Assembly (NCBI GenBank): GCA_963749205.1 | Contig: CAVVLW010000007.1 | Span: 390,794 to 454,793, forward strand | Direction of reading: 5' to 3' | Source: an uncultured Thermoplasmata archaeon | GTDB taxonomy: Archaea > Thermoplasmatota > Thermoplasmata > Lutacidiplasmatales > UBA184 | DNA length: 64,000 nt | Shown: positions 1 through 64,000 of the stretch, in pieces | Position numbering within the stretch: the first letter of the stretch is position 1 | Layout of the letters: each line of letters starts with the position of its first letter | The notes under the pieces: generated by a model | Database searches by the model: none | What the model was told of the DNA's origin: nothing | What the model saw: only the letters and a program-made list of their open reading frames with translations | Position numbers and translations under genes: made by a program

Positions 1-698
1 ACCTGACCCACCGACGTGCGTGCGATGACCGTGAGTTCCCGGAGCTTGGAGATGGCCGTGATCAGCTCCTCGGTGAGGCCGTCCGCGAAGTACTCGTCCT
101 TCGGGTCGGGACTGATGTTCGCCAAGGGGAGGACCGCGAGGCGAGTCCTCGAGGAGCTCCCGGGCGATGACCCGGGGTCCTCCCAGGGAAGCGACACTCG
201 GTACAGTTCCACCGGGATTCGCACGTTCTTGAGGGTCGTCGGCGCGAGGCGCTCGAACCGGTTCGGGATCTTGTTCCGCACCTGATTGAACACCTCCCCC
301 GAAATGCAGATTCCCCCCGGGGCGGCCAGGGGCTCGAGCCGGGCCGCGATGTTTACGGCGTCGCCGAAGATGTCGCCCCTCCGCTCCTCGACGTCCCCGA
401 GGTGAATGCCGATTCGCAGCCGGATGGGAGTGACGCCCGGCTTGGAGTTGCGGTCGTGCAGGTGCTCGTGGACGTCGATCGCGCAGCGGACGGCATGCAA
501 TGCGCTATCGAACTCGACCAGGAAACCGTCGCCGGTCGCCTTGACCTCGCGGCCCTGGTGCGCCGCGAGGAGCGGGCGAACGAGCTCCTCCTGCTCCCGG
601 AGCAACTTCAGGGCGCCGGTTTCGTCCGTCTGCGTCGCGGCGGTGTAACCGACCATGTCGGTGAACATGATGGCGGCGAGTCGCCGGGTCGCGGCCAC
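1..698 (-). CDS. Class III adenylate/guanylate cyclase domain protein, 3' partial (runs off the window start)
   Basis: Not in the ORF track because there is no stop inside the window. Hand translation of the minus strand from GTG 698 (alt ATG 668) gives ..IMFTDMVGYTAATQ..EVKATGDGFLVEFDSAL..RLRIGIHLGDVEERRGDIFGDAVNIAARLE, the cyclase homology domain motifs. It continues as LAVLPLANISPDPKDEYFADGLTEELI to the edge. Confidence 0.8.
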   Translation of the reverse strand, partial: MAATRRLAAIMFTDMVGYTAATQTDETGALKLLREQEELVRPLLAAHQGREVKATGDGFLVEFDSALHAVRCAIDVHEHLHDRNSKPGVTPIRLRIGIHLGDVEERRGDIFGDAVNIAARLEPLAAPGGICISGEVFNQVRNKIPNRFERLAPTTLKNVRIPVELYRVSLPWEDPGSSPGSSSRTRLAVLPLANISPDPKDEYFADGLTEELITAISKLRELTVIARTSVGQ

Positions 699-763
699 GG
701 GTGGAATATCGCTTCCTTTAGATTAAGCCCCCGACGCCTCCTCCCTAGATGGGGACCGAGTCG

Positions 764-1675
764 TCACCCGTCCTGGGAGCGGCTGAGAGTGGAGGCGTTC
801 GCCGACCCACTTATTTCTGACGCGGCGCGGGGCGACCCACGTCGAGCGGATGGGGGGCCTTCCCAGCATTCGTGCCCGACCCGAAGGCCCGAACGATCGA
901 TTCCCAAGCGGTCGAGCATGCTCTCGCTCGTCTTGGATGCCAGGGGCGGCACGAAGAGGGTCGACACCGGACTCAACGGGGCCTCCAGCAGCTTCCCGAG
1001 CGGAACGACCCGGATCGATGACTCCAGGACGACGTAGGGGGACGCCTCGTAGACGACCACGTCATGTTCGGGTGGATACTGGGAGAGCAGCACATCCCTC
1101 AAAATGGAAAGACCGCGACGGTTGTCGCCGAAACCATCGAGATGAGCCTCGATCCTCCCGACAAGGCCCGCCTGCCAGAGGATCAGCGAGCTCCGGGGAT
1201 CGATCCTCCGTTCGCTCACCAGGAAGTCCGTGGCTTCGTAGCTCTGACAACCGCTCCGGGCGGGATCGATCCCGAGGTCCGCGAAGAGGCAGTCCTCGGC
1301 GGAGATTCCCGGCAGCATGCGAGCCTCGAGGCCCTCGGAACGAGCGATGCGGATCGCTTCGTGGGACGGGTAGACGAAGACCCCCGGATGACCGTAGAAC
1401 ACGGCGCACACGCTCAATCCCTTTCGGACGGGAGAAAGGATCCGCTCGATCATGGCCTCGTACGCGAGGGCGCGGGACTGACCCTCCAGATAGCAATCGG
1501 AGAGGGACTCGGTCGTGGGGTTCAACCGTCGCACCCACTCTTCCGCCGCCGGCTCGGCGACAAGGTAGAGTACCTTGTCCGCCCTCTCGATCTCCACGCG
1601 AGCCTCCCACGTGACGTGACGGACCAACTGTATTCCGATCCCAGCCACCACCAGGCGGACCGGACACGGACGCAC
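764..1675 (-). CDS. Borosin-type peptide alpha-N-methyltransferase (SAM-dependent, tetrapyrrole-methylase fold)
   Basis: 303-aa ORF with GTG start. LVVAGIGIQ...KVLYLVAEP...VCAVFYGHPGVFVYPSHEAIRIARSEGLEARMLPGISAEDCLFADLGIDPARSGCQSYEATDFL matches, from memory, the OphMA/SonM methyltransferase core (VFYGHPGVFVNPSH..RMLPGVSAEDCLFADL..YEASDFL). Confidence 0.85.
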   Translation of the reverse strand: MRPCPVRLVVAGIGIQLVRHVTWEARVEIERADKVLYLVAEPAAEEWVRRLNPTTESLSDCYLEGQSRALAYEAMIERILSPVRKGLSVCAVFYGHPGVFVYPSHEAIRIARSEGLEARMLPGISAEDCLFADLGIDPARSGCQSYEATDFLVSERRIDPRSSLILWQAGLVGRIEAHLDGFGDNRRGLSILRDVLLSQYPPEHDVVVYEASPYVVLESSIRVVPLGKLLEAPLSPVSTLFVPPLASKTSESMLDRLGIDRSGLRVGHECWEGPPSARRGSPRAASEISGSANASTLSRSQDG

Positions 1676-1693
1676 CCATGTGCCCCGGCGGGC

Positions 1694-1912
1694 CTAGCTC
1701 AAGAACTGGAGGATCACGATACCGGGGTGGAACTTCAAGAGGAGCACCTCACGCACGGCCCGAATGTCCCCGGAAGCGATCGCCCGGGCGGCGTCGGGGC
1801 TCACGCCGTGTCGTTTCAGCACTTCCTCCGGGTTCTTCTTGTAGCTCTCGAGGAGGGCCGGGTCTTCCGAGACCTTCAAGAAGAAGTCCCGGAGGGCGGT
1901 GTCGTCGGCCAC
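1694..1912 (-). CDS. Split-borosin-like RiPP precursor peptide (72 aa)
   Basis: Its stop lies 18 nt upstream of the methyltransferase start on the same strand. MADDTALRDFFLKVSEDPALLESYKKNPEEVLKRHGVSPDAARAIASGD resembles the SonA-type helical recognition region. It is followed by a hydrophobic tail, REVLLLKFHPGIVILQFLS. Confidence 0.7.
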   Translation of the reverse strand: MADDTALRDFFLKVSEDPALLESYKKNPEEVLKRHGVSPDAARAIASGDIRAVREVLLLKFHPGIVILQFLS

Positions 1913-1935
1913 GATTTGCGCGAACGGGTCTGGAA

Positions 1936-1944
1936 CCTTAAAGG
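1936..1944 (-). promoter_or_regulatory. TATA-like box (CCTTTAAGG on minus strand) about 28 nt upstream of the precursor ATG
   Basis: An A/T island in otherwise GC-rich spacer. The same roughly 25-30 nt spacing to the start codon recurs at other genes in this window (leaderless-type architecture). Confidence 0.35.
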
Positions 1945-2126
1945 CTCGCTCGATGAGGGCCGGGCACTAAACGACTGTCTGCCCGTAGCCCGCGACACAG
2001 GGGCCAGAACCCTTCCTGGTTGGACGGGGGGCCCCCGCCTCCTCGGGAGCGTGGAGGCTCGCCGGGCTCGTGGGGGGCGTTACGACGGCCGTTGCCTGTC
2101 TTTAGAGGCGGGGAGCGCACGGATGA

Positions 2127-3113
2127 CTAACTCCGCACGGGCTCCGAAGGAGCGGCGATCGGGGATTCCGGCGGAGTCGATGGCTCCCGGGCCGACACCG
2201 CCGTGGCGGACGGTCGCCCGGCGTCCGCTCGGGTGAGAGGAGGGCGGGCCCCGAACCATGTTTTCAGCTGAGCGAGGAGCGGGAACGCCCTCACGGCCAC
2301 GTACATCACGAACACGATGGTGACGATGAAGAAACTGGTGGGCTCGACTTCGTAGAACCCGATGAAGATCCCCGCCCAGGTGGCGAACAGCGCGACCAGC
2401 ACCGAGATGAGCACGGCATAGAGCGGTCGCTTGGCGAGCCGAATGGCGATTGCCGCCGGGGTTACGGTCAAGGCGAAGATGAGCAGGACGCCGATGATCG
2501 TGACCGCGATCGAAATCGCCACCGCCAACGCAAGCATGAAAATGACCCCGAGGGTGAGCGTGTGCATCCCCTTCGCGTCGGCCACCTCTTCGTCCAGAGA
2601 GGCAAACAGGAGCTGCCGGTACACGAACGCCAGGACCGCCAGCACGAGGAGACCGGATTCGAAAGTGAAGACCACCTGGCTGTTACTGATCCCCACGATC
2701 TCCCCAAACAGGATGGAGTACGCTTCGGTGGCGAATCCGTTGTAGAACGACAGAAACAGTAGCCCGAGCCCCAGCATGAACGCGAGAACGGTGCCGATCT
2801 CGACGTCCCGGTGCGAGGCTTTCTGGCCGAGGAGGGCGATTCCGCTACCGGATACGGTGGTGAACAACAGGAGACCATAGATGGGAGCCACACCAAAGAG
2901 CACGGCGCCCGCGGCGCCGGAAAACCCGACGTGGCCGAGCGCGTGGGCCGCGAAGGACGAACGACGCAGCACTACCAGGTAGCTCACGACGCCGGCGAGA
3001 ATTGCGATGATCGTGCCGGCTTCGAACGCATTCCGCACGAACTCAAATTGGAGCATCAGCCGAAGGTCGCCGATGAGGTTCCAGCCCCACCAAACCCAGC
3101 CGATGTTCGTCAC
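2127..3113 (-). CDS. ABC-3 family metal (Zn/Mn) ABC transporter permease
   Basis: 328-aa polytopic ORF. LGHVGFSGAAGAVL, ILFGEIVGIS and LTVTPAAIAIRLAKR are typical of ZnuB/MntB/TroCD permeases. Operonic with the ATPase and binding protein. Confidence 0.9.
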   Translation of the reverse strand: MTNIGWVWWGWNLIGDLRLMLQFEFVRNAFEAGTIIAILAGVVSYLVVLRRSSFAAHALGHVGFSGAAGAVLFGVAPIYGLLLFTTVSGSGIALLGQKASHRDVEIGTVLAFMLGLGLLFLSFYNGFATEAYSILFGEIVGISNSQVVFTFESGLLVLAVLAFVYRQLLFASLDEEVADAKGMHTLTLGVIFMLALAVAISIAVTIIGVLLIFALTVTPAAIAIRLAKRPLYAVLISVLVALFATWAGIFIGFYEVEPTSFFIVTIVFVMYVAVRAFPLLAQLKTWFGARPPLTRADAGRPSATAVSAREPSTPPESPIAAPSEPVRS

Positions 3114-3931
3114 GGCGCCGGGTCCTTGTGGGAATCCTCGCCGCCCACAATCACCAGGTTCCCCCTCGAATCGCGCAGGACCTCCACCCGAACACCGTAG
3201 AGCGCGGTGAGGCTCTCCGTCGTCAGCACCTCAGTCGGCAAGCCCGTGGCGACTCGGCCGTTCGCGAGGTAGATGACCTTGTCCAGATGCTGGATAAGAG
3301 GGTTGATGTCGTGGGCGACGAGCAGGGTCGCCACGTCCCGCGTTCGGACGAGGTTATTGACGAGGTCGACGAGCTCTTTGGCCCTTCGGATATCCAAACT
3401 AGCGAGGGGCTCGTCCAGCAATAGGAGCTGGGGACGGCCCGCGAGAGCCTCGGCCAGGAAGATCCGCTGCAACTCGCCCCCGGACATGGCGCCGAGCGAT
3501 TTCTTCCCCAACTCAGTGGCGCCCACGGCGGCCAGCGCCTCGTCGGTCGCTGCCCGTTCCTCGCGGAACATCCGCGGGGTTAGGTTCGGGATCCACCGAT
3601 TGCCCGAGTACCCAAGACGCACGAGCTGGGACGCCTCAACATTCGTATCGCGGTCCACCACGTGGCTCTGCGGCACGTAACCGATCTTCGAATTTCCACG
3701 TCGGGGGGCGGCGCCGAAAATCTGCAAGTCCCCCCCCGCGGGTGGGACCAATCCCAGCAGCAGGCGGAACAGGGTCGTCTTCCCTGCTCCGTTCGGGCCG
3801 ATGACGGCCACGAACTCCCCTCGGCGTACGCGGAAGTTGGCGTCGCTCCAGATGGTGCGACCCCCATATTCTACCTCCAGGTGGTCCGCTCGTGCGATCT
3901 CCGACTGCACGGTAATCTTCTCTCCTGGCAC
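3110..3931 (-). CDS. Metal ABC transporter ATP-binding protein (ZnuC/MntA-like)
   Basis: Walker A GPNGAGKTT, signature LSGGELQR, Walker B LLLLDEP. 4-nt overlap with the permease. Confidence 0.9.
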   Translation of the reverse strand: MPGEKITVQSEIARADHLEVEYGGRTIWSDANFRVRRGEFVAVIGPNGAGKTTLFRLLLGLVPPAGGDLQIFGAAPRRGNSKIGYVPQSHVVDRDTNVEASQLVRLGYSGNRWIPNLTPRMFREERAATDEALAAVGATELGKKSLGAMSGGELQRIFLAEALAGRPQLLLLDEPLASLDIRRAKELVDLVNNLVRTRDVATLLVAHDINPLIQHLDKVIYLANGRVATGLPTEVLTTESLTALYGVRVEVLRDSRGNLVIVGGEDSHKDPAP

Positions 3932-3950
3932 TCCGCCACCGTGCGGTGGC

Positions 3951-5072
3951 TCAATTCCCGAGCACGTTGGCGTCGAGGTAGACGTAGAGCTCGCTGTATT
4001 CCCCCCCCATCCATTGCTGGAAGGTGTCCGAGGGCGGCACGATCGTCTCGGTTACGCTCATCACGCTCACATTGTTGTCTTGGGCGATCGCCTTCATGTT
4101 CGTCGTGATCGGCGTCACCGTCTGGGCGTTGAAGACCAGCACCCGGACGTGCCCGCTCTCGAGCTGACACTGGAACGTCACCACGCTCTGGTCGGGTGGG
4201 TCGTTCCCTTCGGCGACCGCCTCCATGAACGCCGGCGGGGAGACCAGGTTGAGCCCGGTCGCGTTGGCGAGATAGACGAAGATGCTCTCGGTGGAGGCGA
4301 CCACCGTGCCCGCGAACTGATGCTTGATCGCCGTGACCTCGGAGTAGAGCGAGCCCAGGGAGGCGCTGAGATTGTCGTACTGGCCCTTGAAGTAGCTGGT
4401 AAGCGAAGGCGCGATCGTGGTGAGGTTGTGGTACATCCAGGCCACGGTCTCGTTCACGTAGGTCGGATTGTACCAAAGGTGCGGATTGCCTGTGACGATG
4501 CCCCCCGTTACATAGACGCCCAGCATCTCACCGATGTTCAGGATCGTTTGATTGGTGTCGCCGTCTGCGGCGATGAGGATGGTCGCCCAATCGTCATACC
4601 CGACGTTGTTGAGGATCACGTACTGAGCATTCTTGATCGCTCTGGCATCGGAATCGTTGGACTGATACTCGTGTGGGTCCGTATTCGGGTCAGTGATGAT
4701 GCTCGTGACACTAACGTGCGTCCCCCCCAGCTGGGAGACGAGGCTTCCCCAGAAGTTCTCGGCGGCCACGACGTTGATGACCAACCCCGAGGACGCGGGG
4801 GCACTCCCGACGGCACCCACGCGGCTTGTCCGGTCGGAGGGCGACGCGCCTGGGGGGGGGTCGGGCGAGTAGACCTTGGCCACTGGAGAGAGTGCTCGAC
4901 CCGCATCGCCTCGTGTCGAATCAGACGCGGTGACTCCGCTCGGACCAGTCGGAGTCACCACTCCAATGCATGGCGAGGGTGGCGCACCGAGCACGTAGCC
5001 GACGTACACGCCGGAGCTGACGATCACCACGGCCACTACCACCGCAATCGCGACCTTCACATTCTTCTGCAT
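3951..5072 (-). CDS. Metal ABC transporter substrate-binding protein (ZnuA/TroA family)
   Basis: N-terminal TM/signal (KVAIAVVVAVVIVSSGV). VINVVAAENFWGSLVSQLGG..ITDPNTDPHEYQ..YVILNNVGYDDW is typical of cluster A-I binding proteins. Confidence 0.85.
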   Translation of the reverse strand: MQKNVKVAIAVVVAVVIVSSGVYVGYVLGAPPSPCIGVVTPTGPSGVTASDSTRGDAGRALSPVAKVYSPDPPPGASPSDRTSRVGAVGSAPASSGLVINVVAAENFWGSLVSQLGGTHVSVTSIITDPNTDPHEYQSNDSDARAIKNAQYVILNNVGYDDWATILIAADGDTNQTILNIGEMLGVYVTGGIVTGNPHLWYNPTYVNETVAWMYHNLTTIAPSLTSYFKGQYDNLSASLGSLYSEVTAIKHQFAGTVVASTESIFVYLANATGLNLVSPPAFMEAVAEGNDPPDQSVVTFQCQLESGHVRVLVFNAQTVTPITTNMKAIAQDNNVSVMSVTETIVPPSDTFQQWMGGEYSELYVYLDANVLGN

Positions 5073-5105
5073 TTTGTGTCTCCGTTCCGTTTCAGACCCT
5101 GCTCG

Positions 5106-5537
5106 TTAGCCGCTCGTGTCCGAGGAATGACACGGTGCGATCGGCTGCCCGTGGGGACAAGCTGCGGGGTGCTGCTGCGCTCGGCACACCTCTTCTACCG
5201 TTCGATGTGAGATCGCGAGGTCGATCTCCCGGGCCGCCGCGCACGTCTGCTCGGGCGCGAGGCCGAGGCTGCCGAAGATGGTCTCGGCGACGCGGTGGTG
5301 GCGCTGGTATTCGACCAGAGTGTTGCGCCCCCGGGTCGTGAGCCGAGATTTCCCGCGGTGACGTACGATGAGCCCCATCTCCTCGAGCGGGGTCAGGTAG
5401 CCGAGCGCGGACGGCGGACGAACCTTGAGTGAGGCTGCGGTGAGCTTCAACGAGACGCCTCGGTCGGGAGTCTCTTGGGTACCGACCGTCCGAAGCGCGT
5501 CAATCTGGCGGCGGGTGAGTTGCTGGAGCGGCTCCAT
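5106..5537 (-). CDS. DtxR/MntR-family metal-dependent transcriptional repressor
   Basis: Internal ATG at 5537 of the 224-aa ORF. MEPLQQLTRRQIDALRTV...SALGYLTPLEEMGLIVRHRGKSRLTTRGR..VEYQRHHRVAETIF. ATATATAT box at 5559-5566, about 25 nt upstream. Confidence 0.8.
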   Translation of the reverse strand: MEPLQQLTRRQIDALRTVGTQETPDRGVSLKLTAASLKVRPPSALGYLTPLEEMGLIVRHRGKSRLTTRGRNTLVEYQRHHRVAETIFGSLGLAPEQTCAAAREIDLAISHRTVEEVCRAQQHPAACPHGQPIAPCHSSDTSG

Positions 5538-5797
5538 CGATCTCCCCAACCTCCCGCGATATATATGTGGCACCATAATTATTAGGCATGGCCGAAAGTT
5601 CGAGAGCCAACCAACAAGGTTCTCGTGCGAGGGTGGCGAGTTCCTCGCGGGTACTACACCTCGGCCGTAGCCTCGACGGGACGAGAGCGGCGTCCGCTCA
5701 ATTCCAGGTTCGAACCAAGGACAGGGAGCAAGCCCGATGGGATTTCGAGGGATAAGACCAAAAGGTTGATATGCGCCCAATGCGGATTAATACGTGG

Positions 5798-6568
5798 ATG
5801 ACCAGCTACCGCTGGCGTCGTCGCCGCGGGTCCCGCGGGGTGGCGCCCATCATCGGCACCATCCTCATCTTGGCGATGACCATGGTAGTGTTCACGATTC
5901 TGTTCTCCTTCCGGTTCTATACCCCGCCCGCGCCTCCGAGCGCGACCTTCGCCATCCGCTCGGGTGGGAGCAACCCGGTTTGGGGAGACGGCACGGACAC
6001 TCCCGGGAACGGAGTCTATTCGCTGTTGAACACGACGGCGATCATCGTCGCGAGCGCGTCACCGATCAATATCCCGCTCTCCCAGGTCCAGTTCACTTTC
6101 ATCTGCAATAACGAGAGCTCCGGCGGGAACGAGACGATCCTGGTCCAAGGTAGCCTACAAGACATGAGTTGGTACCCGGGCGTTTCGGGCGTGGCTCCCC
6201 CGAACGCTCCGAAGCTGGGGTGGTGCGCGAGCTTCCACGCGGGCGGTTTTGGCGGCGGAGCCTTCGGCACCGCGTATAACCGGCTGGGGCTGTTCCTCCC
6301 GATCTCGGACGTGAACCTCACCCTGCAGGCAGGAGACACTTTCCTCCTCTACATCCACAACGGAGGGTACCCGATCGGTTACACGGCCGCCGGGGAGCCG
6401 TGCCAAGGCGCCGCGACCTCGTGCCTGGACTCGGACGATTATCACGGCGCGCCGCCCTGGTGCTTCACGAACCCGGGCTCGTGCACGATCTACCTGACCT
6501 ATACCGGGACGCCACAGACCGTGCTCGCCCAAATCCCGGTCTATTCCCTCGCCCCTCCCGTCTCGTGA
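5798..6568 (+). CDS. Archaeal type IV pilin-like protein (class III signal peptide)
   Basis: MTSYRWRRRRGSRG|VAPIIGTILILAMTMVVFTILF is the archaeal pilin/archaellin N-terminal motif (basic stretch, G, then xPxIG plus hydrophobic helix). The rest is Ser/Thr/Gly-rich and looks extracellular. Confidence 0.65.
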   Translation: MTSYRWRRRRGSRGVAPIIGTILILAMTMVVFTILFSFRFYTPPAPPSATFAIRSGGSNPVWGDGTDTPGNGVYSLLNTTAIIVASASPINIPLSQVQFTFICNNESSGGNETILVQGSLQDMSWYPGVSGVAPPNAPKLGWCASFHAGGFGGGAFGTAYNRLGLFLPISDVNLTLQAGDTFLLYIHNGGYPIGYTAAGEPCQGAATSCLDSDDYHGAPPWCFTNPGSCTIYLTYTGTPQTVLAQIPVYSLAPPVS

Positions 6569-6676
6569 GCGCCCCCTCCGGCGTCCTCTCTCGCCCGGGC
6601 GAGGAACGTTCGTGTCGTTGCGTGGGTTCTTTAACACCCGACCGACTGTAATCCTTCGATCGAGGAAGGTAACGCG

Positions 6677-7172
6677 TTGGCGGTCAAGATAAAGCGGCGT
6701 CATCTGTGGACGATCGCGGTCGCGACCGCCGCCACCGTCCTCGTGGTCCTCCTCATACTCATCGCGGCCGGCGCGCTGGTCGTCCCCGGCACTTCCTCCC
6801 CCGCTCCGGTGAGCGTGACCTCGGTGCAGTTCACGATCCTTCAGGGGACGAATGCCAGCGGGAACCCGTGGTTCGGGCCGAGCACGGTCGTCTACACGGG
6901 GCTCGCTAACGGGTACCCGTTCACGGTTTCCCCGGGGGGCGGGTTCTCCGTACCGATCACCTTCGAAAACTACGACAGCAGCCCCCATACCCTCTATTCC
7001 ATCTCGGCGGCAGCGCCCTTCTCCTTCGCCGGGCAGCTCTCCCACTCTGCCCCAAACGCTGAAGGCCTTCCAGGACGACGCGTACCTCATGATCATGGTG
7101 ACGGCGCCCTCGAGCCCCGGTGCCACGCTCGCCCTCTTCATCACGATCAATGCCCTCCCGCCCACGTCGTAA
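6677..7172 (+). CDS. Membrane-anchored hypothetical protein (frame break near 7040)
   Basis: TTG start. N-terminal anchor HLWTIAVATAATVLVVLLILIAAGALVV. The C-terminus continues in another frame (..PTLPQTLKAFQDDAYLMIMVTAPSSPGATLALFITINALPPTS*). Confidence 0.45.
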
Positions 7173-7328
7173 GGCAGCGTTCCGGAATTCTACGGTTCCC
7201 ACTGCCGATGGAGAGGGCGGGCGACAGGGCGCGAGTCCTCCCCACGGAGGATCGTCAGTCCCGGTGAATCCGGGCCGGGACACCGGGGCTATAGGGGTCA
7301 AGGGATTGGCCCGCGGCGAGGTGCGCCG

Positions 7329-7526
7329 ATGGTGCAAAAAGTGACGGAAGTAGTGGGGACGTCGAAGGACGGGTTCGCGCACGCAGCGCAGAACGCGGTG
7401 GAGACGGCGGCGAAGACATTGCGGAACCTTCGGTGGTTCCGAGTAATCGAGCTCGAAGGGGCGATCAAGGACCAGAAGGTCGCCGAGTACCACGCGACCG
7501 TCAAGATCTACTTCGACCTCGACTAG
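7329..7526 (+). CDS. Dodecin family flavin-binding protein
   Basis: 65 aa. KVTEVVGTSKDGFAHAAQNAVETAAKTLRNLRWFRVIELEG..V..YHATVKIYFDL matches the dodecin signature (KTLRNLRWFEV). Confidence 0.85.
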   Translation: MVQKVTEVVGTSKDGFAHAAQNAVETAAKTLRNLRWFRVIELEGAIKDQKVAEYHATVKIYFDLD

Positions 7527-7999
7527 GTCGAGCTGGTCGCGCCCGCGTTCGCCCGCGCCCTCTCGAGGGCCCGACGCACGTGGGGACCCGGCATCAATCC
7601 CTGAACCACTTCCGCCACTCGCCCGTCCGGGCCGACGAAGAACGTGACCCGCTTCGCGATCCCGAGGAAGCCGAGGACCCCGTACTGCTTCGCGATCGTA
7701 CGGTCGTGGTCCGCGACGAGCGGGAACGGGAGACCGCACTTCTCCGAGAAGCTCTTTTGCGCCTCGACCGAGTCGACGCTGACGCCGACAATCGCGACGC
7801 CGGCCCTCTGGAGTTCGGGGTAGTTCTCGGCGAATCCCCGGGCCTCGCTCGTGCAGCCCGCGGTGTTCGCCTTGGGATAGAAGTAGAGGACGACCGGCTG
7901 GCCCCGGTAACTGGCAAAGTCGAGGGGGGTCCCGCTCGCGGTCGTCCCGACGAAGGGCGGTGCGACCTCCCCAGCGGCGATCACGCAACTCCGACCCAA
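7523..7999 (-). CDS. bcp: Thioredoxin-dependent peroxiredoxin (Bcp type)
   Basis: VVLYFYPKANTAGCTSEARGF..GVSVDSVEAQKSFSEKCGLPFPLVADHD. Confidence 0.9.
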   Translation of the reverse strand: MGRSCVIAAGEVAPPFVGTTASGTPLDFASYRGQPVVLYFYPKANTAGCTSEARGFAENYPELQRAGVAIVGVSVDSVEAQKSFSEKCGLPFPLVADHDRTIAKQYGVLGFLGIAKRVTFFVGPDGRVAEVVQGLMPGPHVRRALERARANAGATSST

Positions 8000-8045
8000 C
8001 CCGCCTATTTGAGACCGGTCGTCCGGGTGCTCCCCCGAGCCCGGC

Positions 8046-9017
8046 TCAGGAGGACAGCCGGAGGATCCGGTCGACCTCCTCGTCCGAGAGCGGGGGGGAG
8101 GATTCGGTTCCGATGATCTCGTCCAGGCGCTCGGGCGATGGGAGCGGTACGAGCGCCGAGCACACCCAGTGCCAGCGGAGCACGAACCGTAGGGACGCCT
8201 GGGCGAGGGTACGATTCCGCCGCTCCGTCAGGAATCCGAGGCCCAACACGGGTGCGAATTCTCGGTGAAGTTCCCGCACATTCACGGGGCGACGGTCGGG
8301 GCGACGGTCCACGACCGATTCCGCGAATCGAGTTCCATCGAGCCGTCCGCCCCCCAACGGGTCCTGGGCGAAAAACCCCAACGGGCCGTGGGACCCGCGT
8401 TCCGCTAGCGGGGGCAGCAGGCGCGAGTCGAGAGGGGAGAGGGTAGCGGAGAGGAGGGCAGGGGCGGGCTCCCCCGGGGCCGCACTCTCCGACACGGTTC
8501 CCCCCGGAGGGATGGAGAGGCCCCAGCCGGCAAACATGCCGTCCGTCTTGAGGCGCTCCAATGCCGATACCTCCTCCCCGAGCGGAGCACCCGCTTCGGC
8601 GGAGGGTTGCCAGAGCAGGAGGCCGACCGAATGGGGTCGGAGCCGTTCCGCGCTCTGTTCGAGGGAATGGCGGAGGAGGGTCTCGAGGTCGCCTCCCTGT
8701 GGGGACGACCGGTCCCGGGCCCCCTTCTGGGCCAGGAGAGCCGGTGACCGATGGACGAGGACCAAGAGGTCGGGGTCGACGGAGGGGAAGGCCGAGCGAA
8801 TCCATCGCTCCGCTCGTTGTGATCCGGCACCTTCGCCGACGTCGAACGTAGTGATCCCTCGTGAGCGAGCGTTCGCAAGGAGGGCGACGTTGCGCTGATC
8901 CGAGGGCGACGTCGCCGAGACCGGGGCCTCGACCCTCAAGCCGATCACCGACGAGCGCAACCGGGTCCCGGCCACAGAACGATAGGAGACGCGATCGACA
9001 CCCGGCACGGTCCCCAT
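8046..9017 (-). CDS. Aldo/keto reductase-like oxidoreductase
   Basis: 323-aa ORF. GITTFDVGEGAGSQRAERWI.., ..ALERLKTDGMFAGWGLS.., C-terminal ..LRFVLRWHWVCSALVPLPSPERLDEI. TTTAT box about 32 nt upstream. Confidence 0.6.
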   Translation of the reverse strand: MGTVPGVDRVSYRSVAGTRLRSSVIGLRVEAPVSATSPSDQRNVALLANARSRGITTFDVGEGAGSQRAERWIRSAFPSVDPDLLVLVHRSPALLAQKGARDRSSPQGGDLETLLRHSLEQSAERLRPHSVGLLLWQPSAEAGAPLGEEVSALERLKTDGMFAGWGLSIPPGGTVSESAAPGEPAPALLSATLSPLDSRLLPPLAERGSHGPLGFFAQDPLGGGRLDGTRFAESVVDRRPDRRPVNVRELHREFAPVLGLGFLTERRNRTLAQASLRFVLRWHWVCSALVPLPSPERLDEIIGTESSPPLSDEEVDRILRLSS

Positions 9018-9126
9018 CTCCTCGAGGGGCGGGCGACGTGCCCGGGATAAACAGCTTTTGGGGCGACCGCTTGGGAGCGGCGGGATGGGCCGGACCGCTT
9101 AAACCCGGGGCGCGCTTCCCGGCGCG

Positions 9127-10839
9127 ATGCCCACGAATCCGCGCCTTCCCCTCGCCGAACGGCTCCGACCCACTCGACTCGACGAGGTCATCGGGAACCC
9201 CCAGGCCCGTACGCAACTCAGAGCTTGGGCCGAGCGATGGAGGTCCCAGGGTTCGCCTGCCCAACGGGCTGCGGTCCTGTCCGGCCCTCCGGGCGTCGGC
9301 AAGACGAGCGCGGCCCTCGCACTCGCCGCCGACTTCGGCTGGTCGGTGGTCGAGATGAACGCATCGGACGCGCGGAACGAAAAGGCGATCGAGCAGGTGG
9401 CGGGGCGTGCGTCGATCACCCATACCCTGCTCGAGGGACCGAAGAGCGGGGGGCCTACCCGGGCGCTCATCCTGCTCGACGAGGCCGACTCCTTGAGCGG
9501 CCGGTCGACCGAGGGCGCACGCGCCGCCCCAGCCCCGGTCACGCTGAACGAGTTCCTCCGAGGTCGCTACGGTGCGATCGATGCGCTCAACGTGGCGTGG
9601 GGACTGAGCCCGGGTGCGAAGCCCTCCCCGTTCGAGTCGTGGGAGAACGTGCCGCGCTCGCCCGGGAATCATGCATGGGCACGGCTCGCCACCGCTCGGA
9701 AGGATATCGATGATTGGAGAGGGTCGGGCCGCCCCCGGGACACCTCGGACCGGGGGGGACTTGCCGCGATCGCGCGTTTGGTGCGAGCGACGCGGCAACC
9801 GCTCATCCTGACGGTGAACGACGACCGGATCCTCACGCGATACTCGCCGGTATTCCGGACCGCGGTCGCTCGAGTGCGGTTTTACGCGATCCGGGACCGG
9901 GAGCTCTCCGCTCGACTCGCGGCCGTCGTTCAGCAAGAGAAACTGGACGTGCTCCCCGCGGCGATCGACGCGATCGTTCGCCGCGCCCACGGCGACATGC
10001 GGGCGGCGCTCAACGACCTGGACGCTACCTCCCCGCTGCCGCGGGGGCCGCTCCAGCTCTCGATCCTCGGCACCCGGGACCTCGCGGCGGACTTTGCGGC
10101 GATCACCGAGGAGGTGCTTTCGACGGCCCGGTACTATCGCTCGGTCGAGATCCGGGACCGGCTCGACGCCCCGCCCGACGACCTGTTCCCATGGATCGAG
10201 GAGAACCTCCCGCACTTCGCCCCCGACTCGGTTCACCGGGCGGCGGCGTTCGACCGTCTCGCCTCTGCTGAGCGGGCGCTCGCTCGAGCTCGCCGGTTCC
10301 GGGTTTGGGGGCTGTGGAGTTACGCTTCTGAGCTCATGACCGGGGGCGTCGGCCTGGCGATCCGAGGCGGGCCGGTGCCGGTCGCGGGCCGTGCCCAATT
10401 TCCCCGGTTCCTCGGGGAGATGGGCCGATCCCGTTCGGTGCGCGCAGTTCGGGAAGCGGTCGTCCGTAAAGCCGGCGCCCAGTTCCACCTGTCTCGGGAC
10501 AAGTCGCGAGAAACGGTGCTCCCGTTCCTCGAGAGCCTGTTCACCGCCCCAAGGGATCGTCGGAACGCCGAGGCACTCCGTGCGGTCGCGCGGAGCGTCG
10601 TTCGCGAGCTCAAGCTCACTCCCGAGGAGGTCGGCTATTTGGCCGACCGGGAACCGGATTCTGACCCCGTGATCGACCTGATGGAGATAGGATCCGGGGA
10701 CCCGGCGGCCCGCGACGCGGGGAGTGAGTCCGCGGAGTCCGTTCCGGCGCCTGCTCGGGACCCCACGGAGACGCGGGGAGTGTCGGAACGGGACCGGAAA
10801 CGCGTCCAACGTCAGCTCTCCGACTTCGGCGGGAGATGA
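9127..10839 (+). CDS. rfcL: Replication factor C large subunit
   Basis: LAERLRPTRLDEVIGNPQARTQLRAW..AAVLSGPPGVGKTSAALALAADFGWSVVEMNASDARN..ILLDEAD. CTTAAAC box 26 nt upstream of the ATG. Confidence 0.85.
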   Translation: MPTNPRLPLAERLRPTRLDEVIGNPQARTQLRAWAERWRSQGSPAQRAAVLSGPPGVGKTSAALALAADFGWSVVEMNASDARNEKAIEQVAGRASITHTLLEGPKSGGPTRALILLDEADSLSGRSTEGARAAPAPVTLNEFLRGRYGAIDALNVAWGLSPGAKPSPFESWENVPRSPGNHAWARLATARKDIDDWRGSGRPRDTSDRGGLAAIARLVRATRQPLILTVNDDRILTRYSPVFRTAVARVRFYAIRDRELSARLAAVVQQEKLDVLPAAIDAIVRRAHGDMRAALNDLDATSPLPRGPLQLSILGTRDLAADFAAITEEVLSTARYYRSVEIRDRLDAPPDDLFPWIEENLPHFAPDSVHRAAAFDRLASAERALARARRFRVWGLWSYASELMTGGVGLAIRGGPVPVAGRAQFPRFLGEMGRSRSVRAVREAVVRKAGAQFHLSRDKSRETVLPFLESLFTAPRDRRNAEALRAVARSVVRELKLTPEEVGYLADREPDSDPVIDLMEIGSGDPAARDAGSESAESVPAPARDPTETRGVSERDRKRVQRQLSDFGGR

Positions 10840-11552
10840 GCGACCCCCCTCCGGATTCCCGGCGGCCGCGCGCTGTCGTCTCGTGGAGCAGCGGAAAGGA
10901 TTCGGCATATGCGTTGCACGAAGTGCGCCGGGCGGGCGAGCTAGACGTGGTCGGACTCCTCACCACGGTGACCGAGAACTACGGACGCGTCTCCATGCAC
11001 GGAGTGCGGGAGTCCGTGCTGGACGCGCAGGCCCGTGCGGTGGGACTCCCGCTCTTCAAGGTGACGATCCCGTCTCCGTGCCCGAACGACGTGTACGAGC
11101 GCGCGATGGGATCGATGCTCGGCCGCCTCGAGGCCGACGGCGTCCGCCGGATCGTCTTCGGCGACCTGTTCCTCGAGGACATACGCACCTATCGCGAGGA
11201 GAAGCTACGAGGCACCGGAATCGATCCGGTGTTCCCGTTGTGGGGACGCCCCACCGGTCCCTCGCGGAGGAGATGATCGAATCGGGTCTCCGGGCGCGCG
11301 TCGTCGCCCTCGACCCTCGCAAGCTGCAGGCAGCGCTCGCCGGTCGATCGTTCGACCGGGAACTACTCGCGGAGCTCCCGAAAGACGTCGACCCGTGCGG
11401 CGAGCGCGGGGAGTTCCATACGTGCGTGACCGACGGACCGATGTTCGACCGGCCCGGTCCCGGTCGTGCCCGGGGAAGTCGTTCAGCGCGACGGGTTCGT
11501 CTTCGCGGACCTGGAGCTCGAGGGACTCATTCGAGCGTCGCGCGGACGCTGA
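10836..11552 (+). CDS. Dph6/MJ0570-like ATP pyrophosphatase (ATP_bind_4 family), two frame breaks (near 11255 and 11455)
   Basis: VVSWSSGKDSAYAL (PP-loop), ..RIVFGDLFLEDIRTYRE..GIDPVFPLWGR. It continues in other frames as SLAEEMIESGLRARVVALDP..GERGEFHTCVTDGPMFDRP / VPVVPGEVVQRDGFVFADLEL. Confidence 0.7.
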
Positions 11553-11964
11553 CCGCGACGTTCCCCTTCATCACGCCCGAGATTGGACAGCCCTGGCTGG
11601 CGGCGATCGCCGCGGTCTCGAACTCGGCGGCGGAGATCCCGGGGACCTTACCCGCGACGACGAGCTCCATCGTGGTCACTTTCCAGCCCTCACCGACCTT
11701 GTCGAAGGTCGCGGTCGCGCTTACCCGGAGCTGCTGCGGTGGCTTTCCCATCCGCCCGAGTCCCCCGGAAAGCGCCATCGAGTAGCACGCGGCGTGCGCC
11801 GCGGCAAGGAGTTCTTCGGGCGTCGTGAGCCCATGAGCGGTTCCGGTCCGCGCCGCCCACGATACGGAGGTCTCTGCGAGTCCGCCGCTCTTTCCCTTCA
11901 CACGTCCCTGCCCGTGCGGCAGGTCGCCTTCCCAAACTGCTTCCGCGGTACTTCTCACGGCCAT
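11527..11964 (-). CDS. osmC: OsmC family peroxiredoxin
   Basis: 145 aa. TTPEELLAAAHAACYSMALS...ASQGCPISGVMKGNV. Confidence 0.85.
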   Translation of the reverse strand: MAVRSTAEAVWEGDLPHGQGRVKGKSGGLAETSVSWAARTGTAHGLTTPEELLAAAHAACYSMALSGGLGRMGKPPQQLRVSATATFDKVGEGWKVTTMELVVAGKVPGISAAEFETAAIAASQGCPISGVMKGNVAVSVRATLE

Positions 11965-12056
11965 CGGCCCGAGAAGTCCGGCGGCCGATTTAACCTCGCC
12001 GGCGCGAAGGCCACGTCGAACCCACAGCTTTTGTTACCGGTGGGGGTCGGTCCTCC

Positions 12057-12492
12057 GTGGCCACGGCGCTCCGCGACCTTCCGAAGTACCTCGTGCTCGA
12101 CCCGGTGTCGACCGTCCGCATCGAGATGCGGCTCGAGGCTCCCGCCTGCGAGATCGATGTCGAGCTCGACAATCCCCGCGCCGGCCGTTCGTTCGTGCTC
12201 CTGATCGGACAGGTCGGAGGGCCTGTACGTTCAACGGGTTCGTCTTGCCGGGCGCGCGAGAATCTACTTCGACCCTCAGGCTCCGGGGTCCTACGAGCTG
12301 CTGCTCGCCAACCCCCAGCGCGAACCGCTGATCCTGCGACTCCGGGGGCGGGATGTGGAGATGCCCACGCGTCGTGCGGCGTCGAAACGGCCCCGACCGA
12401 CGGTCCGACGCCGTCCCGCGGTCTCGGAGATGCCGGTCGCCCGGCGTCACCGACCGGTGCGTCGCCGGGCCCGTCCGGAACATCACAGCTGA
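12057..12492 (+). CDS. Hypothetical protein (probable frame break near 12225)
   Basis: The N-terminal frame gives MATALRDLPKYLVLDPVSTVRIEMRLEAPACEIDVELDNPRAGRSFVLLIGQ. The second frame gives ..RIYFDPQAPGSYELLLANPQREPLILRLRGRDVEMP.. followed by a basic tail. No family recognised. Confidence 0.3.
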
Positions 12493-12703
12493 GGGCGTGG
12501 TGGGCCCGGCTCCGGGGGGACCGCGCGGACCTCTCCACCGACCCCATTCCCCGAGGTCGCCTTCGGCGCTGCCCGGCGAGGGGCGTCGGACGGTCCCTCG
12601 CCTTGCCTGGGCGAATGCACCGTGCCCAGGCGACCAGAGGTACCCTCCGAAGGCTTGAAACCCCGGGAGGCTCCCGGCTGTCACCGAACGCGGGGCGCGC
12701 CAG

Positions 12704-13339
12704 TTGATCGAGCTCTACGCAGACCTCGCAATCGTTGTCACAATCTTCGCGATCGTCGACCCGATCGGTACCCTGCCCTTCTTCGTCTCGCTGACGGCTG
12801 GGTTCTCCCCGGCGGACCGCAACGTGATTCTCCACCGCTCCGTGCTGGTCCTGGGCGGAGTGCTCGCCTTGTTCGCCCTGTTCGGGAGGTTCCTGTTCCA
12901 GGCGTTCGGGTTCACCCTCGCCGCGTTTGAGATCGCGGGCGGAATCCTGCTCTTCATGGTCGCCTACGATATGCTTCGGGGGGAGGTCACGAAGGTCAAG
13001 CTCTCCGCCCAGGACCGGGACGACGCGATCGCCCGCCGCGACGAGCTCTCGGTCGTGCCGCTCGGGATCCCGCTCCTCGCCGGCCCCGGGGCGATCTCGA
13101 CGGTGATGATCTACGAGGGAAATGCGTCGAACAGCCCCGCCTCGATCGCGGTGACGTTCGTCGCGATCGCCGTAACCACCCTGGCGACGTTCATCGTCCT
13201 GAAGTACGGCCAGCCGATCTTACGCGTGCTCGGACGCGTCGGCGTCATGGCCATGACGCGCGTGCTGGGCCTCCTGCTCGCGGCCGTCGGCGTGCAGTTC
13301 GTGATCAGCGGGATCCTCGCTTCGTTCCCGACGCTTTAG
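12704..13339 (+). CDS. MarC/UPF0056 family membrane protein
   Basis: FAIVDPIGTLPFFVSLT..EIAGGILLFMVAYDMLRGE..VPLGIPLLAGPGAIST. Confidence 0.85.
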   Translation: MIELYADLAIVVTIFAIVDPIGTLPFFVSLTAGFSPADRNVILHRSVLVLGGVLALFALFGRFLFQAFGFTLAAFEIAGGILLFMVAYDMLRGEVTKVKLSAQDRDDAIARRDELSVVPLGIPLLAGPGAISTVMIYEGNASNSPASIAVTFVAIAVTTLATFIVLKYGQPILRVLGRVGVMAMTRVLGLLLAAVGVQFVISGILASFPTL

Positions 13340-13985
13340 CTCGGGACTTGGACGGGGGCCGCGGGGCCTTCTTCGCCGCCGGCGGCGAGCGACCCGTCGC
13401 CTTCCGGACCTGCTCGATCATGATGCTCGACGGGGTCCGGGGGTTCCGGTCGGCGGCCCACGCCTTCTCTCCCGCGCGGATCGGAACGGGGAGGTCGTTC
13501 TCGGCGGGGGGAAGCCGCATTCGTAGTCGTCGGTGTACGCGCAGTACGGGTTGAACGCGCGATTGAAGTCGACGTCGTACTCGTCCGACTCGTTCAGTTC
13601 GAGGGTCACGTAGCGCCCGGGTCCGTAGGAGTCCTCTCCGCTGGTCCGGTCGCGGAACGGCACGAAGACCGACGTCCCGACGCCCTCCCCCGCGTGGTAG
13701 ACTCCGAGGGTGAGCTTCTTACCGCCGAGGGAGAAACTGAGGTTCCCGAGGTAGCGCATCACCGCCTGTCCGTCGCGATTCGTGCGCAGGTACGCCTCCT
13801 CCGGGAACGGCGATCCGTCGGAGCGTGGCCCGGACGCGGTACTCCGGGTCCGGAGGAAAGTAGCGAAGGTCGTGGAACGGGACGCGACCCGCGACGAACG
13901 GCGATTCGGGGTGGCGGGCCATGAACTCGTCCTTCATGTGACGCTCCTCCTCGAGGTCGCGGTGCCACGGGTCGTTCTTCGGCAT
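13305..13985 (-). CDS. DUF1684 domain protein, two frame breaks (near 13810 and 13512)
   Basis: YFPPDPEYRVRATL.. / ..GNLSFSLGGKKLTLGVY..VFVPFRDRTSGEDSYGPGRYVTLE..DFNRAFNPYCAYTDDYECGFPP / PAENDLPVPIRAGEKAW. These are the canonical DUF1684 motifs, spread over three frames. Confidence 0.7.
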
Positions 13986-14009
13986 CGCCCTGCCGAGTAC
14001 GCAGGCTCC

Positions 14010-14587
14010 TTAACGGTTCGCTTGGGGCGGACCGAAGTCCTTGGCCATCAGGTCCTCGTCGAAGTAGTCGTCGCCGCGATGGACCGCCCGCGGCATCGTG
14101 CCGATGTACACGAACCCGAACTCCTCGTAGAGACGCCGAGCACGCCGGTTCACGGAGAACACCGAAAGTCGGACGAGTTCAAACTTTCCCCGGCATTGTC
14201 CGAGCGCGCTCTCGAGGATCGCACGGCCAATCCCGGTCCTCGGTGATCGCGATGGACCAGGATCCCGAGCTCTCCGACGTGCGAGGTCTCCGAGTCGTCC
14301 GAAGGACCGACCCGCCGGATCGTGCAGTGGCCCACGACGAGGCCGTCTCGTTCGGCGACCGCGACGATCGTGTCGCCGGCGAGGACGTGCCGGTAGAGGT
14401 TCGTGAACCACGCCACCTCGTCCTCGTAGGACGGTCGTTTCCGGAAGAGAGTGATGCCGATGTCCCGCTGGACGGTCCGCTCCTCGAACAGGAGGTAAAA
14501 CGTCTCACGGATGGCGTCGAAGTCCGACCACCGTAGCTCCCGGACGACGAACGGCCGGGGAGGCGTCGCGGGGGGGCCCAACGTCAC
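14010..14587 (-). CDS. GNAT family N-acetyltransferase (frame break near 14245)
   Basis: ..IVAVAERDGLVVGHCTI..GELGILVHRDHRG / TGIGRAILESAL..LVRLSVFSVNRRARRLYEEFGFVYIG. Confidence 0.7.
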
Positions 14588-14973
14588 GCGTAGCCGAACT
14601 GCCGCTTCGCGAACTCGGTCATCCGCTCGGGGGTCCACGGCGGGTCCCAGATCATGTCGACCTTCGCGGACTTGACGTCCGGGACCTTCTCGATCGCGGT
14701 CTTGATCTCTTCAGCGAGGATCCCGGCGACCGGGCACCCGGGCGCGGTCAGGGTCATTTTGAGCGTGAGGTCGTCGCCCGCCCACTCGAAGCCGTAGATG
14801 AGCCCAAGGTCCACGATGTTCATCGGGATCTCGGGGTCGTAGATCTGTTTCAGGTTCTCGGTAATCAGTCGCTCCCGGTCGGCGTAGGGTCCCGTGGTTG
14901 ACGGGGCGAACGCCGCGACGGGCGGGGCGGGGGCGGCTACCGGGCTCGCGGGGGGTGGGGTCGCTTCGGCCAT
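14584..14973 (-). CDS. DUF59/SufT (MIP18) family Fe-S cluster assembly protein
   Basis: LKQIYDPEIPMNIVDLGLIY..LKMTLTAPGCPVAGILAEEIK..VDMIWDPPWTPERM. Confidence 0.8.
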   Translation of the reverse strand: MAEATPPPASPVAAPAPPVAAFAPSTTGPYADRERLITENLKQIYDPEIPMNIVDLGLIYGFEWAGDDLTLKMTLTAPGCPVAGILAEEIKTAIEKVPDVKSAKVDMIWDPPWTPERMTEFAKRQFGYA

Positions 14974-15066
14974 CGTCCCAACGACCGGTCGGGGGCGTAT
15001 AAGGTCGCGCGACCTCTCCGGTTACCCTCACGTTAGGTCTCGGCTAAGGGTTTAAGGCCACCCCGG

Positions 15067-15988
15067 GTGGCGCGAGCGATGAAGGACGTTCACGCGATGC
15101 CGCCCGCTCGGGGCCGACTCACTCTGCGGTCGGTAGGGGTGTCGGGGATCCGCAAACCGCTCTCCGTCCAGCGCGGGGACCGCGTCCACACGCTCGCCGC
15201 CACGTTCGAGGTGGCGGTCGACCTCCCTGCCAGCCGGAAGGGATCGGACCTGTCCCGGAACGCCGAGGTCCTCGCCGAGATCGTCGACCATACGGTCGAG
15301 CGACCGGTCCTGAGCCTCGAGTCCGCGTGCTCGACGATCGCGCGCGAACTCCTCGTGCGCCACGCGTACGCGACCGAAGCCACGGTCGAGGCGTCCGCCG
15401 AGTACTTCCTCCGCAAGGGAATCTCGGAAGAGAAGCGGAGCTTCGAGGATTACCTTCTGCTCGCCGAGGCCCGGGCGACGCGCACCGACGGAAAAAAGGT
15501 AGAACTCCATCGCGCGGTCGGGGCCGAAGCGGTCGGCATGACCGCCTGTCCCTGTGCGATGGAGACGTGCCGGGAGAAATTGACCCAGGAATACCCGTTG
15601 CTCGCCGACCCTTCGCTCGCGACCCTCCCGATGATCTCCCACAACCAGCGCAACCGGACCCGACTGGTCTTCGAGATGGGGGTGGACACCGAGGTGGAAG
15701 TGGACGACCTGATCCAGGCGATCGAGTCGGCCCAGTCGAGCCCCACCTACGCGATCCTGAAGCGGGGAGACGAGGGGCAGGTCGTCCTGGACGCGCACCG
15801 CCATCCGAAGTTCGTCGAGGACGTCCTCCGCGACCTGCTTGCCGGACTGCCGGCCGCCTTCCCGGACCTTCCCGATTCGGTGATCGTCCGGGCCGGCACA
15901 ATCAGTGAGGAATCGATCCACAAGTACAACGTGGAAGCCTCCCACCGGGTCTCCTTCGGTGAACTGCGCCGGTCCGCCTGGCCACTGA
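15067..15988 (+). CDS. mptA: GTP cyclohydrolase MptA/FolE2 (type IB); true stop not resolved
   Basis: SRKGSDLSRN..AEAVGMTACPCAMETCRE..ISHNQRNRTRL..TISEESIHKYNVEA. The ORF reads straight on into the next gene; stops exist at 15960 and 15986 in the other two frames. Confidence 0.8.
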
Positions 15989-16005
15989 AGGGTCCGGGGG
16001 CTACC

Positions 16006-17302
16006 GTGTACTACGCGCTGGATGCGATCCGCCGTCGTCCGGGCCGCTCGGCGCTCACTTCCCTCGGGATCGGGCTCGCGGTCGGTCTGGTCGTGCTCCT
16101 TCTCGCGATCTCCGCAGGGGTACAGACGAGTTCGACCACGCTCGCGACCGCGAGCGGCGTCGACCTGATCGCGGCGAGCGCGAATACGACCATCACCACG
16201 GGGAGCGTTCCGCCGATCCCCGACGCCCATGTGCTCGCGACCGCGATCCCCGCCGCGGACTCGAACATCGCCGTGGCGAGCCCGTGGCTGATCAGCGAGC
16301 TCGTGTTCGGAAATGCGTCGCTCTATGCGGCAGCGAACTCGAGCCGACGTACCTCCCGACTGGAGTCCGACCGGGGCCGGGTCGGTGGGGTGGATCCCTT
16401 CCGACAACAACGGGATCGAGATTCCCGAGATCTACAACGGCACCGGGTTCACGCTCCCGGGAGACCCGCATTACGCGAACGGGAGCTACCAGGGCCTGTT
16501 CACGCACGAGATCGTCCTCGACCAGGGGCTTGCCGGCGTGCTCGGAGTGACCGTCGGTGACCTCGTCTGGGTGAATCCCGCCCAGGCACCAGGCGCCTCG
16601 GCGCTTCCCGGATGGTATGCGAACGCGACCGTGTTCCGCGTCGTGGGGATTTCTGGCCCGTTCTGGCTCATCCCTTCCGCGCTCCTCTCGTTCCTCTACC
16701 TTTCCGAGCTCCAGACGGTCGTGGGGGGAGCGAGCCGGTCCACCGACTACGCGTCGCTGCTCCTCATCCATCTCTACGACCCGACGACCGCCGCGGCGGA
16801 CCAGACCCGGGTCGAAACGGCATTCCCGTCCCTCACCGTGATCACGCTCGCCGAGGTCCTGGGGGCGATCCAGCAGGTCGTGAACATCTACCGAACCTTT
16901 GGGACCCTCATCGGGGCGATCGGGATCATCGTGGCCGCGCTGTTCGCGACCACGGTCCTGCAGATGTCGGTCGATGACCGAAGTCGCGAGATCGCCCTCC
17001 TTCGTGCGGTCGGATACACTCGGGCGGGAGTCGGCTCGATCGTCGCGCAGGAAGGGATCGTGCTCTCCCTCATCGGTCTTGCGATCGGATTCCCGATCGC
17101 GTACGCGGGAGCCTACGAGCTGAATCGATTCCTAACGCATCTGATCGTGGGGCTCCCCGTCGGTTTCTCCTTCGTCTCGTTCGATACGACGGTGCTGCTC
17201 TCGGGGATCGCTCTCGTGCTCGCGATCGGCTTGATCGCCGCTATTCTTCCCGCCGCCCGCGCGATGTCCCTGCCCGTCGCCGAGGAGCTGCGCGCCCCAT
17301 GA
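16006..17302 (+). CDS. FtsX/MacB-type ABC transporter permease (frame break near 16350)
   Basis: GTG 16006. YALDAIRRRPGRSALTSLGIGLAVGLVVLLLAIS is a typical FtsX N-terminus. C-terminal LLRAVGYTRAGVGSIVAQEGIVLSLIGLAIGF. Confidence 0.7.
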
Positions 17303-18545
17303 TGCGATTCGGCTTCGGCTCGGCGCTCCGCCACCTTCGGTTGCAGCAGCTCCTCGCGATCGCCGCGGTCGGAACCGCGGTCGCCCTGCCGGTGGTCCTC
17401 GTGAGCGTCGGAGGGGGCGTTTCGGCGCACGAGCTCGCCGACTTGGAGAACGCCGGATACCAGATCGTCGTCAGCGCCGAGGGGGTGCATGGCATCACGA
17501 ACGCCCACAATCTCACGGACCGGATCCTGGCCCTCGGGTCGGTGGCGGCGGCGTCGCCTGTATTGAGCGTCCCGCTCGACGCCTTCCCGGGGAGCGGGGG
17601 ACCGACCCCCGTTCTCGCGGAGGGGGTGATCTCCGACCAGTTCGTCCCCACCCTGGGTCCGTCGGAGGGCGGTCTCTTCCCGACGCCGCTGCCGCTCGGA
17701 GACCCGAGCGATCGGGTCCACTACGACAACGGCACCTACGCCGGACCGCCCACCAACGACGTCCTCGTCTCCTCTCCACTCGCCCAGGCCCACGGGATCG
17801 TCGCAGGCTCGACCCTGTGGCTCGGTGCGACGACGAACCGGACCCAGGCCGTCGAGTACAACGTGACCGGGACCTTCGGCGTGCCGCCGACCGCGCTCGG
17901 ACCCACCGGGGCCTTCGCGATCGTCATCCCGCTTTCGGACCTGCAAGTGTTGAGCGGGTTCGCCGCAGGTTCCACGACCACCGCCCACGACGCGGCCGAC
18001 ACGATCGAGGTCGCCCTCACCGGATCCGCGTCGACGGACCCGACGATCCTCGACCATGTGCGTGCGGAGATCCAGGCGATGGTCCCGTACTACGGGGTGA
18101 GCTCGCTCGACCAGGAAGCGCAGGAGCTCCAATCGGCGAGCGCGGTCCTGACCGGATTCTACCTTGCGCTCTCTTCCGTCGCGCTCACGGTCGGCCTCCT
18201 GTTCCTCGCGCTCGTCCTCGTCCGACGGGTCGAGTCCGACCGGCGGTCGATCGGGATCCGTCGCGCGCTCGGTCTGCCCGGACGATGGATCGCGCGGGAG
18301 ATCGTGACCGACGGGCTCGTGCTCGCGCTCTTCGGCTCGCTGGTGGGCCTCGCGGGGGGTACTTGATCGTCGAGGGGCTCGCGACCTGGGGGTCGGCCGC
18401 CGTTCGGCTCGCCGCCCGGTTGGCGCTCTTCGACCCGGTCACCCTGGGTGCGATCGTGGCCGGCGTCCTCCTGATTTCGTTGCTCGCCAGCGCCATCGCG
18501 ACGCGAGCGGCCCTGCGGCTCCAGATCACGGAGGCGCTGCGGTGA
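17299..18545 (+). CDS. FtsX/MacB-type ABC transporter permease (frame break near 18360)
   Basis: ALRHLRLQQLLAIAAVGTAVALPVVLV.., ..IGIRRALGLPGRWIAREIVTDGLVLALFGSLVGLAGG, then LIVEGLA...ATRAALRLQITEALR* in another frame. Confidence 0.7.
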
Positions 18546-19246
18546 GCGGCGGTGCGTCCGCTGCGATCGAACTCGTCGGCGCGAGCCGGATGTACCGGGC
18601 CGGACAACCTGAGGAAGTGCCCGCGCTCCGGGAGGTCGACCTCACGATCGCGCCGGGTGAGTTCGTCTCCGTCGAGGGTCCGAGCGGCTGCGGCAAGACG
18701 ACGTTGCTCAATCTCATCGGGCTCCTGGATTCCCCGACCTCGGGCGAGGTCCGCTGGGACGGCCGGCCCGTGGGCAGCCGCTCCGACCGCGAGCGTTCCC
18801 GCCTTCGCCTCGAGGGTGTCGGATTCATCTTTCAGCGATTCTACCTGCTCCCTACCTTGACCGCCCGCGAGAACGTCGAGCTCCCGATGCGCGCCCTGCG
18901 CGTGCCCCGCGCTGAGCGGACCCGCCGCGCCTCCGAACTGCTCGGAGAGGTGGGCCTCCAGGGAAAGGAGAACTCGTTCCCCCACCAGCTGTCGGGGGGG
19001 GAGGAACAGCGGGTCGCGGTCGCGCGGGCTCTCGGGAACCGGCCGGGCCTTCTGCTCGCGGACGAGCCGACGGGCGAGCTCGATAGCGGCAACGCCGCAG
19101 CGATCCTTGCCCTGCTCGAACGGGTCCGGGCCGATCGGGACGCGACCCTCGTCCTCGTCACGCACAATCCCGAGGTCTCGAGCCACGCCGGCCGCCACCT
19201 CGCGATGCACGACGGGCGGATCGCGTCCGACGTGCGGGGGGCGTAG
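18542..19246 (+). CDS. ABC transporter ATP-binding protein (MacB/LolD type)
   Basis: GPSGCGKTTLLNLIGLLD, LSGGEEQRVAVARAL, LLLADEPTGELD. Confidence 0.9.
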   Translation: MSGGASAAIELVGASRMYRAGQPEEVPALREVDLTIAPGEFVSVEGPSGCGKTTLLNLIGLLDSPTSGEVRWDGRPVGSRSDRERSRLRLEGVGFIFQRFYLLPTLTARENVELPMRALRVPRAERTRRASELLGEVGLQGKENSFPHQLSGGEEQRVAVARALGNRPGLLLADEPTGELDSGNAAAILALLERVRADRDATLVLVTHNPEVSSHAGRHLAMHDGRIASDVRGA

Positions 19247-19248
19247 CC

Positions 19249-21027
19249 GTGGCGCGGATCGCGATCCTGCTCAACGACCGGTGCCACCCGAAGGAGTGCC
19301 AGTGGGAGTGCCAGGCGTACTGCCCGCCGGTGCGCATGGGCCAGGAGTGCATCATCGAGGGGCCGACGGGCAAACCGATCATCTCCGAGACCCTCTGCAT
19401 CGGATGCGGGATCTGCGTCCACAAGTGCCCGTTCGATGCGATCAAGATCCTCAACACCCCCGAGGCGGACCCGAGCGAGATCGTCCACCGGTACGGCTAC
19501 AACGGCTTCCGGATGTACCGCATGCCGATCCCACCGGCCCGGGGATCACGGGGCTCCTCGGCCCGAACGGGACCGGAAAGTCGACCGCCCTCCGGCGACT
19601 CTCCGGGCAGGAAGTGCCGAACCTCGGGGACTACGAATCCCCCGGAGCCTGGCCGAAGGTGCTCGAACACTACCGCGGCACCGCGCTCCGCGCCCACTTC
19701 GAACGGGTATCGAAGGGGGAGCTCACGCTCGGTCCTGAAGCCGCAGTACGTCGACCGGATCTCCGACGAACCGTTCACCGCGCTCGACTACGTCCTCGCG
19801 GCGGGTCCGGGGGGACGAAAGGCACTCGACGAGGTCGGGCTCGCGAACCGGGCCGACCGCCGCCTGTCGGAGCTGTCGGGAGGCGAGCTCCAGCTCGTGT
19901 CGATCGCTCGGACGATCGCTACCGACGTCGACCTCTACCTGATCGACGAGCCGTCGAGCTACCTCGATATCGTGCACCGCCTCGAGGTCGCGCGGATCCT
20001 GCGACGCTTGGGAGAGACGAAGAGCGTCCTCGTCGTCGAGCACGACCTCGCACTCTTGGACTACCTCGCCGACCAGGCCCACCTGATCTACGGAGAGCCC
20101 GCGGCGTTCGGCGTCATCAGCCATCCCCTCCCGATGCGCGCGGCGATCAACACCTACCTTACCGGCTACCTCAAGGACGAGAACGTTCGGTTCCGCACCG
20201 AGCCCGTCCGGTTCGTCTCCCACCCGCCGAAGCCGGCCGCCCGGGCGAACACGCTTGTGCGGTTCCCGGCCCTCGAGAAGGAGTATCCCGAGTTCCATCT
20301 CTCGGTGGGTGCGGGGTCGCTCGCGAAGGGCCAGGTCGTGGGGATCGTCGGACCGAATGCGACCGGGAAGACGACCTTCGTTCGGATGCTCGCGGGCGTC
20401 GAACCTCCGACGCGGGGCGCCCCCCCCGAGGGGGTCACGGTCAGCTACAAGCCGCAGTACCTCAAGGCGACCCAGTCGGCAAGCTTGCGCGAGCGCGCGG
20501 CCGCGCTCGCGAACGACCCGACGTTCGACGCGAAGCTGTTCGAGCGGGAGCTCGTCCCCGGCCTGCACCTCGAAGAGATCCAGGACGTCGCGCTCACCGA
20601 CCTCTCGGGCGGCGAGCTCCAACGCTCCGCGGTCGCCCTCGCGCTCGCGCGGCCCGCGACCCTCTACCTCCTGGACGAACCGTCGGCGTACCTGGACGCG
20701 GACGAACGGATGTCGATGGCGCGGCTCGTCCGCCGCCAGGTCGAGCGTCAGGCGGTGAGCGCTCTCGTCGTCGACCACGACGTCTACTTCCTCGACCTCG
20801 CGTGCGACGAACTGATGGTCTTCGGCCCGGATGCGCCGGACGGTTCGAAGGGGCGCGGCGACGGCCCGTTCGCGATGCGGGAGGGGATGAACCGCCTGCT
20901 TGCCGGGGTCAACATCACGTTCCGCCGCGACCCCGAGACGCTGCGCCCCCGGATCAACCGCGAGGGGTCGGTCCTGGACCGCGAACAGCGGGCGCGGAAG
21001 GAGTACGATTACGAAGCCGCCCAGTGA
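19249..21027 (+). CDS. abce1: ABCE1/Rli1 ribosome-recycling ATPase, with a compensated pair of frame breaks (near 19535 and 19732)
   Basis: N-terminal 2x[4Fe-4S] CPPVRMG..CIGCGICVHKCPFDAI. The first Walker A (GITGLLGPNGTGKSTALRRLSGQEVPNLG) appears only in the alternate frame between the two breaks. Second NBD GIVGPNATGKTT, LSGGELQR, LLDEPSAYLD. Confidence 0.9.
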   Translation: MARIAILLNDRCHPKECQWECQAYCPPVRMGQECIIEGPTGKPIISETLCIGCGICVHKCPFDAIKILNTPEADPSEIVHRYGYNGFRMYRMPIPPARGSRGSSARTGPESRPPSGDSPGRKCRTSGTTNPPEPGRRCSNTTAAPRSAPTSNGYRRGSSRSVLKPQYVDRISDEPFTALDYVLAAGPGGRKALDEVGLANRADRRLSELSGGELQLVSIARTIATDVDLYLIDEPSSYLDIVHRLEVARILRRLGETKSVLVVEHDLALLDYLADQAHLIYGEPAAFGVISHPLPMRAAINTYLTGYLKDENVRFRTEPVRFVSHPPKPAARANTLVRFPALEKEYPEFHLSVGAGSLAKGQVVGIVGPNATGKTTFVRMLAGVEPPTRGAPPEGVTVSYKPQYLKATQSASLRERAAALANDPTFDAKLFERELVPGLHLEEIQDVALTDLSGGELQRSAVALALARPATLYLLDEPSAYLDADERMSMARLVRRQVERQAVSALVVDHDVYFLDLACDELMVFGPDAPDGSKGRGDGPFAMREGMNRLLAGVNITFRRDPETLRPRINREGSVLDREQRARKEYDYEAAQ

Positions 21028-21106
21028 GACGGAGGAACCCTCCGAGGCCGCCCCCCCCGCGCTCGACGCGGGGGGTCGCTTTCACGCGCACGGCACCATC
21101 TCGTAC

Positions 21107-21583
21107 GTGACGGTCGGGGTCTATCTCGTCCTCCTGCTGGTCCTGTACCTCATTGTCGTGCCGAGCTCGTTCGACCAGCGACCGGAGCTGATCTACCTCC
21201 TGATGCTGGTCGTGGTCTTCTTTCTGTTTCGGTACGCGACCACGAATTACTCGATCGACGACTCGTACCTGCACGCGCGCCGGGTCCTCGGTCCCCGGAC
21301 GGTGCCGCTCAGCGAGGTCCGCAAGATCGAGTTCATGGCCCTCCGCGACCTCTCACCGACCGGGTTCTTCGGCTCGTGGGGATATCGCGGGCGAATGTGG
21401 AGTCCCGTCATCGGCTGGTTCGAGGCGGTCTACACCGACCCCGTCGGGCTTCTCGTGACCGGCGGCCCGCACCCGCTGTTCATCTCCCCTAAGGACCGGG
21501 TGGCGTTCGCCCGCGAGCTCTCTCGCCGCGTTCGGTCCTACTCCGGGCCATTGTCGGTGGACGACGGGTCCCCGAGTGTCTGA
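21107..21583 (+). CDS. Membrane protein with bacterial-PH-like domain
   Basis: GTG 21107. Two TM helices (VGVYLVLLLVLYLIVV, LIYLLMLVVVFFLF), then YSIDDSYLHARRVLGPRTVPLSEVRKIEF. The longer ORF start overlaps ABCE1. Confidence 0.45.
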   Translation: MTVGVYLVLLLVLYLIVVPSSFDQRPELIYLLMLVVVFFLFRYATTNYSIDDSYLHARRVLGPRTVPLSEVRKIEFMALRDLSPTGFFGSWGYRGRMWSPVIGWFEAVYTDPVGLLVTGGPHPLFISPKDRVAFARELSRRVRSYSGPLSVDDGSPSV

Positions 21584-21584
21584 A

Positions 21585-23074
21585 TCAGTACGTCGGGAGG
21601 CTCGGGTCGACCCGCTCGGCCCACGCGGTGATCCCGCCGGACAGGTTGCGCACGTTCGAGAATCCGAGGTCGAGGAGCAGGCGGGTCGCCTGCGACGACC
21701 GGCCCCCGGTTCGGCAGTAGACGACCAGCCGCCGCGCCCCCGTCAGTTCGTTCAGGTGGTCGGGGAGCTGCCCCCGAGGGATCAGGTGGGCGTTCGGGAG
21801 GTGGACGATCTCCCACTCGTTCGGCTCCCGAACGTCCACCAGCATCGGCGGGTCGGCGCCGGCGAGCTCGTCCCGGAGCTCTTCGGGCGAGATCTCGGGG
21901 AGGTTTGCGCCCTGCGACTCGGGACCGGCGGCGGGGATCCCACAGAAGGCCGGGTAGTCGATGAGCCCCTTCTGCGGCGCGTTCGGAGAGCAGATCACGC
22001 ATGCCGGGTTCTTGCGGAGCTTCAGCTCGCGGAACCGCATCGCGAGCGCGTCGTAGAGGAGGAGCCGGCCGATGAGGGGCTCGCCGATGCCGAGCAGGAG
22101 CTTCACGGTCTCCGTCGCCTGGATGAGCCCGATGAGCCCCGGGCAGGACCCCGAGGACCCCGGCCTCCGCGCACGAGGGGACGAGGTCGGGGGGCGGCGG
22201 CTCGGGATAGAGGCAGCGGTAACAGGGCCCTTTCGAGGCATCGAAGACGCTCGCCTGGCCCTCGAATCGGTAGATCGAGCCGTAGACGTTCGGTTTGCCC
22301 AGGAGCACGCAGGCGTCGTTCACGAGGTAGCGGGTCGGGAAGTTGTCGGTGCCGTCCACGACCACGTCGTACGGGCGCAGGACCTCGAGCGCGTGGTCGG
22401 CCGTCAATCGATGTCCGATCGGAACGACGCGAACCCCAGGATTCAGGGCCTCGAGACGGTCCTTCGCCGCGTCGAGCTTCGGGCGGCCGACGTCGGCCGT
22501 CGTGTAGAGGACCTGCCGTTGAAGGTTGGAAAGATCGATCTCGTCGAAATCGGCCAGGCCGATCTCTCCGACCCCGGCCGCCGCGAGGTAGAGCGCCGTC
22601 GGAGCGCCGAGGCCCCCGGCCCCGACGAGCAGGACCTTCGACCGGCGGAGGCGCTTCTGCCCGGCGACACCGACCTCGGGAAGGAGGAGGTGCCGGCTGT
22701 AGCGGCGGAGCTCGTCGCGGGTGAGGGTGTCGGCGGGGGGGTTGGGCAGGACGGTCAGCGGGTTCGGGACGGACCGTCCGCGGGCCCCCGCCGGGGCCCC
22801 GCCCGCGATCGCCGGGAACGATCGAAACGATGTCGCCCTCCTTCACGGGGGTCGCGTCGCGCTGGAGGGAGCGCACGTCCTCGTCGTTCAAGTAGACGCT
22901 AACGAAGTTCCGCAACTTCCCTTCGGGCGTGAACAGGTGCTTTTTGAGGCCCGGGTACGTGTCCGCGACGCCGCGAACGAGCGCACCGACCGTGGCCCCG
23001 TCCGACGGCACTTCGGCGTGCCCGTCCGCGAACGGACGCAGCGGGGTGGGAATCTTCACCGTCACGCTCGGCAT
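21585..23074 (-). CDS. CysO/MoaD-like ubiquitin-like domain fused in frame to MoeZ/UbaA-like E1 adenylyltransferase plus rhodanese domain (frame breaks near 22815 and 22138)
   Basis: Ubl: MPSVTVKIPTPLRPF..NFVSVYLNDEDVR..EGDIVSIVPAIAGG. Linker APAGARGRSVPNPLTVLPNPPADT has no stop or start codon. E1: LTRDELRRYSRHLLLPEVG..VLLVGAGGLGAP..CYRC..CVIC. Rhodanese: VVYCRTGGRSS. Confidence 0.8.
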
Positions 23075-23079
23075 CTACG

Positions 23080-23569
23080 TCACCGTCCCCCGGAAGCTCT
23101 TAGGCTCTCGGTTACCCGCGCATCAGCGGCCGGGGTCGTGACCAACGTCACCTCGCGGAAGACCCCGGAATCGGGGTCGAGCTCGAACGCCCCGATCGCG
23201 TGCGCGTCGGTCGCCGACACCGAGACGACCACGTAGGTGTACCAGGGCCAAGCGTGCGCCTGGTCGAACGCGGACGGGCGAGCGGGGTGGTCCGGATGCG
23301 AGTGATAGAAGCCCGCGACGACGCGGTCCGTTCCCCCGAGCGCGTTTTCGGCCGAACGCAGCTCTTCTGCTCGGATGACGAACCGGCGTCGGCGCTCCCC
23401 CTCGAACTCGTTCGGGGCGCGTTCCGTCGCGACGATGGACCGGGGACCGTTCGGGGCGGTAGGGTCGGCCCCCGCGATGAGGAAGCCGCAGCACTCATCC
23501 GGGTAGGTCTCCCGGGCGTGCCGCCGGATCTCCGCGACTAGGGGTTCGGGGAGGCTGTACCGCTCTCAT
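23080..23569 (-). CDS. JAMM/Mov34 (Mec+-like) metalloprotease (frame break within the first codons, near 23558)
   Basis: ATG overlaps the cysM stop (ATGA). Hand translation gives YSLPEPLVAEIRRHARETYPDECCGFLIAG...GFYHSHPDHPARPSAFD, the E..HxHx7Sx2D JAMM motif. Confidence 0.75.
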
Positions 23570-24440
23570 CTTGGCTCTCCAGTAGAAAACCGGCGTTCGC
23601 CGTCCGGGAGCAGCGTGACGACGACCGCGCCTGGCCTCGCGAGGCCGACCTCGATCGCCGCGACGACGGCCGCCCCCGACGAGACGCCGACCGCGAGACC
23701 TTCTTCGAGGGCGAGGCGCCGCTGCATCGCCTGGGCCGCCTCGGTCTCGACGCGGACGGTCGAGTTGACCAGACGTTCGTCGTAGGTGCCTGGCCGAAGG
23801 GCGGACGGAAGGTGCTTCAGACCCTCGATCCCATGGATCGGACCCGTCGGCTCGATGCCGACCACCCGAATCCCGGGCGTCGTTCCTTGAGGAAACGTCC
23901 CGTTCCCGATATCGTTCCTCCGGTGCCGACCCCAACGACGAGATCGGTGATCCGGCCCGAGGTCCGGTTCCAGATCTCCGGACCCGTGTGTCGATAGTGG
24001 GCGTCCGGGGATTCGAGGGATTGTTGTAACTGGTCGCCGTAGAAGTAACGCTGGGGGTCGGCGAGCGACCTCCGACGTGCCTCGCGCTGGGCTCCGTCGG
24101 TCCCCTCGGCGGGGTCCGTGAAGACGACGATCGGCCCTGTACGCCGGATCCGGGCGACCCGCTCGGGGCTCGCGTTGCGCGGCAGGCAGAGCTCGACCTC
24201 GAACCCGAGGCGGGCGCCGAGCATGGCGTACGCGACCGCAGTGTTCCCGCTCGAGGCATCGAGGAGGACGCGTCCCGGGCCGAGCTGGCCCACGTCGAAC
24301 GCGTCGCGAACGATCTCGAGGGCGGCCCGGTCCTTGACCGATCCGGTGGGGTTGAGGAACTCGGCCTTGGCCCACAGCTCGAACTCGCCGCACGCCACCT
24401 CCGATAGGCGTCGTAGCGGTAGGAGCGGGGTCCCGCCCAC
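23566..24440 (-). CDS. cysM: PLP-dependent cysteine synthase (CysM/CysK family), three frame breaks (near 24030, 24008 and 23878)
   Basis: GGTPLLPLRRL..AKAEFLNPTGSVKDRAA..LDASSGNTAVAYA..; YNNPSNP appears only in the alternate frame; ..HYRHTGPEIW..VGVGTGGTISG..; then PGIRVVGIEPTG..SSGAAVVAA. Confidence 0.8.
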
Positions 24441-24508
24441 CGAGGAGAGGAGAGGGTCGTCGACCGCCGGGTTCCGTCCTTGAGCCCGAGCGGACGAAGG
24501 GACCCGGA

Positions 24509-25157
24509 CTACCGGAGCTGGATCAGATGCGTACACCGCATCCCCCCGCGGCCGATCGAGTCTTCGAGGTCCACTCCGACCTCGCCGAGGAGCGCCTCGG
24601 TGAGGTTCTTGTCGAACACGTCGCAGAGGAGGTACGGGTGGCTGAGCGCGCTGTGGCGGAAGATGCAGTTCGTCCGAACGATTCGGACGTGTCCGTCCGG
24701 CAGTCTTCTCCAGAGAGCAGCGGAATCCGAGGTCGTTCAGGGCCGCGACCAGGCGCCGGGCCTTCTCGTCCGTCGTCGCTGCTTTCGGGATTTCTTTGGC
24801 AATCGCGCCCGCCATCCGGCGCGCGGACTCCGCGAACAGGGCGCTGACGAATCCTTCGCCCTCGCTGGCCAGGAGCTCGTCGACCACAGCGTCCAGGATC
24901 AGGTCGTAGCTCTTCGGGAAGAGGTCTTGGCCCTGGCCAGTAAGGAGGTAGCGCTTTCGTGGCCGGCCCACGCCCTCCCGACGGAACGACGGGACGACAA
25001 GGCCCCGCTCCTCCATCCGGTCCAGATGGCCCCGGGCGGCGCTCTCCTGGATCCCGAGTGTTTTCGCTAGGTCGCGCGCGGTGCGCGGGGCTATCGCGAG
25101 CTCTTCGAGAATGCGCCCACGGGTGCCGACCAACGACCCGCTCTCTGCCGCGCTCAT
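24509..25157 (-). CDS. SufR-like ArsR-type wHTH regulator with C-terminal Cys motif (frame break near 24715)
   Basis: wHTH RGRILEELAIAPRTARDLAKTLGIQESAARGHLDRMEERGLV. The alternate frame gives VRIVRTNCIFRHSALSHPYLLCDVFDKNLTEALLGEVG..GGMRCTHLI, matching the SufR-type C-x12-C-x..-C arrangement as I recall it. Confidence 0.65.
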
Positions 25158-25179
25158 GGTGTCCGGTTCCGCTCTCCGC

Positions 25180-25194
25180 GGGCCCCTAAGGCCC
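25180..25194. promoter_or_regulatory. Inverted repeat GGGCC-CCTAA-GGCCC in the sufR-like/sufC divergent intergenic region
   Basis: 5-bp perfect arms, 23-37 nt upstream of the regulator start. A CTTAAATAA box at 25221-25229 faces sufC. Confidence 0.3.
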
Positions 25195-25259
25195 CTTCAG
25201 GATTTACACACCGCGCCATGCTTAAATAACGGTATCGGCTCGTATTCTGACGGACCGTC

Positions 25260-26033
25260 ATGGCCATGGCAACAGGAACACACACCCTCATCGTAGAAAA
25301 CTTGCACGCCGAGGTGGCCGGGAAGGAGATCCTGAAGGGGGTCAATCTGACCGTAAAGAGCGGCGAACTGTCCGCACTCATGGGCCCGAACGGCTCCGGA
25401 AAGAGCACCCTCGCCTACGCCCTGATGGGTCACCCGAAGTACAAGGTCACGAAAGGGACCGCGACGCTCGACGGGGAGGACCTTCTCAAGCTCCCGGTCG
25501 ACAAGCGATCGAAGGCGGGCCTGTTCCTCGGATTCCAGTATCCGCAGGAGGTCTCGGGACTCTCGCTCTCGAAATTCCTCTGGACATCTTACATGCTTCG
25601 CCACACCGCCCAAACGGCGGACGTGGCCACTTTCGACAAGGACCTGAAGACCCACCTCTCCTACCTCGGCATGGACGAGTCTCTGCTCAAGCGCTCGCTG
25701 AACGAGGGATTCTCGGGCGGAGAGAAGAAGCGGGTCGAGGTGCTCCAGATGGCGACCCTGAGCCCGCGGTTCGCGATCCTTGATGAGCCTGATTCCGGGC
25801 TCGACATCGACGCGGTCCGATCGGTCGGCGAGACCGTCGCGAAGCTGCGCCGACCGGACGCGGGGATCCTCGTCATCACCCACTATCAGCGGATCCTACA
25901 GTTCTTAAAACCCGACAGCGTGCACGTCATGGTGGACGGCGCGATCGCGCTCTCGGGCGGCCGCGAGCTCGCCGAGGAGCTCGAGGCGAAGGGGTACGAC
26001 TTCGTGAAGCTCGGGATCGCGGGCCTGTCGTAG
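25260..26033 (+). CDS. sufC: Fe-S cluster assembly ATPase SufC
   Basis: GPNGSGKSTLAYALMGHPKY, GLFLGFQYP, FSGGEKKRVEVLQM, ILDEPDSGLDID. Confidence 0.95.
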   Translation: MAMATGTHTLIVENLHAEVAGKEILKGVNLTVKSGELSALMGPNGSGKSTLAYALMGHPKYKVTKGTATLDGEDLLKLPVDKRSKAGLFLGFQYPQEVSGLSLSKFLWTSYMLRHTAQTADVATFDKDLKTHLSYLGMDESLLKRSLNEGFSGGEKKRVEVLQMATLSPRFAILDEPDSGLDIDAVRSVGETVAKLRRPDAGILVITHYQRILQFLKPDSVHVMVDGAIALSGGRELAEELEAKGYDFVKLGIAGLS

Positions 26034-26064
26034 GCGACCCCCGACTTCACGGGACCGGGCTTGC

Positions 26065-27292
26065 ATGGACGTCGGACGGATTCGAGCGGACTTTCCGATC
26101 CTCGGGCGCTCGTTCCACGGTCATCCCCTCGTTTACCTCGACTCGGCGGCGACGTCGCAGAAGCCGACCGCCGTCCTCGATGCGGAGTCGCGATTCTACA
26201 CTGAGCAGAACGCCAACGCCCACCGGGGCGTCTACGCACTGAGCGTCGAGGCGACCGACGCCTACGAAGGCGCCCGCGAGCGGGTGGCGCGGTTCCTACA
26301 CGCCCGGGACCCTTCCGAGGTCGTCTTCGTCCGCGGCACGACCGAAGCGCTCAACCTTGTCGCGGCGAGCCTCGGCCATTCGACCCTCGAGCGCGGCGAC
26401 CGGGTCCTCAACGACGGTGATGGAGCACCACTCGAACATCGTCCCCTGGCACATGCTGCGGGAACAGTCCGGAATCGGACTCGATTTCGTCGACATCGAT
26501 GCCGACGGGCGCCTGCGTCTTGACGAACTCGACCACCTCCTGGGACCGAAGACCAAGGTCGTGACGATCACCCATGCCTCGAACGTCCTCGGCACCGTGA
26601 ACCCGGTCCGCGAGATCGCAGACCGAGCCCATGCGGCGGGCGCGATCGTCGTCGTGGACGCGGCCCAGTCCGCACCGCACCGCCCGGTCGACGTTCAGGC
26701 GCTCGGCGCCGATCTCCTCGCGTTCTCCGGTCACAAGGTGCTCGGTCCGATGGGGATAGGGGTCCTCTGGGGCCGAGCGGACCTTCTCGAGAAGATGCCT
26801 CCCGCGTCCGGGGGCGGCGAGATGATCCGGGAGGTCCATCAGGACCGCGTCAGCTATCGGGAGCCCCCCGCCCGATTCGAAGCGGGGACGCCCAATGTCG
26901 CGGGGGCGGTCGCGCTTTCGACCGCGCTCGACTATCTGGAGCACCTCGGATGGGAGGAGGTCGCCGCGCACGAGCGAGGGTTGCTTGACTACTCTTCAGA
27001 GCAGGCTCGCCAACGCCTAGGAGAGAAGCTCCGCGTGTACGGGCCGACCGGGTCTAAGGACCGCCAGGGACTCGAGTCGTTCTCGCTGGAAGGGGTCCAT
27101 CCCCACGACGTCGCGACCCTGCTCGATGCGGACGGGGTCGCCGTCCGAGCGGGCCATCACTGTTGCCAGCCGCTGATGGACCGGCTCGGCGTCCCGGCGC
27201 TCACTCGGGCCAGTCCGTACATCTACAACGACCAGAACGACATCGACCGGCTGTTCGACGGACTCGAAAAAATCGTCAAGGTGTTCGCCTGA
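26065..27292 (+). CDS. sufS: Cysteine desulfurase SufS (frame break near 26405)
   Basis: VYLDSAATSQKP..NANAHRG.., MEHHSNIVPW, ITHASNVLG, FSGHKVLGPMGIGVLWG, RAGHHCCQPLM. Confidence 0.9.
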
Positions 27293-27455
27293 TCGGAGCT
27301 GCCGTGCCGCCCCATACTCTCACCCTGCGCATTGTAGCGGGGCGGCCTACAGATGGCTGATTCTTTCGTGCTCCTTCGCCGAGGAACAGTTGTGTCGCGC
27401 CCGAGACAACCTCTCATTTAAATACACTGGGGTGCTGGAATTGGTCGAGGCAATC

Positions 27456-28868
27456 ATGGCACAGGCAGCTTCCGAGGTCACTCCGCTCGACTACACGCGG
27501 TACGACTTCAAGAATCCGGAGACGTATCGGCTCCGGATCGCCAAGGGCCTCTCCCGCGAGGTCGTCGAGCAGATCTCCAAATTCAAGGACGAGCCCGACT
27601 GGATGCTGGACTACCGTCTGCGTGCCTACGAGCACTTCGTCCAACGCCCGATGCCCGACTGGGGCCCGAGCCTCGACGAGATCGATTTCGACGCGTACAC
27701 GTACTACGCTAACCCGATGCTCGAAGGGGAGACGAAGAAGAGCTGGGACGACCTGCCGGCGGACATCAAGAACACGTTCGAAAAGCTCGGGATCCCGAAG
27801 GCCGAGCGCGAGTACTTCGGCGGCGTCGGCGCTCAGTACGACAGCGGCACGATGTACCACAAGCTCCGCGAGGACCTCTCGGCCAAGGGAATCATCTTCT
27901 GCGACACCGACACCGCGGTCAAGGAGCACCCCGAGATCGTCCGAAAGTACTTCGGCAAGATCATCCCGTACAACGACAACAAGTTCTCCGCGCTCAACAG
28001 CGCCGTCTGGTCCGGGGGCAGTTTCGTCTACATCCCGCCCGGCGTCGACTGTAACATCCCGCTCCAGGCGTACTTCCGCATCAATGCGAAGAACGTCGGG
28101 CAGTTCGAGCGGACGCTGATCATCGCCGACAAGGGCGCGAAGGTCCACTACATCGAAGGTTGCACTGCCCCGGTCTATTCGACCGACTCGCTGCACGCCG
28201 CGGTCGTCGAGGTCGTCGCGGAACCGTACGCCAAGGTCCGCTACACAACGGTCCAGAACTGGTCGAAGAACGTCTACAACCTCGTCACGAAGCGTGCGGT
28301 CGCCTACGAGCAGGCCCTGGTCGAATGGGTCGACGGCAACATGGGCTCGAAGGTGACGATGAAGTACCCTTCCGTCTTCCTCAAGGGGCGCGGTGCCCGC
28401 GCCGACATCCTCTCGGTCGCATTCGCGAGCGAGGGTCAGATCATCGACTCCGGAGCGAAAGCCGTCCACTCGGCGCCGGACACCTCGAGCAAGATCATCG
28501 CGAAGTCGATCGCTATCCGCGGCGGGCAGACCAGCTACCGCGGGCTCCTGCATGTCGCCCCCGGCGCGACGGGCGTGAAGGCCGCGGTCCGATGCGACGC
28601 CCTGCTCCCGGACGCATTCGGTCGCTCGGACACCTACCCCTACAACGAGATCCACGAAGAGGATGCGACCATCACGCACGAGGCCGTCGTCGGCAAGATC
28701 GGAGAGGAGCAGATCTTCTACCTGATGAGCCGCGGTCTCAACGAGTCGGACGCCATCCACCTGATCCTAATGGGTTTCCTCGCCGAGTTCGCAAAGGAAC
28801 TCCCGATGGATTACGCCCTCGAGCTGAACCGCCTTATCCAGCTCGAGATGACCGGCTCGGTCGGTTAG
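27456..28868 (+). CDS. sufB: Fe-S cluster assembly scaffold SufB
   Basis: MAQAAS..KGLSREVVEQISKFKDEPDWMLDYRLRAYEHF..; GSKVTMKYPSVFLKG..; HEAVVGKIGEEQIFYLMSRGL. Intact. Confidence 0.95.
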   Translation: MAQAASEVTPLDYTRYDFKNPETYRLRIAKGLSREVVEQISKFKDEPDWMLDYRLRAYEHFVQRPMPDWGPSLDEIDFDAYTYYANPMLEGETKKSWDDLPADIKNTFEKLGIPKAEREYFGGVGAQYDSGTMYHKLREDLSAKGIIFCDTDTAVKEHPEIVRKYFGKIIPYNDNKFSALNSAVWSGGSFVYIPPGVDCNIPLQAYFRINAKNVGQFERTLIIADKGAKVHYIEGCTAPVYSTDSLHAAVVEVVAEPYAKVRYTTVQNWSKNVYNLVTKRAVAYEQALVEWVDGNMGSKVTMKYPSVFLKGRGARADILSVAFASEGQIIDSGAKAVHSAPDTSSKIIAKSIAIRGGQTSYRGLLHVAPGATGVKAAVRCDALLPDAFGRSDTYPYNEIHEEDATITHEAVVGKIGEEQIFYLMSRGLNESDAIHLILMGFLAEFAKELPMDYALELNRLIQLEMTGSVG

Positions 28869-28881
28869 AACCGGCGAGCGG

Positions 28882-30320
28882 TCAGGGACGCCGGTCCTTC
28901 CCGGGGTGCGGGGGCAGAGAGCCTACCGGAAGTTTGGCGTCGAAACGCCACTCGGGGGCGCTCTCGGTCCCCGTGACCACCAGTTCAGGCAGGGCGGGGA
29001 ACGCCTCGGGCGCCCAGGTGATCTCTTCTCCGTCCCACCGGGCCGCGACGAACGGGTAGAGGATCTCCTGCAGGCCTGCGATCGGGGCGCGGTCGAGGAC
29101 GTAGGAGAGGAATCCCTCCCCGATCATCCGGACGCAATCCGAGGGAGCGATCCCGCGCGATTCGAGGTAGAAGACCTTCTCGGGGTCGACGGGGGCAACG
29201 GACGTGGAGTGCGTCGCCTTGACGTCCCGGCAAAGGATCTCGAGGATCGGGATCGTGTCCGAACGGGCTCCCCGGGATAGCAGCATCGCGTGCTCCGAGA
29301 TGAACACCAAGGTTCGGTTCGCCCCGGCCTCGATCCGGACAAGTCCCCGGCTCATCCCGCGCGAATCGTCCCGGAACACCCCGCGCGTGACCGATTGGCC
29401 GTGGGTGTCCGTCGCGACATGGGTGAGGTCGACCGAGCTGTCGAACGATTGGTTCTTGGCGCCGTAGAACGTCTGCAGGTCGTTGACGTGCGACCCGGTG
29501 CCCGGAGAGCGTCGTGTGGTTGCGGATCTTCGTGCGGAACCCCCCGAGACCGTTCCACAGCCATGCCAACCGCCCCTCCGCTCCAGTCGTGGCAGTCCGC
29601 CGGTAGATCGACACGGTGCGCAGGTCCGGGGCGTGGACGGTGAGGAAGACGGTCTTCGAGCGCTCGCCGAGGTCTAGGTCAGTGCTCGAAGCGTATAGTC
29701 GCTGACCCGGTGGAGCGTCCGGGGTCGTGTAGACCTCCTCCGTGAACAGCAGCTGGGTCTTCGCGCCCGCCCGGATCGAACCGCCGGACCGAGAGCGCCT
29801 CGTGGGGAACCGAGAGCACGGTGAGGTCCTGGACGCGCATCGGCTCCGTGAACCCGTCCGGGATCTCGAGGTGATATCCTCGATTCAAGAGTGCCGTCGC
29901 GAGGGCGGAAAGCCGGTCGACCGGCTCCTCAGCGCCTCGAAGGAACCGCTCTACGTCCGGGGCCGGCCCGCCCCAGACATCCGAGAGGGTTCGGACCGAG
30001 ACACCGGCCGACTTGAGCTCGTGCGGCAGGTGGACGTGGGTGCCGGCTGAGTCCAGGACCACTCGGATCGAACCCGGGATCGGCTGTGGAAGGGGGACGT
30101 GCGCCCCGTGGGCCGCGGGGTCGAGTTCCGAGAGGTCGACGTTCGTAAAGTAGCCATATCCGCGGAAGAGCGGATTGGGCTCTATCTGCAAACGCTGAAA
30201 TCGGTCGTAGGCGTCCTCCCGGGCGGAGACGAACGAAGGTGGGTCCGAGAGCGATCGAGAGAGCTCGTGGACCTGGTCTGGGGAGAGCCACTGCTCGAAT
30301 TTGGGGACGGCGGCGGCCAT
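28882..30320 (-). CDS. sufD: SufD (SufB/D family), convergent with sufB; two frame breaks (near 29775 and 29500)
   Basis: ..FYGAKNQSFDSSVDLTHVATDTHGQSVTRGVFRDDSRG..LLSRGARSDTIPILEILCRDVKATHSTSVAPVDPEKVFYLESRGI. Confidence 0.75.
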
Positions 30321-30459
30321 TGGATTTACACACCCAGGGGTGTTTATAAGAAGAGTACTCCCCGTGGGGCGACTCCGATGCCCGGTCGGTGGTCGCCGCC
30401 GGCCGGGCATCTTCAATTTATACCGTGGACCGGTTCGTACCCTCGCCGAGGTGGCAACG

Positions 30460-30852
30460 ATGGCTTACGACATGTACCAAGAGGTCATCTTGCAGCATTA
30501 CCGGGCGCCGAGAAACTTCGGACCCCTCGAGGGAGCCGACCGGGTCGGAGAGGAATCGAACCCGCTCTGCGGTGACCACATCACCGTTCGATTGAAGGTC
30601 GACCCGGCCTCGCAAACGATTCGCGAGGTGCGATTCCAGGGGGACGGGTGCGCGATCAGCGTCGCGAGCACGTCAATGTTGACCGAGAAGGTCGCGGGCC
30701 TTTCCCTCGAGGAGGCCGGCCGTCTCTCGGCAGACGATGTGCTGAAATCCCTCGGGATCCCTCTCTCTCCCGTGCGGGTGAAATGCGCGCTCACCGGCTA
30801 TTCGGCGCTCGGCCACGCCCTCCACTGGGCCCCGGTCCTCCCGAAGGCCTGA
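30460..30852 (+). CDS. sufU: SufU/IscU-like Fe-S scaffold or sulfur acceptor
   Basis: LQHYRAPRNFG..NPLCGDHITV..FQGDGCAISVASTSM..VKCALTGYSAL. Confidence 0.85.
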   Translation: MAYDMYQEVILQHYRAPRNFGPLEGADRVGEESNPLCGDHITVRLKVDPASQTIREVRFQGDGCAISVASTSMLTEKVAGLSLEEAGRLSADDVLKSLGIPLSPVRVKCALTGYSALGHALHWAPVLPKA

Positions 30853-30935
30853 CCTCTCTTGCGTGGGCCTCGCTTTAATAGGGTCGCGCCGGTGGAACGA
30901 CCCGGAACGCGCTCGGCGCCTCCGGCCCCCGGAAC

Positions 30936-31136
30936 GTGATCGAGATCGACCCCGACGTCTGCGTGCTCTGTGGCCTCTGCACCGGAGTCTGCCCTCCGAA
31001 CGCGATGGTCCTCACCCCCTCTCGACTCGAGGTGCTACCAAGTTGCACGGAGTGCGGCTGGTGCGTCCCGTACTGCCCCGTGGGTGCGATCTCAGGGGGT
31101 CGGCGCGTGGTCCGCCGAAGGCGGCCCGATGACTGA
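30936..31136 (+). CDS. 2x[4Fe-4S] ferredoxin
   Basis: 66 aa. CVLCGLCTGVCP and CTECGWCVPYCP. Confidence 0.75.
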   Translation: MIEIDPDVCVLCGLCTGVCPPNAMVLTPSRLEVLPSCTECGWCVPYCPVGAISGGRRVVRRRRPDD

Positions 31137-32580
31137 GCCGACGATTCCTCGACGGGCCGGCTCCCCTCGCGTCCTCCTCGTCGACCCGTACGTTTCCCGG
31201 GAAGACCCGATGGAGCGAAAGTTCGTCGAGCTGTATCCTTCTCTCGGCCTCCTGACCCTCGGCGCGTACCTTCGGGACCAGGGGATCGAGGTCGCTCTGA
31301 CCGACCTTACTTTCGCGCGCGACGCGCGCGTCCCGTGACGACACGGCTCCGGTCGTTCCTTCCCGACGTCGTCGGGGTGCACACGAAGACGCTCACGTAC
31401 GGGCGGGCGGTCGACGTCGCCGCACGCGCGCGGGCCGAGGGAGCGTTTGCGGTCGCCGGGGGGCCCGACGCGGCGACCCGGTCCGAGGACTACCTCGACG
31501 CCGGGCTTCGACGCAGTCGTCCCCGGCGAAGGGGAGGGGGCCCTGGTCGACCTCGCACGAAAGATCCACCGCGGGGAGGACCCGGCGGGTATCTGCCGGT
31601 CTCCTCCTCCGTCGAGGCGGCCGGCTGGTGCGCGGACCGCCATCGACCGTTCCTCCGGGACCTCGACGCGCTTCCGCTTCCCGCGTGGGACCTGGTCGAC
31701 ATGGACGGATACCTCGGCCGCTGGCAGCGAGCGACCGGCGAGCGACGCGCCGCCGTGCTGACCTCGCGGGGCTGCCCGTTCGATTGCTCGTGGTGCTCGA
31801 AGCCGACGTTCGGCCGGACGTTCCGCCAGCAGTCGCCGGAGCGGGTGATCGCGGAGCTGCGGAAGCTCAAGGAAGCGCTACCGCGTCGATTACGTTCGGT
31901 TCTGCGACGACGTGTTCGGGGTCTCGCGCACCTGGATCGACCGGCTGCTCGACCCTGCTCATCGAAAAGGACCTCCACCTCCGCTGGGAGTGCCTCGCCC
32001 GGGTCGACCTGCTGAAGCCGGACCTCCTGCGACCGTATGCGCGAGGCGGGCCTCGAGCGGGTCTACGTCGGCGTGGAGTCGGGGAGCCAGAAGATGCTCG
32101 ACCTGATGAACCGAGGGACCCGCCTCGCCCAGGTCGAGCGCACCGCGGACGCCCTCCGGCGCGAAGGGATCCGGCAGTTCTGGTTCCTGATGCTCGGGTT
32201 CCCCGGGGAGACGCTCGAGGACATCGAGGCGACCCTGAAACTTTTCCGTCGAGTTCAGCCCGGAGGAGTACTCGGTCTCGATCGCCGTACCCGTCCCCGG
32301 CACGCGGTTCCACGAGAGCGTGAAGAACCGCCTCACCGGTCGGGCTCGCTCGTCCCGTCGTGCCGGCGGGAAGACCCTGCTCTACGAGGCCGCGTACCCC
32401 GAGGTGCTCTACCGATGGCAGCAAGCGCGTTTCGGCCTCGAGGCTGCGCTAGGGAAGGCGCGGGGCCGGATCTCCCCCCGGGTCGTGGAGAGCATCGGGA
32501 AGGCCGCCGACCGTTTCCACGTGAGGGTCGCGACGCCGATGTTGGTCGGAAAGAAGCCACCCGCACGGGCCGCGCCGTAG
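31129..32580 (+). pseudogene. B12-binding-domain radical SAM protein, about 8 frame changes in 1.45 kb
   Basis: Pieces across three frames: RVLLVDPY..LGLLTLGAYLRDQGIEV; PDVVGVHTKTLTY..AGGPDAT; FDAVVPGEGEGALVDL; DLDALPLPAWDL..LTSRGCPFDCSWCSKP; YRVDYVRFCDDVFGV; LERVYVGVESGSQKMLDLMNRG..MLGFPGET. Confidence 0.7.
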
Positions 32581-32820
32581 GGTTCCTCACGCGTCAGCCG
32601 CGGGCGACCCGCGGATGGATCGGGCAGGGCCGCGCGAGGCGGCAGAAGCGGCACTTTTCCGGGGGGACGGGAGGGATCGGTTTCCGAAGACGACCGTACT
32701 TGCGGCGGGGCATCGGAGTGACGGGGTCCCCAACCGCGCCCTCCCTTTCAGTCTGGCGGAATCGCGTCGCGATCGCGCCCCGCTAGTGGACCTTTTGAGC
32801 CTCCTCGACCCGTCCCTCGC

Positions 32821-33927
32821 GTGGAGTTGCTCGACGGACTGGCAACGCCGGAAGGGACCACCCGGTTCCGCGACCGAGGGGTGGAGAAGCGACACCTCCC
32901 CCAGACCCACTTCCGGGCAGCCCCCGGCCGCCTCGCGCTCAGTTCGCTGGGCCTCGGGACCTACATCGGTCCGCCCGACGCGACCACCGACCTCGCCGTC
33001 GAGCACTCCGTGGCGGTCTGTCTCACCTCGGGCCGGGTGAACGTTCTCGACACCGCGATCAACTACCGCCACCAGCGCGCCGAGCGCAGTGTCGGCCGGG
33101 CTCTCGCGCGACTCCTGGAGAAGGGCGAGATCACTCGGGACGAGGTGTTCCTCGCCACCAAGAGCGGGTACTTCGCGCCGGACGCGGAATCTCGGCTCTC
33201 TCCCGAAGAGTGGGTCCAGCAGGAACTCCTTTCGTCCGGGGTAGTGAAACCGTCGGAGGTCGTGGACGATTGCCACGCGATGACGCCTCGCTACCTCGCC
33301 GACCAGTTCGACCGGAGCCGAAAGAACCTCGGCGTCGAGGCGATCGACCTGCTGTACCTTCACAACGCGCCGGACGCCCAACTTCCCGTCGTTGGCCGCG
33401 AGGAGTTCGAGCGGAGGCTCGAAGCCGCCTTTGGCTTCTACGAGGAGCTGCGCGCGAAGGGGGTGCTCGGAGCCTATGGGATCGCGACATGGGACTGCCT
33501 TCGCGTGCCCCGGGCAGAAGCGGGCTACTATTCTCTCGCGTCCGCGGTCCGCATCGCTCGGAAGGTCGGCGGGGAGCACCATGGGTTCCGGTTCATCCAG
33601 TTCCCGTTCAATCTGGCGATGCCCGAGGCGGCCGCGGTACACAATCAGCTCGTCGGCGAGGAACGGCTCACCCTCTTCGAAGCCGCGGGCCGCCTCGGCG
33701 TGGCCTGCTTCACGAGCGTTCCGCTCCTTCAAGGCCAGCTCGCTCGCGCCGGCCCGAAACGCCGCGGGCTTTCGGCCGCCCAGACCGCGCTCCAGTTCGC
33801 CCGGTCCGCACCGGGGACGCTCGGTCCCCTGATCGGACAGAAGACCTCCGAGCACCTCGCCGAGAATCTCGAGATCGCATCGCTGCCTCCCTGGGACGCG
33901 GCGGGATTCGCCGAAGTCCTGACCTAG
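32821..33927 (+). CDS. Aldo/keto reductase
   Basis: LGLGTY..VNVLDTAINYRHQRAERSVGRAL..FLATKSGY..IDLLYLHNAP. Intact 368 aa. Confidence 0.85.
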   Translation: MELLDGLATPEGTTRFRDRGVEKRHLPQTHFRAAPGRLALSSLGLGTYIGPPDATTDLAVEHSVAVCLTSGRVNVLDTAINYRHQRAERSVGRALARLLEKGEITRDEVFLATKSGYFAPDAESRLSPEEWVQQELLSSGVVKPSEVVDDCHAMTPRYLADQFDRSRKNLGVEAIDLLYLHNAPDAQLPVVGREEFERRLEAAFGFYEELRAKGVLGAYGIATWDCLRVPRAEAGYYSLASAVRIARKVGGEHHGFRFIQFPFNLAMPEAAAVHNQLVGEERLTLFEAAGRLGVACFTSVPLLQGQLARAGPKRRGLSAAQTALQFARSAPGTLGPLIGQKTSEHLAENLEIASLPPWDAAGFAEVLT

Positions 33928-33933
33928 GCCGGC

Positions 33934-36540
33934 TCAGGGCGGGGGAATCCGAGCGCGGCCGGCCGGGGCGACGGTCGGCTCGCTTTCCGCCTCCGGAGCG
34001 GGCGTCGCGGACGACCCTGTGAGGAGCTTCGAACGGCCGTCGACCTTGACGACCCGCACGACCCGGTCAGCAATCCCTGCCAGAGCGTCCTCGTGGGAGA
34101 CGATGATGACCTGCGGGAGGGCGAGCGCGTCCAGGAGCTCGCCCATCCGGACCACCTGCTCGGGGGAAAACCCGTCGGTCGGTTCGTCCAACAGGATAGT
34201 ATCGAGGCGCAGGCTACCGAGCGACCGGACGACCTGGGCGAGGGCGAGCCGGAACGCGAGCGCTAGGCTGGTTCGCTCGCCCCCGCTCAAGGCCTCCGCG
34301 GGCGTCCACTCCCCCTCAATCGCGACCGCGGGGGTGAACGCGACGTCGGTCCGCGCGACGAGCGCGGGGTCGTCGATCAGGGTCGCGAAGTACCGCGAGA
34401 AGTTCCGTTCGAAGGCGACCTGGGCGTGCATCAGCAGCTTCTGCTCCATGGTCAGCACCGCGAGCCGGAACGGACCAGTGACCCACGCCGCTTTCGCGTC
34501 GAGGTCGGTCGCCTCGGCGACCCGACGCGCCCGTTCCGACCGGCCACGCTCGGCCTCGCTCACGCGCCGCACCGCCTCGTCGAGACGCGTGTCGACCCGC
34601 ACGAGCGTTCGGCGTCCGTCCTCGACCGCGTCCTCCTCCGCGCGCCGTCGGTTCTCGGCGTCCCGAAGTCGTCCGCCCTGAGCGTCCGCTCCCTCGAGGA
34701 GCCGCCCCAACTTTTCGATCCGCCCGACCCTTTCCTCGCTCCGCCGGCAGAGCGCGGCCGTCTCGAGGTCGATCCGGGCCACTTCCGCCTCGAGCGCCTC
34801 GGCCGCGGCCGTCGCGGCCTGGGTGCGCTCCGTCGATAGGAGAGCTCCCTCGACGCTCGCAGCCAAACGGGAACGTTCGGCCTCGGACGCCTCCAGCGCC
34901 GCCCGGGCGATCTTCTCCTGGCTCTCGGCCGGGGTCGCTCGGGTACGACGAGCGTCCGCGTCGGTGACCGCCGCCGTCACTTCGGCGAAGGTGTCGGTCG
35001 CCGCGAGGGCGAGGGACTCTGCCGCGCGCACGCCCTTCCGTGCCTGAGCGCGTTCGCGCTCGACCTGAACCCAGCGTTCGTACGCCCGTTCATACCGCTC
35101 CCGAGAGCGTCGCTCCTCCTCGACGTGCTCTCGCTCGCCGGTCGCCCGTCGGTAGGCCGCGTCGGCCTCCCCGGACTGCTGCTCCGCCTCGAGACGGTGC
35201 GGCTCGAATTCGGGCGAACGCACGGTTTGCCCACACCGCGGACAGACCCCGGCGGCGAGCAGGTCCTCGAATTCGTGGAGCGACGTCTGAGCTCGGGTCA
35301 ACGCCGTGAGCGCAGATCGTTCCCGCTCCCGCATCTCGCCCAGCCGTCGGTCGATCGCATCGAGCGCCTCGGCCGTCGGCTCGGGCGGCTCGTGGGTCGG
35401 GCCTTCCTTGAGGGCGCGCTCCAACGTCGATCGAGCAGTCTCCAGCTCGGCCGCGGAGTTCTCGACCGCTCTCCGGGCGGGGAGGAGTCGCCGTTCCGCG
35501 GCCAAAAGGTCCGCGCGCGCCTGGTGGAGCTGGCGCAGATCGGTGGAGAGTTCGTCGAGCTCTCCCCGCAAACGCGCTCGCTCGGCGTCCGCGGCCGCGA
35601 GGGCACTCTTGCGAGGGTCGAGCTCGTTCGCTTCGCCACGAGCGGTTTCCGCCTCGCGACGACGTTCCGCGATCGCGCTCACCCGGTCGGCTCGAACCCG
35701 CGCGCGTCCGGAGAGGGCCGCTGCGTCGGCGTCGTCCTCTCGGGTGAGGCTCGCGAGCTCGCGTCGGTCCGCGTCGGCCTTGCGGACGGCGTGGTCGAGC
35801 TCCTCCACCTCGGCTCGCACGGCCCGCGCGGCCACCGCCCGGCGCTCGATCGCCTCTTCGAGCGATACCCTTTCGACCCGGAGCCGGTCGGCGTCCTGCG
35901 ACGCCGCCGCGAAATCGTCGTCAAAGTGACGCAAGAGCTCCGACTCCGACCGCAGGGCGTTCGCCGTCCGACGGAGGTCGGTCGCGAGCTCCTGGGCGTT
36001 ATCGGCGGCGAGGCGGTACTTCTCGACCCCGAGCGCCTTGCGGACCGTCTCTAGGCGGTCCTGCGGCTTCGCCGCGAGGATGTCACGCATCCGCTCCTGG
36101 GGGACGTACACCGCCCATCGCCAGAGGTCCGAGTGGGCCGTGGGGTTCGGGTTGTCCGGGAAGCCGAGGAGTTCGATCACCCGCTGTCGGAGCTCGGTCG
36201 CGGAGTACTCGGTCTTGGCTCTGTCCACCGAGAAGGAGATCGCCTCGGGCTCGAACGTCTCCCGGCCTTTCCGGCGGACCCGGCGGAACCGGCGAGAGAT
36301 ATCGTACCGATGCTCCGCGTCCTCGAAGCCGACCGCGACCTCTGCGTGCGCCCCCCCATGGCGGACCAGGTACGCCGCGTCGACCTCCGACGTGCCGAAG
36401 AGCGCCATCTCGATCGCGTAGAGGAGGCTCGTCTTCCCTGCGCCCACGTCCCCCGAGATCAGGGTCGTCCCCGCGCCGAAGTCCAGCGCGCCGGATTCGT
36501 AGCTGCGGATGTTCTTGACCCGAAGATGGCGCAGTCGCAC
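33934..36540 (-). CDS. rad50: DNA double-strand break repair ATPase Rad50
   Basis: GTG 36540. LRVKNIRSYE..LISGDVGAGKTSLLYAIEMALFG; long coiled coil; zinc hook GVCPRCGQ; LSGGERTSLALAFRLAL; ILLDEPTDGFS. Confidence 0.9.
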   Translation of the reverse strand: MRLRHLRVKNIRSYESGALDFGAGTTLISGDVGAGKTSLLYAIEMALFGTSEVDAAYLVRHGGAHAEVAVGFEDAEHRYDISRRFRRVRRKGRETFEPEAISFSVDRAKTEYSATELRQRVIELLGFPDNPNPTAHSDLWRWAVYVPQERMRDILAAKPQDRLETVRKALGVEKYRLAADNAQELATDLRRTANALRSESELLRHFDDDFAAASQDADRLRVERVSLEEAIERRAVAARAVRAEVEELDHAVRKADADRRELASLTREDDADAAALSGRARVRADRVSAIAERRREAETARGEANELDPRKSALAAADAERARLRGELDELSTDLRQLHQARADLLAAERRLLPARRAVENSAAELETARSTLERALKEGPTHEPPEPTAEALDAIDRRLGEMRERERSALTALTRAQTSLHEFEDLLAAGVCPRCGQTVRSPEFEPHRLEAEQQSGEADAAYRRATGEREHVEEERRSRERYERAYERWVQVERERAQARKGVRAAESLALAATDTFAEVTAAVTDADARRTRATPAESQEKIARAALEASEAERSRLAASVEGALLSTERTQAATAAAEALEAEVARIDLETAALCRRSEERVGRIEKLGRLLEGADAQGGRLRDAENRRRAEEDAVEDGRRTLVRVDTRLDEAVRRVSEAERGRSERARRVAEATDLDAKAAWVTGPFRLAVLTMEQKLLMHAQVAFERNFSRYFATLIDDPALVARTDVAFTPAVAIEGEWTPAEALSGGERTSLALAFRLALAQVVRSLGSLRLDTILLDEPTDGFSPEQVVRMGELLDALALPQVIIVSHEDALAGIADRVVRVVKVDGRSKLLTGSSATPAPEAESEPTVAPAGRARIPPP

Positions 36541-36548
36541 GACTCCCC

Positions 36549-37832
36549 CTAGCCCGACGCCGCCGCGTCGGACCCCGAGGATGCGGCGGGCCGCGTCGAG
36601 ACGCGCGTTCGCGTAGTCCTGGCGAGACTCTCCTTCCGACTTCGGGATCCCGAGCTCGCGCACGAGCTCCCGCACGAGGCGTTCACCGTCCTCGCCCGCG
36701 AGCCACGCGGAAGACAGCTCCCCCGCCTCGAGGAGATGGCCGATCTCCGTCGTCTCGACTTCGGCTTCGGTCGTTGTCCCCGCTCCGGCCGCTTCGGGCA
36801 GTTCCAGGTCGCTGACGTCCCAGTGGACGGTGCCAGCGGACTTTCCCTCGTTCCGGGCGACCTCGGTGAGCGCGAGGGCCGCGACGCTCCCGTCCGCGAG
36901 CGTGCCGCGAATCTTCGGGAAGACGAGCGTCCCGGGCCGGTCGTTCGCCTCCTTCACCATCGCCGCCACGCTGCGGTGGGCCTCCTCGGCGGACTGGCCC
37001 GACACGTCGATCTCGATCAGGCGGATCGTGTCCCGGGGAGCCGTGTCGACAAATTCCACGGAAGCCGTTCCGTGGTCGACGGTGACGATCGCGACCCCCT
37101 GGTGCGTCCGCCCCGCCTCCCCGTGGACGAGGTCGGTTCGGCTGGTCCCGAAGACCGCGCCCGGGTTGACGAGCTGGCCTCCGCCGGGGCCCTCTCCTTC
37201 GTACGTGTAGTGGATGTGCCCGCCGGCGTAGTAATCGCATCCGGCGGGGAGGTCGTCCCTCCGGATCCCCCGGATATGGGGGCGAAGCTGGGCGGCAGGT
37301 ACTCCTCGACTGCCGCGTGAAACTGGAAGATCTTGAAACCCGGTTCGGCGCGGAACGCCTCCGAATCGACGGCCCGGAAGTACCCCCGGTCGAGGCCATG
37401 GGACCGGCCCGAGATCCCCGCGATCCGGGCGCCGGTGGGCTCGTCGACCCGGAACGGCAGGGTCCACCGCGTCCCTTCCGTGCGCACCGCCTCGGGGGCG
37501 ACCTTCAGGAAGACGCCCGCTTCCGCCAGGACGTCGAGCCAGCTCGTCCGGTGGGCGACGTAGTCGTGGGACCCGTAGATCGCGTAGACCCGGCGTCCCT
37601 GCTCGACCAGAGCGCGGAGCGCAGCGGCGACGGGCGCGACCTCGCCAGGGTCGGGCACCGGGGTGTGGAAGAGGTCGCCCGAGATGAGGAGGAATTCCGC
37701 GTCCCGCTCGGAGACGACCCGCAACGCGCGCAACACGCTCTCGCGCAGGGCGGCCCGCACCGCAGGGTCCCTCGGCCACGCGCCGACGTGGGCGTCCGCG
37801 AGGTGAGCGAAGACGAACCGGTCGGTGGGCAT
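36549..37832 (-). CDS. mre11: Mre11 nuclease (frame break near 37295; C-terminal frame/stop uncertain)
   Basis: FAHLADAHVG..LLISGDLFH..IYGSHD..; then DYYAGGHIHYTY in the second frame. Confidence 0.85.
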
Positions 37833-37875
37833 ACCCGACCCCTACCGGGACGCGGTGCTCGAGGTCGAGCGCCCG

Positions 37876-38296
37876 TTACCGGAGGGGGTGGGAGGCGATC
37901 GGATCACCCATGCGTTTCGACAGGGCCGCGAGCAGTCCGGCGCCCGCCCCCATCGCGAGGATCCCGACCAAGAGGAGGTCGTCCGCCGAGGAGACCGGCC
38001 GTCGCCAAGCGGGGCGGGGGCGGAGGAGGACCGGACGCGGCGGCCGAGGGAGTCGGGGCCCCGGAGCTCCGGTAGGCTGTTGCGCGGGCGAGGTCGTTCG
38101 CCCGCGCGATCATCGCCTGCATCAGGTTGAACAGCTCGGTCGCCTCCTCCATAGTTATCTGGCGGTTGCGCAGCCGGCCGGTGAGGTAGTTGTACCGCTG
38201 GTTCCGCGCGGGCCGGGTCGGTCGACCCGGCACTACCCGAGGATGCGGAGGGGTTCCCGGCAGGTCCGTACACGGTTGCGCGGGGCCCCAACCCAC
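37876..38296 (-). CDS. Small hypothetical protein with C-terminal TM anchor (frame break near 38010; start uncertain)
   Basis: ..ITMEEATELFNLMQAMIARANDLARATAY..Pro-rich.. then DDLLLVGILAMGAGAGLLAALSKRMG..* in another frame. Lies directly upstream of mre11 on the same strand. Confidence 0.25.
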
Positions 38297-38372
38297 GCAG
38301 CCTATTCAAGCATCGCCCGGGTCCCCGCGCCGTGAAGGACACCTTATAGCGGGTGCCCGTCTTCTTGGGCCG

Positions 38373-38732
38373 ATGACGGGTGAAGACGCCCCCGGTGCCG
38401 ACGAAAAGGACCGCCACCTCCATGTCCGGCTGACGGACGACCGGTCGTCGATCTACGACCTCGTCACGGAGTACCTGCAGGCCTCGGGCAAAGCTCCCGA
38501 CTGGTACTGGCGAACCGCCGGACGCCTCGAAGGGGCGGACGCGGAGAATCTCGAGGAGCTCCTGTCGAGTGCCTTCGAGGCAGGGGCGTTCGTCGCGCAC
38601 GAACACCCCGAGGACGTCGAGTTCCTCTGGGTCACCGAAGAGGAGTGCGAGAAGGAGCGTCGTCGCGAAGAGCACGGCGAGGATCGCGAAGCCGCGAAGA
38701 AAGAACGCTCGAGCCTGAGCCACTACGCGTAG
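38373..38732 (+). CDS. Acidic hypothetical protein (119 aa)
   Basis: Strong G/C third-position bias in this frame. CCTTATAGC box centred 27 nt upstream of ATG 38373. No family recognised. Confidence 0.5.
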   Translation: MTGEDAPGADEKDRHLHVRLTDDRSSIYDLVTEYLQASGKAPDWYWRTAGRLEGADAENLEELLSSAFEAGAFVAHEHPEDVEFLWVTEEECEKERRREEHGEDREAAKKERSSLSHYA

Positions 38733-38736
38733 CCCG

Positions 38737-39516
38737 TTACGCTTCCGAGCCCGCGGTCCATCGAAGGCTCCCGCCCCCGTCGACGACCAGGGTCTCCCCG
38801 GTGATGAACCGGGCCATGTCGGAGGCGAGGAAAACGACCGCCGCTGCGACGTCGTCCGGTTCTCCCCACCGGCCTCGCGGGATCCCTTTCCGCAGCGCCT
38901 CGCGCGGCCCCACCGCCTCGTGGAGCGCCGCGGTCATGGCTGTTCGGACCCACCCCGGGGCGACCGCGTTGACGCGCACGTTCGGACCAAGGGCGAGAGC
39001 CAGGCTGCGGGTGAGCGAGAGCACCCCAGCCTTCGCGACCGAGTAGGCGAGCAGGTCCGGTGCGGCGACGAGCCCGCTGATCGACGAGATGAACGTCACC
39101 GACCCGCCGGACGCCGGGAGGTGGGGCCGCGCGGCGCGCACGAGGGAGTACATCCCGACCAGGTTGGTCTCGAAGACCTCCCTCCACGCCTGCGCCGAGA
39201 CCGCCTCCCAACCCCGCGGACCCGAGATTCCCGCGTTGGCGACGACGATCTCGATACGCCCCATCTGCGTGCGAACCTTCTGGACGAGGTCCTCGGTCTC
39301 GTCCGGTTGGCCGGCGTCACTCGGGATCGCAAGGGCGCGGCGCCCGAGGTGCTCGACCGAGGAGACGACCTCCCGCGCGCCCTTCGCGTCCTTACGGTAA
39401 CTGAAGGCGACGTCCGCCCCCTCGCTCGCGAGGGCGACGACGATCGCCCTCCCTATCCCGCGAGAGCCTCCAGTGACGAGGGCGACCTTGCCGGCGAATC
39501 GCGGGATCTCGTTCAT
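38737..39516 (-). CDS. Short-chain dehydrogenase/reductase (FabG-like)
   Basis: KVALVTGGSRGIGRAI, NAGI, SSISG..YSVAKAG, PGWVRT. Internal ATG of the 478-aa ORF. Confidence 0.9.
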   Translation of the reverse strand: MNEIPRFAGKVALVTGGSRGIGRAIVVALASEGADVAFSYRKDAKGAREVVSSVEHLGRRALAIPSDAGQPDETEDLVQKVRTQMGRIEIVVANAGISGPRGWEAVSAQAWREVFETNLVGMYSLVRAARPHLPASGGSVTFISSISGLVAAPDLLAYSVAKAGVLSLTRSLALALGPNVRVNAVAPGWVRTAMTAALHEAVGPREALRKGIPRGRWGEPDDVAAAVVFLASDMARFITGETLVVDGGGSLRWTAGSEA

Positions 39517-40267
39517 CGAAGCGGGATGCCCCCATCTACCCCAAGCACGAGGCCGGTGACCCAATCGGCCTCCAGGCTCAGGAGATAGCGAACCGCGGGT
39601 GCGACGTCGTCCGGGTCTCCCCACCGGCCGAGCGGGGTCGCCTTCACTACCTGAGCATAGAAGGTGGGATCCTCTTGGCCGGCTCGATTCATGTCGGTGC
39701 GGATGAAACCGGGCGCGATGGAGTTCACCCGGATCCGAGGGGCGAGTTCGAGCGCGAGCGCGCGGGTCAGCTGTTCGACGCCGGCCTTCGCGGCCTGGTA
39801 CGCCACGCCACCGACCCCCGCATGCGCGCCGAGGACCGAGGAGACGGTGACGATCGCGGGGCGCACGCTCTTTCGCAGGTACGGGAGGGCGGTCTGGATC
39901 GTGCGGAACGTCCCCTCGAGGTCGGTGCGTAGGACGACTCGAGAACTCGCTCGGTCCGACCGCATCGCTGTCGTCGCCCCGGTAGATCCCCGCCGCGGTG
40001 ACGACCCCGTCCAGCCGTCCCTTCCAATCCCCCGCGGCCCGGACCATCTTCGTGGTTTCCTCCAAGTTCGCGACATCGGCCGCGACGACCCGAGCGCTCG
40101 ACCCCGAGGCTGACCAGCTCTGCGCGCACTGCTTCCGCACGAGCCGGATTGGCCCGGTGGTGGACCACGACATCCGACCCCGCCCGGCCGAGCTCGAGCG
40201 CGATCGCGCGCCCGATGCCCCGGGACGACCCCGTCACGAGGACGACGCGACCCGACAGGTCGAACAC
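39513..40267 (-). CDS. Short-chain dehydrogenase/reductase, two frame breaks (near 40105 and 39960)
   Basis: RVVLVTGSSRGIGRAI.. / ..VAADVANLEETTKMV..LDGVVTAAGI / ..VSSVLG..YQAAKAGVEQL..PGFIRTDM. Confidence 0.8.
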
Positions 40268-40514
40268 GTACCGAGATGGTCGCGCCCGTGGAAAACTCTA
40301 CTGCCGGGGTCGGGGGTAGATCGTGGGCCCAAATGTGGGCACAGAAGCAAGCGGGCGTAGGGGTCGCACCCAAGGCGCTCGAGGCGCCGTTCGGTGTCGG
40401 TCCTACGGTTCCTTCTTCTTGTCGTTACATCCGCAGGTGTCGCACATCGTGGTCCTCGATCGGGGCAGGGGACCTGCCCTAATCAATCGCGCGGCCGGAC
40501 GGCGCGGGCCTGAT

Positions 40515-42633
40515 TCAGATCGGGATGAACGAGTGGGCGACGATCAGGGCAATGAACAGGATCGAGATCGTGTTGACGACCTTGATCAGCGGGTTGATCG
40601 CTGGGCCCGCTGTGTCCTTCGTCGCGTCCCCGACCGTATCTCCGACGATCGCGGCCTTGTGGGCGTCCGAGCCCTTGCCGCCGAAGTGGCCGCTCTCGAT
40701 GTACTTCTTCGCGTTGTCCCACGCCGCGCCGCCCGTCGTCATCGTGAGCGCGAGGGGGAAGCCCGAAACGATGACGCCGAGGAGGAGCCCCGCGAGCGCG
40801 ACCGGACCGAGGAAGAATCCGACCGCGAGCGGGGTCGCGACCGCGATGATCGCGGGGACCGCCAGCTGGCGGATCGCGGTGACCGTGACGATGTCGACGC
40901 ACTTTCCGTAGTCCGCCTTGGCCTTTCCCTCGAGCAAGCCCGGGATCTCCTTGAACTGCCGACGGATCTCGAAGACCATTCGCTCGGCGGCGATCCCGAC
41001 CGCGTTCATCAGGAACGAAGTGAAGAAGAACGGCAAGGACCGCGCCGATCACGAGCCCCGCGACCACGAGCGGCGTGCTGAGCGTCAGGAGCGCGGTGAA
41101 TGTTCCCCACGACTGGCCCCAGCTGGACGCCGCCGCGAAGGTGTACGCCGCGAAGAGGGCGAGCGCCGCCAGGACCGCCGAGGCGATGGCGTACCCCTTC
41201 GTGATCGCCTTGGTCGTGTTCCCGACCGCGTCGAGGGGGTCGGTGATCGCCCGCGCTTCCGCGGGGAGGTTGGCCATCTCGGCAATCCCCCCCGCGTTGT
41301 CGGTGATCGGTCCGAAGGCGTCGATCGAGATGATCATCCCGGTCACGGAGAGCATGCTCGCGGCCGCGAGGCCGATACCGTACAGGCCCAGGTACGGGTC
41401 GGGCGAAGTCGAGACGCCGAGCCAGCCCGCGGAGGCGTAGGCGATGAGCGTCCCGGCGACGACGACGATCCCGGGCATCCACGCCGACTGCAGCCCGACC
41501 GAGAGACCGCTGATCACGGTCGTTCCGGCACCGGCCTTCGCCGCTTCGGCGATCTGATGGACCGGGCGATAACTCGCGCTCGTGTAGTAGTCGGTGATGA
41601 CGACGATGAGGATCATCACGATGAGCCCAACGGCAGTCGCGACGAAGATCCCCGTGTTCCCGTTCATGAAGTAGTAGTCGAGGAGGTAGAGGCCCAGGAG
41701 CCCCACGGCCGTGGTGGCGGCGAGGCCCTGATAGAGCGCCCCCATGATCGAGACGCCGGCGCGCATCCGAACGAAGAGCGTTCCGACGATCGTCGCGATG
41801 ATCGCCCAGGCGCAGACGAGGAGCGGGAACAGGATCGCGTTCGGGAACAGGGTGAGCAGCATCGGGTAGACGCCCGGCTTGCCGATGAGATAGGCGAGCA
41901 GCATCGCCGCCATCGCGGTCACGACGTACGTCTCGAACAGGTCCGCGGCCATTCCGGCGCAGTCGCCGACGTTGTCCCCGACGTTGTCGGCGATGACCCC
42001 CGGGTTCCGGGGGTCGTCCTCGGGGATTCCGGCTTCGACCTTGCCGACCAGGTCCGTCCCGACGTCGGCTCCCTTGGTGTAGATGCCACCGCCGACTCGC
42101 GCGAAGAGGCTCATGAGGGAAGCGCCGAAGAGGAGCCCGACCATGTCGAGCACGTTCCCACCGAAGGCCCAGTAGAACCCGACCAGCTCGAGCAGGGCAA
42201 GTCCTGCCACCGAAAGGCCCGTGACGCTCCCGCCGCGGAAGGCGAAGCTCATCGTCGCGGGAAGGTTGCCCTTCCGAGCGTGGGCGGCGGTCCGCACGTT
42301 GGCCCGCACGCTGACGAACATCCCGACCGCCCCGGCGAGGGCGCTCCCCGCCACCCCGAAGATGAACCCGACCGCAAGCCGGGCGCCTTCACCGGTGATG
42401 CCGAAGGCGAGGCCGATGACGACCGCGAGGATGATCGCGATGACGAATACGACCGTGTACTCTCGCCGTAGGAACGCGTTCGCGCCCTCCCGGATCGCCG
42501 CCGAGATCTCGCGCATCTTCTCGTCTCCCTCGTCCTCTCGCAGGACGAGCGCGGTCTGGACGCCGGCGTAGGCGAGGCTCAGGATCGACGCGAGGAAAAT
42601 GAGCAACTCCAACTGACCCATGCTGAGGTTCAT
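40515..42633 (-). CDS. hppA: Membrane-integral H+/Na+-translocating pyrophosphatase (frame break near 41040)
   Basis: EGANAFLRREY.., GGIYTKGADVGTDLVGKVE, DNVGDNVGDCAGMAADLFE; the C-terminus, in a second frame, gives ..GGAAWDNAKKYIE..HKAAIVGDTVGD. Confidence 0.9.
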
Positions 42634-42759
42634 GCCACTGCCCCGAAATTCGAGGGCGGCTGAACGGAGCGCTTAATAAAGCCTTGTGGGAGAACCACCC
42701 CCCTCACCGGCGCGGCTCCGACACTACTGTTATACTTAGGAACGCCACACGTCTACGCG

Positions 42760-42960
42760 ATGATCCCGACCCCCACCCCGGGCGACGCGAATGCCCGCCG
42801 GTCTCGCGTCACGTGCTCGGTGTGCGGCCGAGCGGTCGAACTCGCCCGGCTGCGGGAGCACCTGCGCTCCGAGCACGGGTCGAACAGTGCGGACCTCGAC
42901 ACGATGTACCTGAACGCCCGTATCGAGGCGAAACGGACCCGGCGCGCGCAGACTCGCTAA
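42760..42960 (+). CDS. Small C2H2-type zinc-finger-like protein (66 aa)
   Basis: CSVCGRAVELARLREHLRSEH. TTATACTTA box centred 27 nt upstream of the ATG. The 3' end overlaps the thrS stop by 4 nt (convergent). Confidence 0.5.
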   Translation: MIPTPTPGDANARRSRVTCSVCGRAVELARLREHLRSEHGSNSADLDTMYLNARIEAKRTRRAQTR

Positions 42961-44875
42961 GGGTCGAACTCTCGCTTTCGGATCCGCTCGAGCACATGCG
43001 CCGTGAATTCGGCGCGGGAGTGGCTCTGCGACTCCTTGGAGCCCCGGGTCCGGACCGAAACCACTCCCTCCGCCGCCTCCTTGTCGCCGAGCACGACCAC
43101 GTACGGGATCCGGTCGAACTCGGCGGTTCGGACCCGCTTCGAGATCGACTCTTCTGGGCTCGCGACCTCGGCTCGGATCCCGTCCCGTGCAGCTCATCGA
43201 CGAGGCCCTGGGCCGCCGCCGCGTGACGGTCTGCGATCGGAAGCACCCGCACCTGGACCGGGGCAAGCCACGGCGGGAACCGCCCCGCGGAGTGCTCGAT
43301 GAAGACTCCGAGGAAGCGCTCCCAGGTCCCCAGGATCGTCCGATGGATCACGACGGGGGTATGCAACTGGCCGTCGGGTCCCTGATATTCGAGCTTGAAA
43401 CGGGCCGGGATCTGGTAGTCCAGCTGGATCGTTCCCGTCTGCCAGGGACGCCCGAGCGAGTCGCGCACGTGGATGTCGATCTTCGGGCCGTAGAACGCGC
43501 CTTCCCCGGGGGAGACCCGGTACTTGACCCCGGACTCCCGCAGCACCTTCTCGAGCGTCGCCTCCGCCTTGTCCCAAACAGCCGCCTCGCCGAGGAACGA
43601 CGCGGGGCGGGTGGAGAGCTCGTAGGACCACTCCAGTCGGAACGTGGTGAACGCTTGGCGGACCCACTCGAGTAGGCGACGGATCTCCTCCTCGATCTGG
43701 TCCTCCGTCACGAACAGATGCGCGTCGTCCTGAACGAGCTCTCGCACGCGGGTGAGCCCGTGGAGGGTTCCGCTCGCTTCGAGCCGGTGAAGCGGCGCGA
43801 ACTCCGCCAGCCGGAGCGGGAGCTCCCGGTAACTGCGGGACCGCGACCGGAAGATCAGCATCGACCCGGGACAGTTCATCGGTTTCCAACCGAACGTGCG
43901 TTCGTCCACGACGGAGAGGAACATGTTCTCCCGGTAATGTTCCCAGTGACCGCTCGTCTCGTAGACGGACTGGGCGAAGAGCAGGGGTGTCCGGATCTCG
44001 GAATATCCGGCTTCCTTCAACTGTTCCGTAACGAATTTCTCGAGCTCTCGGACGACGATCATTCCCTTGGGGAGCCAGAAGGGAAAACCGGGCGCCTCGT
44101 CCACGAACATGAAAAGTTCCTGTTTGGCGCCGATGAGGCGATGGTCGCGCGCTTCGGCCTCCGCCCGCATCTTGAGAAACGCGTCGAGCTCGGCTTTGGT
44201 GGGGAATCCGATGCCGCGGATGCGCTGCAGGGCAACCGTCTCTTCCGCCGCTTCGCGCTCGATGGCCGAGAACCCGAGGATCTGTACCCCCTCGAGCCAG
44301 TGTGTGTCGGGGACGTGCGGGCCGCGGCAGAGATCGACGAAGGTGCCGGTCTCATACACCGAGACGGGCTCGCCGGAGGGGACCTCCGCGATGTAACGGA
44401 GCTTGTGCGGATTCGCCTCGAAAAGCCGCTCGGCGTCGTCCTTGGAGATCTCCCGACGGACAAACTTCTCTTTGGCCTCGATCGAGCTACGCATCGCGGC
44501 GCGGACCTGGTCCAGGTCGGTCGGGAGCAACGGGCGGACCTCGAAGTCATAATAGAAGCCCTCGTCGGTAGGGGGCCCGACCGTCGGCTTCGCCTCCGGG
44601 ATCGTCTCCACCACCGCCTTGGCCACGAGATGCGCGGCCGAGTGCTGCAGGATGTCCCGGCCGGCCCGGTCCTCGAAGGTGAGGGGAGCCAGAGTGCAGT
44701 CGCGTTCGAGGGGCGTCGCAAGGTCGACCGCTTGGCCATCGAGCAGGGCGGCAAGGAACACTGGAACCCGTTCGGGGGCCCAGTCCGCGAGCACGCTGGC
44801 GACCCGGGTGCCTACGTCGACCTCGCGATGATGGCCCTCCGGCAGCCGAATCGTGACTCGGCTCGCGGTCACCAT
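42957..44875 (-). CDS. thrS: Threonyl-tRNA synthetase (frame break near 43180)
   Basis: TGS/editing and class II core: HSAAHLVAKAV..GFYYDF, CRGPHV, RDHRLIG, FWLPKG, SGHWEHY, MNCPG, RVRELVQDDAH, GAFYGPKID; the anticodon-binding domain continues in another frame (IRAEVASPEESISKRVR..IPYVVVLGDKE). Confidence 0.9.
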
Positions 44876-45059
44876 GGAGTGTTCCCGGGCGTGCCGACCT
44901 CGTCCGAGTTCAAAACAGTTCGGTCCCAGGAACCCTCGATTTTCCGAGGTGAAATCCAAACGGAGGACTCACTTGGGGCGAGAGTTACGCTCGAAGTCAC
45001 GGGGAGACGGGTCGTCGCGACGGCCCCCCTTCCGACTTCAGGGCCCTCCCAAGCACGTT

Positions 45060-45436
45060 TCACAGGAGTGCCGAAGACACCAGGAGTACGGCTCCGATGA
45101 CCAACAGAGCGACTCCGCCCCAGCCGAGTCTCTCGTCGTTCCAGACCGTTTCCGTCGCAAAGAACGCGGACTCGCTCTCGATACTGGAGCCCACGGCGGC
45201 GAAGAGGGCGCGGTCCTCGTCATCCGCGGGCTCGTAGGTTCCGGGCCGCCCGCTCGCGCTCGGCTTCGTAACGTCGTATTGCCCTCGCAAACCCGCGCGT
45301 CGAGCTCGGTACTCTGAACATCCGAACTGAGCCGGTGCTTCTGTCGCGCCGCTAAGGGGTCTAGATAAATCGCGACGATTGGGGTCGCTCCACCCGCGCA
45401 AAACAGAATGCCGATGACCAACAGTGGGTCGTTCAC
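45060..45436 (-). CDS. Small two-TM hypothetical protein (frame break near 45320)
   Basis: N-terminal MNDPLLVIGILFCAGGATPIVAIY and C-terminal WGGVALLVIGAVLLVSSALL* lie in different frames. No family recognised. Confidence 0.3.
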
Positions 45437-45982
45437 GTGTCAGGCCCCGGAAGCCGCAGGACGATCCTGTAAACGCCAGGCCTATTCGACGTTTTATCCT
45501 GACATCTCCGTGGGGACCAAAATCGAAGCGGCGCACACAGCTGTTGCGACCTCCCGCCAACCAAGGGAACCCGTACCCCTGCGCGTCCTGAATCGGGGCT
45601 AAGGCCCCGGGAGAGGGGCATCGTGTCGGGACGCGCTCAGCCGGTCCACCATCTGAGATCGGGTCGGAGCGTTGCCCTTCCGGGGGTCCCACCGACCGCG
45701 CCCTGTCCGACCTCGCCCACCGCTCGCGCTCTGCTCCTGTTCGGTCCTCCACGGCTCAGGAGCCAACCCCTTCGGCCCGGGGAGGCCCCGGGCGAATCTT
45801 TCTTTCGTGCGGTGCGGTGCACGGCGCACCAATCGCGGCGGTCCTAAAAATCCACGTTTGGAGCTGGTGCCAGGAGGAGGAGATCACAGCCCCCGGAGGT
45901 CTGACACCGTGGAGGGCGGTGGGGGCTCGGCCTCGCACCCGCCAACCTTGTCCAATGCGCGGTCGAAGCAGAATCCGGTTGG

Positions 45983-47299
45983 CTAGTATTGGACCTTCCT
46001 CAAGGAGGTCATTGTGGCGGCGCTCAACCCGAGGACCACGACGATGATCGCCCCCGACAGGACAAAGACGATTCCCACGGACCACTTCTGGGCAAGCCAC
46101 CCTGCGAAGATGGGGCCGGCGGGTCCCGTGCTCGAGATGAATGCGGAGAGCGACGCTCCGACCCGCCCGAGCATCCGCCGGGAACCTTCGCCTGGATCAC
46201 GATCTGCATTGGGATGTTCGTGATGGCGAGCGAGATTCCCAAGGCGACCATCAACGCGAGCGCGATCGGCAAGGCCCCGATCAACCCCAGGGCGAGGGTG
46301 ACCGCCCCGACGGCGATCCCGCCTCCGAAGAGGTAGCGGCCGGCCGTCCGAGACGTGTGTCCAACCGACCGATTGTGGTCGCCCCGATTAGAGATCCTAC
46401 TGCGACCGCAGCACCGAGGAAGCCGTAGGCGGCGGCGTTTCCGTGGAGAACGAACGAGGCGTAGGGGGCGAAGAGAGCAAAGAGCCCGTTACCGAAGAAG
46501 TTCACGGCGATTCCGATGATGATGATTTCGACCATGAACCGGTTCGGCGGATGAAGGCGAAACCTTCCGCCAGTTCCGATCGAAATCGGTGGGGGCTCGA
46601 AGGGACTTCGGGCTCCGTTGCGCCTCTCGCTCGGGGTATCAATAGGAGCAGGACGGCGGCGGCAAAGAAGGACAATGCATCGTACTCGATGGGGATGGTC
46701 ACACCCAGCAGGGCGACGAACACGCCCCCCAGCGCGAACCCGACGATCTGGTTCAATGAGCCGCTCAGGGACAGAAGGCCATTGGCCGGAGGGAGGTCTA
46801 CCACGGGAACGACCGACGGCACGTACGCGTTGGTCGCCACCCGCACGGTCGTGGCTCCCGAACCAAGCATCAGTACGATGGCGAAGAGGACAGTCAAATT
46901 CGCTTGTCCAGCGATCACCACGCCCGAAAGTCCTGCGATGACCAGGCCTTGCACGATATTCGTTACGATGAGGGTCCTCCGCCGATTCCACCGGTCGATG
47001 TACACCCCCAGCAAGGGCCCCAGAATGACCCCGGGAAGAATCGTTCCCGCGGCTATGATCGCCACCGCAAACGCCGAGTGGGTCAGCTCGAGGACCAGCC
47101 AAAGCAGAGCGACCTCGAAAATGTAATCGCCGGACTGGGACACCATTTCGGCGAGCCACAGAAAGAAGAACGGACGATTCCGGAGTGTTCGGCGGTAGCT
47201 TGGTCTTCGACCGTCGTCGCGCGGAGGCATCGCGGTGGCGCTGGTCGAAGAACCTCGCGGGGTCCCGGCGTCGTCGGGAGACCCCGATGTCGACAACAT
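45983..47299 (-). CDS. MFS transporter (three frame breaks near 46555, 46345 and 46178)
   Basis: RNRPFFFLWLAEMVSQSGDYIFEVALLWLV..YIDRWNRRRTL..; later helices continue in three other frames and end ..GIVFVLSGAIIVVVLGLS..*. Confidence 0.7.
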
Positions 47300-47519
47300 G
47301 GGAAAACTGAGGACCCGAGACTAGGTTTTAGCGGTTGCCGAGAACGTCCCTGCCGCTCACGACGCGGGGCCGCTCCGGCCGGAAGCGCGTGTGCGTGCAA
47401 TCGAATGGCGACGGAAGCAGACCATCGCCTCGAGGATCCGGCCCTTCATCCCCGGAATGGCTTCGCGAGCCCGATGCGACGCCCCAGGCTGGCGCGTCCT
47501 CGCGATCCCGCGCAGGAGA

Positions 47520-48545
47520 ATGCTATCGGGCTGCACACCGGTGCTGGCTCCGCAAGAGATCTCACGCAAGGGGTTATCTGATAGATTCGTTTCGCCGACG
47601 CAGAGGCACACCACGGTAGCGTACGATCCGGCGGGCGATTCGCTGGAGCTCGAAGAAGAGGATAGCAAGGAGCCGGAGGGGCCCCGTGAAACGGACCCCG
47701 CCACCCTCGAATTCGTGAAACGGACGGGGTCGTTCATCCTCGTGTTAGTGGCCCCTCTCCCGGTGTTCCAGATTTCTCCCACGCGCGCCCAAGCCGCCAC
47801 ACTGGGCGTGGCCGAAGAGCACTTTATCGAGAATTTCATCGACCACGTGAAGCACTCGTCCATTCCCCGCGACCGGAGGGTCCTGCACCTGGTACTCCAC
47901 AGTCACGGGGGCGCCGAGTCCACATCGTTCGTCATCTCGAAGAGCCTTCGGAAGAACTTTGGCCGGGTCGTGACGTATGTGCCCCATGTCGCGGCCAGTG
48001 GGGCAACCGTCATCGCGTTGCCCTCCGATGAGATCGTCATGGGAGAGATCAGCCGCTCTCCCCGATCGATGTACAGATCCATACCCCTACCGGGAGCCGA
48101 TCCGCGCTCTCGACGATTCGAGGCGTCGAGGCGATGAATCGCAAGTACCGCGAAGACGCGAGCCGAGGACATCCCTTACCCGGACAAGGTCTTGATTGAA
48201 TCCATCGACCTTCCCACGTGGGACGAAATGCGGGGGTTCCTATCCATGGCCGAGAGGTACGCGAAGGAATTGTTGCGAATTGGGGGCTTTTCCGCGAAGA
48301 GTGCAGCGGAAATCTCCCGGACGCTGGTCTACTCCTATCACGAACATGACTCGGTCATCGACCTGGATGAAGCTCAGCGCATCGGGCTACGGGCAGTCTC
48401 CGCCGACGATCGGACCGACGCCTGGCCGCTCGTGAAGCACCTCTACAGCAAGTACCTCTGGGTCGAGAGCCCATACCATCACATCAAGTACGTTCTCCCG
48501 AGCCCTGCGCTTCCGCGGCCGAAAGCCCGGAAACGCGCCGCGTGA
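47520..48545 (+). CDS. SDH-family (ClpP/SppA-fold) serine protease-like protein (frame breaks near 48055 and 48185)
   Basis: ..RRVLHLVLHSHGGAESTSFVISKSLRKNFGRVVTYVPHVAASGATVIALPSDEIVMGE resembles the 'LHTPGG...A.SGGT.IALAADEIVM' core of the PF01972-type family. GGAG precedes the ATG. Lower G+C than the flanks. Confidence 0.6.
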
Positions 48546-48850
48546 TCGGGGCACGAGACGGTTAGGCACCGAACCGACTGACCCGTGTTCGGGAGTCGTA
48601 TCGGAAACCGCGCCCGGATTCGCGCACCGGGCACCCCCCGGAGCTTGACTCCGCCGGAATCCAGCCTAGCAGCGTCCGAGCGGGGGTGGTAGCTCTCGGA
48701 GGGTCCAGGGAAATCACCCTCCAGGGGTCCGGGGCGAATTTCGGTCAGGTGGCCAATGCGACTCTGACCCGGGGCCGTCCATCGATCGTAAGATCCGGCC
48801 GAAAGATGGACCTCTAAGGGACCCACTCGGGCGTCGCGTACGGATCGAGA

Positions 48851-50177
48851 TTAGCGGCGGGAGAGAGAAATCAAACTCATTTCATCCGGGGTGAGCCCCA
48901 ACGATTCTGCCTGACGTGCCCAGATCTTGGCCATGTTATCTTGGAGCGTCGCGTAGTGCCGCGAGTCATCCTCGACCTTCAGCATCTCCGAGATTACCGT
49001 CCGGCAGAGGGTGTCGAAGAAGACCCGGGTGTGAGGAGATAGCGCGAGGGCCCCATCGATGGTGTTGTGGGGGCGTGCCAACTCTCCCAGGCAGATGTCG
49101 CCCACCAACGTGGGGTACCACAGGTCGGTGTCGCAGCGAGCTTGAACGCTCTCGAGCGTGGTCACCCGGTCATAGTGAGCTCTCTTGATCATATAGCGAT
49201 CCGTCGGGAAATCTTCCTGGAGAACATTCCCCATGCGCTCGTTCTTGAACAGGTAGCAGGGATAGACCTCCCCATCCGGGAACACGGTCACGTTTCGATT
49301 GAGCTGACAGACCCAATCGTAGGCGGGTACCTTCGATAGGAATTTTCCGATGGAACGGACCGCGAAGTTCTCGAAGAGAAAATCGCGCCCGAAGTACTCT
49401 GGGCTGCTTAACGCTCTGACCATGGCGGTCGCATACTCGCGGACGTAATTCCGGAAGAGGTCGATATCCGATATCGCCGTCGTCTTGTCGGCGGACATGT
49501 AGACAGGCTGCACCTTGACAGTCCGAGCGAACCGATTCAGATACCGGACCAGATCATAGGATGCTCACGCCGTGTTGAACGTGCACGTTCGTGTAGGTAG
49601 CCTCGATCGCGAAGTGGATCCCTTCCCGCTTCAGCCAATCCATGTTGGAGACGATCTGGGTAAAGTGTCCCTGATTCGACTTATCCGGACGGAGGGTGTT
49701 ATTGATCGCCTCGTTCCCGTCGAGGCTCACGGTCAGCACGAACTTATTCTGATGCAATAGGTCGATGATTTCGTCGTTCAGCACCGTTCCGTTGGTCGTC
49801 ATGCCGTAGAGCATCGGCGTGCGAAGATGTTCCTTCACGTGGTCGCAGACCTTCCGGATGATTCGATAGTTCAGGAGAGGCTCGCCGCCAAAGATCTTGA
49901 TCAGGTTGATCGACGGGTGGACCCGGACCATCTTGTCCACCGCGGTGATCGCCACGTCTTCCTTCATCAGCGTGGGAGTCCCCCCGTAGCTTCCCCCTCC
50001 GGCGAAGCAATACCGACAGGCAAGGTTGCACGCGGTCGACACCATCAGGACGAGGCTATTGACAGAGCTCTGGGGACCGACTGCGGCGATCGGCGCCTCC
50101 ACTTGAGGCGAGGGAAAAACCCCCCTCGACCCTCGATTCTCTTCGGGATGGAGGACCATCAGGGCCTGCGAAGTCAT
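48851..50177 (-). CDS. Radical SAM peptide-maturase-like enzyme with SPASM/twitch-type C-terminal domain (single frame break near 49558)
   Basis: CNLACRYCFAGGG (CxxxCxxC), FGGEPLLN, TTNGT, SLDG. C-terminal half: CQLNRNVTVFPDGEVYPC (Cx11Gx4C), then C..x13..C. GGGAGGT Shine-Dalgarno-like element before the ATG. Confidence 0.8.
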
Positions 50178-50200
50178 TCGCCGAACCTCCCATCCCTGTG

Positions 50201-50239
50201 AAGAAAAGGTTGGGGACGGGCCGGGATCGACTCGTCCCC
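50201..50239 (-). terminator. Hairpin (GGGGACG/CGTCCCC, 7 bp) followed by CCUUUUCUU between peptide gene and maturase
   Basis: Read directly from sequence. Stem 50212-50218 / 50233-50239; T-tract at 50201-50209 on the transcribed (minus) strand. Confidence 0.4.
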
Positions 50240-50267
50240 CATAAGCTAGGAGAGAAGCCCGCCTCGC

Positions 50268-50423
50268 CTAGGCACCGGTCGCGCAAATGAAGCACTCTCT
50301 CTGCTCCTTTGCGGACAGTTGCCCCTGCCGGCCCTTCGCGCGTTTCTTCACCCAGGCCCCGAGCTGGGCATCGCTCATCTTGAGCGCCTCGGCGGCGTCG
50401 AGTTTCTCCCTTTTGTTCGCCAT
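50268..50423 (-). CDS. Unannotated 51-aa candidate RiPP precursor: MANKREKLDAAEALKMSDAQLGAWVKKRAKGRQGQLSAKEQRECFICATGA
   Basis: Below the ORF-track size cut-off and found by hand. ATG preceded by GAGGGGAG. G/C-rich third positions. 90 nt upstream of the radical SAM gene on the same strand. Two Cys in the last 8 residues. Confidence 0.5.
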   Translation of the reverse strand: MANKREKLDAAEALKMSDAQLGAWVKKRAKGRQGQLSAKEQRECFICATGA

Positions 50424-50457
50424 TCGTCTCCCCTCGGCGCAGGGACTGGGTCATCCG

Positions 50458-50464
50458 AAATAAA
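50458..50464 (-). promoter_or_regulatory. TATA-like TTTATTT about 38 nt upstream of the peptide ATG
   Basis: The only A/T-rich element in the spacer between the C/D sRNA and the peptide gene. Confidence 0.3.
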
Positions 50465-50536
50465 CCCCGCGTCAACTCGGCTTTACTTGGGGGTCTCGGT
50501 CCCGTCGGGATCCGGCCCCTGGCCCGCGAGCACCCC

Positions 50537-50600
50537 GCGCGCTCAGCTCGCCCATCATTCATCACGTTTCAGCTGGTTCTAGTTTTCATCATCGCGCGTC
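50537..50600 (-). ncRNA. C/D box sRNA (2'-O-methylation guide)
   Basis: The minus strand reads gacgcgcg-AUGAUGA(C)-aaacuagaaccag(13 nt)-CUGA(D')-aac-GUGAUGA(C')-augaugggcgag(12 nt)-CUGA(D)-gcgcgcgg. Box order and 12-13 nt guide spacing are canonical for archaeal sRNAs, and the flanks are GC-rich and self-complementary. Confidence 0.75.
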
Positions 50601-50630
50601 GCGGCATCGGTCCCACGAAGATCCGATGAT

Positions 50631-51191
50631 TCACACACTCGCGTCCATCGAGGCTAGGACGGCATCGAGGTGGAAAATCCCGCCGGCGGCGCCCGCCGCG
50701 GCCAATCGTGAGACGTCGTTGGGCGTGAAGGTCCCGTCGACCCACGTCGGGCCCCCGGCGGCGAGCGTCCTCACCATCGACCAATCCGGGTCGGTTTCCC
50801 GGGGCGAGACAACGATCGACTCGACCCCTACCTCGCGGGCGACCCTCACGATATCGAGGGGGTCCGTCGTGTCCCAGCCCGGGTCCACTCGGCCGAGGCG
50901 ACCCTCGACGACCTCCACTTCGAAGAGGAGCTCGGTCGAGAGCTTCCATGCCCGTCGAAGTTCCTTCGGACCCCGGAGGTACGCACTCGATAGCACCGCC
51001 TTCTGAGCGCCGGCCACGAGCACATCGATCGCCTGGTCCGCCTTCCGTACCCCCGAATCGACCCAGAGCGGCATGTCCCGCGACAGTTCCTGAATGTACT
51101 CGAGCTGCGGATCGTTCTCCTCGAGGCCGTCGAGGTCCCCGAAGTAGAGCAACGGAAACGTGGGGGAGAGGCGGTCAGTGATGTCGAACAC
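50631..51191 (-). CDS. HisA/HisF-family TIM-barrel-like protein (N-terminus probably lost to a frame break near 51195)
   Basis: ..LLYFGDLDGLE..MPLWVDSGVRKADQAIDVLVAGAQKAVLSS..VGVESIVVS.. resembles archaeal HisA/HisF-related proteins. The upstream frame ends ..PIGVKSAFPVPKG.. Confidence 0.55.
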   Translation of the reverse strand: MFDITDRLSPTFPLLYFGDLDGLEENDPQLEYIQELSRDMPLWVDSGVRKADQAIDVLVAGAQKAVLSSAYLRGPKELRRAWKLSTELLFEVEVVEGRLGRVDPGWDTTDPLDIVRVAREVGVESIVVSPRETDPDWSMVRTLAAGGPTWVDGTFTPNDVSRLAAAGAAGGIFHLDAVLASMDASV

Positions 51192-51402
51192 GTCGAAGTC
51201 ACCGCCCGACTGGCGAAAAGCGCCGGACCGGGCCCTTCGGGACCGGGAAGGCAGACTTCACCCCGATCGGAGCAGGAGGCAAGGGACGAGCGTGGGCCCT
51301 TGCGCCGGTCGGCCCGCCGTCCGCCGCTCGGCCCACGGAAGAGGAAGTCATGCGAAGGGGCGACGCGCACGGGAGCTTTTCCGCCTTCCCGCCGGAGGGG
51401 AG

Positions 51403-51410
51403 GCTATTTC
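51403..51410 (+). promoter_or_regulatory. TATA-like GCTATTTC centred about 27 nt upstream of the predicted RNase P RNA 5' end
   Basis: The spacing matches the archaeal TATA-to-TSS distance and the P1 helix boundary. Confidence 0.35.
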
Positions 51411-51433
51411 CCCCGCATCTCCCTCGCCCCGAT

Positions 51434-51746
51434 GCCAGGAGGCAGAGGGCAGCTGACGGTGGTCCGCGCCGGCAACGGCCGGCCGCTGAGGAAAGTCCCC
51501 ACTTCGGGGAACACGGGGTCGGGTGGGAACCCGACGGGCGAGAGTCCGAGCTCCGGAGCAGCAACGACACAGCCCGGTGGTGACGGTGAAGGTGATGCAC
51601 CGGAGGTTCCATCGGGATATGGTGAAACGGCCGCCTCCCCGGAAGCAAGCCCTGACCGGCGGTGTGAGGTGTTCCCCTGACCGTCGAGGAGAGCGCGCAG
51701 TCGAATGCTGCCTGAACCAGAATGGGGCTTACTACTGCGACCTGGC
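51434..51746 (+). ncRNA. rnpB: RNase P RNA (archaeal type-A-like)
   Basis: CR-I GAGGAAAGUCCCC (51488-51500); GGUGAAGGUG and GGUGAAACGG; CGGAAGCAAGCC; GUCGAAUGCUGCC; CR-IV ACCAGAAUGGGGCUUAC, with CCCC/GGGG covariation for P4. Terminal helix 51434-51445 (GCCAGG-AG-GCAG) pairs with 51735-51746 (CUGC-GA-CCUGGC). Confidence 0.85.
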
Positions 51747-51774
51747 CCGGCCGGGTAAAACTCGGCCGGTTATT
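51747..51774 (+). terminator. Hairpin CCGGCCG/CGGCCGG followed by TTATT, directly after RNase P RNA
   Basis: Read from sequence: stems 51747-51753 / 51763-51769, T-rich 51770-51774. Confidence 0.3.
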
Positions 51775-51970
51775 GCCCCTCGAACGATCGTGGGAAGGGA
51801 GGCCCCGGACTGCGAGCGGGACTTCGCAGTTCGCGGGGCCTTCCGGGGTCATCCCCCGAGAAAGCTTCCTCTTGGAGCGCGGAGCGAGATCCGTCCGGTC
51901 GCCTCGCGGCGGCACCACGGCCGCCTCCCGATGATTTCCGCTCGCCCCCCGGCTTGGGGCGCACGGCTCG

Positions 51971-53225
51971 TCAAGCGACCTTCATCTCGATCGTGAAGGT
52001 ACCGCTGTTGCTTACCATGAGGTGGTCGGAGGACGAGATGTGCAAAGCGCCCGTATCCGTCCAGTTCTCAAACGTGTAACCGGTGCACTTCGGGACCGTG
52101 AAGAGGTATGGGGTTGACGAGGGGATGAACGTCCCCGAGGTATCGTTCGCGAAGGATGTTCCGTTGAACGTCATCGGTCCGCAGAACCCAGGCTGGATGT
52201 AGAAGGTGATGGTCGCGGTGGGGGGAAAGACCGCGTTGACCAGTTTGTTGTACAGGATCGCTCCGCACGCGTCGTGGATGTGAACGAGATACAACCCGGG
52301 CGGCAGATAATGGTCGTAGTTGAGCACCGGGATTGTCACGTTCCCGGTCACTGCGTTTGCGGGGATGGTCGTGCCGTGGCTCTGGACAACACTCCCCGCT
52401 CCGTTCTCCATCTCGAGGAAGAAGTACTTGCCCCCGACTGGGCCTCCAAGCAGGGCCGAATAGTTGGTCCCGATGGTAACCGACTGGCCATTGCCCGCCC
52501 CGCTCACGAACTGGATGTCACTGCGCCGGGAAGAAGATCGAGGGTAGGACCGCTCCGCCACCCCATTTGGCCGTCGGAGTTGACCACGGCGACTTGAGGG
52601 CGGACCCGTTCGGCTGGGTGATGTTCCACATCCAACGGAACTCGAGGGTGAGCTGCCCGTACGGGACGTTGGCCTGGATCGCGACCTTTTGGGTCGACAT
52701 CCGCACCTTTCCCCCGGAAAGGAACTGCAGCCCGGCGGCCTCGATCGCACTCCGGTTGGTGTGCGCCCCGGTGGTCCAACCCGAACCGGCGATCGTGAGG
52801 GTCTGAGGCGAGAGGAGGATGGTGAAGTTCCCTGTCGGCGAGAGCGGGAAGGTGAAGTCGACGGTCGGGAAGACCACGGATATGCCGGTGTCGGAAGAGG
52901 TGTAGTTCTGCACCTCGAACTCCATCGTGGCGGTGATACGTCCACCGCTGGCGAGGGGAGCAGTGGGTTCGTACAGGTTAACGTACAGCGCCGACGGAGA
53001 CGGGTTCCCGGCGCCGTTACAGTCGAGCCCCGAAGATGCAGGAGCGAGGCCAGCGGAACCAGAGATCGCAGACCCAGAGACGCTCGACGCAAAGATCCCC
53101 GATCCGACGAGGCCAACAATCACCACTATCGCCGTCACGATGGACACCAGCAGGGCCGAGCGCACTCGAACGCCCGCAACCTGCCGGCCGCGACCGCTCC
53201 CAAACGTGATTTCCGTCCAACCCAT
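51971..53225 (-). CDS. Membrane-anchored/secreted hypothetical surface protein (frame break near 52530)
   Basis: N-terminal anchor ALLVSIVTAIVVIVGLVGSGIF. Ser/Thr/Asn/Gly-rich, beta-rich-looking body with many N-x-S/T sequons. The C-terminal half lies in a second frame, ending ..TFTIEMKVA*. Confidence 0.5.
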
Positions 53226-53703
53226 GGCACTCTCCCCCGGATATACGACAGCCGCAGGCCATTACCGGGGGGTGTTAAAAGCTATGGGTACACGTGCGTG
53301 TCAATACGGACGAGCCTTGCGGTCTCCGAGACCCATCTCACCCCCCGGATGGCGTCCGGCTCCTCTTTCCGTATTTTAAGTTCGAACGGGACGACGGGTC
53401 TCCCAGCACGGTCGGGGTTGGGGGAATCGGTCGACCTCCGAATCTGCCGCCGTTTTCCGCGTGCAGCCTGACGTACCCCTATCGCTCCTGCCGCCCTGGC
53501 TCCACCCCGTCGCCTGTCGCGAGCCCGCCGAACTACCTCGTTGACGCGCTCCGGACCCCCATCCTCCCGGGCGAGGTCGGGGGGTACCCCCTCCGCGAAA
53601 AACTCGCACTCTTCTGGGCGGTCACATTCGTTCTGCCCTGAACGAGGCCCGGCTCTACCTGCGCACGGCCCAGTAGCGCTGGTCCGCTCGCAATCAGAAA
53701 GCG

Positions 53704-54621
53704 TCACCTGATGCCCGGAGGCCCCTCGCTCGTGGTCTCCGACCAACGCGCGCGTCCGATGCCGTAGATGCTCAGGAGAACGAGTCCGACTCCGGCGATC
53801 TGCAGGATCGATAGCCGCTCGCCCAATAGGGCCACAGACGCGACCAGGGCGACCACCGGCACGAGGAAGACGTAGGCACTCAGCGTGGCCGCGCGCGTTC
53901 GCCCCAGCAAGGTGAACCAGATGGCGTAGGCGGCGGCGGTACCGAGGACCCCCATCCAGAGAACGCTCGCGACAAGGTCGGGAGTCACGCGCGGGAGCGG
54001 GATCGGAATGAACAGGAGCGTCGCGAGGAATAGCGTAACCGTACCCCCGATCAGCTGGAACTCGCTCGCTTCCAGCATCTGCTCGGGGGGGAATCGGCGC
54101 TGGATCAGCACCGTGCCGAACGCCCAGGCGACCGCGGCCGCGAGCAGGGCGAGGATCGCCGGCACGAAAACCCCGGCGCTCCCGGCCTCACCAATCTGAG
54201 AGATCAGGGCCACTCCGGTAAAGCCGAGCACGATCGAGCCCCAGTGACGCGGCCCGAGGTGATGGCCGAGGATCGGCCGGGAGAGCAGGGCGACCCAGAG
54301 GGGGAAGGTGTAGATCACGACGGCGGCGATCCCCGGCAGGACATACCGCGCGGCCCAAAACCAGAGGCCGAAGAAGAGCGCGGTGTTCGGTACGCCGAGC
54401 ATCAGCGCGTCGCGCTGGGCACGACGGTCGAGCGTTCCCCACCCTCCGAATGCAGAGACGATTGGGAGGGTCGCCACGGCACCGGTGCCCGCTCGCAGGG
54501 TCGCCAGCCATAGCGGCCCGGCGTAGGCGAGCCCGATGTCCACGAAGAGGTAGTTCAGCCCCCAGAAGAGAGGGAGGAGGAATAGCAACCGGGACTGGGG
54601 CGGCCAGGACGACGTTGCCAC
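53704..54621 (-). CDS. DMT/EamA family transporter
   Basis: About 10 TM segments: LLFLLPLFWGLNYLF.., ..IYTFPLWVALL.., ..GTAAAYAIWFTLL.. GTG 54621 chosen because the longer ORF overlaps pyrB. Confidence 0.8.
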   Translation of the reverse strand: MATSSWPPQSRLLFLLPLFWGLNYLFVDIGLAYAGPLWLATLRAGTGAVATLPIVSAFGGWGTLDRRAQRDALMLGVPNTALFFGLWFWAARYVLPGIAAVVIYTFPLWVALLSRPILGHHLGPRHWGSIVLGFTGVALISQIGEAGSAGVFVPAILALLAAAVAWAFGTVLIQRRFPPEQMLEASEFQLIGGTVTLFLATLLFIPIPLPRVTPDLVASVLWMGVLGTAAAYAIWFTLLGRTRAATLSAYVFLVPVVALVASVALLGERLSILQIAGVGLVLLSIYGIGRARWSETTSEGPPGIR

Positions 54622-54736
54622 GGCCCCGTTCCGAGCGAGAACGGGCCTTAGCGGTTGCGAGAGGGCCCAGAACGGGATCGGGGGTCGTCTTTGCCCTCGA
54701 GAAGGTCTTAAGGCGGCGACTTCTCTCGCGCGCCGG

Positions 54737-55681
54737 ATGTCGCTCCACGGCCGAGACGTGATCTCGATCCGTGACCTCACCCGTCCCGAGATCGAAACCC
54801 TGCTCACGTCATCCCGCCGGATGATCCCTTACGCCGAGGGGAAGAAGGTCATGCATCCGTTGGCTGACAAGATCGTCGCGATGGCGTTCTTCGAGCCCTC
54901 GACCCGGACCCGTCTCTCCTTCGAGTCCGCGGTCCACCGGCTCGGCGGCCAGTGCGTCACTATCGCCGACCCGGCCGTGAGTTCGGTGCGCAAGGGGGAG
55001 AGCCTCTCCGACACGATCCGCATGCTCACGGGATACTCGGACGCGATCGTGCTCCGGCACCCGAACGAGGGGTCGGCCCGGCTCGCGGGCCGGGTCTCGG
55101 ACCGGCCGGTCATCAACGCCGGGGACGGTGCGGGGCAGCACCCGACGCAAACCCTCCTCGACCTCGCGACCATGCAGGAGGCGTTCGGGACGCTCTCGGG
55201 GCTGCGCGTCGTCCTCCTGGGCGACCTGAAGTACGGCCGCACGGTCCACTCCCTCGCCTACGCGCTGGCCCTGTTCGGCGCCCAACTGGTGTTCTCTTCT
55301 CCGCCCTCCCTGCGCCTACCCGAGGAAGTTCGGGACCAACTGGAGCACATGGGCGTCAAGGTCCAGGAGGAGGACCAGCTCCACCGGGCGGTCCGGGACG
55401 CCGACGTCCTCTACGTGACGCGCATCCAGAAAGAGCGGTTCCCTGACGAGGCCGAGTATCTCAAGGTCGCGGGCTCGTATCGGATCGACAATGGGGTGCT
55501 CGCAAGCGCGAAGCCGCGGCTGATCGTGCTCCATCCCCTGCCGCGGGCGGGCGAGATCGCCCCCGAGGTCGATGCGACCCCACACGCCGCCTACTTCCGG
55601 CAAGCGTTCCTCGCGGTCCCCGTGCGCATGGCGCTCCTGGAAGCGTTGCTCGGCAACCCGAAGGCGAAGAAGCGCGGGTGA
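54737..55681 (+). CDS. pyrB: Aspartate carbamoyltransferase catalytic subunit
   Basis: FFEPSTRTRLSFE, HPTQTLLD, GDLKYGRTVHS, HPLPR. Confidence 0.95.
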   Translation: MSLHGRDVISIRDLTRPEIETLLTSSRRMIPYAEGKKVMHPLADKIVAMAFFEPSTRTRLSFESAVHRLGGQCVTIADPAVSSVRKGESLSDTIRMLTGYSDAIVLRHPNEGSARLAGRVSDRPVINAGDGAGQHPTQTLLDLATMQEAFGTLSGLRVVLLGDLKYGRTVHSLAYALALFGAQLVFSSPPSLRLPEEVRDQLEHMGVKVQEEDQLHRAVRDADVLYVTRIQKERFPDEAEYLKVAGSYRIDNGVLASAKPRLIVLHPLPRAGEIAPEVDATPHAAYFRQAFLAVPVRMALLEALLGNPKAKKRG

Positions 55682-55687
55682 GGGTCG

Positions 55688-56147
55688 ATGCGAGAGCTGA
55701 AGATCACCCCGATCAAGAACGGGACCGTCATCGACCACATCGGGAACGGCCTCGCCCTCGAAGTGCTGCGGATCATCGGCGTAGCCTCTCTCGACAAGGA
55801 CTCGACCGTCAGCGTCGCCCTCCATGTCCGTTCGGGGAAGCTCGGATGGAAGGACATCGTCAAGGTCGAGAACATGGAACTCTCGGCGCGCAAGGTGAAC
55901 GCGATCGCCCTGATCGCTCCGACCGCGACGATCTCGATCATCCGGGACTTCAAGGTACAGGAAAAACGGGCGGTCGACCTTCCGGACCGGATCGTGGGGG
56001 TCCTCCGTTGCCCGAACCTGAACTGCATCTCGAACCAGGTCGAGCCGCTCGAGAGCGAGTTCGACGTCGCGGAGCGCCGGCCCGTCGTGCTCGACTTGCG
56101 CCTTCTGCGAGCGGCGGGTCGACGACTTCCTCCACCATCTCGCCTAG
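55688..56147 (+). CDS. pyrI: Aspartate carbamoyltransferase regulatory subunit (frame break near 56093)
   Basis: LKITPIKNGTVIDHI.., CPNLNCISN.. The second zinc pair, CAFCERRV, appears only after a 1-nt shift. TAG at 56145. Confidence 0.9.
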
Positions 56148-56163
56148 CCCCTCGGAGGACACG

Positions 56164-56766
56164 TTGGACCTCGGTGACGTGGGCGGCTTCCTGATCGTGT
56201 TCGCCGTGGTCGGAGGATTCGAACTGTTCGACCGGACGAGCTTCGCGACGATGGCTCTCGCGTCGCGCCACCATGCGCTCGGAACCTGGGCCGGGGCCGC
56301 CCTCGCCTTCGTCGGGTCGACCGCGATCGCGGTGACCGTGGGAGCCGGCCTCGTCGCCGTGCTGGGTCCCGAGCGGATCGGTCTCGTCCGGGCCGCGGCC
56401 GGGGCGTGCCTGATCGCCTACGCGCTCTGGCTCGCGTACCGGGGCCCCGAGGCCATTACGGAAAGGTCGACCTCCGCACGCACGGCGATCGCCGCCGCGT
56501 TCGCGACGGTCTTCCTGCTCGAGCTCGGCGACACCACGATGATCGTCGAGATCCTGTTCGTCACGGACTGGGGGTGGCTCATCGTGTTCGTGGCGGGCGC
56601 CCTCGCGCTCATCTCGGTCGCGGCGTGGGCCGCCTGGCTGGGAAACCGACTCGGGACCCGCGTCGAGCCCGCGCTGATGCACCGGATCGTCGTGGGGATA
56701 CTACTGGTCGTCGGAGCGGTGACGATCGCCTACGGGCTCGCGCCGGGCGCGTTCTCGTTTCTGTGA
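56164..56766 (+). CDS. UPF0016/GDT1 (TMEM165) family cation transporter
   Basis: Two E-x-G-D-(K/R/T)-(T/S)-type motifs (ELFDRTS, ELGDTT) in a 6-TM body. TTG 56164 or GTG 56179 start. Confidence 0.8.
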   Translation: MDLGDVGGFLIVFAVVGGFELFDRTSFATMALASRHHALGTWAGAALAFVGSTAIAVTVGAGLVAVLGPERIGLVRAAAGACLIAYALWLAYRGPEAITERSTSARTAIAAAFATVFLLELGDTTMIVEILFVTDWGWLIVFVAGALALISVAAWAAWLGNRLGTRVEPALMHRIVVGILLVVGAVTIAYGLAPGAFSFL

Positions 56767-59027
56767 GTCGCGACGCCGGGGTCCCGTGCCGACCGGGAGG
56801 GGCCCCCCGCCGTGCTCGCTCTCGGGCGCGAGCTGGGCCAGTTCGGAGATCCCCGCCCTCCAGCTGTTCGGCAGGGCGGCCAACACGTCCGGTTCGGCGA
56901 GCCGCGCCACGTAGGCCTCTCCGAGCTCCGGTCGTCCGGAGGAGAATTCCAACAGGGCGAGTCGCACGAGCGCCTCGGCCCGAAGGCGCGGGATCCCGTC
57001 CGCCCCGGGCTCCTCGGCGACCGCTTCCCACCGGTCGCGGGCGACGCCCGTCTCCTCGTTGAGCGCCCGCTGCCGCCCCTCGAGGACCCAGAGGCGCAGC
57101 AGGCACGGGGAAGGCGGGATCAGGTGGAGCGTCTCGACGATCGTCCGGGCCCGTTCGATCGCCATGTCGACGTCGCTCCCGACCCGTCGGTCGAGGAGCG
57201 CCGCGGCGATCGCGAGCTGGTGGTAGAGCTCGACGGACAGCAGCTTCTGCCGCTGCAGGTTCGGGATCGCGTGCTGCCGTTGCTGGAGGGCCTTCTGGGT
57301 CTCCCCCCGCGCCTCCAAGAGGCGGGCCTCGAGGTCGCCCGCCATATGGTCGAGCTCCCAACGTCGGGATCGACTGAAGAGCAGGCGGGCCGAGCCAAGA
57401 AATCGGGCGGCAAGTTCCTGCTCTTCCGGGGTGCCCTCGATTCGAGCGAGGCCGACCGCGAGCAGCGCGATCGCCTGCAGATGGCCCGGTCGGAGACTCT
57501 GGGCGAGTTCGCCGGCGCGGCGCGATTCCTCCCGCGCTTTCTCGGACTGGTTCCGTTCCCATTCGAACTCGGCGATCAGGGATTGGAGGAGGATCTCGAT
57601 CTCGGTCCACTGCGCGTCGTGGCACCGGTCCGCGAGCTCGGTGAGCGTGATCGCGAGCGAGTTGCGCGGGCCGATGACGCGCATCGTCAAGATCAGGGGT
57701 TCCATCCATTCGGCGACGATCTCGACCCCGACCTCCCCGCGCAGGGCCGTGGCGAGTCCTTCCCGGAGCTCGGTCTCCGCTTCCGCGAGCCGCCGGAGAA
57801 GAACAGCGTTTGGGCGTGCAGCAGCCGAAGCTCGGGCTCGGTCGCCGTCCGCTCCGCGGGGGGGAGCGACGGGAGGCACGTGATCGCGTCCGCGAAGAGC
57901 TCCTCGGCGGTGTCGAACGAGAGGAGGTGTAGGCTCAGCTCGCCCGCCTCGAGGAGGTGCTTCAACGCCATCGGGCCGGGAAACCACGCAAGGTAGTGTT
58001 GGGCGACCTCGATACGTCGGGCCATGGTCGGCTCGGGCGACAGTGCCGCGAGGGCGTTCGCGATCTCCAGGTGCATCTCGCGCAGCTGCTTTTCCGGGAT
58101 CAGGTCGCCGACCAGGTGGATCCATGCCACGTGCGGGATCACGACCTTCCCTTCCTGGACCTTGACGAGACCAACCCCCGTGGCCGGGAGGAGCGCCTCC
58201 GCGAGCTGCGGGTAGTTCAGCCGAGCGACGCGAGAGAGAACGACCTCGCCGACGTTCCCTCGAAGAAGGCCGACGTAACCCACGACGCGCTGCGTCACCG
58301 ACGGGAGGTCGTCGAAGATCGCCTTCAATCGATGCGCTTCCCGCGCGTCGGCGAGCGGGTCGGGGATTCGCACCCAATCGACGTCGCCGCGACCGAGGAA
58401 CGAATCCTCCCAGATGACGTACCCCGGCACCGATGTGTCCAGGGCCAGAACGATGAGTAGCGGACGGAGACGCGCCTTCTTGGAGAGGGCGACGATGAAC
58501 TCCCGGCTTTCAGAGTCAAAGAGGGCGCCGTCCTCGATCAGGATCGCGACCGGGTGTGAGTCCGGCTCCCGGAAGTCGGTCAGGAGCTGCTGCCAGTATG
58601 CCTCGGGGTCCCCCTCGTTCGCGGACCGTCCGCGCATTGGTTGGCCGAGGAAACTCGTCCGCGCCCGCTCCCCGCGGCTCCGGCGGCTGCGGGGCATGCG
58701 GTCGGGAAGGTAGGGGATCGGGGCCATGGGCACGTTCACACCTACGTCGGGCTCAGGTCCGGTCTCCCCCTCCCCTTCGGCCATCACGGGCACTCCCGGC
58801 ACGTCACCGGAGTTGAGCCCGTCGAGCGCCCCATACGGTACGGAGCGGGACCGGTAGCTGCCCCGGAGCTCGACCACACGGGCCTCCTGCTCCTTCGCCA
58901 TTGCGCGCACCTCTTGGAGGAGGGCGGACTTGCCGCTGAGCGGCGGTCCCGAGACCACGATGGTTCGGCCCGAGTTCTCCGCGAGCGCCTGTTTGGCGCG
59001 GAGAAAGGGCGATGGTAGGGAAGACAC
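56701..59027 (-). CDS. Large AAA_16/STAND-type ATPase with helical-repeat (TPR-like) C-terminal region (frame break near 57800; 3' end uncertain)
   Basis: P-loop VVSGPPLSGKSALL; Walker B-like VAILIEDGALFD; long alpha-helical repeat region with EA/LL-rich repeats. Confidence 0.65.
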
Positions 59028-59130
59028 CCGGATGCCTCTGTATAGGTCTGCCGTTCGGGGATTTAATGCTCCCTCAGACCTCGTTCACTGAGGCGAGAGC
59101 GGTTAAGAACGGCCCGGCGCTCGCGTCCCC

Positions 59131-60204
59131 GTGGCCCGTTCGATCGCCGCGGGACGACGTGCCTTCCTCAAACGCTCCGTCGTTCCCGTCGACGTAACGC
59201 GTAACGCAGGGCTCGGCGACCTCCTGCACCAATTCCAGTCGACCTCGATCCAGGCGCGTAACCTCGGTCGTTGCCTCGAAGTGTGGGAGAACGCCCTCCA
59301 GGACCGGAAACGCCCGACCATCCTGCTCGGATTGTCGGGACCCCTTATCGCGGCGGGTCTGCGCAAGGTGTTGCGCGACCTGGTCGAGTGGGGAGTCGTC
59401 GACGTCGTCGTCTCGACGGGCGCGGTCCTGTATCAGGACCTTTACCAGTCGATCGGCGGCAAGCACTGGATCGGGACTCCGAGTGCGGACGACGTCGAGC
59501 TGCGTCGCCTCTACCTCGACCGGATCTACGACACGTACGTCGATGAGCTCAAGTTCGAGGACACCGACCGGGTGATCGGCAAGATCACGGAACAGTTCCC
59601 GCGCCGCCCGGCGTCCTCCCGCGAGTTCCTCGCCTTCCTCGGGGCCCGGTTTCCCGATCCGGATTCGATCCTGGCGACCGCCGCGCGCCGGGGGATCCCG
59701 GTCTTCTCTCCCGCTCTGATCGACAGCTCGATCGGGATCGGCCTCACGCTCTATTATCAGGCGAATCGCCGCCGTCGTGACCGGTTCATCCTCGACGCGG
59801 TGCGGGACAACTACGAGCTCGTCCAGATCCTCTCCCACTCGCCGCGCACCGCCGTGATCTATATCGGGGGCGGCACTCCCAAGAACTGGATCAACGATGG
59901 GATCGTCATGGCGAACTATGCATTCGGCCGCGAAGGAGAGGGCCATTTCTACGCGCTCCAGATCACTACCGATGTGCCCCACTGGGGCGGTCTCTCGGGG
60001 AGCACCCTTGACGAGGCCCAGTCGTGGGGCAAGATCTCGGCGACCGCCACCCGTGCGATGGCGCATCTTGACGCCTCGATCGGCCTGCCGCTCCTTGCGG
60101 GCGCCCTCTGGGACCGGCGCAAACGCTGGCAACCGCGTCGTCGTCTCCGGTTCGATTGGACGGAAGACCAGGTCGCGATCCGACGCGTCCGCGGGTCCAG
60201 CTGA
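59131..60204 (+). CDS. dys: Deoxyhypusine synthase
   Basis: LGLSGPLIAAGLR..VVSTGAVLYQD..IYIGGGTPKNW..TDVPHWGGLSGSTLDEAQSWGKI. Confidence 0.9.
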   Translation: MARSIAAGRRAFLKRSVVPVDVTRNAGLGDLLHQFQSTSIQARNLGRCLEVWENALQDRKRPTILLGLSGPLIAAGLRKVLRDLVEWGVVDVVVSTGAVLYQDLYQSIGGKHWIGTPSADDVELRRLYLDRIYDTYVDELKFEDTDRVIGKITEQFPRRPASSREFLAFLGARFPDPDSILATAARRGIPVFSPALIDSSIGIGLTLYYQANRRRRDRFILDAVRDNYELVQILSHSPRTAVIYIGGGTPKNWINDGIVMANYAFGREGEGHFYALQITTDVPHWGGLSGSTLDEAQSWGKISATATRAMAHLDASIGLPLLAGALWDRRKRWQPRRRLRFDWTEDQVAIRRVRGSS

Positions 60205-60259
60205 CCTATCGAGGGGACCAGCGGAGCCGTTATCCTGCCGGGCTGGGTGAATCCCCGCG

Positions 60260-60916
60260 ATGCCCTCCGGAGTTCCCCCGGGCCAGATTGTCACCGCGAG
60301 ATGGCCCGTCCTCCACGCCGGAACGGTGCCGAGCGAGTTGGGACCCGCGAACTGGACGCTTTCGCTCCACGGAGAGGTCGAAACCCCGAAGACGCTCTCC
60401 TACGCGGATTTGCTCGCCCTCCCCCAGACCGATATCACCTGCGACATCCATTGCGTGACCTCTTGGTCGAAGTTGGGGATGCATTGGCGGGGCGTCGCGT
60501 TCCCTACCCTCGCGGCGCTCGTCCACCCGAAGGCTGGGACGAAGTTCGTCGTCATGGAGTGCGAGCAGGGATTCACTACTTCGCTACCGATCGAGGCCTT
60601 GAACGATACGGACGTGCTCGTTGCCCATACAGTCGAAGGGGGGCCTCTTCCGGCCGAACATGGCGGTCCGGTCCGCATGTTGGTGCCGAAGCGATACTTT
60701 TACAAGTCAGCGAAGTGGTTACAGGGATTGAAGTTTGTCTCGGTCGACGAGCCGGGATTTTGGGAGGTACGGGGTTACTCGAACATCGCGGACCCATGGG
60801 CGGAGACCCGATACGATGTGGATGATGTGAAGGTCATCCACCGCATGCGCAAGGCGTTCCTTTTCCGTCCGTTCTCCTCGAAATCCGAGACAAGTACCGA
60901 CCCTCCGGCTCGTTAA
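60260..60916 (+). CDS. Molybdopterin-binding oxidoreductase (sulfite-oxidase/YedY-like catalytic domain)
   Basis: W.L.L.GEVETPKTLSYADLLALPQ..CDIHCVTSWSK..GGPLPAEHGGPVRMLVPKRYFYKSAKWL..GFWE.RGY. Confidence 0.85.
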   Translation: MPSGVPPGQIVTARWPVLHAGTVPSELGPANWTLSLHGEVETPKTLSYADLLALPQTDITCDIHCVTSWSKLGMHWRGVAFPTLAALVHPKAGTKFVVMECEQGFTTSLPIEALNDTDVLVAHTVEGGPLPAEHGGPVRMLVPKRYFYKSAKWLQGLKFVSVDEPGFWEVRGYSNIADPWAETRYDVDDVKVIHRMRKAFLFRPFSSKSETSTDPPAR

Positions 60917-60925
60917 CAGAAAACC

Positions 60926-60980
60926 TATTTTTGTACGCATTTGCACGTATGGATGCGGGTGGTATATCCCACCCCATTTT
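60926..60980 (+). terminator. T5 tract plus hairpin GGGTGG/CCACCC followed by ATTTT downstream of the Moco oxidoreductase gene
   Basis: T5 at 60928-60932; stem 60957-60962 / 60969-60974; TTTT at 60977-60980. AT-rich spacer. Confidence 0.4.
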
Positions 60981-61182
60981 CTGACGTGAAATCGAGCCGA
61001 TTAAATAGCCACAATTCCGGGCGCTGTTCGGAGGTGTCACGAGATGTCGAACTACCTGCCCGCTGTGCCAGTCGTGCCCCACGAGCAACTGTGAAACCGG
61101 CCGCGGGGGGGGTCTCCCTCCTTGCGATCGCCGATGAGACTTAACCTCCGGGTAAGGGGGTTGAGGCGATTCTCGACCTGAG

Positions 61183-63651
61183 CTAGTGCGTGCTAGCTGA
61201 TTCTATCCTCGATCCCATCTCCGAGACAATCGCATCGCGCACCCAACCGAGTTTGAGCGAGTCGCAAAGCTCGAGTGCTGATCGATAGTGGTTGGTCCCG
61301 CGCTCAGCGTCGGCAATATGGAAGTAGGCATCCGCGAGATAACTGTGGGCGAATGCGAGGGCTTCCGAAGCGGGAAGCCGTGAAAGAATTTCTACGCTCC
61401 TCTCACCATGGCCGATAGACGCCCGAATGTGCTCGGGGCCAGGCGATACGTCCGCCTGCCTGCGTTCGGTCAGACAGAGTAAAGCCAAGGCGTGTCCCAA
61501 CACGAGTTCATTCGCTAGTCGTTCCGCGAGCGAACAAGCTTGTTTGCCGTAGGCGATTGCCTCATCCAGGTGACCCGTTTGAATCGCGGTGGCCGCTAGG
61601 CCATCCAATGAGTACGCCAGTTGATTGAGATAACCGAGCGACTCGGCCTCTGATCGAACGAGTTTCATCTCGTTCTCGGCGAGATCGGCTTGACCCACTC
61701 GCAGGTACGCCCGGGCTCGAACGAGGCGCAGGTTAAACGCGATATCGACGCGGCCAGCCTGACGTGCCTCAGGAAGGGCGTCGGCAATTATGTCCAAAGC
61801 GACTTGGGGACCGCTTTCCAGTTCTTCAAGGCGTGACCATGCAGCGATACTCTCGAGTGAGAGATCTGTGATCCGATAGCGACGACCGAGCTCGAACGCC
61901 TCCTGATACTTGGCCCGCGTTGGTTTTCCCTGGGCTTCGAGCAACCGAGCCTCGGAGAGGATGAAGAATACCTGGAGGCGTCGGGTGAGAGGACCAATCT
62001 TCTCTGCGTTCTGGAATTCCTTTACGGCGTCTTCAACTTGATGAAGCCGCGTCAAGAGCTCCACGATTGAGAGCAGGCTCTCGCACGTCACCTTCGGGTC
62101 ATCGTTCGATTCGGCAATCGCCCGTCGAATCGTTGTTATCGCCTCGGAGTAGTCGGAGTGATGCCGAAGTAGGGCCGCCTCGGCCAACAGCACCCGGACT
62201 TCGGCCGGCCCTCGCGGAAGAGCTCGAGACAGATGACGAAGGGACGATCGGAGCGTCTCGGAGTATCCGAGCGCGAAGAGCGCCCGGTCTTGCTGAACGA
62301 TGACCTGGGACGCCTCCTTCCACGCCTCGGCTTCAACGAGATGGAGAAATCGCTCACGAATCGCTTCAGGTCTATGACTTCCCGAGTAGAACTCGGCCAA
62401 TGTGAGATGCGCTTCTCGCTCGTCACCGGGACCCACCTTGCGCAGGAGCGCACTCCTCACAACCTGTAGAATCTCTAGTCGTCCCTGGAGGGTCTTTTGC
62501 AAGACGCCCATCCGGATAACTTCCGGCAGACGACCGGAGGGCAGTGCCTTACTGCCCGAGATGAATCCGAAAGGCAGAGGCTCGTTCGACAGAGCTATGG
62601 GTAGGAGAGCCCGAATCTCATCTGGCGAAAGCCGATCCACTACCCGGTTCGGTAGCGTAGCGGCATCCGCCTCGAGACCCGGGTTCGATACCGCGAGCTG
62701 CAGGAGCAGTGGTGAACCCAGCGTGGTTTGATAGACCGACTCGAAGCGTTCTGCCAACCCGCCGCGTCGATCGGTTAGATCGTGCGCGGCAGACCGGTCC
62801 AAACCTCCGATAGTCAATCGACTCTGATTGACCTGGCCCGAATCGAGCGGGAGGGTCTCTTGACCCACAATATAAAATTGATGCCGTCGTGATGCCGCGA
62901 GATCGGAAACGAATTCGGCAAGGAATTGTCGCAGGTTCGAGTCGGCCATTTGGATGTCGTCGATTACAGCCGCGAGCTCCCGATTCCCGAGCGCCCGCGT
63001 GCACAAGTCGGCAACTTCCCTCGGAACCGGTGCCCGAGGGAGCTGTGAGTAGTAGGCAAGCTGAGGGGCACCTAGGATTGACAGTGCGTGCGAGAGTGCC
63101 GTGACAAATTGACGCGGCGAACTCGCCGGGCGGACAGAGAACCAGAATGGGATTCGGTCTCGTTTGACCCGTCGGATGTGGCGACTAATGAGCGCCGTCT
63201 TTCCCATCCCGGGCGGACCGTCGATCAACATCACCGATCCGCCTTCTCGGACGAACTCGGAGAGACGGTCCAGCTCTTCCTTCCGACCCAGGAACGGGTT
63301 GGGGGGCGGCGGCAGCGCCCCAGCAAGCAGCGGGACGTGTTTCGTCTCCCGAGTCAGTCTTGTACGGCCACGGTCGGTGATCCGATAGACCAACTGCTTC
63401 CTTTGGCCGTCCCGAACCGGGCCACGCCGGGAATTGAGGAAACCCTCCCGGACAAGCTCATCAAGGGGTCGAGACACCGAGCACGGATGGTAGCCCAACG
63501 CCTTTGCGAGCTCCCGTTGACTGATGCCGTAAGGAGACTCCTCTGGCGGGGCGTGTGTCTCTATGTAATCCAGGAGCTCGATTGGGAGGTAGCTTTGCCC
63601 GCCCATGCTCCTCCAAAGGGCCCAGTACGTACTTGAAGTTATTTTGTACAA
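61183..63651 (-). CDS. wHTH - STAND/AAA ATPase - TPR multidomain protein (intact, lower G+C)
   Basis: wHTH ISQRELAKALGYHPCSVSRPLDELVREGFL..LVYRITDRG. P-loop MLIDGPPGMGKTAL; Walker B AAVIDDIQMAD. About 400 aa of TPR-like repeats. No frame break in 822 codons. Confidence 0.75.
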   Translation of the reverse strand: MYKITSSTYWALWRSMGGQSYLPIELLDYIETHAPPEESPYGISQRELAKALGYHPCSVSRPLDELVREGFLNSRRGPVRDGQRKQLVYRITDRGRTRLTRETKHVPLLAGALPPPPNPFLGRKEELDRLSEFVREGGSVMLIDGPPGMGKTALISRHIRRVKRDRIPFWFSVRPASSPRQFVTALSHALSILGAPQLAYYSQLPRAPVPREVADLCTRALGNRELAAVIDDIQMADSNLRQFLAEFVSDLAASRRHQFYIVGQETLPLDSGQVNQSRLTIGGLDRSAAHDLTDRRGGLAERFESVYQTTLGSPLLLQLAVSNPGLEADAATLPNRVVDRLSPDEIRALLPIALSNEPLPFGFISGSKALPSGRLPEVIRMGVLQKTLQGRLEILQVVRSALLRKVGPGDEREAHLTLAEFYSGSHRPEAIRERFLHLVEAEAWKEASQVIVQQDRALFALGYSETLRSSLRHLSRALPRGPAEVRVLLAEAALLRHHSDYSEAITTIRRAIAESNDDPKVTCESLLSIVELLTRLHQVEDAVKEFQNAEKIGPLTRRLQVFFILSEARLLEAQGKPTRAKYQEAFELGRRYRITDLSLESIAAWSRLEELESGPQVALDIIADALPEARQAGRVDIAFNLRLVRARAYLRVGQADLAENEMKLVRSEAESLGYLNQLAYSLDGLAATAIQTGHLDEAIAYGKQACSLAERLANELVLGHALALLCLTERRQADVSPGPEHIRASIGHGERSVEILSRLPASEALAFAHSYLADAYFHIADAERGTNHYRSALELCDSLKLGWVRDAIVSEMGSRIESASTH

Positions 63652-63665
63652 ACTAACGCCTGAGG

Positions 63666-63674
63666 TTTAAGTAT
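63666..63674. promoter_or_regulatory. TATA-like TTTAAGTAT in the divergent spacer
   Basis: Centred 30 nt upstream of ATG 63700 (+), in a 48-nt AT-rich spacer. Confidence 0.3.
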
Positions 63675-63699
63675 CAAGTTTCCCACATGAGTATCATCG

Positions 63700-64000
63700 A
63701 TGAGCGCGGACCAGGCGAGTGGTGCCTACCTCGGAGGCATCGGAACGATGCTCGAGGCGGCAGATGTTTGCCCCTCTTGCGGGCAGGTCCACTCAGATCG
63801 TCAATACGCGTTCCTTCACCGCGGTTCCGGCCAGTGCCCCGCCCTTGTTCCCCGGAACTATGCTGTGGTCAGTCGCCCTTCGGCCCCGATCGAGTCCCAT
63901 CTCGTCCCCGATACTCCCCGAGCCCGTGATGCAGATGTCCCCGTGTCCATGGGCTCCCTACCTCTCCCACCTCGCGAGGAAACAGGGGACCGCCGCTTCC
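63700..64000 (+). CDS. Hypothetical protein, 3' partial (open to the window end), zinc-ribbon-like CPSCG motif
   Basis: Hand-read frame MSADQASGAYLGGIGTMLEAADVCPSCGQVHSDRQYAFLHRGSGQCP.. Better promoter spacing than the tracked 63687 ORF. Confidence 0.3.
   Translation, partial: MSADQASGAYLGGIGTMLEAADVCPSCGQVHSDRQYAFLHRGSGQCPALVPRNYAVVSRPSAPIESHLVPDTPRARDADVPVSMGSLPLPPREETGDRRF

Follow-up and report, generated by a model that had tools for sequence, protein, structure and literature searches.

A CysO-like carrier domain encoded in frame with a MoeZ-type E1 in a Thermoplasmata archaeon, and its predicted maturation by an adjacent JAB protease

Carriers, activating enzymes and JAMM proteases in described systems

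The ubiquitin-like carrier CysO of Mycobacterium tuberculosis is a free protein of 93 amino acids that ends in GG, and moeZ is located elsewhere in that genome. In the quinolobactin pathway (QbsE/QbsD), a clustered JAMM protease removes the carrier residues beyond GG before activation by the E1. This operon class is found in row 4a of the catalogue by Iyer et al. 2006 (PMC1779556), where operon type 4c combines ThiS/MoaD, an E1-rhodanese, a JAB protease and a cysteine synthase. Fusions of a ubiquitin-like (Ubl) domain to an E1 are listed in the same work and by Makarova & Koonin 2010 (PMC2948915), who include 'Ubl-E1-TBP' fusions of Thaumarchaeota and bacteria. For the Campylobacter-type fusions, the Ubl was described as distinct from ThiS and accompanied by a solo ThiS, and was judged not to be the carrier (PMC1779556). 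Linear fusions that must be cut are known from molybdopterin synthase: MoaX is active only once it has been cleaved between Gly82 and Ser83 (PMC4326299), and the JAMM protease DR0402 of Deinococcus radiodurans cuts a MoaD-MoaE linear fusion, exposing the C-terminal Gly (PMC8832034). In the literature searched, CysO-MoeZ or Ubl-E1 fusions appear in catalogue mentions and in no experimental study, and no biochemical or proteomic evidence of cleavage was found for the fusion family described here.

The window, by which we mean the whole 64-kb stretch of archaeal DNA analysed, contains a gene cluster whose content matches operon type 4c of Iyer et al. (PMC1779556). It encodes the same four activities as the CysO/CysM/Mec+/MoeZ system of M. 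tuberculosis (operon types 4c and 4d), and in both the genes for carrier, protease and synthase form a cluster. Here, however, the GG of the carrier is joined to the E1 N-terminus, whereas CysO is free in M. tuberculosis, and the host is an archaeon. As in MoaX and D. radiodurans DR2607, a carrier Ubl is placed in frame ahead of a pathway partner. In the MoaD-MoaE proteins this partner is the sulfur acceptor MoaE and cleavage has been demonstrated experimentally; in the present fusion the partner is the activating E1 and we infer the cleavage. While QbsE has its residues beyond GG trimmed off, the 'tail' on the carrier here is a whole enzyme of 400 aa, and QbsE-like GG tails also occur in unfused relatives of the fusion gene. 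It further differs from the Campylobacter-type proteins in its CysO-like domain with an invariant GG, its rhodanese tail and the adjacent JAB and CysM genes, and its operon has no solo carrier. The fusion is thus real yet unsurprising: the architecture is widespread, fits the MoaD-MoaE precedents and overturns nothing. The novelty implied by an earlier note on this DNA was overstated, with Ubl-E1 fusions already catalogued (PMC1779556, PMC2948915) and cleaved precursors known (PMC4326299, PMC8832034).

Coding structure of the fusion gene

The region from 23074 to 21585 is one genuine ORF of about 495 codons that encodes a Ubl, a linker, an E1 and a rhodanese (Table 1). It starts at the ATG at 23074 and stops at 21587-21585 on the minus strand, and as encoded the GG is followed by 403 further residues without a stop codon. 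The earlier note had read AIAGG (codons 22812-22798, residues 88-92 of the fusion) in one frame with linker and E1; re-reading the coordinates bore this out, as it did for an in-frame TGA at 22845-22843 and for the TTG at 22407 as the first ATG, GTG or TTG that follows it in the E1 frame. AIAGG and E1 are joined by a Pro/Ala-rich linker of 23-24 aa. Because the 93 nt from GG to RYSRH (22797-22705) hold no ATG, GTG or TTG in any of the frames, all of which were scanned, the E1 has no independent start, just as had been proposed; the single TGA in this segment is out of frame.

Table 1. Features of the gene cluster and the fusion gene; positions refer to the window
Feature	Coordinates	Strand	Assignment or remark
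HTH regulator, MarR/ArsR-type	24512..25157	-	Pfam MarR_2/HTH_5; first gene of the cluster; one assembly frameshift
CysM-like PLP-dependent cysteine synthase (PALP)	23566..24536	-	Pfam PALP in both halves; one assembly frameshift
JAB/JAMM (MPN+) metalloprotease	23080..23569	-	Pfam Prok-JAB, E 1e-20, 74 bits; predicted processing enzyme
Fusion gene	23074..21585	-	CysO-like Ubl, linker, MoeZ-type E1 and rhodanese
CysO-like ubiquitin-fold sulfur-carrier domain	22798..23074	-	Pfam ThiS; aa 1-92, C-terminal end PAIAGG
Assembly indel 1	22814..22816	-	CCC with one extra C; frame shift inside the Ubl domain
Gly91-Gly92 codons	22798..22803	-	predicted cut after Gly92, the future thiocarboxylate terminus
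Linker APAGARGRSVPNPLTVLPNPPAD	22729..22797	-	low-complexity, hypervariable, without start or in-frame stop
MoeZ/MoeB-type E1 adenylyltransferase domain	21978..22728	-	Pfam ThiF; aa 116-365
E1 motif RYSRH	22704-22690	-	
E1 motif GAGGLG	22623-22606	-	
Zinc site, CYRC	22224-22213	-	
Zinc site, CVIC	22001-21990	-	
Assembly indel 2	22137..22140	-	GGGG with one extra G; inside the E1 (GVLGVLPG/LIGLIQATE)
Rhodanese domain, C-terminal	21615..21890	-	Pfam Rhodanese
Rhodanese active-site loop CRTGGRS	21716-21696	-	

The CCC run had been suspected of carrying a surplus C. Removal of one C there (22816-22814) together with one G from the GGGG run (22140-22137) yields an ORF of 1,488 nt and 495 aa, in which the domain HMM check suggested in the earlier note matched all three expected families: Pfam ThiS at residues 6-92 (E 1e-13, 52 bits against a cut-off of 22.5 bits), ThiF at residues 125-358 (E 3e-85, 286 bits) and Rhodanese at residues 395-486 (E 1.5e-20, 74 bits). 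At the first indel, every listed orthologue has ...IVPAIAGG in one and the same frame, and at the second the orthologues are uninterrupted. That indels are common in this assembly, as noted before, is confirmed by nine frame switches within 15.7 kb of conserved neighbouring genes and one more in the first few codons of the JAB gene; over SufBD, SufS, FtsX, HTH, CysM and JAB they amount to about one per 1.6 kb. Since essential neighbours such as SufS and SufBD are hit at the same rate, the frameshifts point to sequencing error and not gene decay. Real frameshifts, be it in a pseudogene or through programmed frameshifting, were rejected: the neighbours show the same kind of switch and no orthologue requires a shift. 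Judged against the orthologues, both frame changes in the fusion gene are errors of sequencing or assembly; annotation should treat them as such and describe a single ORF.

Conservation of the fusion and its carrier domain

A homologue search provides a broad basis to evaluate the architecture. The best 120 public protein clusters are 69-88% identical to the fusion protein and belong, wherever they are named, to MAGs of Thermoplasmata archaea. The Ubl-linker-E1 arrangement that the earlier note proposed to look for in relatives is present in 118 of these 120 as a full-length single ORF of 480-505 aa with ThiS, ThiF and Rhodanese; the other two are truncated entries, and precomputed ThiS and ThiF domains are assigned in all 120. 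Neither of the two outcomes named at the time as speaking against the fusion, a stop codon right behind GG with a new start for the E1 or orthologues split into two genes without the linker, materialised: the orthologues are fused and the linker is present in all those compared, with varying sequence. As the best clusters encode one continuous three-domain ORF, the fusion did not arise by chance from indels. Separate genes for Ubl and E1 were likewise rejected, given continuous orthologues in independent assemblies and a linker without starts. The richness of the window in indels, and the abundance of G and C homopolymer runs in the linker DNA, might still suggest an artefact of assembly, with GG followed by a stop and the E1 starting on its own in the true sequence, or a dead gene with real frameshifts. 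There is next to no chance of this, as other assemblies independently yield a continuous protein in the 120 best clusters, some of them on contigs of up to 1.7 Mb, and the linker DNA offers no start codon in any frame.

The fusion extends well beyond this lineage. Among the top 150 clusters formed at 50% identity, at least 60 have the Ubl-GG-linker-RYSRH junction, and fused loci were seen in Thermoplasmata, Acidobacteriota, Gemmatimonadota, Bacteroidota, Chloroflexota, Verrucomicrobiota, Elusimicrobia and Eisenbacteria. Complete genomes with the fusion include OY969888.1, OY970342.1 and CP070722.1.

The fused Ubl can be aligned from end to end with CysO of M. tuberculosis (3DWG_C, E 2e-19), the best PDB match of the carrier domain, and its last residues coincide with the C-terminal GG of CysO. 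It combines two features of the carrier class, a match to a beta-grasp profile and a GG at the domain end. This GG is placed in frame ahead of a pathway partner, as in linear-fusion precursors, and the fusion as encoded has no free C-terminal carboxylate, which could be obtained only through proteolysis. The GG is invariant in 121 of 121 close sequences, and across 19 diverse fusions (39-74% identity) G91 and G92 are the sole Ubl columns invariant in all 19. The residues after GG are hypervariable among the fusions, and in some bacteria the linker is as short as 1-3 aa. Mean column conservation in the 121 close sequences is 0.35 in the linker, while the Ubl domain reaches 0.76 and the E1 0.88; the linker in close sequences is rich in P, A, S and R, with a spacing of 16-33 aa between GG and RYSRH. 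An AF2 model of the orthologue P0001 shows a confident beta-grasp-like a/b unit at residues 1-87 and a disordered tail and linker (pLDDT <50 at residues 88-112). The domains of this model are confident and the inter-domain geometry is of low confidence (pTM 0.56), which makes it uninformative on docking in cis.

Fused and adjacent-but-separate forms interleave in a rough NJ tree of the E1, so the two forms look interchangeable; the fusion E1 itself groups among bacterial MoeZ-like sequences. Taken together, the CysO alignment, an invariant GG followed by hypervariable residues, the interchange of forms and the lack of a separate Ubl ORF in 40 fused loci and in the 64-kb window support a carrier role for the fused domain.

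Predicted maturation of the precursor

A Gly-Gly held in a peptide bond cannot be adenylated, and a conserved carrier-E1 fusion consequently implies obligatory proteolytic maturation. We consider the following route the probable and best explanation of the locus. The fusion polypeptide would be made as a precursor, and the adjacent JAB/JAMM enzyme would cut the peptide bond after Gly92, so that the carrier is released with its Gly-Gly carboxylate free. The released E1 would then adenylate this carboxylate, and the rhodanese persulfide would turn it into a thiocarboxylate. This in turn could serve the CysM-like enzyme as a sulfide donor, similar to the CysO/CysM/Mec+ route of M. tuberculosis, after which the same JAB would hydrolyse the carrier-Cys bond, again with a cut after GG.

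The genomic context fits this route. The cluster is ordered HTH - CysM - JAB - (CysO~MoeZ~Rhd), with the fusion gene last, and adjoins Suf Fe-S genes. The ATG of the JAB gene overlaps the CysM stop (ATGA), and its own stop lies 5 nt ahead of the fusion ATG. Its E...HxH...S..D motif is intact (E(CCGF)...HSHPDHPARPSAFD), and the best solved relative of its orthologue in locus L002 is 2KCQ of the Mov34/MPN/PAD-1 family (E 6e-23). In tblastn searches the HTH gene is 81-91% identical over two frames to the HTH protein of L002, and it holds the same position in the orthologous loci L002 and L004; the CysM-like gene is 69-73% identical over two frames to the PALP protein of L002.

To compare loci more widely, a scan built on an alignment of five sequences covered 40 fused and 44 unfused loci. 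A JAB gene lies within 4 kb, mostly abutting, in 38 of the 40 fused loci from several phyla, and a CysM-like (PALP) gene in 33, whereas none of 21 MoeZ loci without an adjacent Ubl has a JAB. No separate Ubl ORF was present in any of the 40 fused loci; 23 of the 44 unfused ones have such an ORF at this place in the operon, immediately ahead of the E1. Of the 13 unfused relatives for which the junction was read, ten encode a carrier that ends in GG plus a tail of 1-10 aa (for example GGC, GGMY or GGAGNKRAR), so that these carriers also need trimming. Carrier ends thereby make up a graded series: a stop right after GG, a short tail behind GG, and complete fusion to the E1.

The same data bear on whether the protein is cut at all. 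The fusion could instead remain intact. The Ubl would then stay attached to the E1 as a module for regulation, docking or auto-inhibition, with its GG in the adenylation site, and the real substrate would be a free carrier from another locus. Iyer et al. proposed a non-carrier Ubl for the Campylobacter-type ThiF fusions that occur with a solo ThiS (PMC1779556), and binding in the active-site channel of the E1 could equally account for the conservation of GG. Among stop-to-stop ORFs of at least 50 aa in the 64-kb window that end in GG or GG plus up to three residues, no second, beta-grasp-like free carrier was found, though one could lie elsewhere in the genome. We nevertheless consider an uncut fusion unlikely: separate Ubl ORFs are confined to the unfused loci of the scan, the E1 tree intermingles fused with separate forms, the Ubl matches CysO over its full length, the linker is hypervariable not only in sequence but also in length, and a JAB accompanies nearly every fusion.

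If the precursor is cut after GG, another protease or autoprocessing might be responsible, leaving the JAB to hydrolyse only carrier-cysteine adducts, like Mec+. The mycobacterial protease that cuts MoaX has been reported without its identity (PMC4326299), and two of the 40 fused loci lack a JAB within 4 kb, though both are on short contigs. Against this, which we judge improbable, the JAB abuts the fusion gene at most loci across phyla, Deinococcus and Haloferax have JAMM enzymes that cleave linear Ubl fusions (PMC8832034), and the bond after the carrier GG is hydrolysed in the maturation proposed here just as in the known reaction of Mec+. Dependence on the JAB fits the comparative data, namely the invariant GG, the intact adjoining JAB and its frequency at fused loci. 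More generally, the invariant GG, the hypervariable linker, the near-universal JAB linkage and the continuum of tails suggest that JAB proteases of CysO-type operons not only hydrolyse adducts but also serve generally in carrier maturation. For the evolution of ubiquitin-like systems, this has moderate relevance.

It is also conceivable, if quite unlikely, that the arrangement provides a zymogen-like control. The uncut GG tail and linker would block or sit at the E1 active site, and the JAB cut would act as a committed switch, possibly redox- or metal-regulated near Suf, with release of carrier and E1 in a strict 1:1 ratio and the new C-terminus passed on in cis to the adenylation site. Such control would amount to a prokaryotic protease-gated activation of a ubiquitin-like pathway.

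Within the preferred precursor route, we infer the cleavage, the cutting enzyme and the cysteine-forming end use from sequence. The end use presumes a protein thiocarboxylate, as opposed to free sulfide or thiosulfate, as the sulfur source of the CysM-like enzyme. Arguing against it, this enzyme is closer in sequence to enterobacterial CysM than to that of M. tuberculosis: the best solved relatives of the L002 orthologue are CysM structures (2JC3, E 4e-67), with M. tuberculosis CysM (3DWG_A) at E 2e-47.

The class of the E1 was evaluated with motifs and family models. A ThiF domain with the GAGGLG loop and two CxxC motifs (CYRC and CVIC) is present and conserved in close sequences, among which the Cys of the CRTGGRS rhodanese loop is 98% conserved. 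The fusion E1 scores above the cut-off of the NCBIfam MoeB model PRK08762 (484 against 449 bits) and below those of the MoeZ model PRK07878 (487 against 647 bits) and of PRK07411 (499 against 633 bits). The SAMP/UbaA/HvJAMM1 system, like this locus, is archaeal and combines a MoeB-type E1 with a GG-bearing beta-grasp Ubl, and HvJAMM1 can cut linear SAMP fusions. However, the E1 of the fusion reaches 323 of the 450 bits required for UbaA (NF047750) and the Ubl 48.5 of the 60 bits for SAMP1 (NF041918). With both scores under the equivalog cut-offs and nothing here pointing to protein conjugation, a SAMP/UbaA-type conjugation is not supported. In public data, where the fusion architecture is abundant, it is annotated simply as MoeB.

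Reading frames and the corrected fusion gene

Translation of the minus strand of the window between 23300 and 21400 in all three frames spreads the fusion of a CysO-like ubiquitin-fold (Ubl) carrier, a MoeZ-type E1 and a rhodanese domain over three successive frames (see table). Both frame changes fall on homopolymer runs, and removing one base from each run yields a 1,488-nt ORF for a 495-aa protein. Pfam matches to ThiS (6-92), ThiF (125-358) and Rhodanese (395-486) complete the domain check proposed in the earlier note, and by NCBIfam the corrected protein scores as a MoeB/MoeZ-type adenylyltransferase/sulfurtransferase. That note had placed the AIAGG motif, an in-frame TGA and the first ATG, GTG or TTG of the E1 frame correctly, and its view that the E1 cannot start independently holds: the 93 nt of window DNA from GG to RYSRH contain none of these start codons in any of the three frames, so the E1 lacks a canonical start of its own whatever undetected indels are present.

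Features of the fusion gene and its surroundings in the window
Feature	Position	Strand	Remarks
Ubl N-terminal part	start ATG 23074	-	frame 0: MPSVTVKIPTPLRPF...EGDIVSIVPG
In-frame TGA	22845-22843	-
CCC run	22816-22814	-	first frame change
AIAGG	22812-22798	-
Ubl end, linker, E1 first part		-	frame 1: ...PAIAGG-APAGARGRSVPNPLTVLPNPPADTLTRDELRRYSRHLLLPEVG...GAGGLG...CYRC...AEAGVLGVLPG
First start codon in E1 frame	22407	-	TTG
GGGG run	22140-22137	-	second frame change
E1 rest and rhodanese	stop 21587-21585	-	frame 2: LIGLIQATE...CVIC...CRTGGRS...PTY
JAB protease	23569-23080	-	upstream of fusion gene
JAB frameshift	23553-23569	-	first codons
JAB C-terminus	23080-23110	-	...SLRA(S/P)GGR-stop
CysM-like PLP enzyme	24536-23566	-	upstream of fusion gene
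MarR/ArsR-type HTH regulator	25157-24512	-	upstream of fusion gene
446-aa ORF	23817-25157	-	artificial merge
Suf Fe-S set	25260-30320	+/-	SufC, SufS, SufB, SufBD

The window is syntenic with two contigs of Thermoplasmata MAGs, L002 and L004. Using tblastn of L002 proteins against the window, nine frame switches were counted in 15.7 kb (14587-30320), about one per 1.6 kb: two each in SufBD and the fusion gene, one each in SufS, the HTH regulator and CysM, and two in two FtsX genes. A further one affects the JAMM/MPN+ metalloprotease (JAB) gene, whose start region reads MRAV... in one frame and ...SLPEPLVAEIRRH in another. Because the genes hit are conserved housekeeping genes, the indels, as common in this assembly as had been proposed, are assembly errors and not biology. 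Reading ORFs of the window requires frameshift-tolerant comparison; the 446-aa ORF is an indel-made merge of the HTH regulator with the N-terminal part of the CysM-like enzyme, and its L002 counterpart consists of two overlapping genes (215 and 322 aa).

The fusion itself is independent of these errors. A search of the corrected sequence against 5.8 billion proteins returned, as its best 120 clusters, sequences of 69-88% identity, and ThiS and ThiF are among the precomputed domains of every one. Of the 120, 118 are single ORFs (480-505 aa) that span nearly the whole query and also include Rhodanese; the other two are truncated entries (439 and 419 aa). Several of the 120 sit on contigs of 0.2-1.7 Mb, and members with an NCBI entry are named 'MoeB [Thermoplasmata archaeon]'. 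The fusion claimed in the earlier note is thus almost certainly real.

Junction, distribution and operon partners

In an alignment of the window protein with these 120 sequences (n=121), PA[IV]AGG is near-invariant and GG is present in every sequence. One of the small residues Ala, Ser and Thr follows in 118/121, and the second position is Pro in 103/121. Beyond these two, conservation falls away sharply: top-residue frequency averages 0.35 in the linker, compared with 0.76 in the Ubl domain and 0.88 in the E1. P, A, S and R are frequent in the linker, and GG and RYSRH lie 16 to 33 residues apart. AlphaFold2 models all three domains of the orthologue P0001 confidently, with pLDDT below 50 at residues 88-112 (tail and linker) and a pTM of 0.56 that leaves relative domain placement undefined.

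An exhaustive HMMER search with the first 219 residues of P0001 against 1.84 billion representatives at 50% identity recovered the junction ...[PS][AS][IVLM]AGG-linker-RYSRH in no fewer than 60 of the top 150 clusters. Across 19 diverse fusions (39-74% identity), some with linkers of only 1-3 residues, G91 and G92 are the sole invariant carrier-domain positions. A scan of GTDB species representatives located the Ubl-linker-E1 architecture, for which a search of related genomes had been proposed, in Thermoplasmata and in Acidobacteriota (many), Gemmatimonadota, Bacteroidota, Chloroflexota, Verrucomicrobiota, Elusimicrobia and Eisenbacteria. An NJ tree of E1 domains (loci L005-L084; window 21978-22728), rough and indicative only because it has no support values, interleaves fused and separate forms. 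In it the window's Thermoplasmata fused E1s fall within fused forms from bacteria (Eisenbacteria, Gemmatimonadota). The archaeal UbaA model gives the E1 a lower score than the bacterial MoeB/MoeZ models do, and a bacterial origin, by acquisition, is suggested for the whole HTH-CysM-JAB-fusion cluster.

In this cluster, the start codon of JAB and the stop codon of CysM overlap in the sequence ATGA, and the fusion ATG lies 5 nt past the JAB stop. JAB keeps its motif E...HSHPDHPARPSAFD, and among solved structures 2KCQ, of the Mov34/MPN/PAD-1 family, comes closest to its L002 orthologue. CysM enzymes are the closest matches of the PLP enzyme (PALP), and the carrier domain matches M. tuberculosis CysO (3DWG_C, E 2e-19) over the full length of both, the alignment ending exactly on CysO's terminal GG.

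Stop-to-stop ORFs called in all 84 loci were searched with JAB, PALP, Ubl, E1 and rhodanese queries. JAB flanks 38 of 40 fused loci, mostly abutting upstream, and PALP 33; a separate Ubl ORF was found near none of the 40. Where a separate Ubl lies directly upstream of an unfused E1 (n=23), JAB occurs in 16 loci and PALP in 15, and the 21 unfused loci with no adjacent Ubl (Streptomyces, Planctomycetota, others) have none of the three. Among 13 junctions read from separate-Ubl loci, three carriers end GG-stop and ten have tails of 1-10 residues after GG, including C, V, D, AA, MY, NIV, ARDRV, CVNRAG, SCADGE and AGNKRAR. Many genomes of Acidobacteriota, Bacteroidota and Chloroflexota have such tailed separate CysO-like genes (at about 3,900-4,300 in L007, L011, L012, L015, L019, L022, L025, L026, L037, L041 and L042), and in several of these loci just one stop codon separates the carrier from an E1 in the same frame. 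Switching between fused and split states by simple loss or gain of a stop codon would produce this pattern. A third arrangement is seen in a Chloroflexota locus (Leptolinea; L052, 3692-4270), where two tandem CysO-like genes ending ...PTVSGG* and ...PGIAGG* precede the E1.

Predicted precursor cleavage and its precedents

For MoaD, ThiS and CysO it is established that adenylation by the E1 takes place on the free carboxylate of the C-terminal glycine, so charging is impossible as long as the carrier's GG sits within a peptide bond. We propose that the fusion is made as a precursor, which the adjacent JAB would cut after Gly92 into free carrier and free E1-rhodanese. The released carrier would then follow a CysO/CysM/Mec+ route, in which JAB would also hydrolyse the carrier-Cys bond. 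This explanation is the best supported because CysO homology covers the whole fused domain, which is invariant at the GG pair alone, the sequence past GG varies freely, fused and separate forms swap in the same operon slot, and nearly every fusion has a JAB gene. The whole chain, from cleavage after Gly92 with the adjacent JAB as protease to a cysteine-forming end use, is quite probable on this comparative evidence, which supports the earlier interpretation as a polyprotein with predicted JAMM processing. Tails on unfused relatives imply that post-GG trimming is common in the operon family, and the E1 fusion would be its extreme case.

The operon content matches row 4c of Iyer et al. 2006 (PMC1779556), which combines ThiS/MoaD, E1-rhodanese, JAB and cysteine synthase. 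The same authors described Ubl domains at the N-terminus of some ThiF proteins and judged the fused Ubl a non-carrier on the grounds that a solo ThiS is also present. Makarova & Koonin 2010 (PMC2948915) reported 'Ubl-E1-TBP' fusions in Thaumarchaeota that bacteria have too. Cleavage after GG is proven, and obligatory, for the carrier fusion MoaX (PMC4326299), and has been demonstrated for MoaD-MoaE of D. radiodurans, where the JAMM enzyme DR0402 makes the cut and exposes the C-terminal Gly (PMC8832034), whereas for the window fusion cleavage is predicted; its specific feature is that the partner is the carrier's own E1. The literature searched contained no paper testing a CysO-E1 fusion. 'Prokaryotic analogue of ubiquitin-fusion precursors', as the gene had been called, is a fair description, but given these cleavages and the catalogued Ubl-E1 fusions the class already existed. 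The gene is a new archaeal (Thermoplasmata) instance of a widespread, previously catalogued architecture, tidy and testable yet unsurprising to a specialist.

Flanking genes

JAB carries a Gly-Gly of its own one residue from the C-terminus in both the window and L002 (7960-7995), which may be chance, a self-processing site or a substrate mimic. Beyond the HTH regulator lies a divergent, complete Suf set, and ABCE1 is found downstream of the fusion gene. The adjacency of Suf to the cluster is common to the window, L002 and L004; there are hints of a shared HTH regulator co-regulating cysteine supply and Fe-S assembly. Immediately after the fusion gene, L001-L003 have a PHP-domain gene (9552-10247), and the window (about 21590) and L004 have a small bPH_5/unknown ORF instead.

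Follow-up and report, generated by a model that had tools for sequence, protein, structure and literature searches.

A minus-strand operon in the window, the whole 64,000-nucleotide stretch of DNA analysed here, probably represents a bacterial-type, protein-thiocarboxylate-dependent cysteine cassette in an uncultured Thermoplasmata archaeon, with a sulfur carrier that occupies the N-terminus of the enzyme that activates it. This kind of pathway was known before, and the fusion of carrier to E1 is a variant of it. Genes for a CysM-like PLP enzyme, a JAMM metalloprotease and a CysO-like ubiquitin-like protein (Ubl) joined to an E1 and a rhodanese lie consecutively on the minus strand, with a regulator gene upstream:

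24509..25157, minus strand: SufR-like winged-HTH regulator with C-terminal Cys residues (HTH_5/MarR_2, TIGR02702 SufR)
23566..24536, minus strand: CysM-like PLP-dependent cysteine synthase (PALP in both pieces; TIGR01138 cysM the best family)
23080..23569, minus strand: JAMM/MPN+ metalloprotease, Mec-like (Prok-JAB, E 1e-20)
22798..23074, minus strand: CysO-like ubiquitin-fold (beta-grasp) sulfur-carrier domain (ThiS, E 7e-12)
22729..22797, minus strand: linker from Gly-Gly to E1 without a stop codon, variable and predicted disordered; predicted cleavage region
21933..22728, minus strand: E1-like adenylyltransferase of the ThiF/MoeB fold, with GAGGLG and two CXXC zinc motifs (ThiF, E 1.5e-72)
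21585..21905, minus strand: C-terminal rhodanese with the active-site loop CRTGGRS (Rhodanese, E 3e-21)

Pieces of these genes matched the profiles PALP/cysM, Prok-JAB, ThiS, ThiF and Rhodanese, and all catalytic motifs of the cassette were present. The domain matches bear out the three consecutive minus-strand genes of the initial annotation and its reading that four activities are encoded together. Three genes are not the whole unit, however, since a fourth co-directional gene, the SufR-like regulator (25157-24509), also belongs to it. The regulator gene and sufC (25260+) point away from each other, and the start of cysM falls within the 3' end of the regulator gene. Matches of its N-terminal piece to HTH_5/MarR_2 and TIGR02702 SufR fell below cut-off, and the intact regulator (215 aa) of the closest relative, G012, scored 50.9 bits against a SufR cut-off of 178.8 while covering the full length of the model. 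In G012 the regulator and cysM overlap by 28 nt, cysM and the JAMM gene share an ATGA overlap, and a gap of 5 nt separates the JAMM gene from the Ubl. Because the junctions overlap or nearly abut, the regulator, cysM, JAMM and Ubl::E1-rhodanese genes would be read as a single unit of four.

The ATGA overlap previously described for cysM and JAMM is present in the window at 23569-23566, where the cysM stop is TGA 23568-23566; however, a +1 indel near 23554 puts the JAMM ATG (23569) and the body of the JAMM gene in different frames, and the overlap is in frame in relatives only. The described spacing of JAMM and Ubl was confirmed, with 5 nt separating the JAMM stop (TGA 23082-23080) from the Ubl ATG at 23074. 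The E1-rhodanese ends at TGA 21587-21585. In place of the start assigned to cysM, GTG 24440, GTG 24536 is more likely, as it is homologous to the only possible start codon in G012 and overlaps the regulator.

The operon had been described as complete, but every one of its genes is frame-broken and none is an uninterrupted ORF in the window. Alignment of the window to G012 (90% DNA identity), in which every gene of the operon is intact, located seven frame-breaking indels within 3.6 kb, most of them at short runs of C, G or T:

about 24701, +1, regulator (alignment A2 column 460)
about 24029, +1, CysM
about 24010, +2, CysM
about 23877, -1, CysM
about 23554, +1, JAMM (alignment A2 column 1608)
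about 22818, +1, Ubl (alignment A1 column 257)
about 22140, +1, E1 (alignment A1 column 935)

The +1 and +2 changes in CysM form a compensated pair spanning the Q-Y-N-N-P-x-N-P motif. Were the seven indels real mutations, the operon would be a decaying pseudogene cluster, a reading in keeping with the breakage of each gene and with the complete lack of the operon in two members of the genus, G001 and G003, on which account it is dispensable and its loss tolerated. Decay nevertheless appears highly improbable. Six of eight conserved genes compared in this genome are also frame-broken, and similar breaks occur in SufS, ABCE1, CBS and the regulator; most indels fall in short C/G/T tracts; downstream of each indel, differences from G012 are still strongly biased towards synonymous change and third positions (94:28 and 53:26); and estimated completeness is only 60.6% despite a full-size assembly (2.03 Mb in 11 contigs). 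Since unrelated conserved genes break likewise and the closest relative is intact, the seven frame breaks are, on this indirect evidence, almost certainly assembly errors and not biology. At about two frame-breaking indels per kb across the operon, gene calls and pseudogene calls from this assembly, which derives from an uncultured soil archaeon, are not to be trusted.

The carrier domain was noted initially for its resemblance to CysO, and the intact domain of G012 matched M. tuberculosis CysO (3DWG_C) at E 1e-17 using phmmer; matches to the solved structures of SAMP1 (E 4e-5) and MoaD (E 4e-6) were far weaker. The domain ends in ...VPAIAGG, although in the window the ATG frame no longer reads PAIAGG, owing to the +1 indel at about 22818. 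No stop codon follows the Gly-Gly, so that Ubl and E1 constitute one gene and the carrier has no encoded free C-terminal Gly. The fusion first proposed from the window is real: it forms a single open frame of approximately 500 aa in at least 11 genomes of the same genus and a 495-aa ORF in G012, and more than 120 protein clusters carry ThiS, ThiF and Rhodanese together. Databases label the fused protein simply 'MoeB'.

Across 32 fusions sharing 42-84% identity with the G012 protein, the Gly-Gly and the ...P(A/S)(I/V)AGG end, which is of the same type as the CysO C-terminus, were invariant. The stretch from the Gly-Gly to the conserved R-Y of the E1 varied between 9 and 39 residues and was not conserved, although its first residue was Ala or Ser in 26 of the 32. 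AlphaFold predicted domains and a disordered linker (pLDDT <50 for residues 91-112). A need to expose the carboxylate of the last Gly would lead one to expect this pattern, an invariant Gly-Gly ahead of a non-conserved, disordered linker. The carrier probably has to be cut free from the E1, and from the sequences we infer that the cut would fall after the Gly-Gly. A JAB gene was adjacent in all six distant fusions inspected, and a JAMM gene lay within 3 kb at 21 of 24 fused loci versus 16 of the 28 where the carrier has its own gene (Fisher p = 0.03), leaving three fused loci with none in that range.

Trimming of carrier C-termini occurs in the Wolinella methionine pathway (HcyD/HcyS) and in thioquinolobactin synthesis (QbsD/QbsE), and in HcyS/HcyD/HcyF the JAMM that trims the carrier liberates the amino-acid product as well. 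In HcyS/HcyD/HcyF, QbsE/QbsD/QbsC and MoaX alike, carrier residues beyond the Gly-Gly have to be cut off to permit adenylation. The extension in those systems is 1-2 residues or MoaE, whereas here it is a whole E1-rhodanese of approximately 400 residues. Processing of fused Ubls by JAB proteins has been predicted (PMC1779556) and fused MoaX (MoaD-MoaE) reportedly must be cleaved for activity (PMC4326299). A literature search found no described CysO::E1 fusion or test of one, a weak negative given that subscription journals were mostly outside its reach.

The JAMM protein carries the motifs E(CCGF), as DECCGF, and HSHPDHPARPSAFD, which supply the E...HxH...S..D site of Mec+. Its best PDB match was 2KCQ, and the intact orthologue of G012 comprises 161 aa with its start at the ATGA overlap.

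Within the E1-rhodanese, the CXXC motifs CYRC (C284/C287) and CVIC (C358/C361) are present in nearly invariant columns, and C453 and R458 of the rhodanese were invariant in the 32 fusions. The E1 was initially named MoeZ; in MoeZ/MoeZR, the first CXXC is replaced by NYRD and the second is missing (PMC3227635). Since both motifs are kept here, that label was rejected and the E1 is, on this criterion, of the MoeBR type. Against family models, the G012 copy passed the MoeB cut-off (NF006444, 486.6 bits vs 449), the sole cut-off reached among the CysM, MoeZ, SAMP1, desampylase and MoeB models, and fell below that of MoeZ (NF005902, 492 bits vs 647). The MoeBR of M. tuberculosis does not act on CysO (PMC3227635), which tells against the cysteine pathway proposed here. 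Fold matches were to Uba4 (the best; 6YUB, E 1e-36), ThiF and MoeB. The eukaryotic Uba4/MOCS3, the E1 for Urm1/MOCS2A, shares the architecture of E1 plus rhodanese; unlike in the archaeal protein, no carrier is fused to it, and its pathway leads to thiolated tRNA and Moco, not to cysteine.

The affinity of the CysM was judged from a bit-score ranking and a single five-sequence alignment. A mycobacterial type for the CysM was rejected: the protein scored 171 bits against M. tuberculosis CysM and 237 bits against enterobacterial (Salmonella) CysM, and its best PDB matches were the Salmonella and E. coli enzymes. The C-terminal tail of M. tuberculosis CysM guards the aminoacrylate and selects CysO-SH, and Arg220 is the determinant for O-phosphoserine. 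In the alignment the archaeal CysM ends about 20 residues before the C-terminus of the M. tuberculosis enzyme and so has no tail of that type, while the residue aligned with Arg220 is Lys (GLKHL), a position at which Salmonella CysM also has Arg. With the tail absent and Lys in place of Arg220, the CysM could simply use sulfide or thiosulfate; O-phosphoserine is a plausible substrate. The intact G012 orthologue (322 aa) did not attain the cut-off of the cysM model (315 bits vs 394).

Other routes to cysteine were sought across the genus, the initial annotation having proposed to check whether the genome lacks them, SepCysS included. No SepCysS scored above cut-off in the genus, and the weak matches proved to be other aminotransferase-like frames, so the SepRS/SepCysS route was rejected. 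The notion that there is no other cysteine synthase was also rejected, as a pair of CBS and cystathionine gamma-lyase genes occurs in the genus, here at C7:264460-266993. Of 19 genomes of the genus, 18 gave no CysE match, which points to O-phosphoserine only indirectly; a short PGDH-like dehydrogenase, present in all cases, is likewise in keeping with that substrate. Most of the genomes have a single E1, the sole MoeB-type E1 found; MoaD beside MoaE, an NcsA/TtuA-like ATPase and a second Ubl of 89 aa with a Gly-Gly end are also encoded in the genus.

Under the proposed pathway, the adjacent JAMM would cut the 495-residue precursor after the invariant Gly-Gly, yielding a 92-residue CysO-like carrier and the E1-rhodanese. 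The E1 would adenylate the C-terminal glycine of the carrier, which the persulfide on the rhodanese cysteine would convert to a thiocarboxylate. CysM would generate an aminoacrylate for the carrier thiocarboxylate to attack; with serine acetyltransferase lacking in the genus, O-phosphoserine is the probable source of this aminoacrylate. Once the carrier-cysteine adduct has undergone an S-to-N acyl shift, its hydrolysis by that JAMM would set cysteine free and return the carrier to the cycle. Since no other MoeB-type E1 was found in most members of the genus, the stand-alone MoaD and the second Ubl are probably served by this E1 as well.

A different role is conceivable, in which the Ubl::E1-rhodanese and JAMM act as a general sulfur-carrier or ubiquitin-like hub for molybdopterin, tRNA thiolation and perhaps sampylation, the CysM being an ordinary sulfide- or thiosulfate-using enzyme that is merely co-regulated. 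A lone MoeB-type E1 in genomes that nonetheless hold MoaD/MoaE, the Gly-Gly Ubl and the NcsA/TtuA-like ATPase would fit such a hub, as would the enterobacterial affinity of the CysM with its missing tail and Lys substitution, and one deltaproteobacterial MAG in which the fusion stands beside AOR and MoeA genes with no PALP gene. The carrier also matches SAMP1 and the JAMM matches the desampylase model, yet the scores for the sampylation NCBIfam models all lie under their cut-offs (SAMP1, 53 bits vs 60; UbaA, 329.7 vs 450; desampylase, 70.5 vs 130), and the carrier is far nearer to CysO than to the SAMP1 or MoaD structures. Moreover, the CysM gene overlaps the JAMM start codon, the order CysM-JAMM-Ubl-E1 is kept across several bacterial phyla, and there is no CysE to supply O-acetylserine to an ordinary OASS. 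A general hub is on this evidence unlikely. An archaeal comparison, the SAMP/UbaA/HvJAMM1 system of Haloferax for sampylation and sulfur transfer, likewise combines a JAMM protease with a Gly-Gly-terminated Ubl and a single E1 that serves several purposes; it differs in that UbaA is without a rhodanese and no CysM is linked, and the proteins described here are of bacterial type.

It is also conceivable that the fused ubiquitin-fold domain is never released, acting as a docking, regulatory or auto-inhibitory module of the E1 while stand-alone Ubls are the true carriers. Some ThiF proteins, such as that of Campylobacter, have an N-terminal Ub-like domain in addition to a separate ThiS, and another role has been suggested for it (PMC1779556). 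One distant locus consists of a separate ThiS gene, JAB and then a fusion with a degenerate N-terminal domain, and the three fused loci with no nearby JAMM would fit such a module as well. A domain that stays attached sits poorly with an AGG end that is invariant in 32 fusions, the linker behind it being non-conserved and, by prediction, disordered, and with the finding that separate-cysO and fused loci are otherwise the same cassette, differing by a stop codon and a few bases; we consider permanent attachment decidedly improbable. The cysteine cassette with a releasable carrier is the preferred reading.

The CysO/Mec+/CysM/MoeZR pathway of M. tuberculosis was reportedly treated by Burns in 2005 and O'Leary in 2008. 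The archaeal operon shares with it the four activities, a CysO-like carrier with an ...AGG end, a JAMM hydrolase and PLP-dependent CysM encoded in one operon, and an E1 with a C-terminal rhodanese that probably serves MoaD too. In M. tuberculosis moeZ is unlinked, whereas here the carrier is fused to the E1; the E1 is of the MoeBR type with both CXXC motifs, the CysM is without the C-terminal tail and has Lys for Arg220, and the host is an archaeon with a SufR-like regulator. The chemistry of the pathway and the dual role of MoeZR have been described for M. tuberculosis (PMC3227635, Voss 2011).

The operon was initially thought not to have been described. Operons of ThiS/MoaD, E1-rhodanese, JAB and cysteine synthase were however reported by Iyer, Burroughs & Aravind in 2006 (PMC1779556), who catalogued the four-component operon in bacteria (Table 1, row 4c). 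The archaeal operon belongs to this class 4c, having the identical component set in one neighbourhood; the catalogue differs in listing a separate carrier gene and bacteria only, and here the stop codon is absent. The novelty of the operon in archaea was rejected after a genome scan and literature check. In the scan, the cassette was common in bacteria in fused or unfused form, and the order CysM-JAMM-Ubl-E1 recurred in many bacterial loci, those of the same order being at most 60-62% identical to the archaeal fusion. The fused form is widespread, with 24 examples among the 80 loci that matched best in species-representative genomes. Because in-frame fusions span MAGs labelled as six bacterial phyla, in addition to the Thermoplasmata, at up to 60-62% identity, horizontal transfer of the cassette is suggested.

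It is a tentative possibility that in this genus a bacterial polyprotein acquired by horizontal transfer, with CysO-like carrier and MoeB-rhodanese parts, replaced an ancestral archaeal UbaA-type E1 and became the sole activator of Ubl sulfur chemistry, with obligatory maturation by the JAMM and a 1:1 ratio of carrier to E1; the chemistries concerned may be those of cysteine, molybdopterin, tRNA thiolation and perhaps protein modification. Should the model of a carrier-dependent cysteine cassette be true, the operon would place in an archaeon the sulfide-independent cysteine route that relies on a carrier protein, whose best-known example is M. tuberculosis. It would also provide a natural polyprotein of a ubiquitin-like protein and its own E1, freed by a JAMM protease, which would echo the eukaryotic ubiquitin fusion precursors released by deubiquitinases.

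Three-frame translation of the minus strand from 25157 to 21585, in a window of 59-72% G+C, revealed four co-directional genes. The first encodes a winged-HTH regulator, the second a PLP enzyme resembling CysM and the third a metalloprotease of the JAMM family; in the fourth, a ubiquitin-fold (Ubl) domain is continued, without an intervening stop codon, by E1 adenylyltransferase and rhodanese domains. Proteins of the region correspond to public entries bearing the name 'Thermoplasmata archaeon'. Separate reading-frame pieces matched Pfam and NCBIfam models for MarR/ArsR-type HTH (weakly SufR), PALP/cysM, Prok-JAB, ThiS, ThiF and Rhodanese. Two gene junctions of the initial annotation were confirmed, the cysM/JAMM overlap as ATGA at 23569-23566 and the JAMM stop codon (TGA, 23082-23080) separated by 5 bases from the Ubl ATG at 23074. 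The cysM start had been placed at GTG 24440; the homologue of the CysM start in G012, the closest relative, is instead GTG at 24536. All four genes are intact in G012.

Operon genes of G012 (positions in the extracted locus L013)
3299-3946, regulator, 215 aa
3919-4887, CysM, 322 aa, sole possible start codon, overlapping the regulator by 28 nt
4884-5369, JAMM protease, 161 aa, ATGA overlap with cysM
5375-6862, Ubl-E1-rhodanese fusion, 495 aa, 5-nt gap from JAMM upstream

Upstream of the G012 operon, sufC and sufS are divergently oriented. The SufR-like regulator of the window (24509-25157) lies between a divergent suf cluster (sufC start 25260) and the cysteine operon, bears C-terminal cysteines (N-C-x12-C ... 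C) and overlaps the likely cysM start at its 3' end; a link between Fe-S status and the supply of cysteine is a possible role for it. Synteny is lost downstream of the fusion gene. A MetE-like gene of the cobalamin-independent methionine synthase type lies there in G012 (L013 6994-8106), and tblastn found no orthologue of it in the window's genome; the window (20900-21583) has a convergent 227-aa ORF followed by ABCE1.

No operon gene is present in the window as a single ORF. Alignment to G012 DNA (90% identity over the fusion gene, 88% over the three upstream genes) located the following indels, most of them within short runs of C, G or T.

Indels in the window relative to G012
~24701, regulator, +1
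~24029, CysM, +1
~24010, CysM, +2
~23877, CysM, -1
~23554, JAMM, +1
~22818, Ubl, +1
~22140, E1, +1

Together, the +1 and +2 indels of CysM put seven codons, over the conserved Q-Y-N-N-P-x-N-P motif, into the wrong frame. Beyond each break, substitutions relative to G012 still fall mainly at third codon positions, and most are synonymous (94:28 and 53:26 in the two later segments of the fusion gene), a sign that the unbroken frame has been under selection. The damage extends beyond the cysteine operon: when eight conserved genes were compared with those of G012, six proved frame-broken in the window's genome, SufS and CBS among them. The SufS cysteine desulfurase (26065-27292, plus strand) appears as two ORFs that overlap, 26065-26523 and 26357-27292, and tblastn with G012 SufS places a single change of frame near residue 116. 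ABCE1, the RNase L inhibitor homologue (19249-21027, plus strand), forms one 592-aa ORF, but the frame is wrong where the first P-loop is expected, and the proper sequence ...GLLGPNGTGKST... is read in another frame; this is a compensated double frameshift, the same type of error as in the operon. The assembly (2.03 Mb, 11 contigs) has a completeness score of 60.6%, and 8 of 18 congeners reach 90-99% with assemblies of 1.6-2.3 Mb. The operon breaks are thus very probably assembly errors rather than biology, the chief practical message being that reading frames of this assembly are unreliable.

The proposed likeness of the carrier to CysO was upheld: its closest solved structure is M. tuberculosis CysO (3DWG_C, E 1e-17), followed by the ThiS/MoaD-family protein 4N6E_B, with far weaker matches to SAMP1 and MoaD. 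The JAMM protein, nearest to the Mov34/MPN structure 2KCQ, carries Glu, HxH and S..D motifs. GAGGLG and the two CXXC motifs are present in the E1, and a CRTGGRS loop in the rhodanese. Under the CXXC criterion separating MoeBR from MoeZ (Voss et al. 2011, PMC3227635), retention of both motifs rules out the MoeZ label first given to this E1 and makes it MoeBR-type; the sole model cut-off passed was MoeB NF006444. An AlphaFold model of the G012 fusion (mean pLDDT 86) contains three confident domains, with fold matches to Uba4, ThiF and MoeB, and falls below pLDDT 50 at residues 91-112, comprising the Gly-Gly and linker.

The G012 protein reads ...GDVVSIVPAIAGG-APAEARRSATPTALTVLPSAPTDTLSRDELRRYSRHLLLPEVG... 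around the junction. Among 32 fusions 42-84% identical to it, the carrier end (I/L)(V/I)P(A/S)(I/V)AGG hardly varies and its two glycines never do, the position after them holds Ala or Ser in 26 fusions, and the 9-39 residues from Gly-Gly to the conserved R-Y of the E1 are unconserved. A JAB gene adjoins all six distant fusions inspected, and JAMM genes lie within 3 kb of 21 of 24 fused loci versus 16 of 28 separate-carrier loci (Fisher p = 0.03). HcyS and QbsE are trimmed by JAMM proteases. JAB processing of fused Ubls was proposed by Iyer et al. 2006 (PMC1779556), and cleavage of fused MoaX is needed for activity according to the title of PMC4326299. Judged from these sequence features, the carrier is probably released after Gly-Gly.

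CysM retains the PLP lysine and Gly-rich loop. It scored 237 bits with Salmonella CysM, 209 bits with M. tuberculosis CysK1 and only 171 bits with M. tuberculosis CysM, from which it differs by Lys at the Arg220 position and absence of the C-terminal tail. As CysE had no match in 18 of 19 genus genomes and a short PGDH-like dehydrogenase occurs in every one, O-phosphoserine is the more plausible substrate. Only G013, a congener, has a CysK-like gene adjoining a CysE-like gene (179.5 bits), together at C2:189154-190839, probably a separately acquired O-acetylserine pathway. Regarding other routes to cysteine, SepCysS gave no match above cut-off in the genus genomes; CBS and a cystathionine gamma-lyase/synthase-type gene were, however, found adjacent in two genomes.

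CBS and cystathionine gamma-lyase/synthase-type pairs
C7:264460-266993, window's genome (G000), outside the window
1580-4115 of extracted locus L027, G012

This CBS comprises PALP plus a C-terminal extension and scored 496.5 bits, narrowly below the 510 cut-off; a CBS-like frame occurs in nearly all genus genomes. The pair would provide reverse transsulfuration, and so the operon is not the sole possible route to cysteine.

At least 11 same-genus genomes have an open frame of some 500 residues that runs across Ubl and E1. The ThiS, ThiF and Rhodanese combination is shared by over 120 protein clusters with identities of ≥69%, those named being 'MoeB' or adenylyltransferase/sulfurtransferase. 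Among 1.8 billion representative proteins searched, full-length fusions were recovered down to 41% identity, the named members of their clusters being from Gemmatimonadales, a deltaproteobacterial MAG and Evtepia; the closest non-fused E1-rhodanese (59%) is from the acidobacterium Terracidiphilus. In species-representative genomes, the 80 best-matching loci were read frame by frame: 24 were true in-frame fusions, 28 had a separate cysO-like gene directly upstream of E1 and 28 had no upstream carrier gene; the order CysM-JAMM-Ubl-E1 recurs throughout. Three of the 24 fusions are from Thermoplasmata and the rest from MAGs labelled Gemmatimonadota, Acidobacteriota, Chloroflexota, Bacteroidota, Elusimicrobia and Firmicutes. 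The fusion is not peculiar to archaea. Order-level relatives yielded only unfused E1 matches (36-45% identity, open frames of 335-392 aa), and the cassette therefore looks like an acquisition from bacteria. At one deltaproteobacterial MAG locus (L021 5323-7545), a separate ThiS gene and JAB precede a fusion with a degenerate N-terminal domain; this cassette, without CysM, adjoins aldehyde:ferredoxin oxidoreductase and two MoeA genes, placing it in a tungsten/molybdenum-cofactor setting.

In most genus genomes the fusion is the only MoeB-type E1, and these keep MoaD adjoining MoaE. A second Ubl of 89 residues with a Gly-Gly end was read in one congener, G011, and an NcsA/TtuA-like PP-loop ATPase occurs in all genus genomes. 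By analogy with MoeZR, which serves several carriers in mycobacteria (PMC3227635), the fusion E1 probably does likewise. In two congeners, G001 and G003, the entire operon is absent and no ThiF-family E1 match was obtained, yet MoaD next to MoaE and the NcsA/TtuA-like ATPase are retained. G011 alone encodes, on C17, a 493-aa protein (L030 1584-3065) with a possible JAB-like motif (HSH...S..D) and an E1 domain, preceded by a 226-aa ORF; the arrangement resembles bacterial JAB-E1 (Cap2-like) systems.

The pathway chemistry has been reconstituted for M. tuberculosis, according to work cited in PMC3227635. Although the operon was initially thought undescribed, a 2006 catalogue already lists the same four-component neighbourhood for bacteria (PMC1779556, Table 1 row 4c). 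Other Ubl-E1 fusions have been noted in certain ThiF proteins, for example in Campylobacter (PMC1779556), and also in Thaumarchaeota. Our search of mainly open-access literature found no paper on a CysO-type carrier fused to a MoeBR-type E1, though the fusion is common in databases. What is new is the Thermoplasmata host and the fusion of a CysO-type carrier to a MoeBR-type E1.
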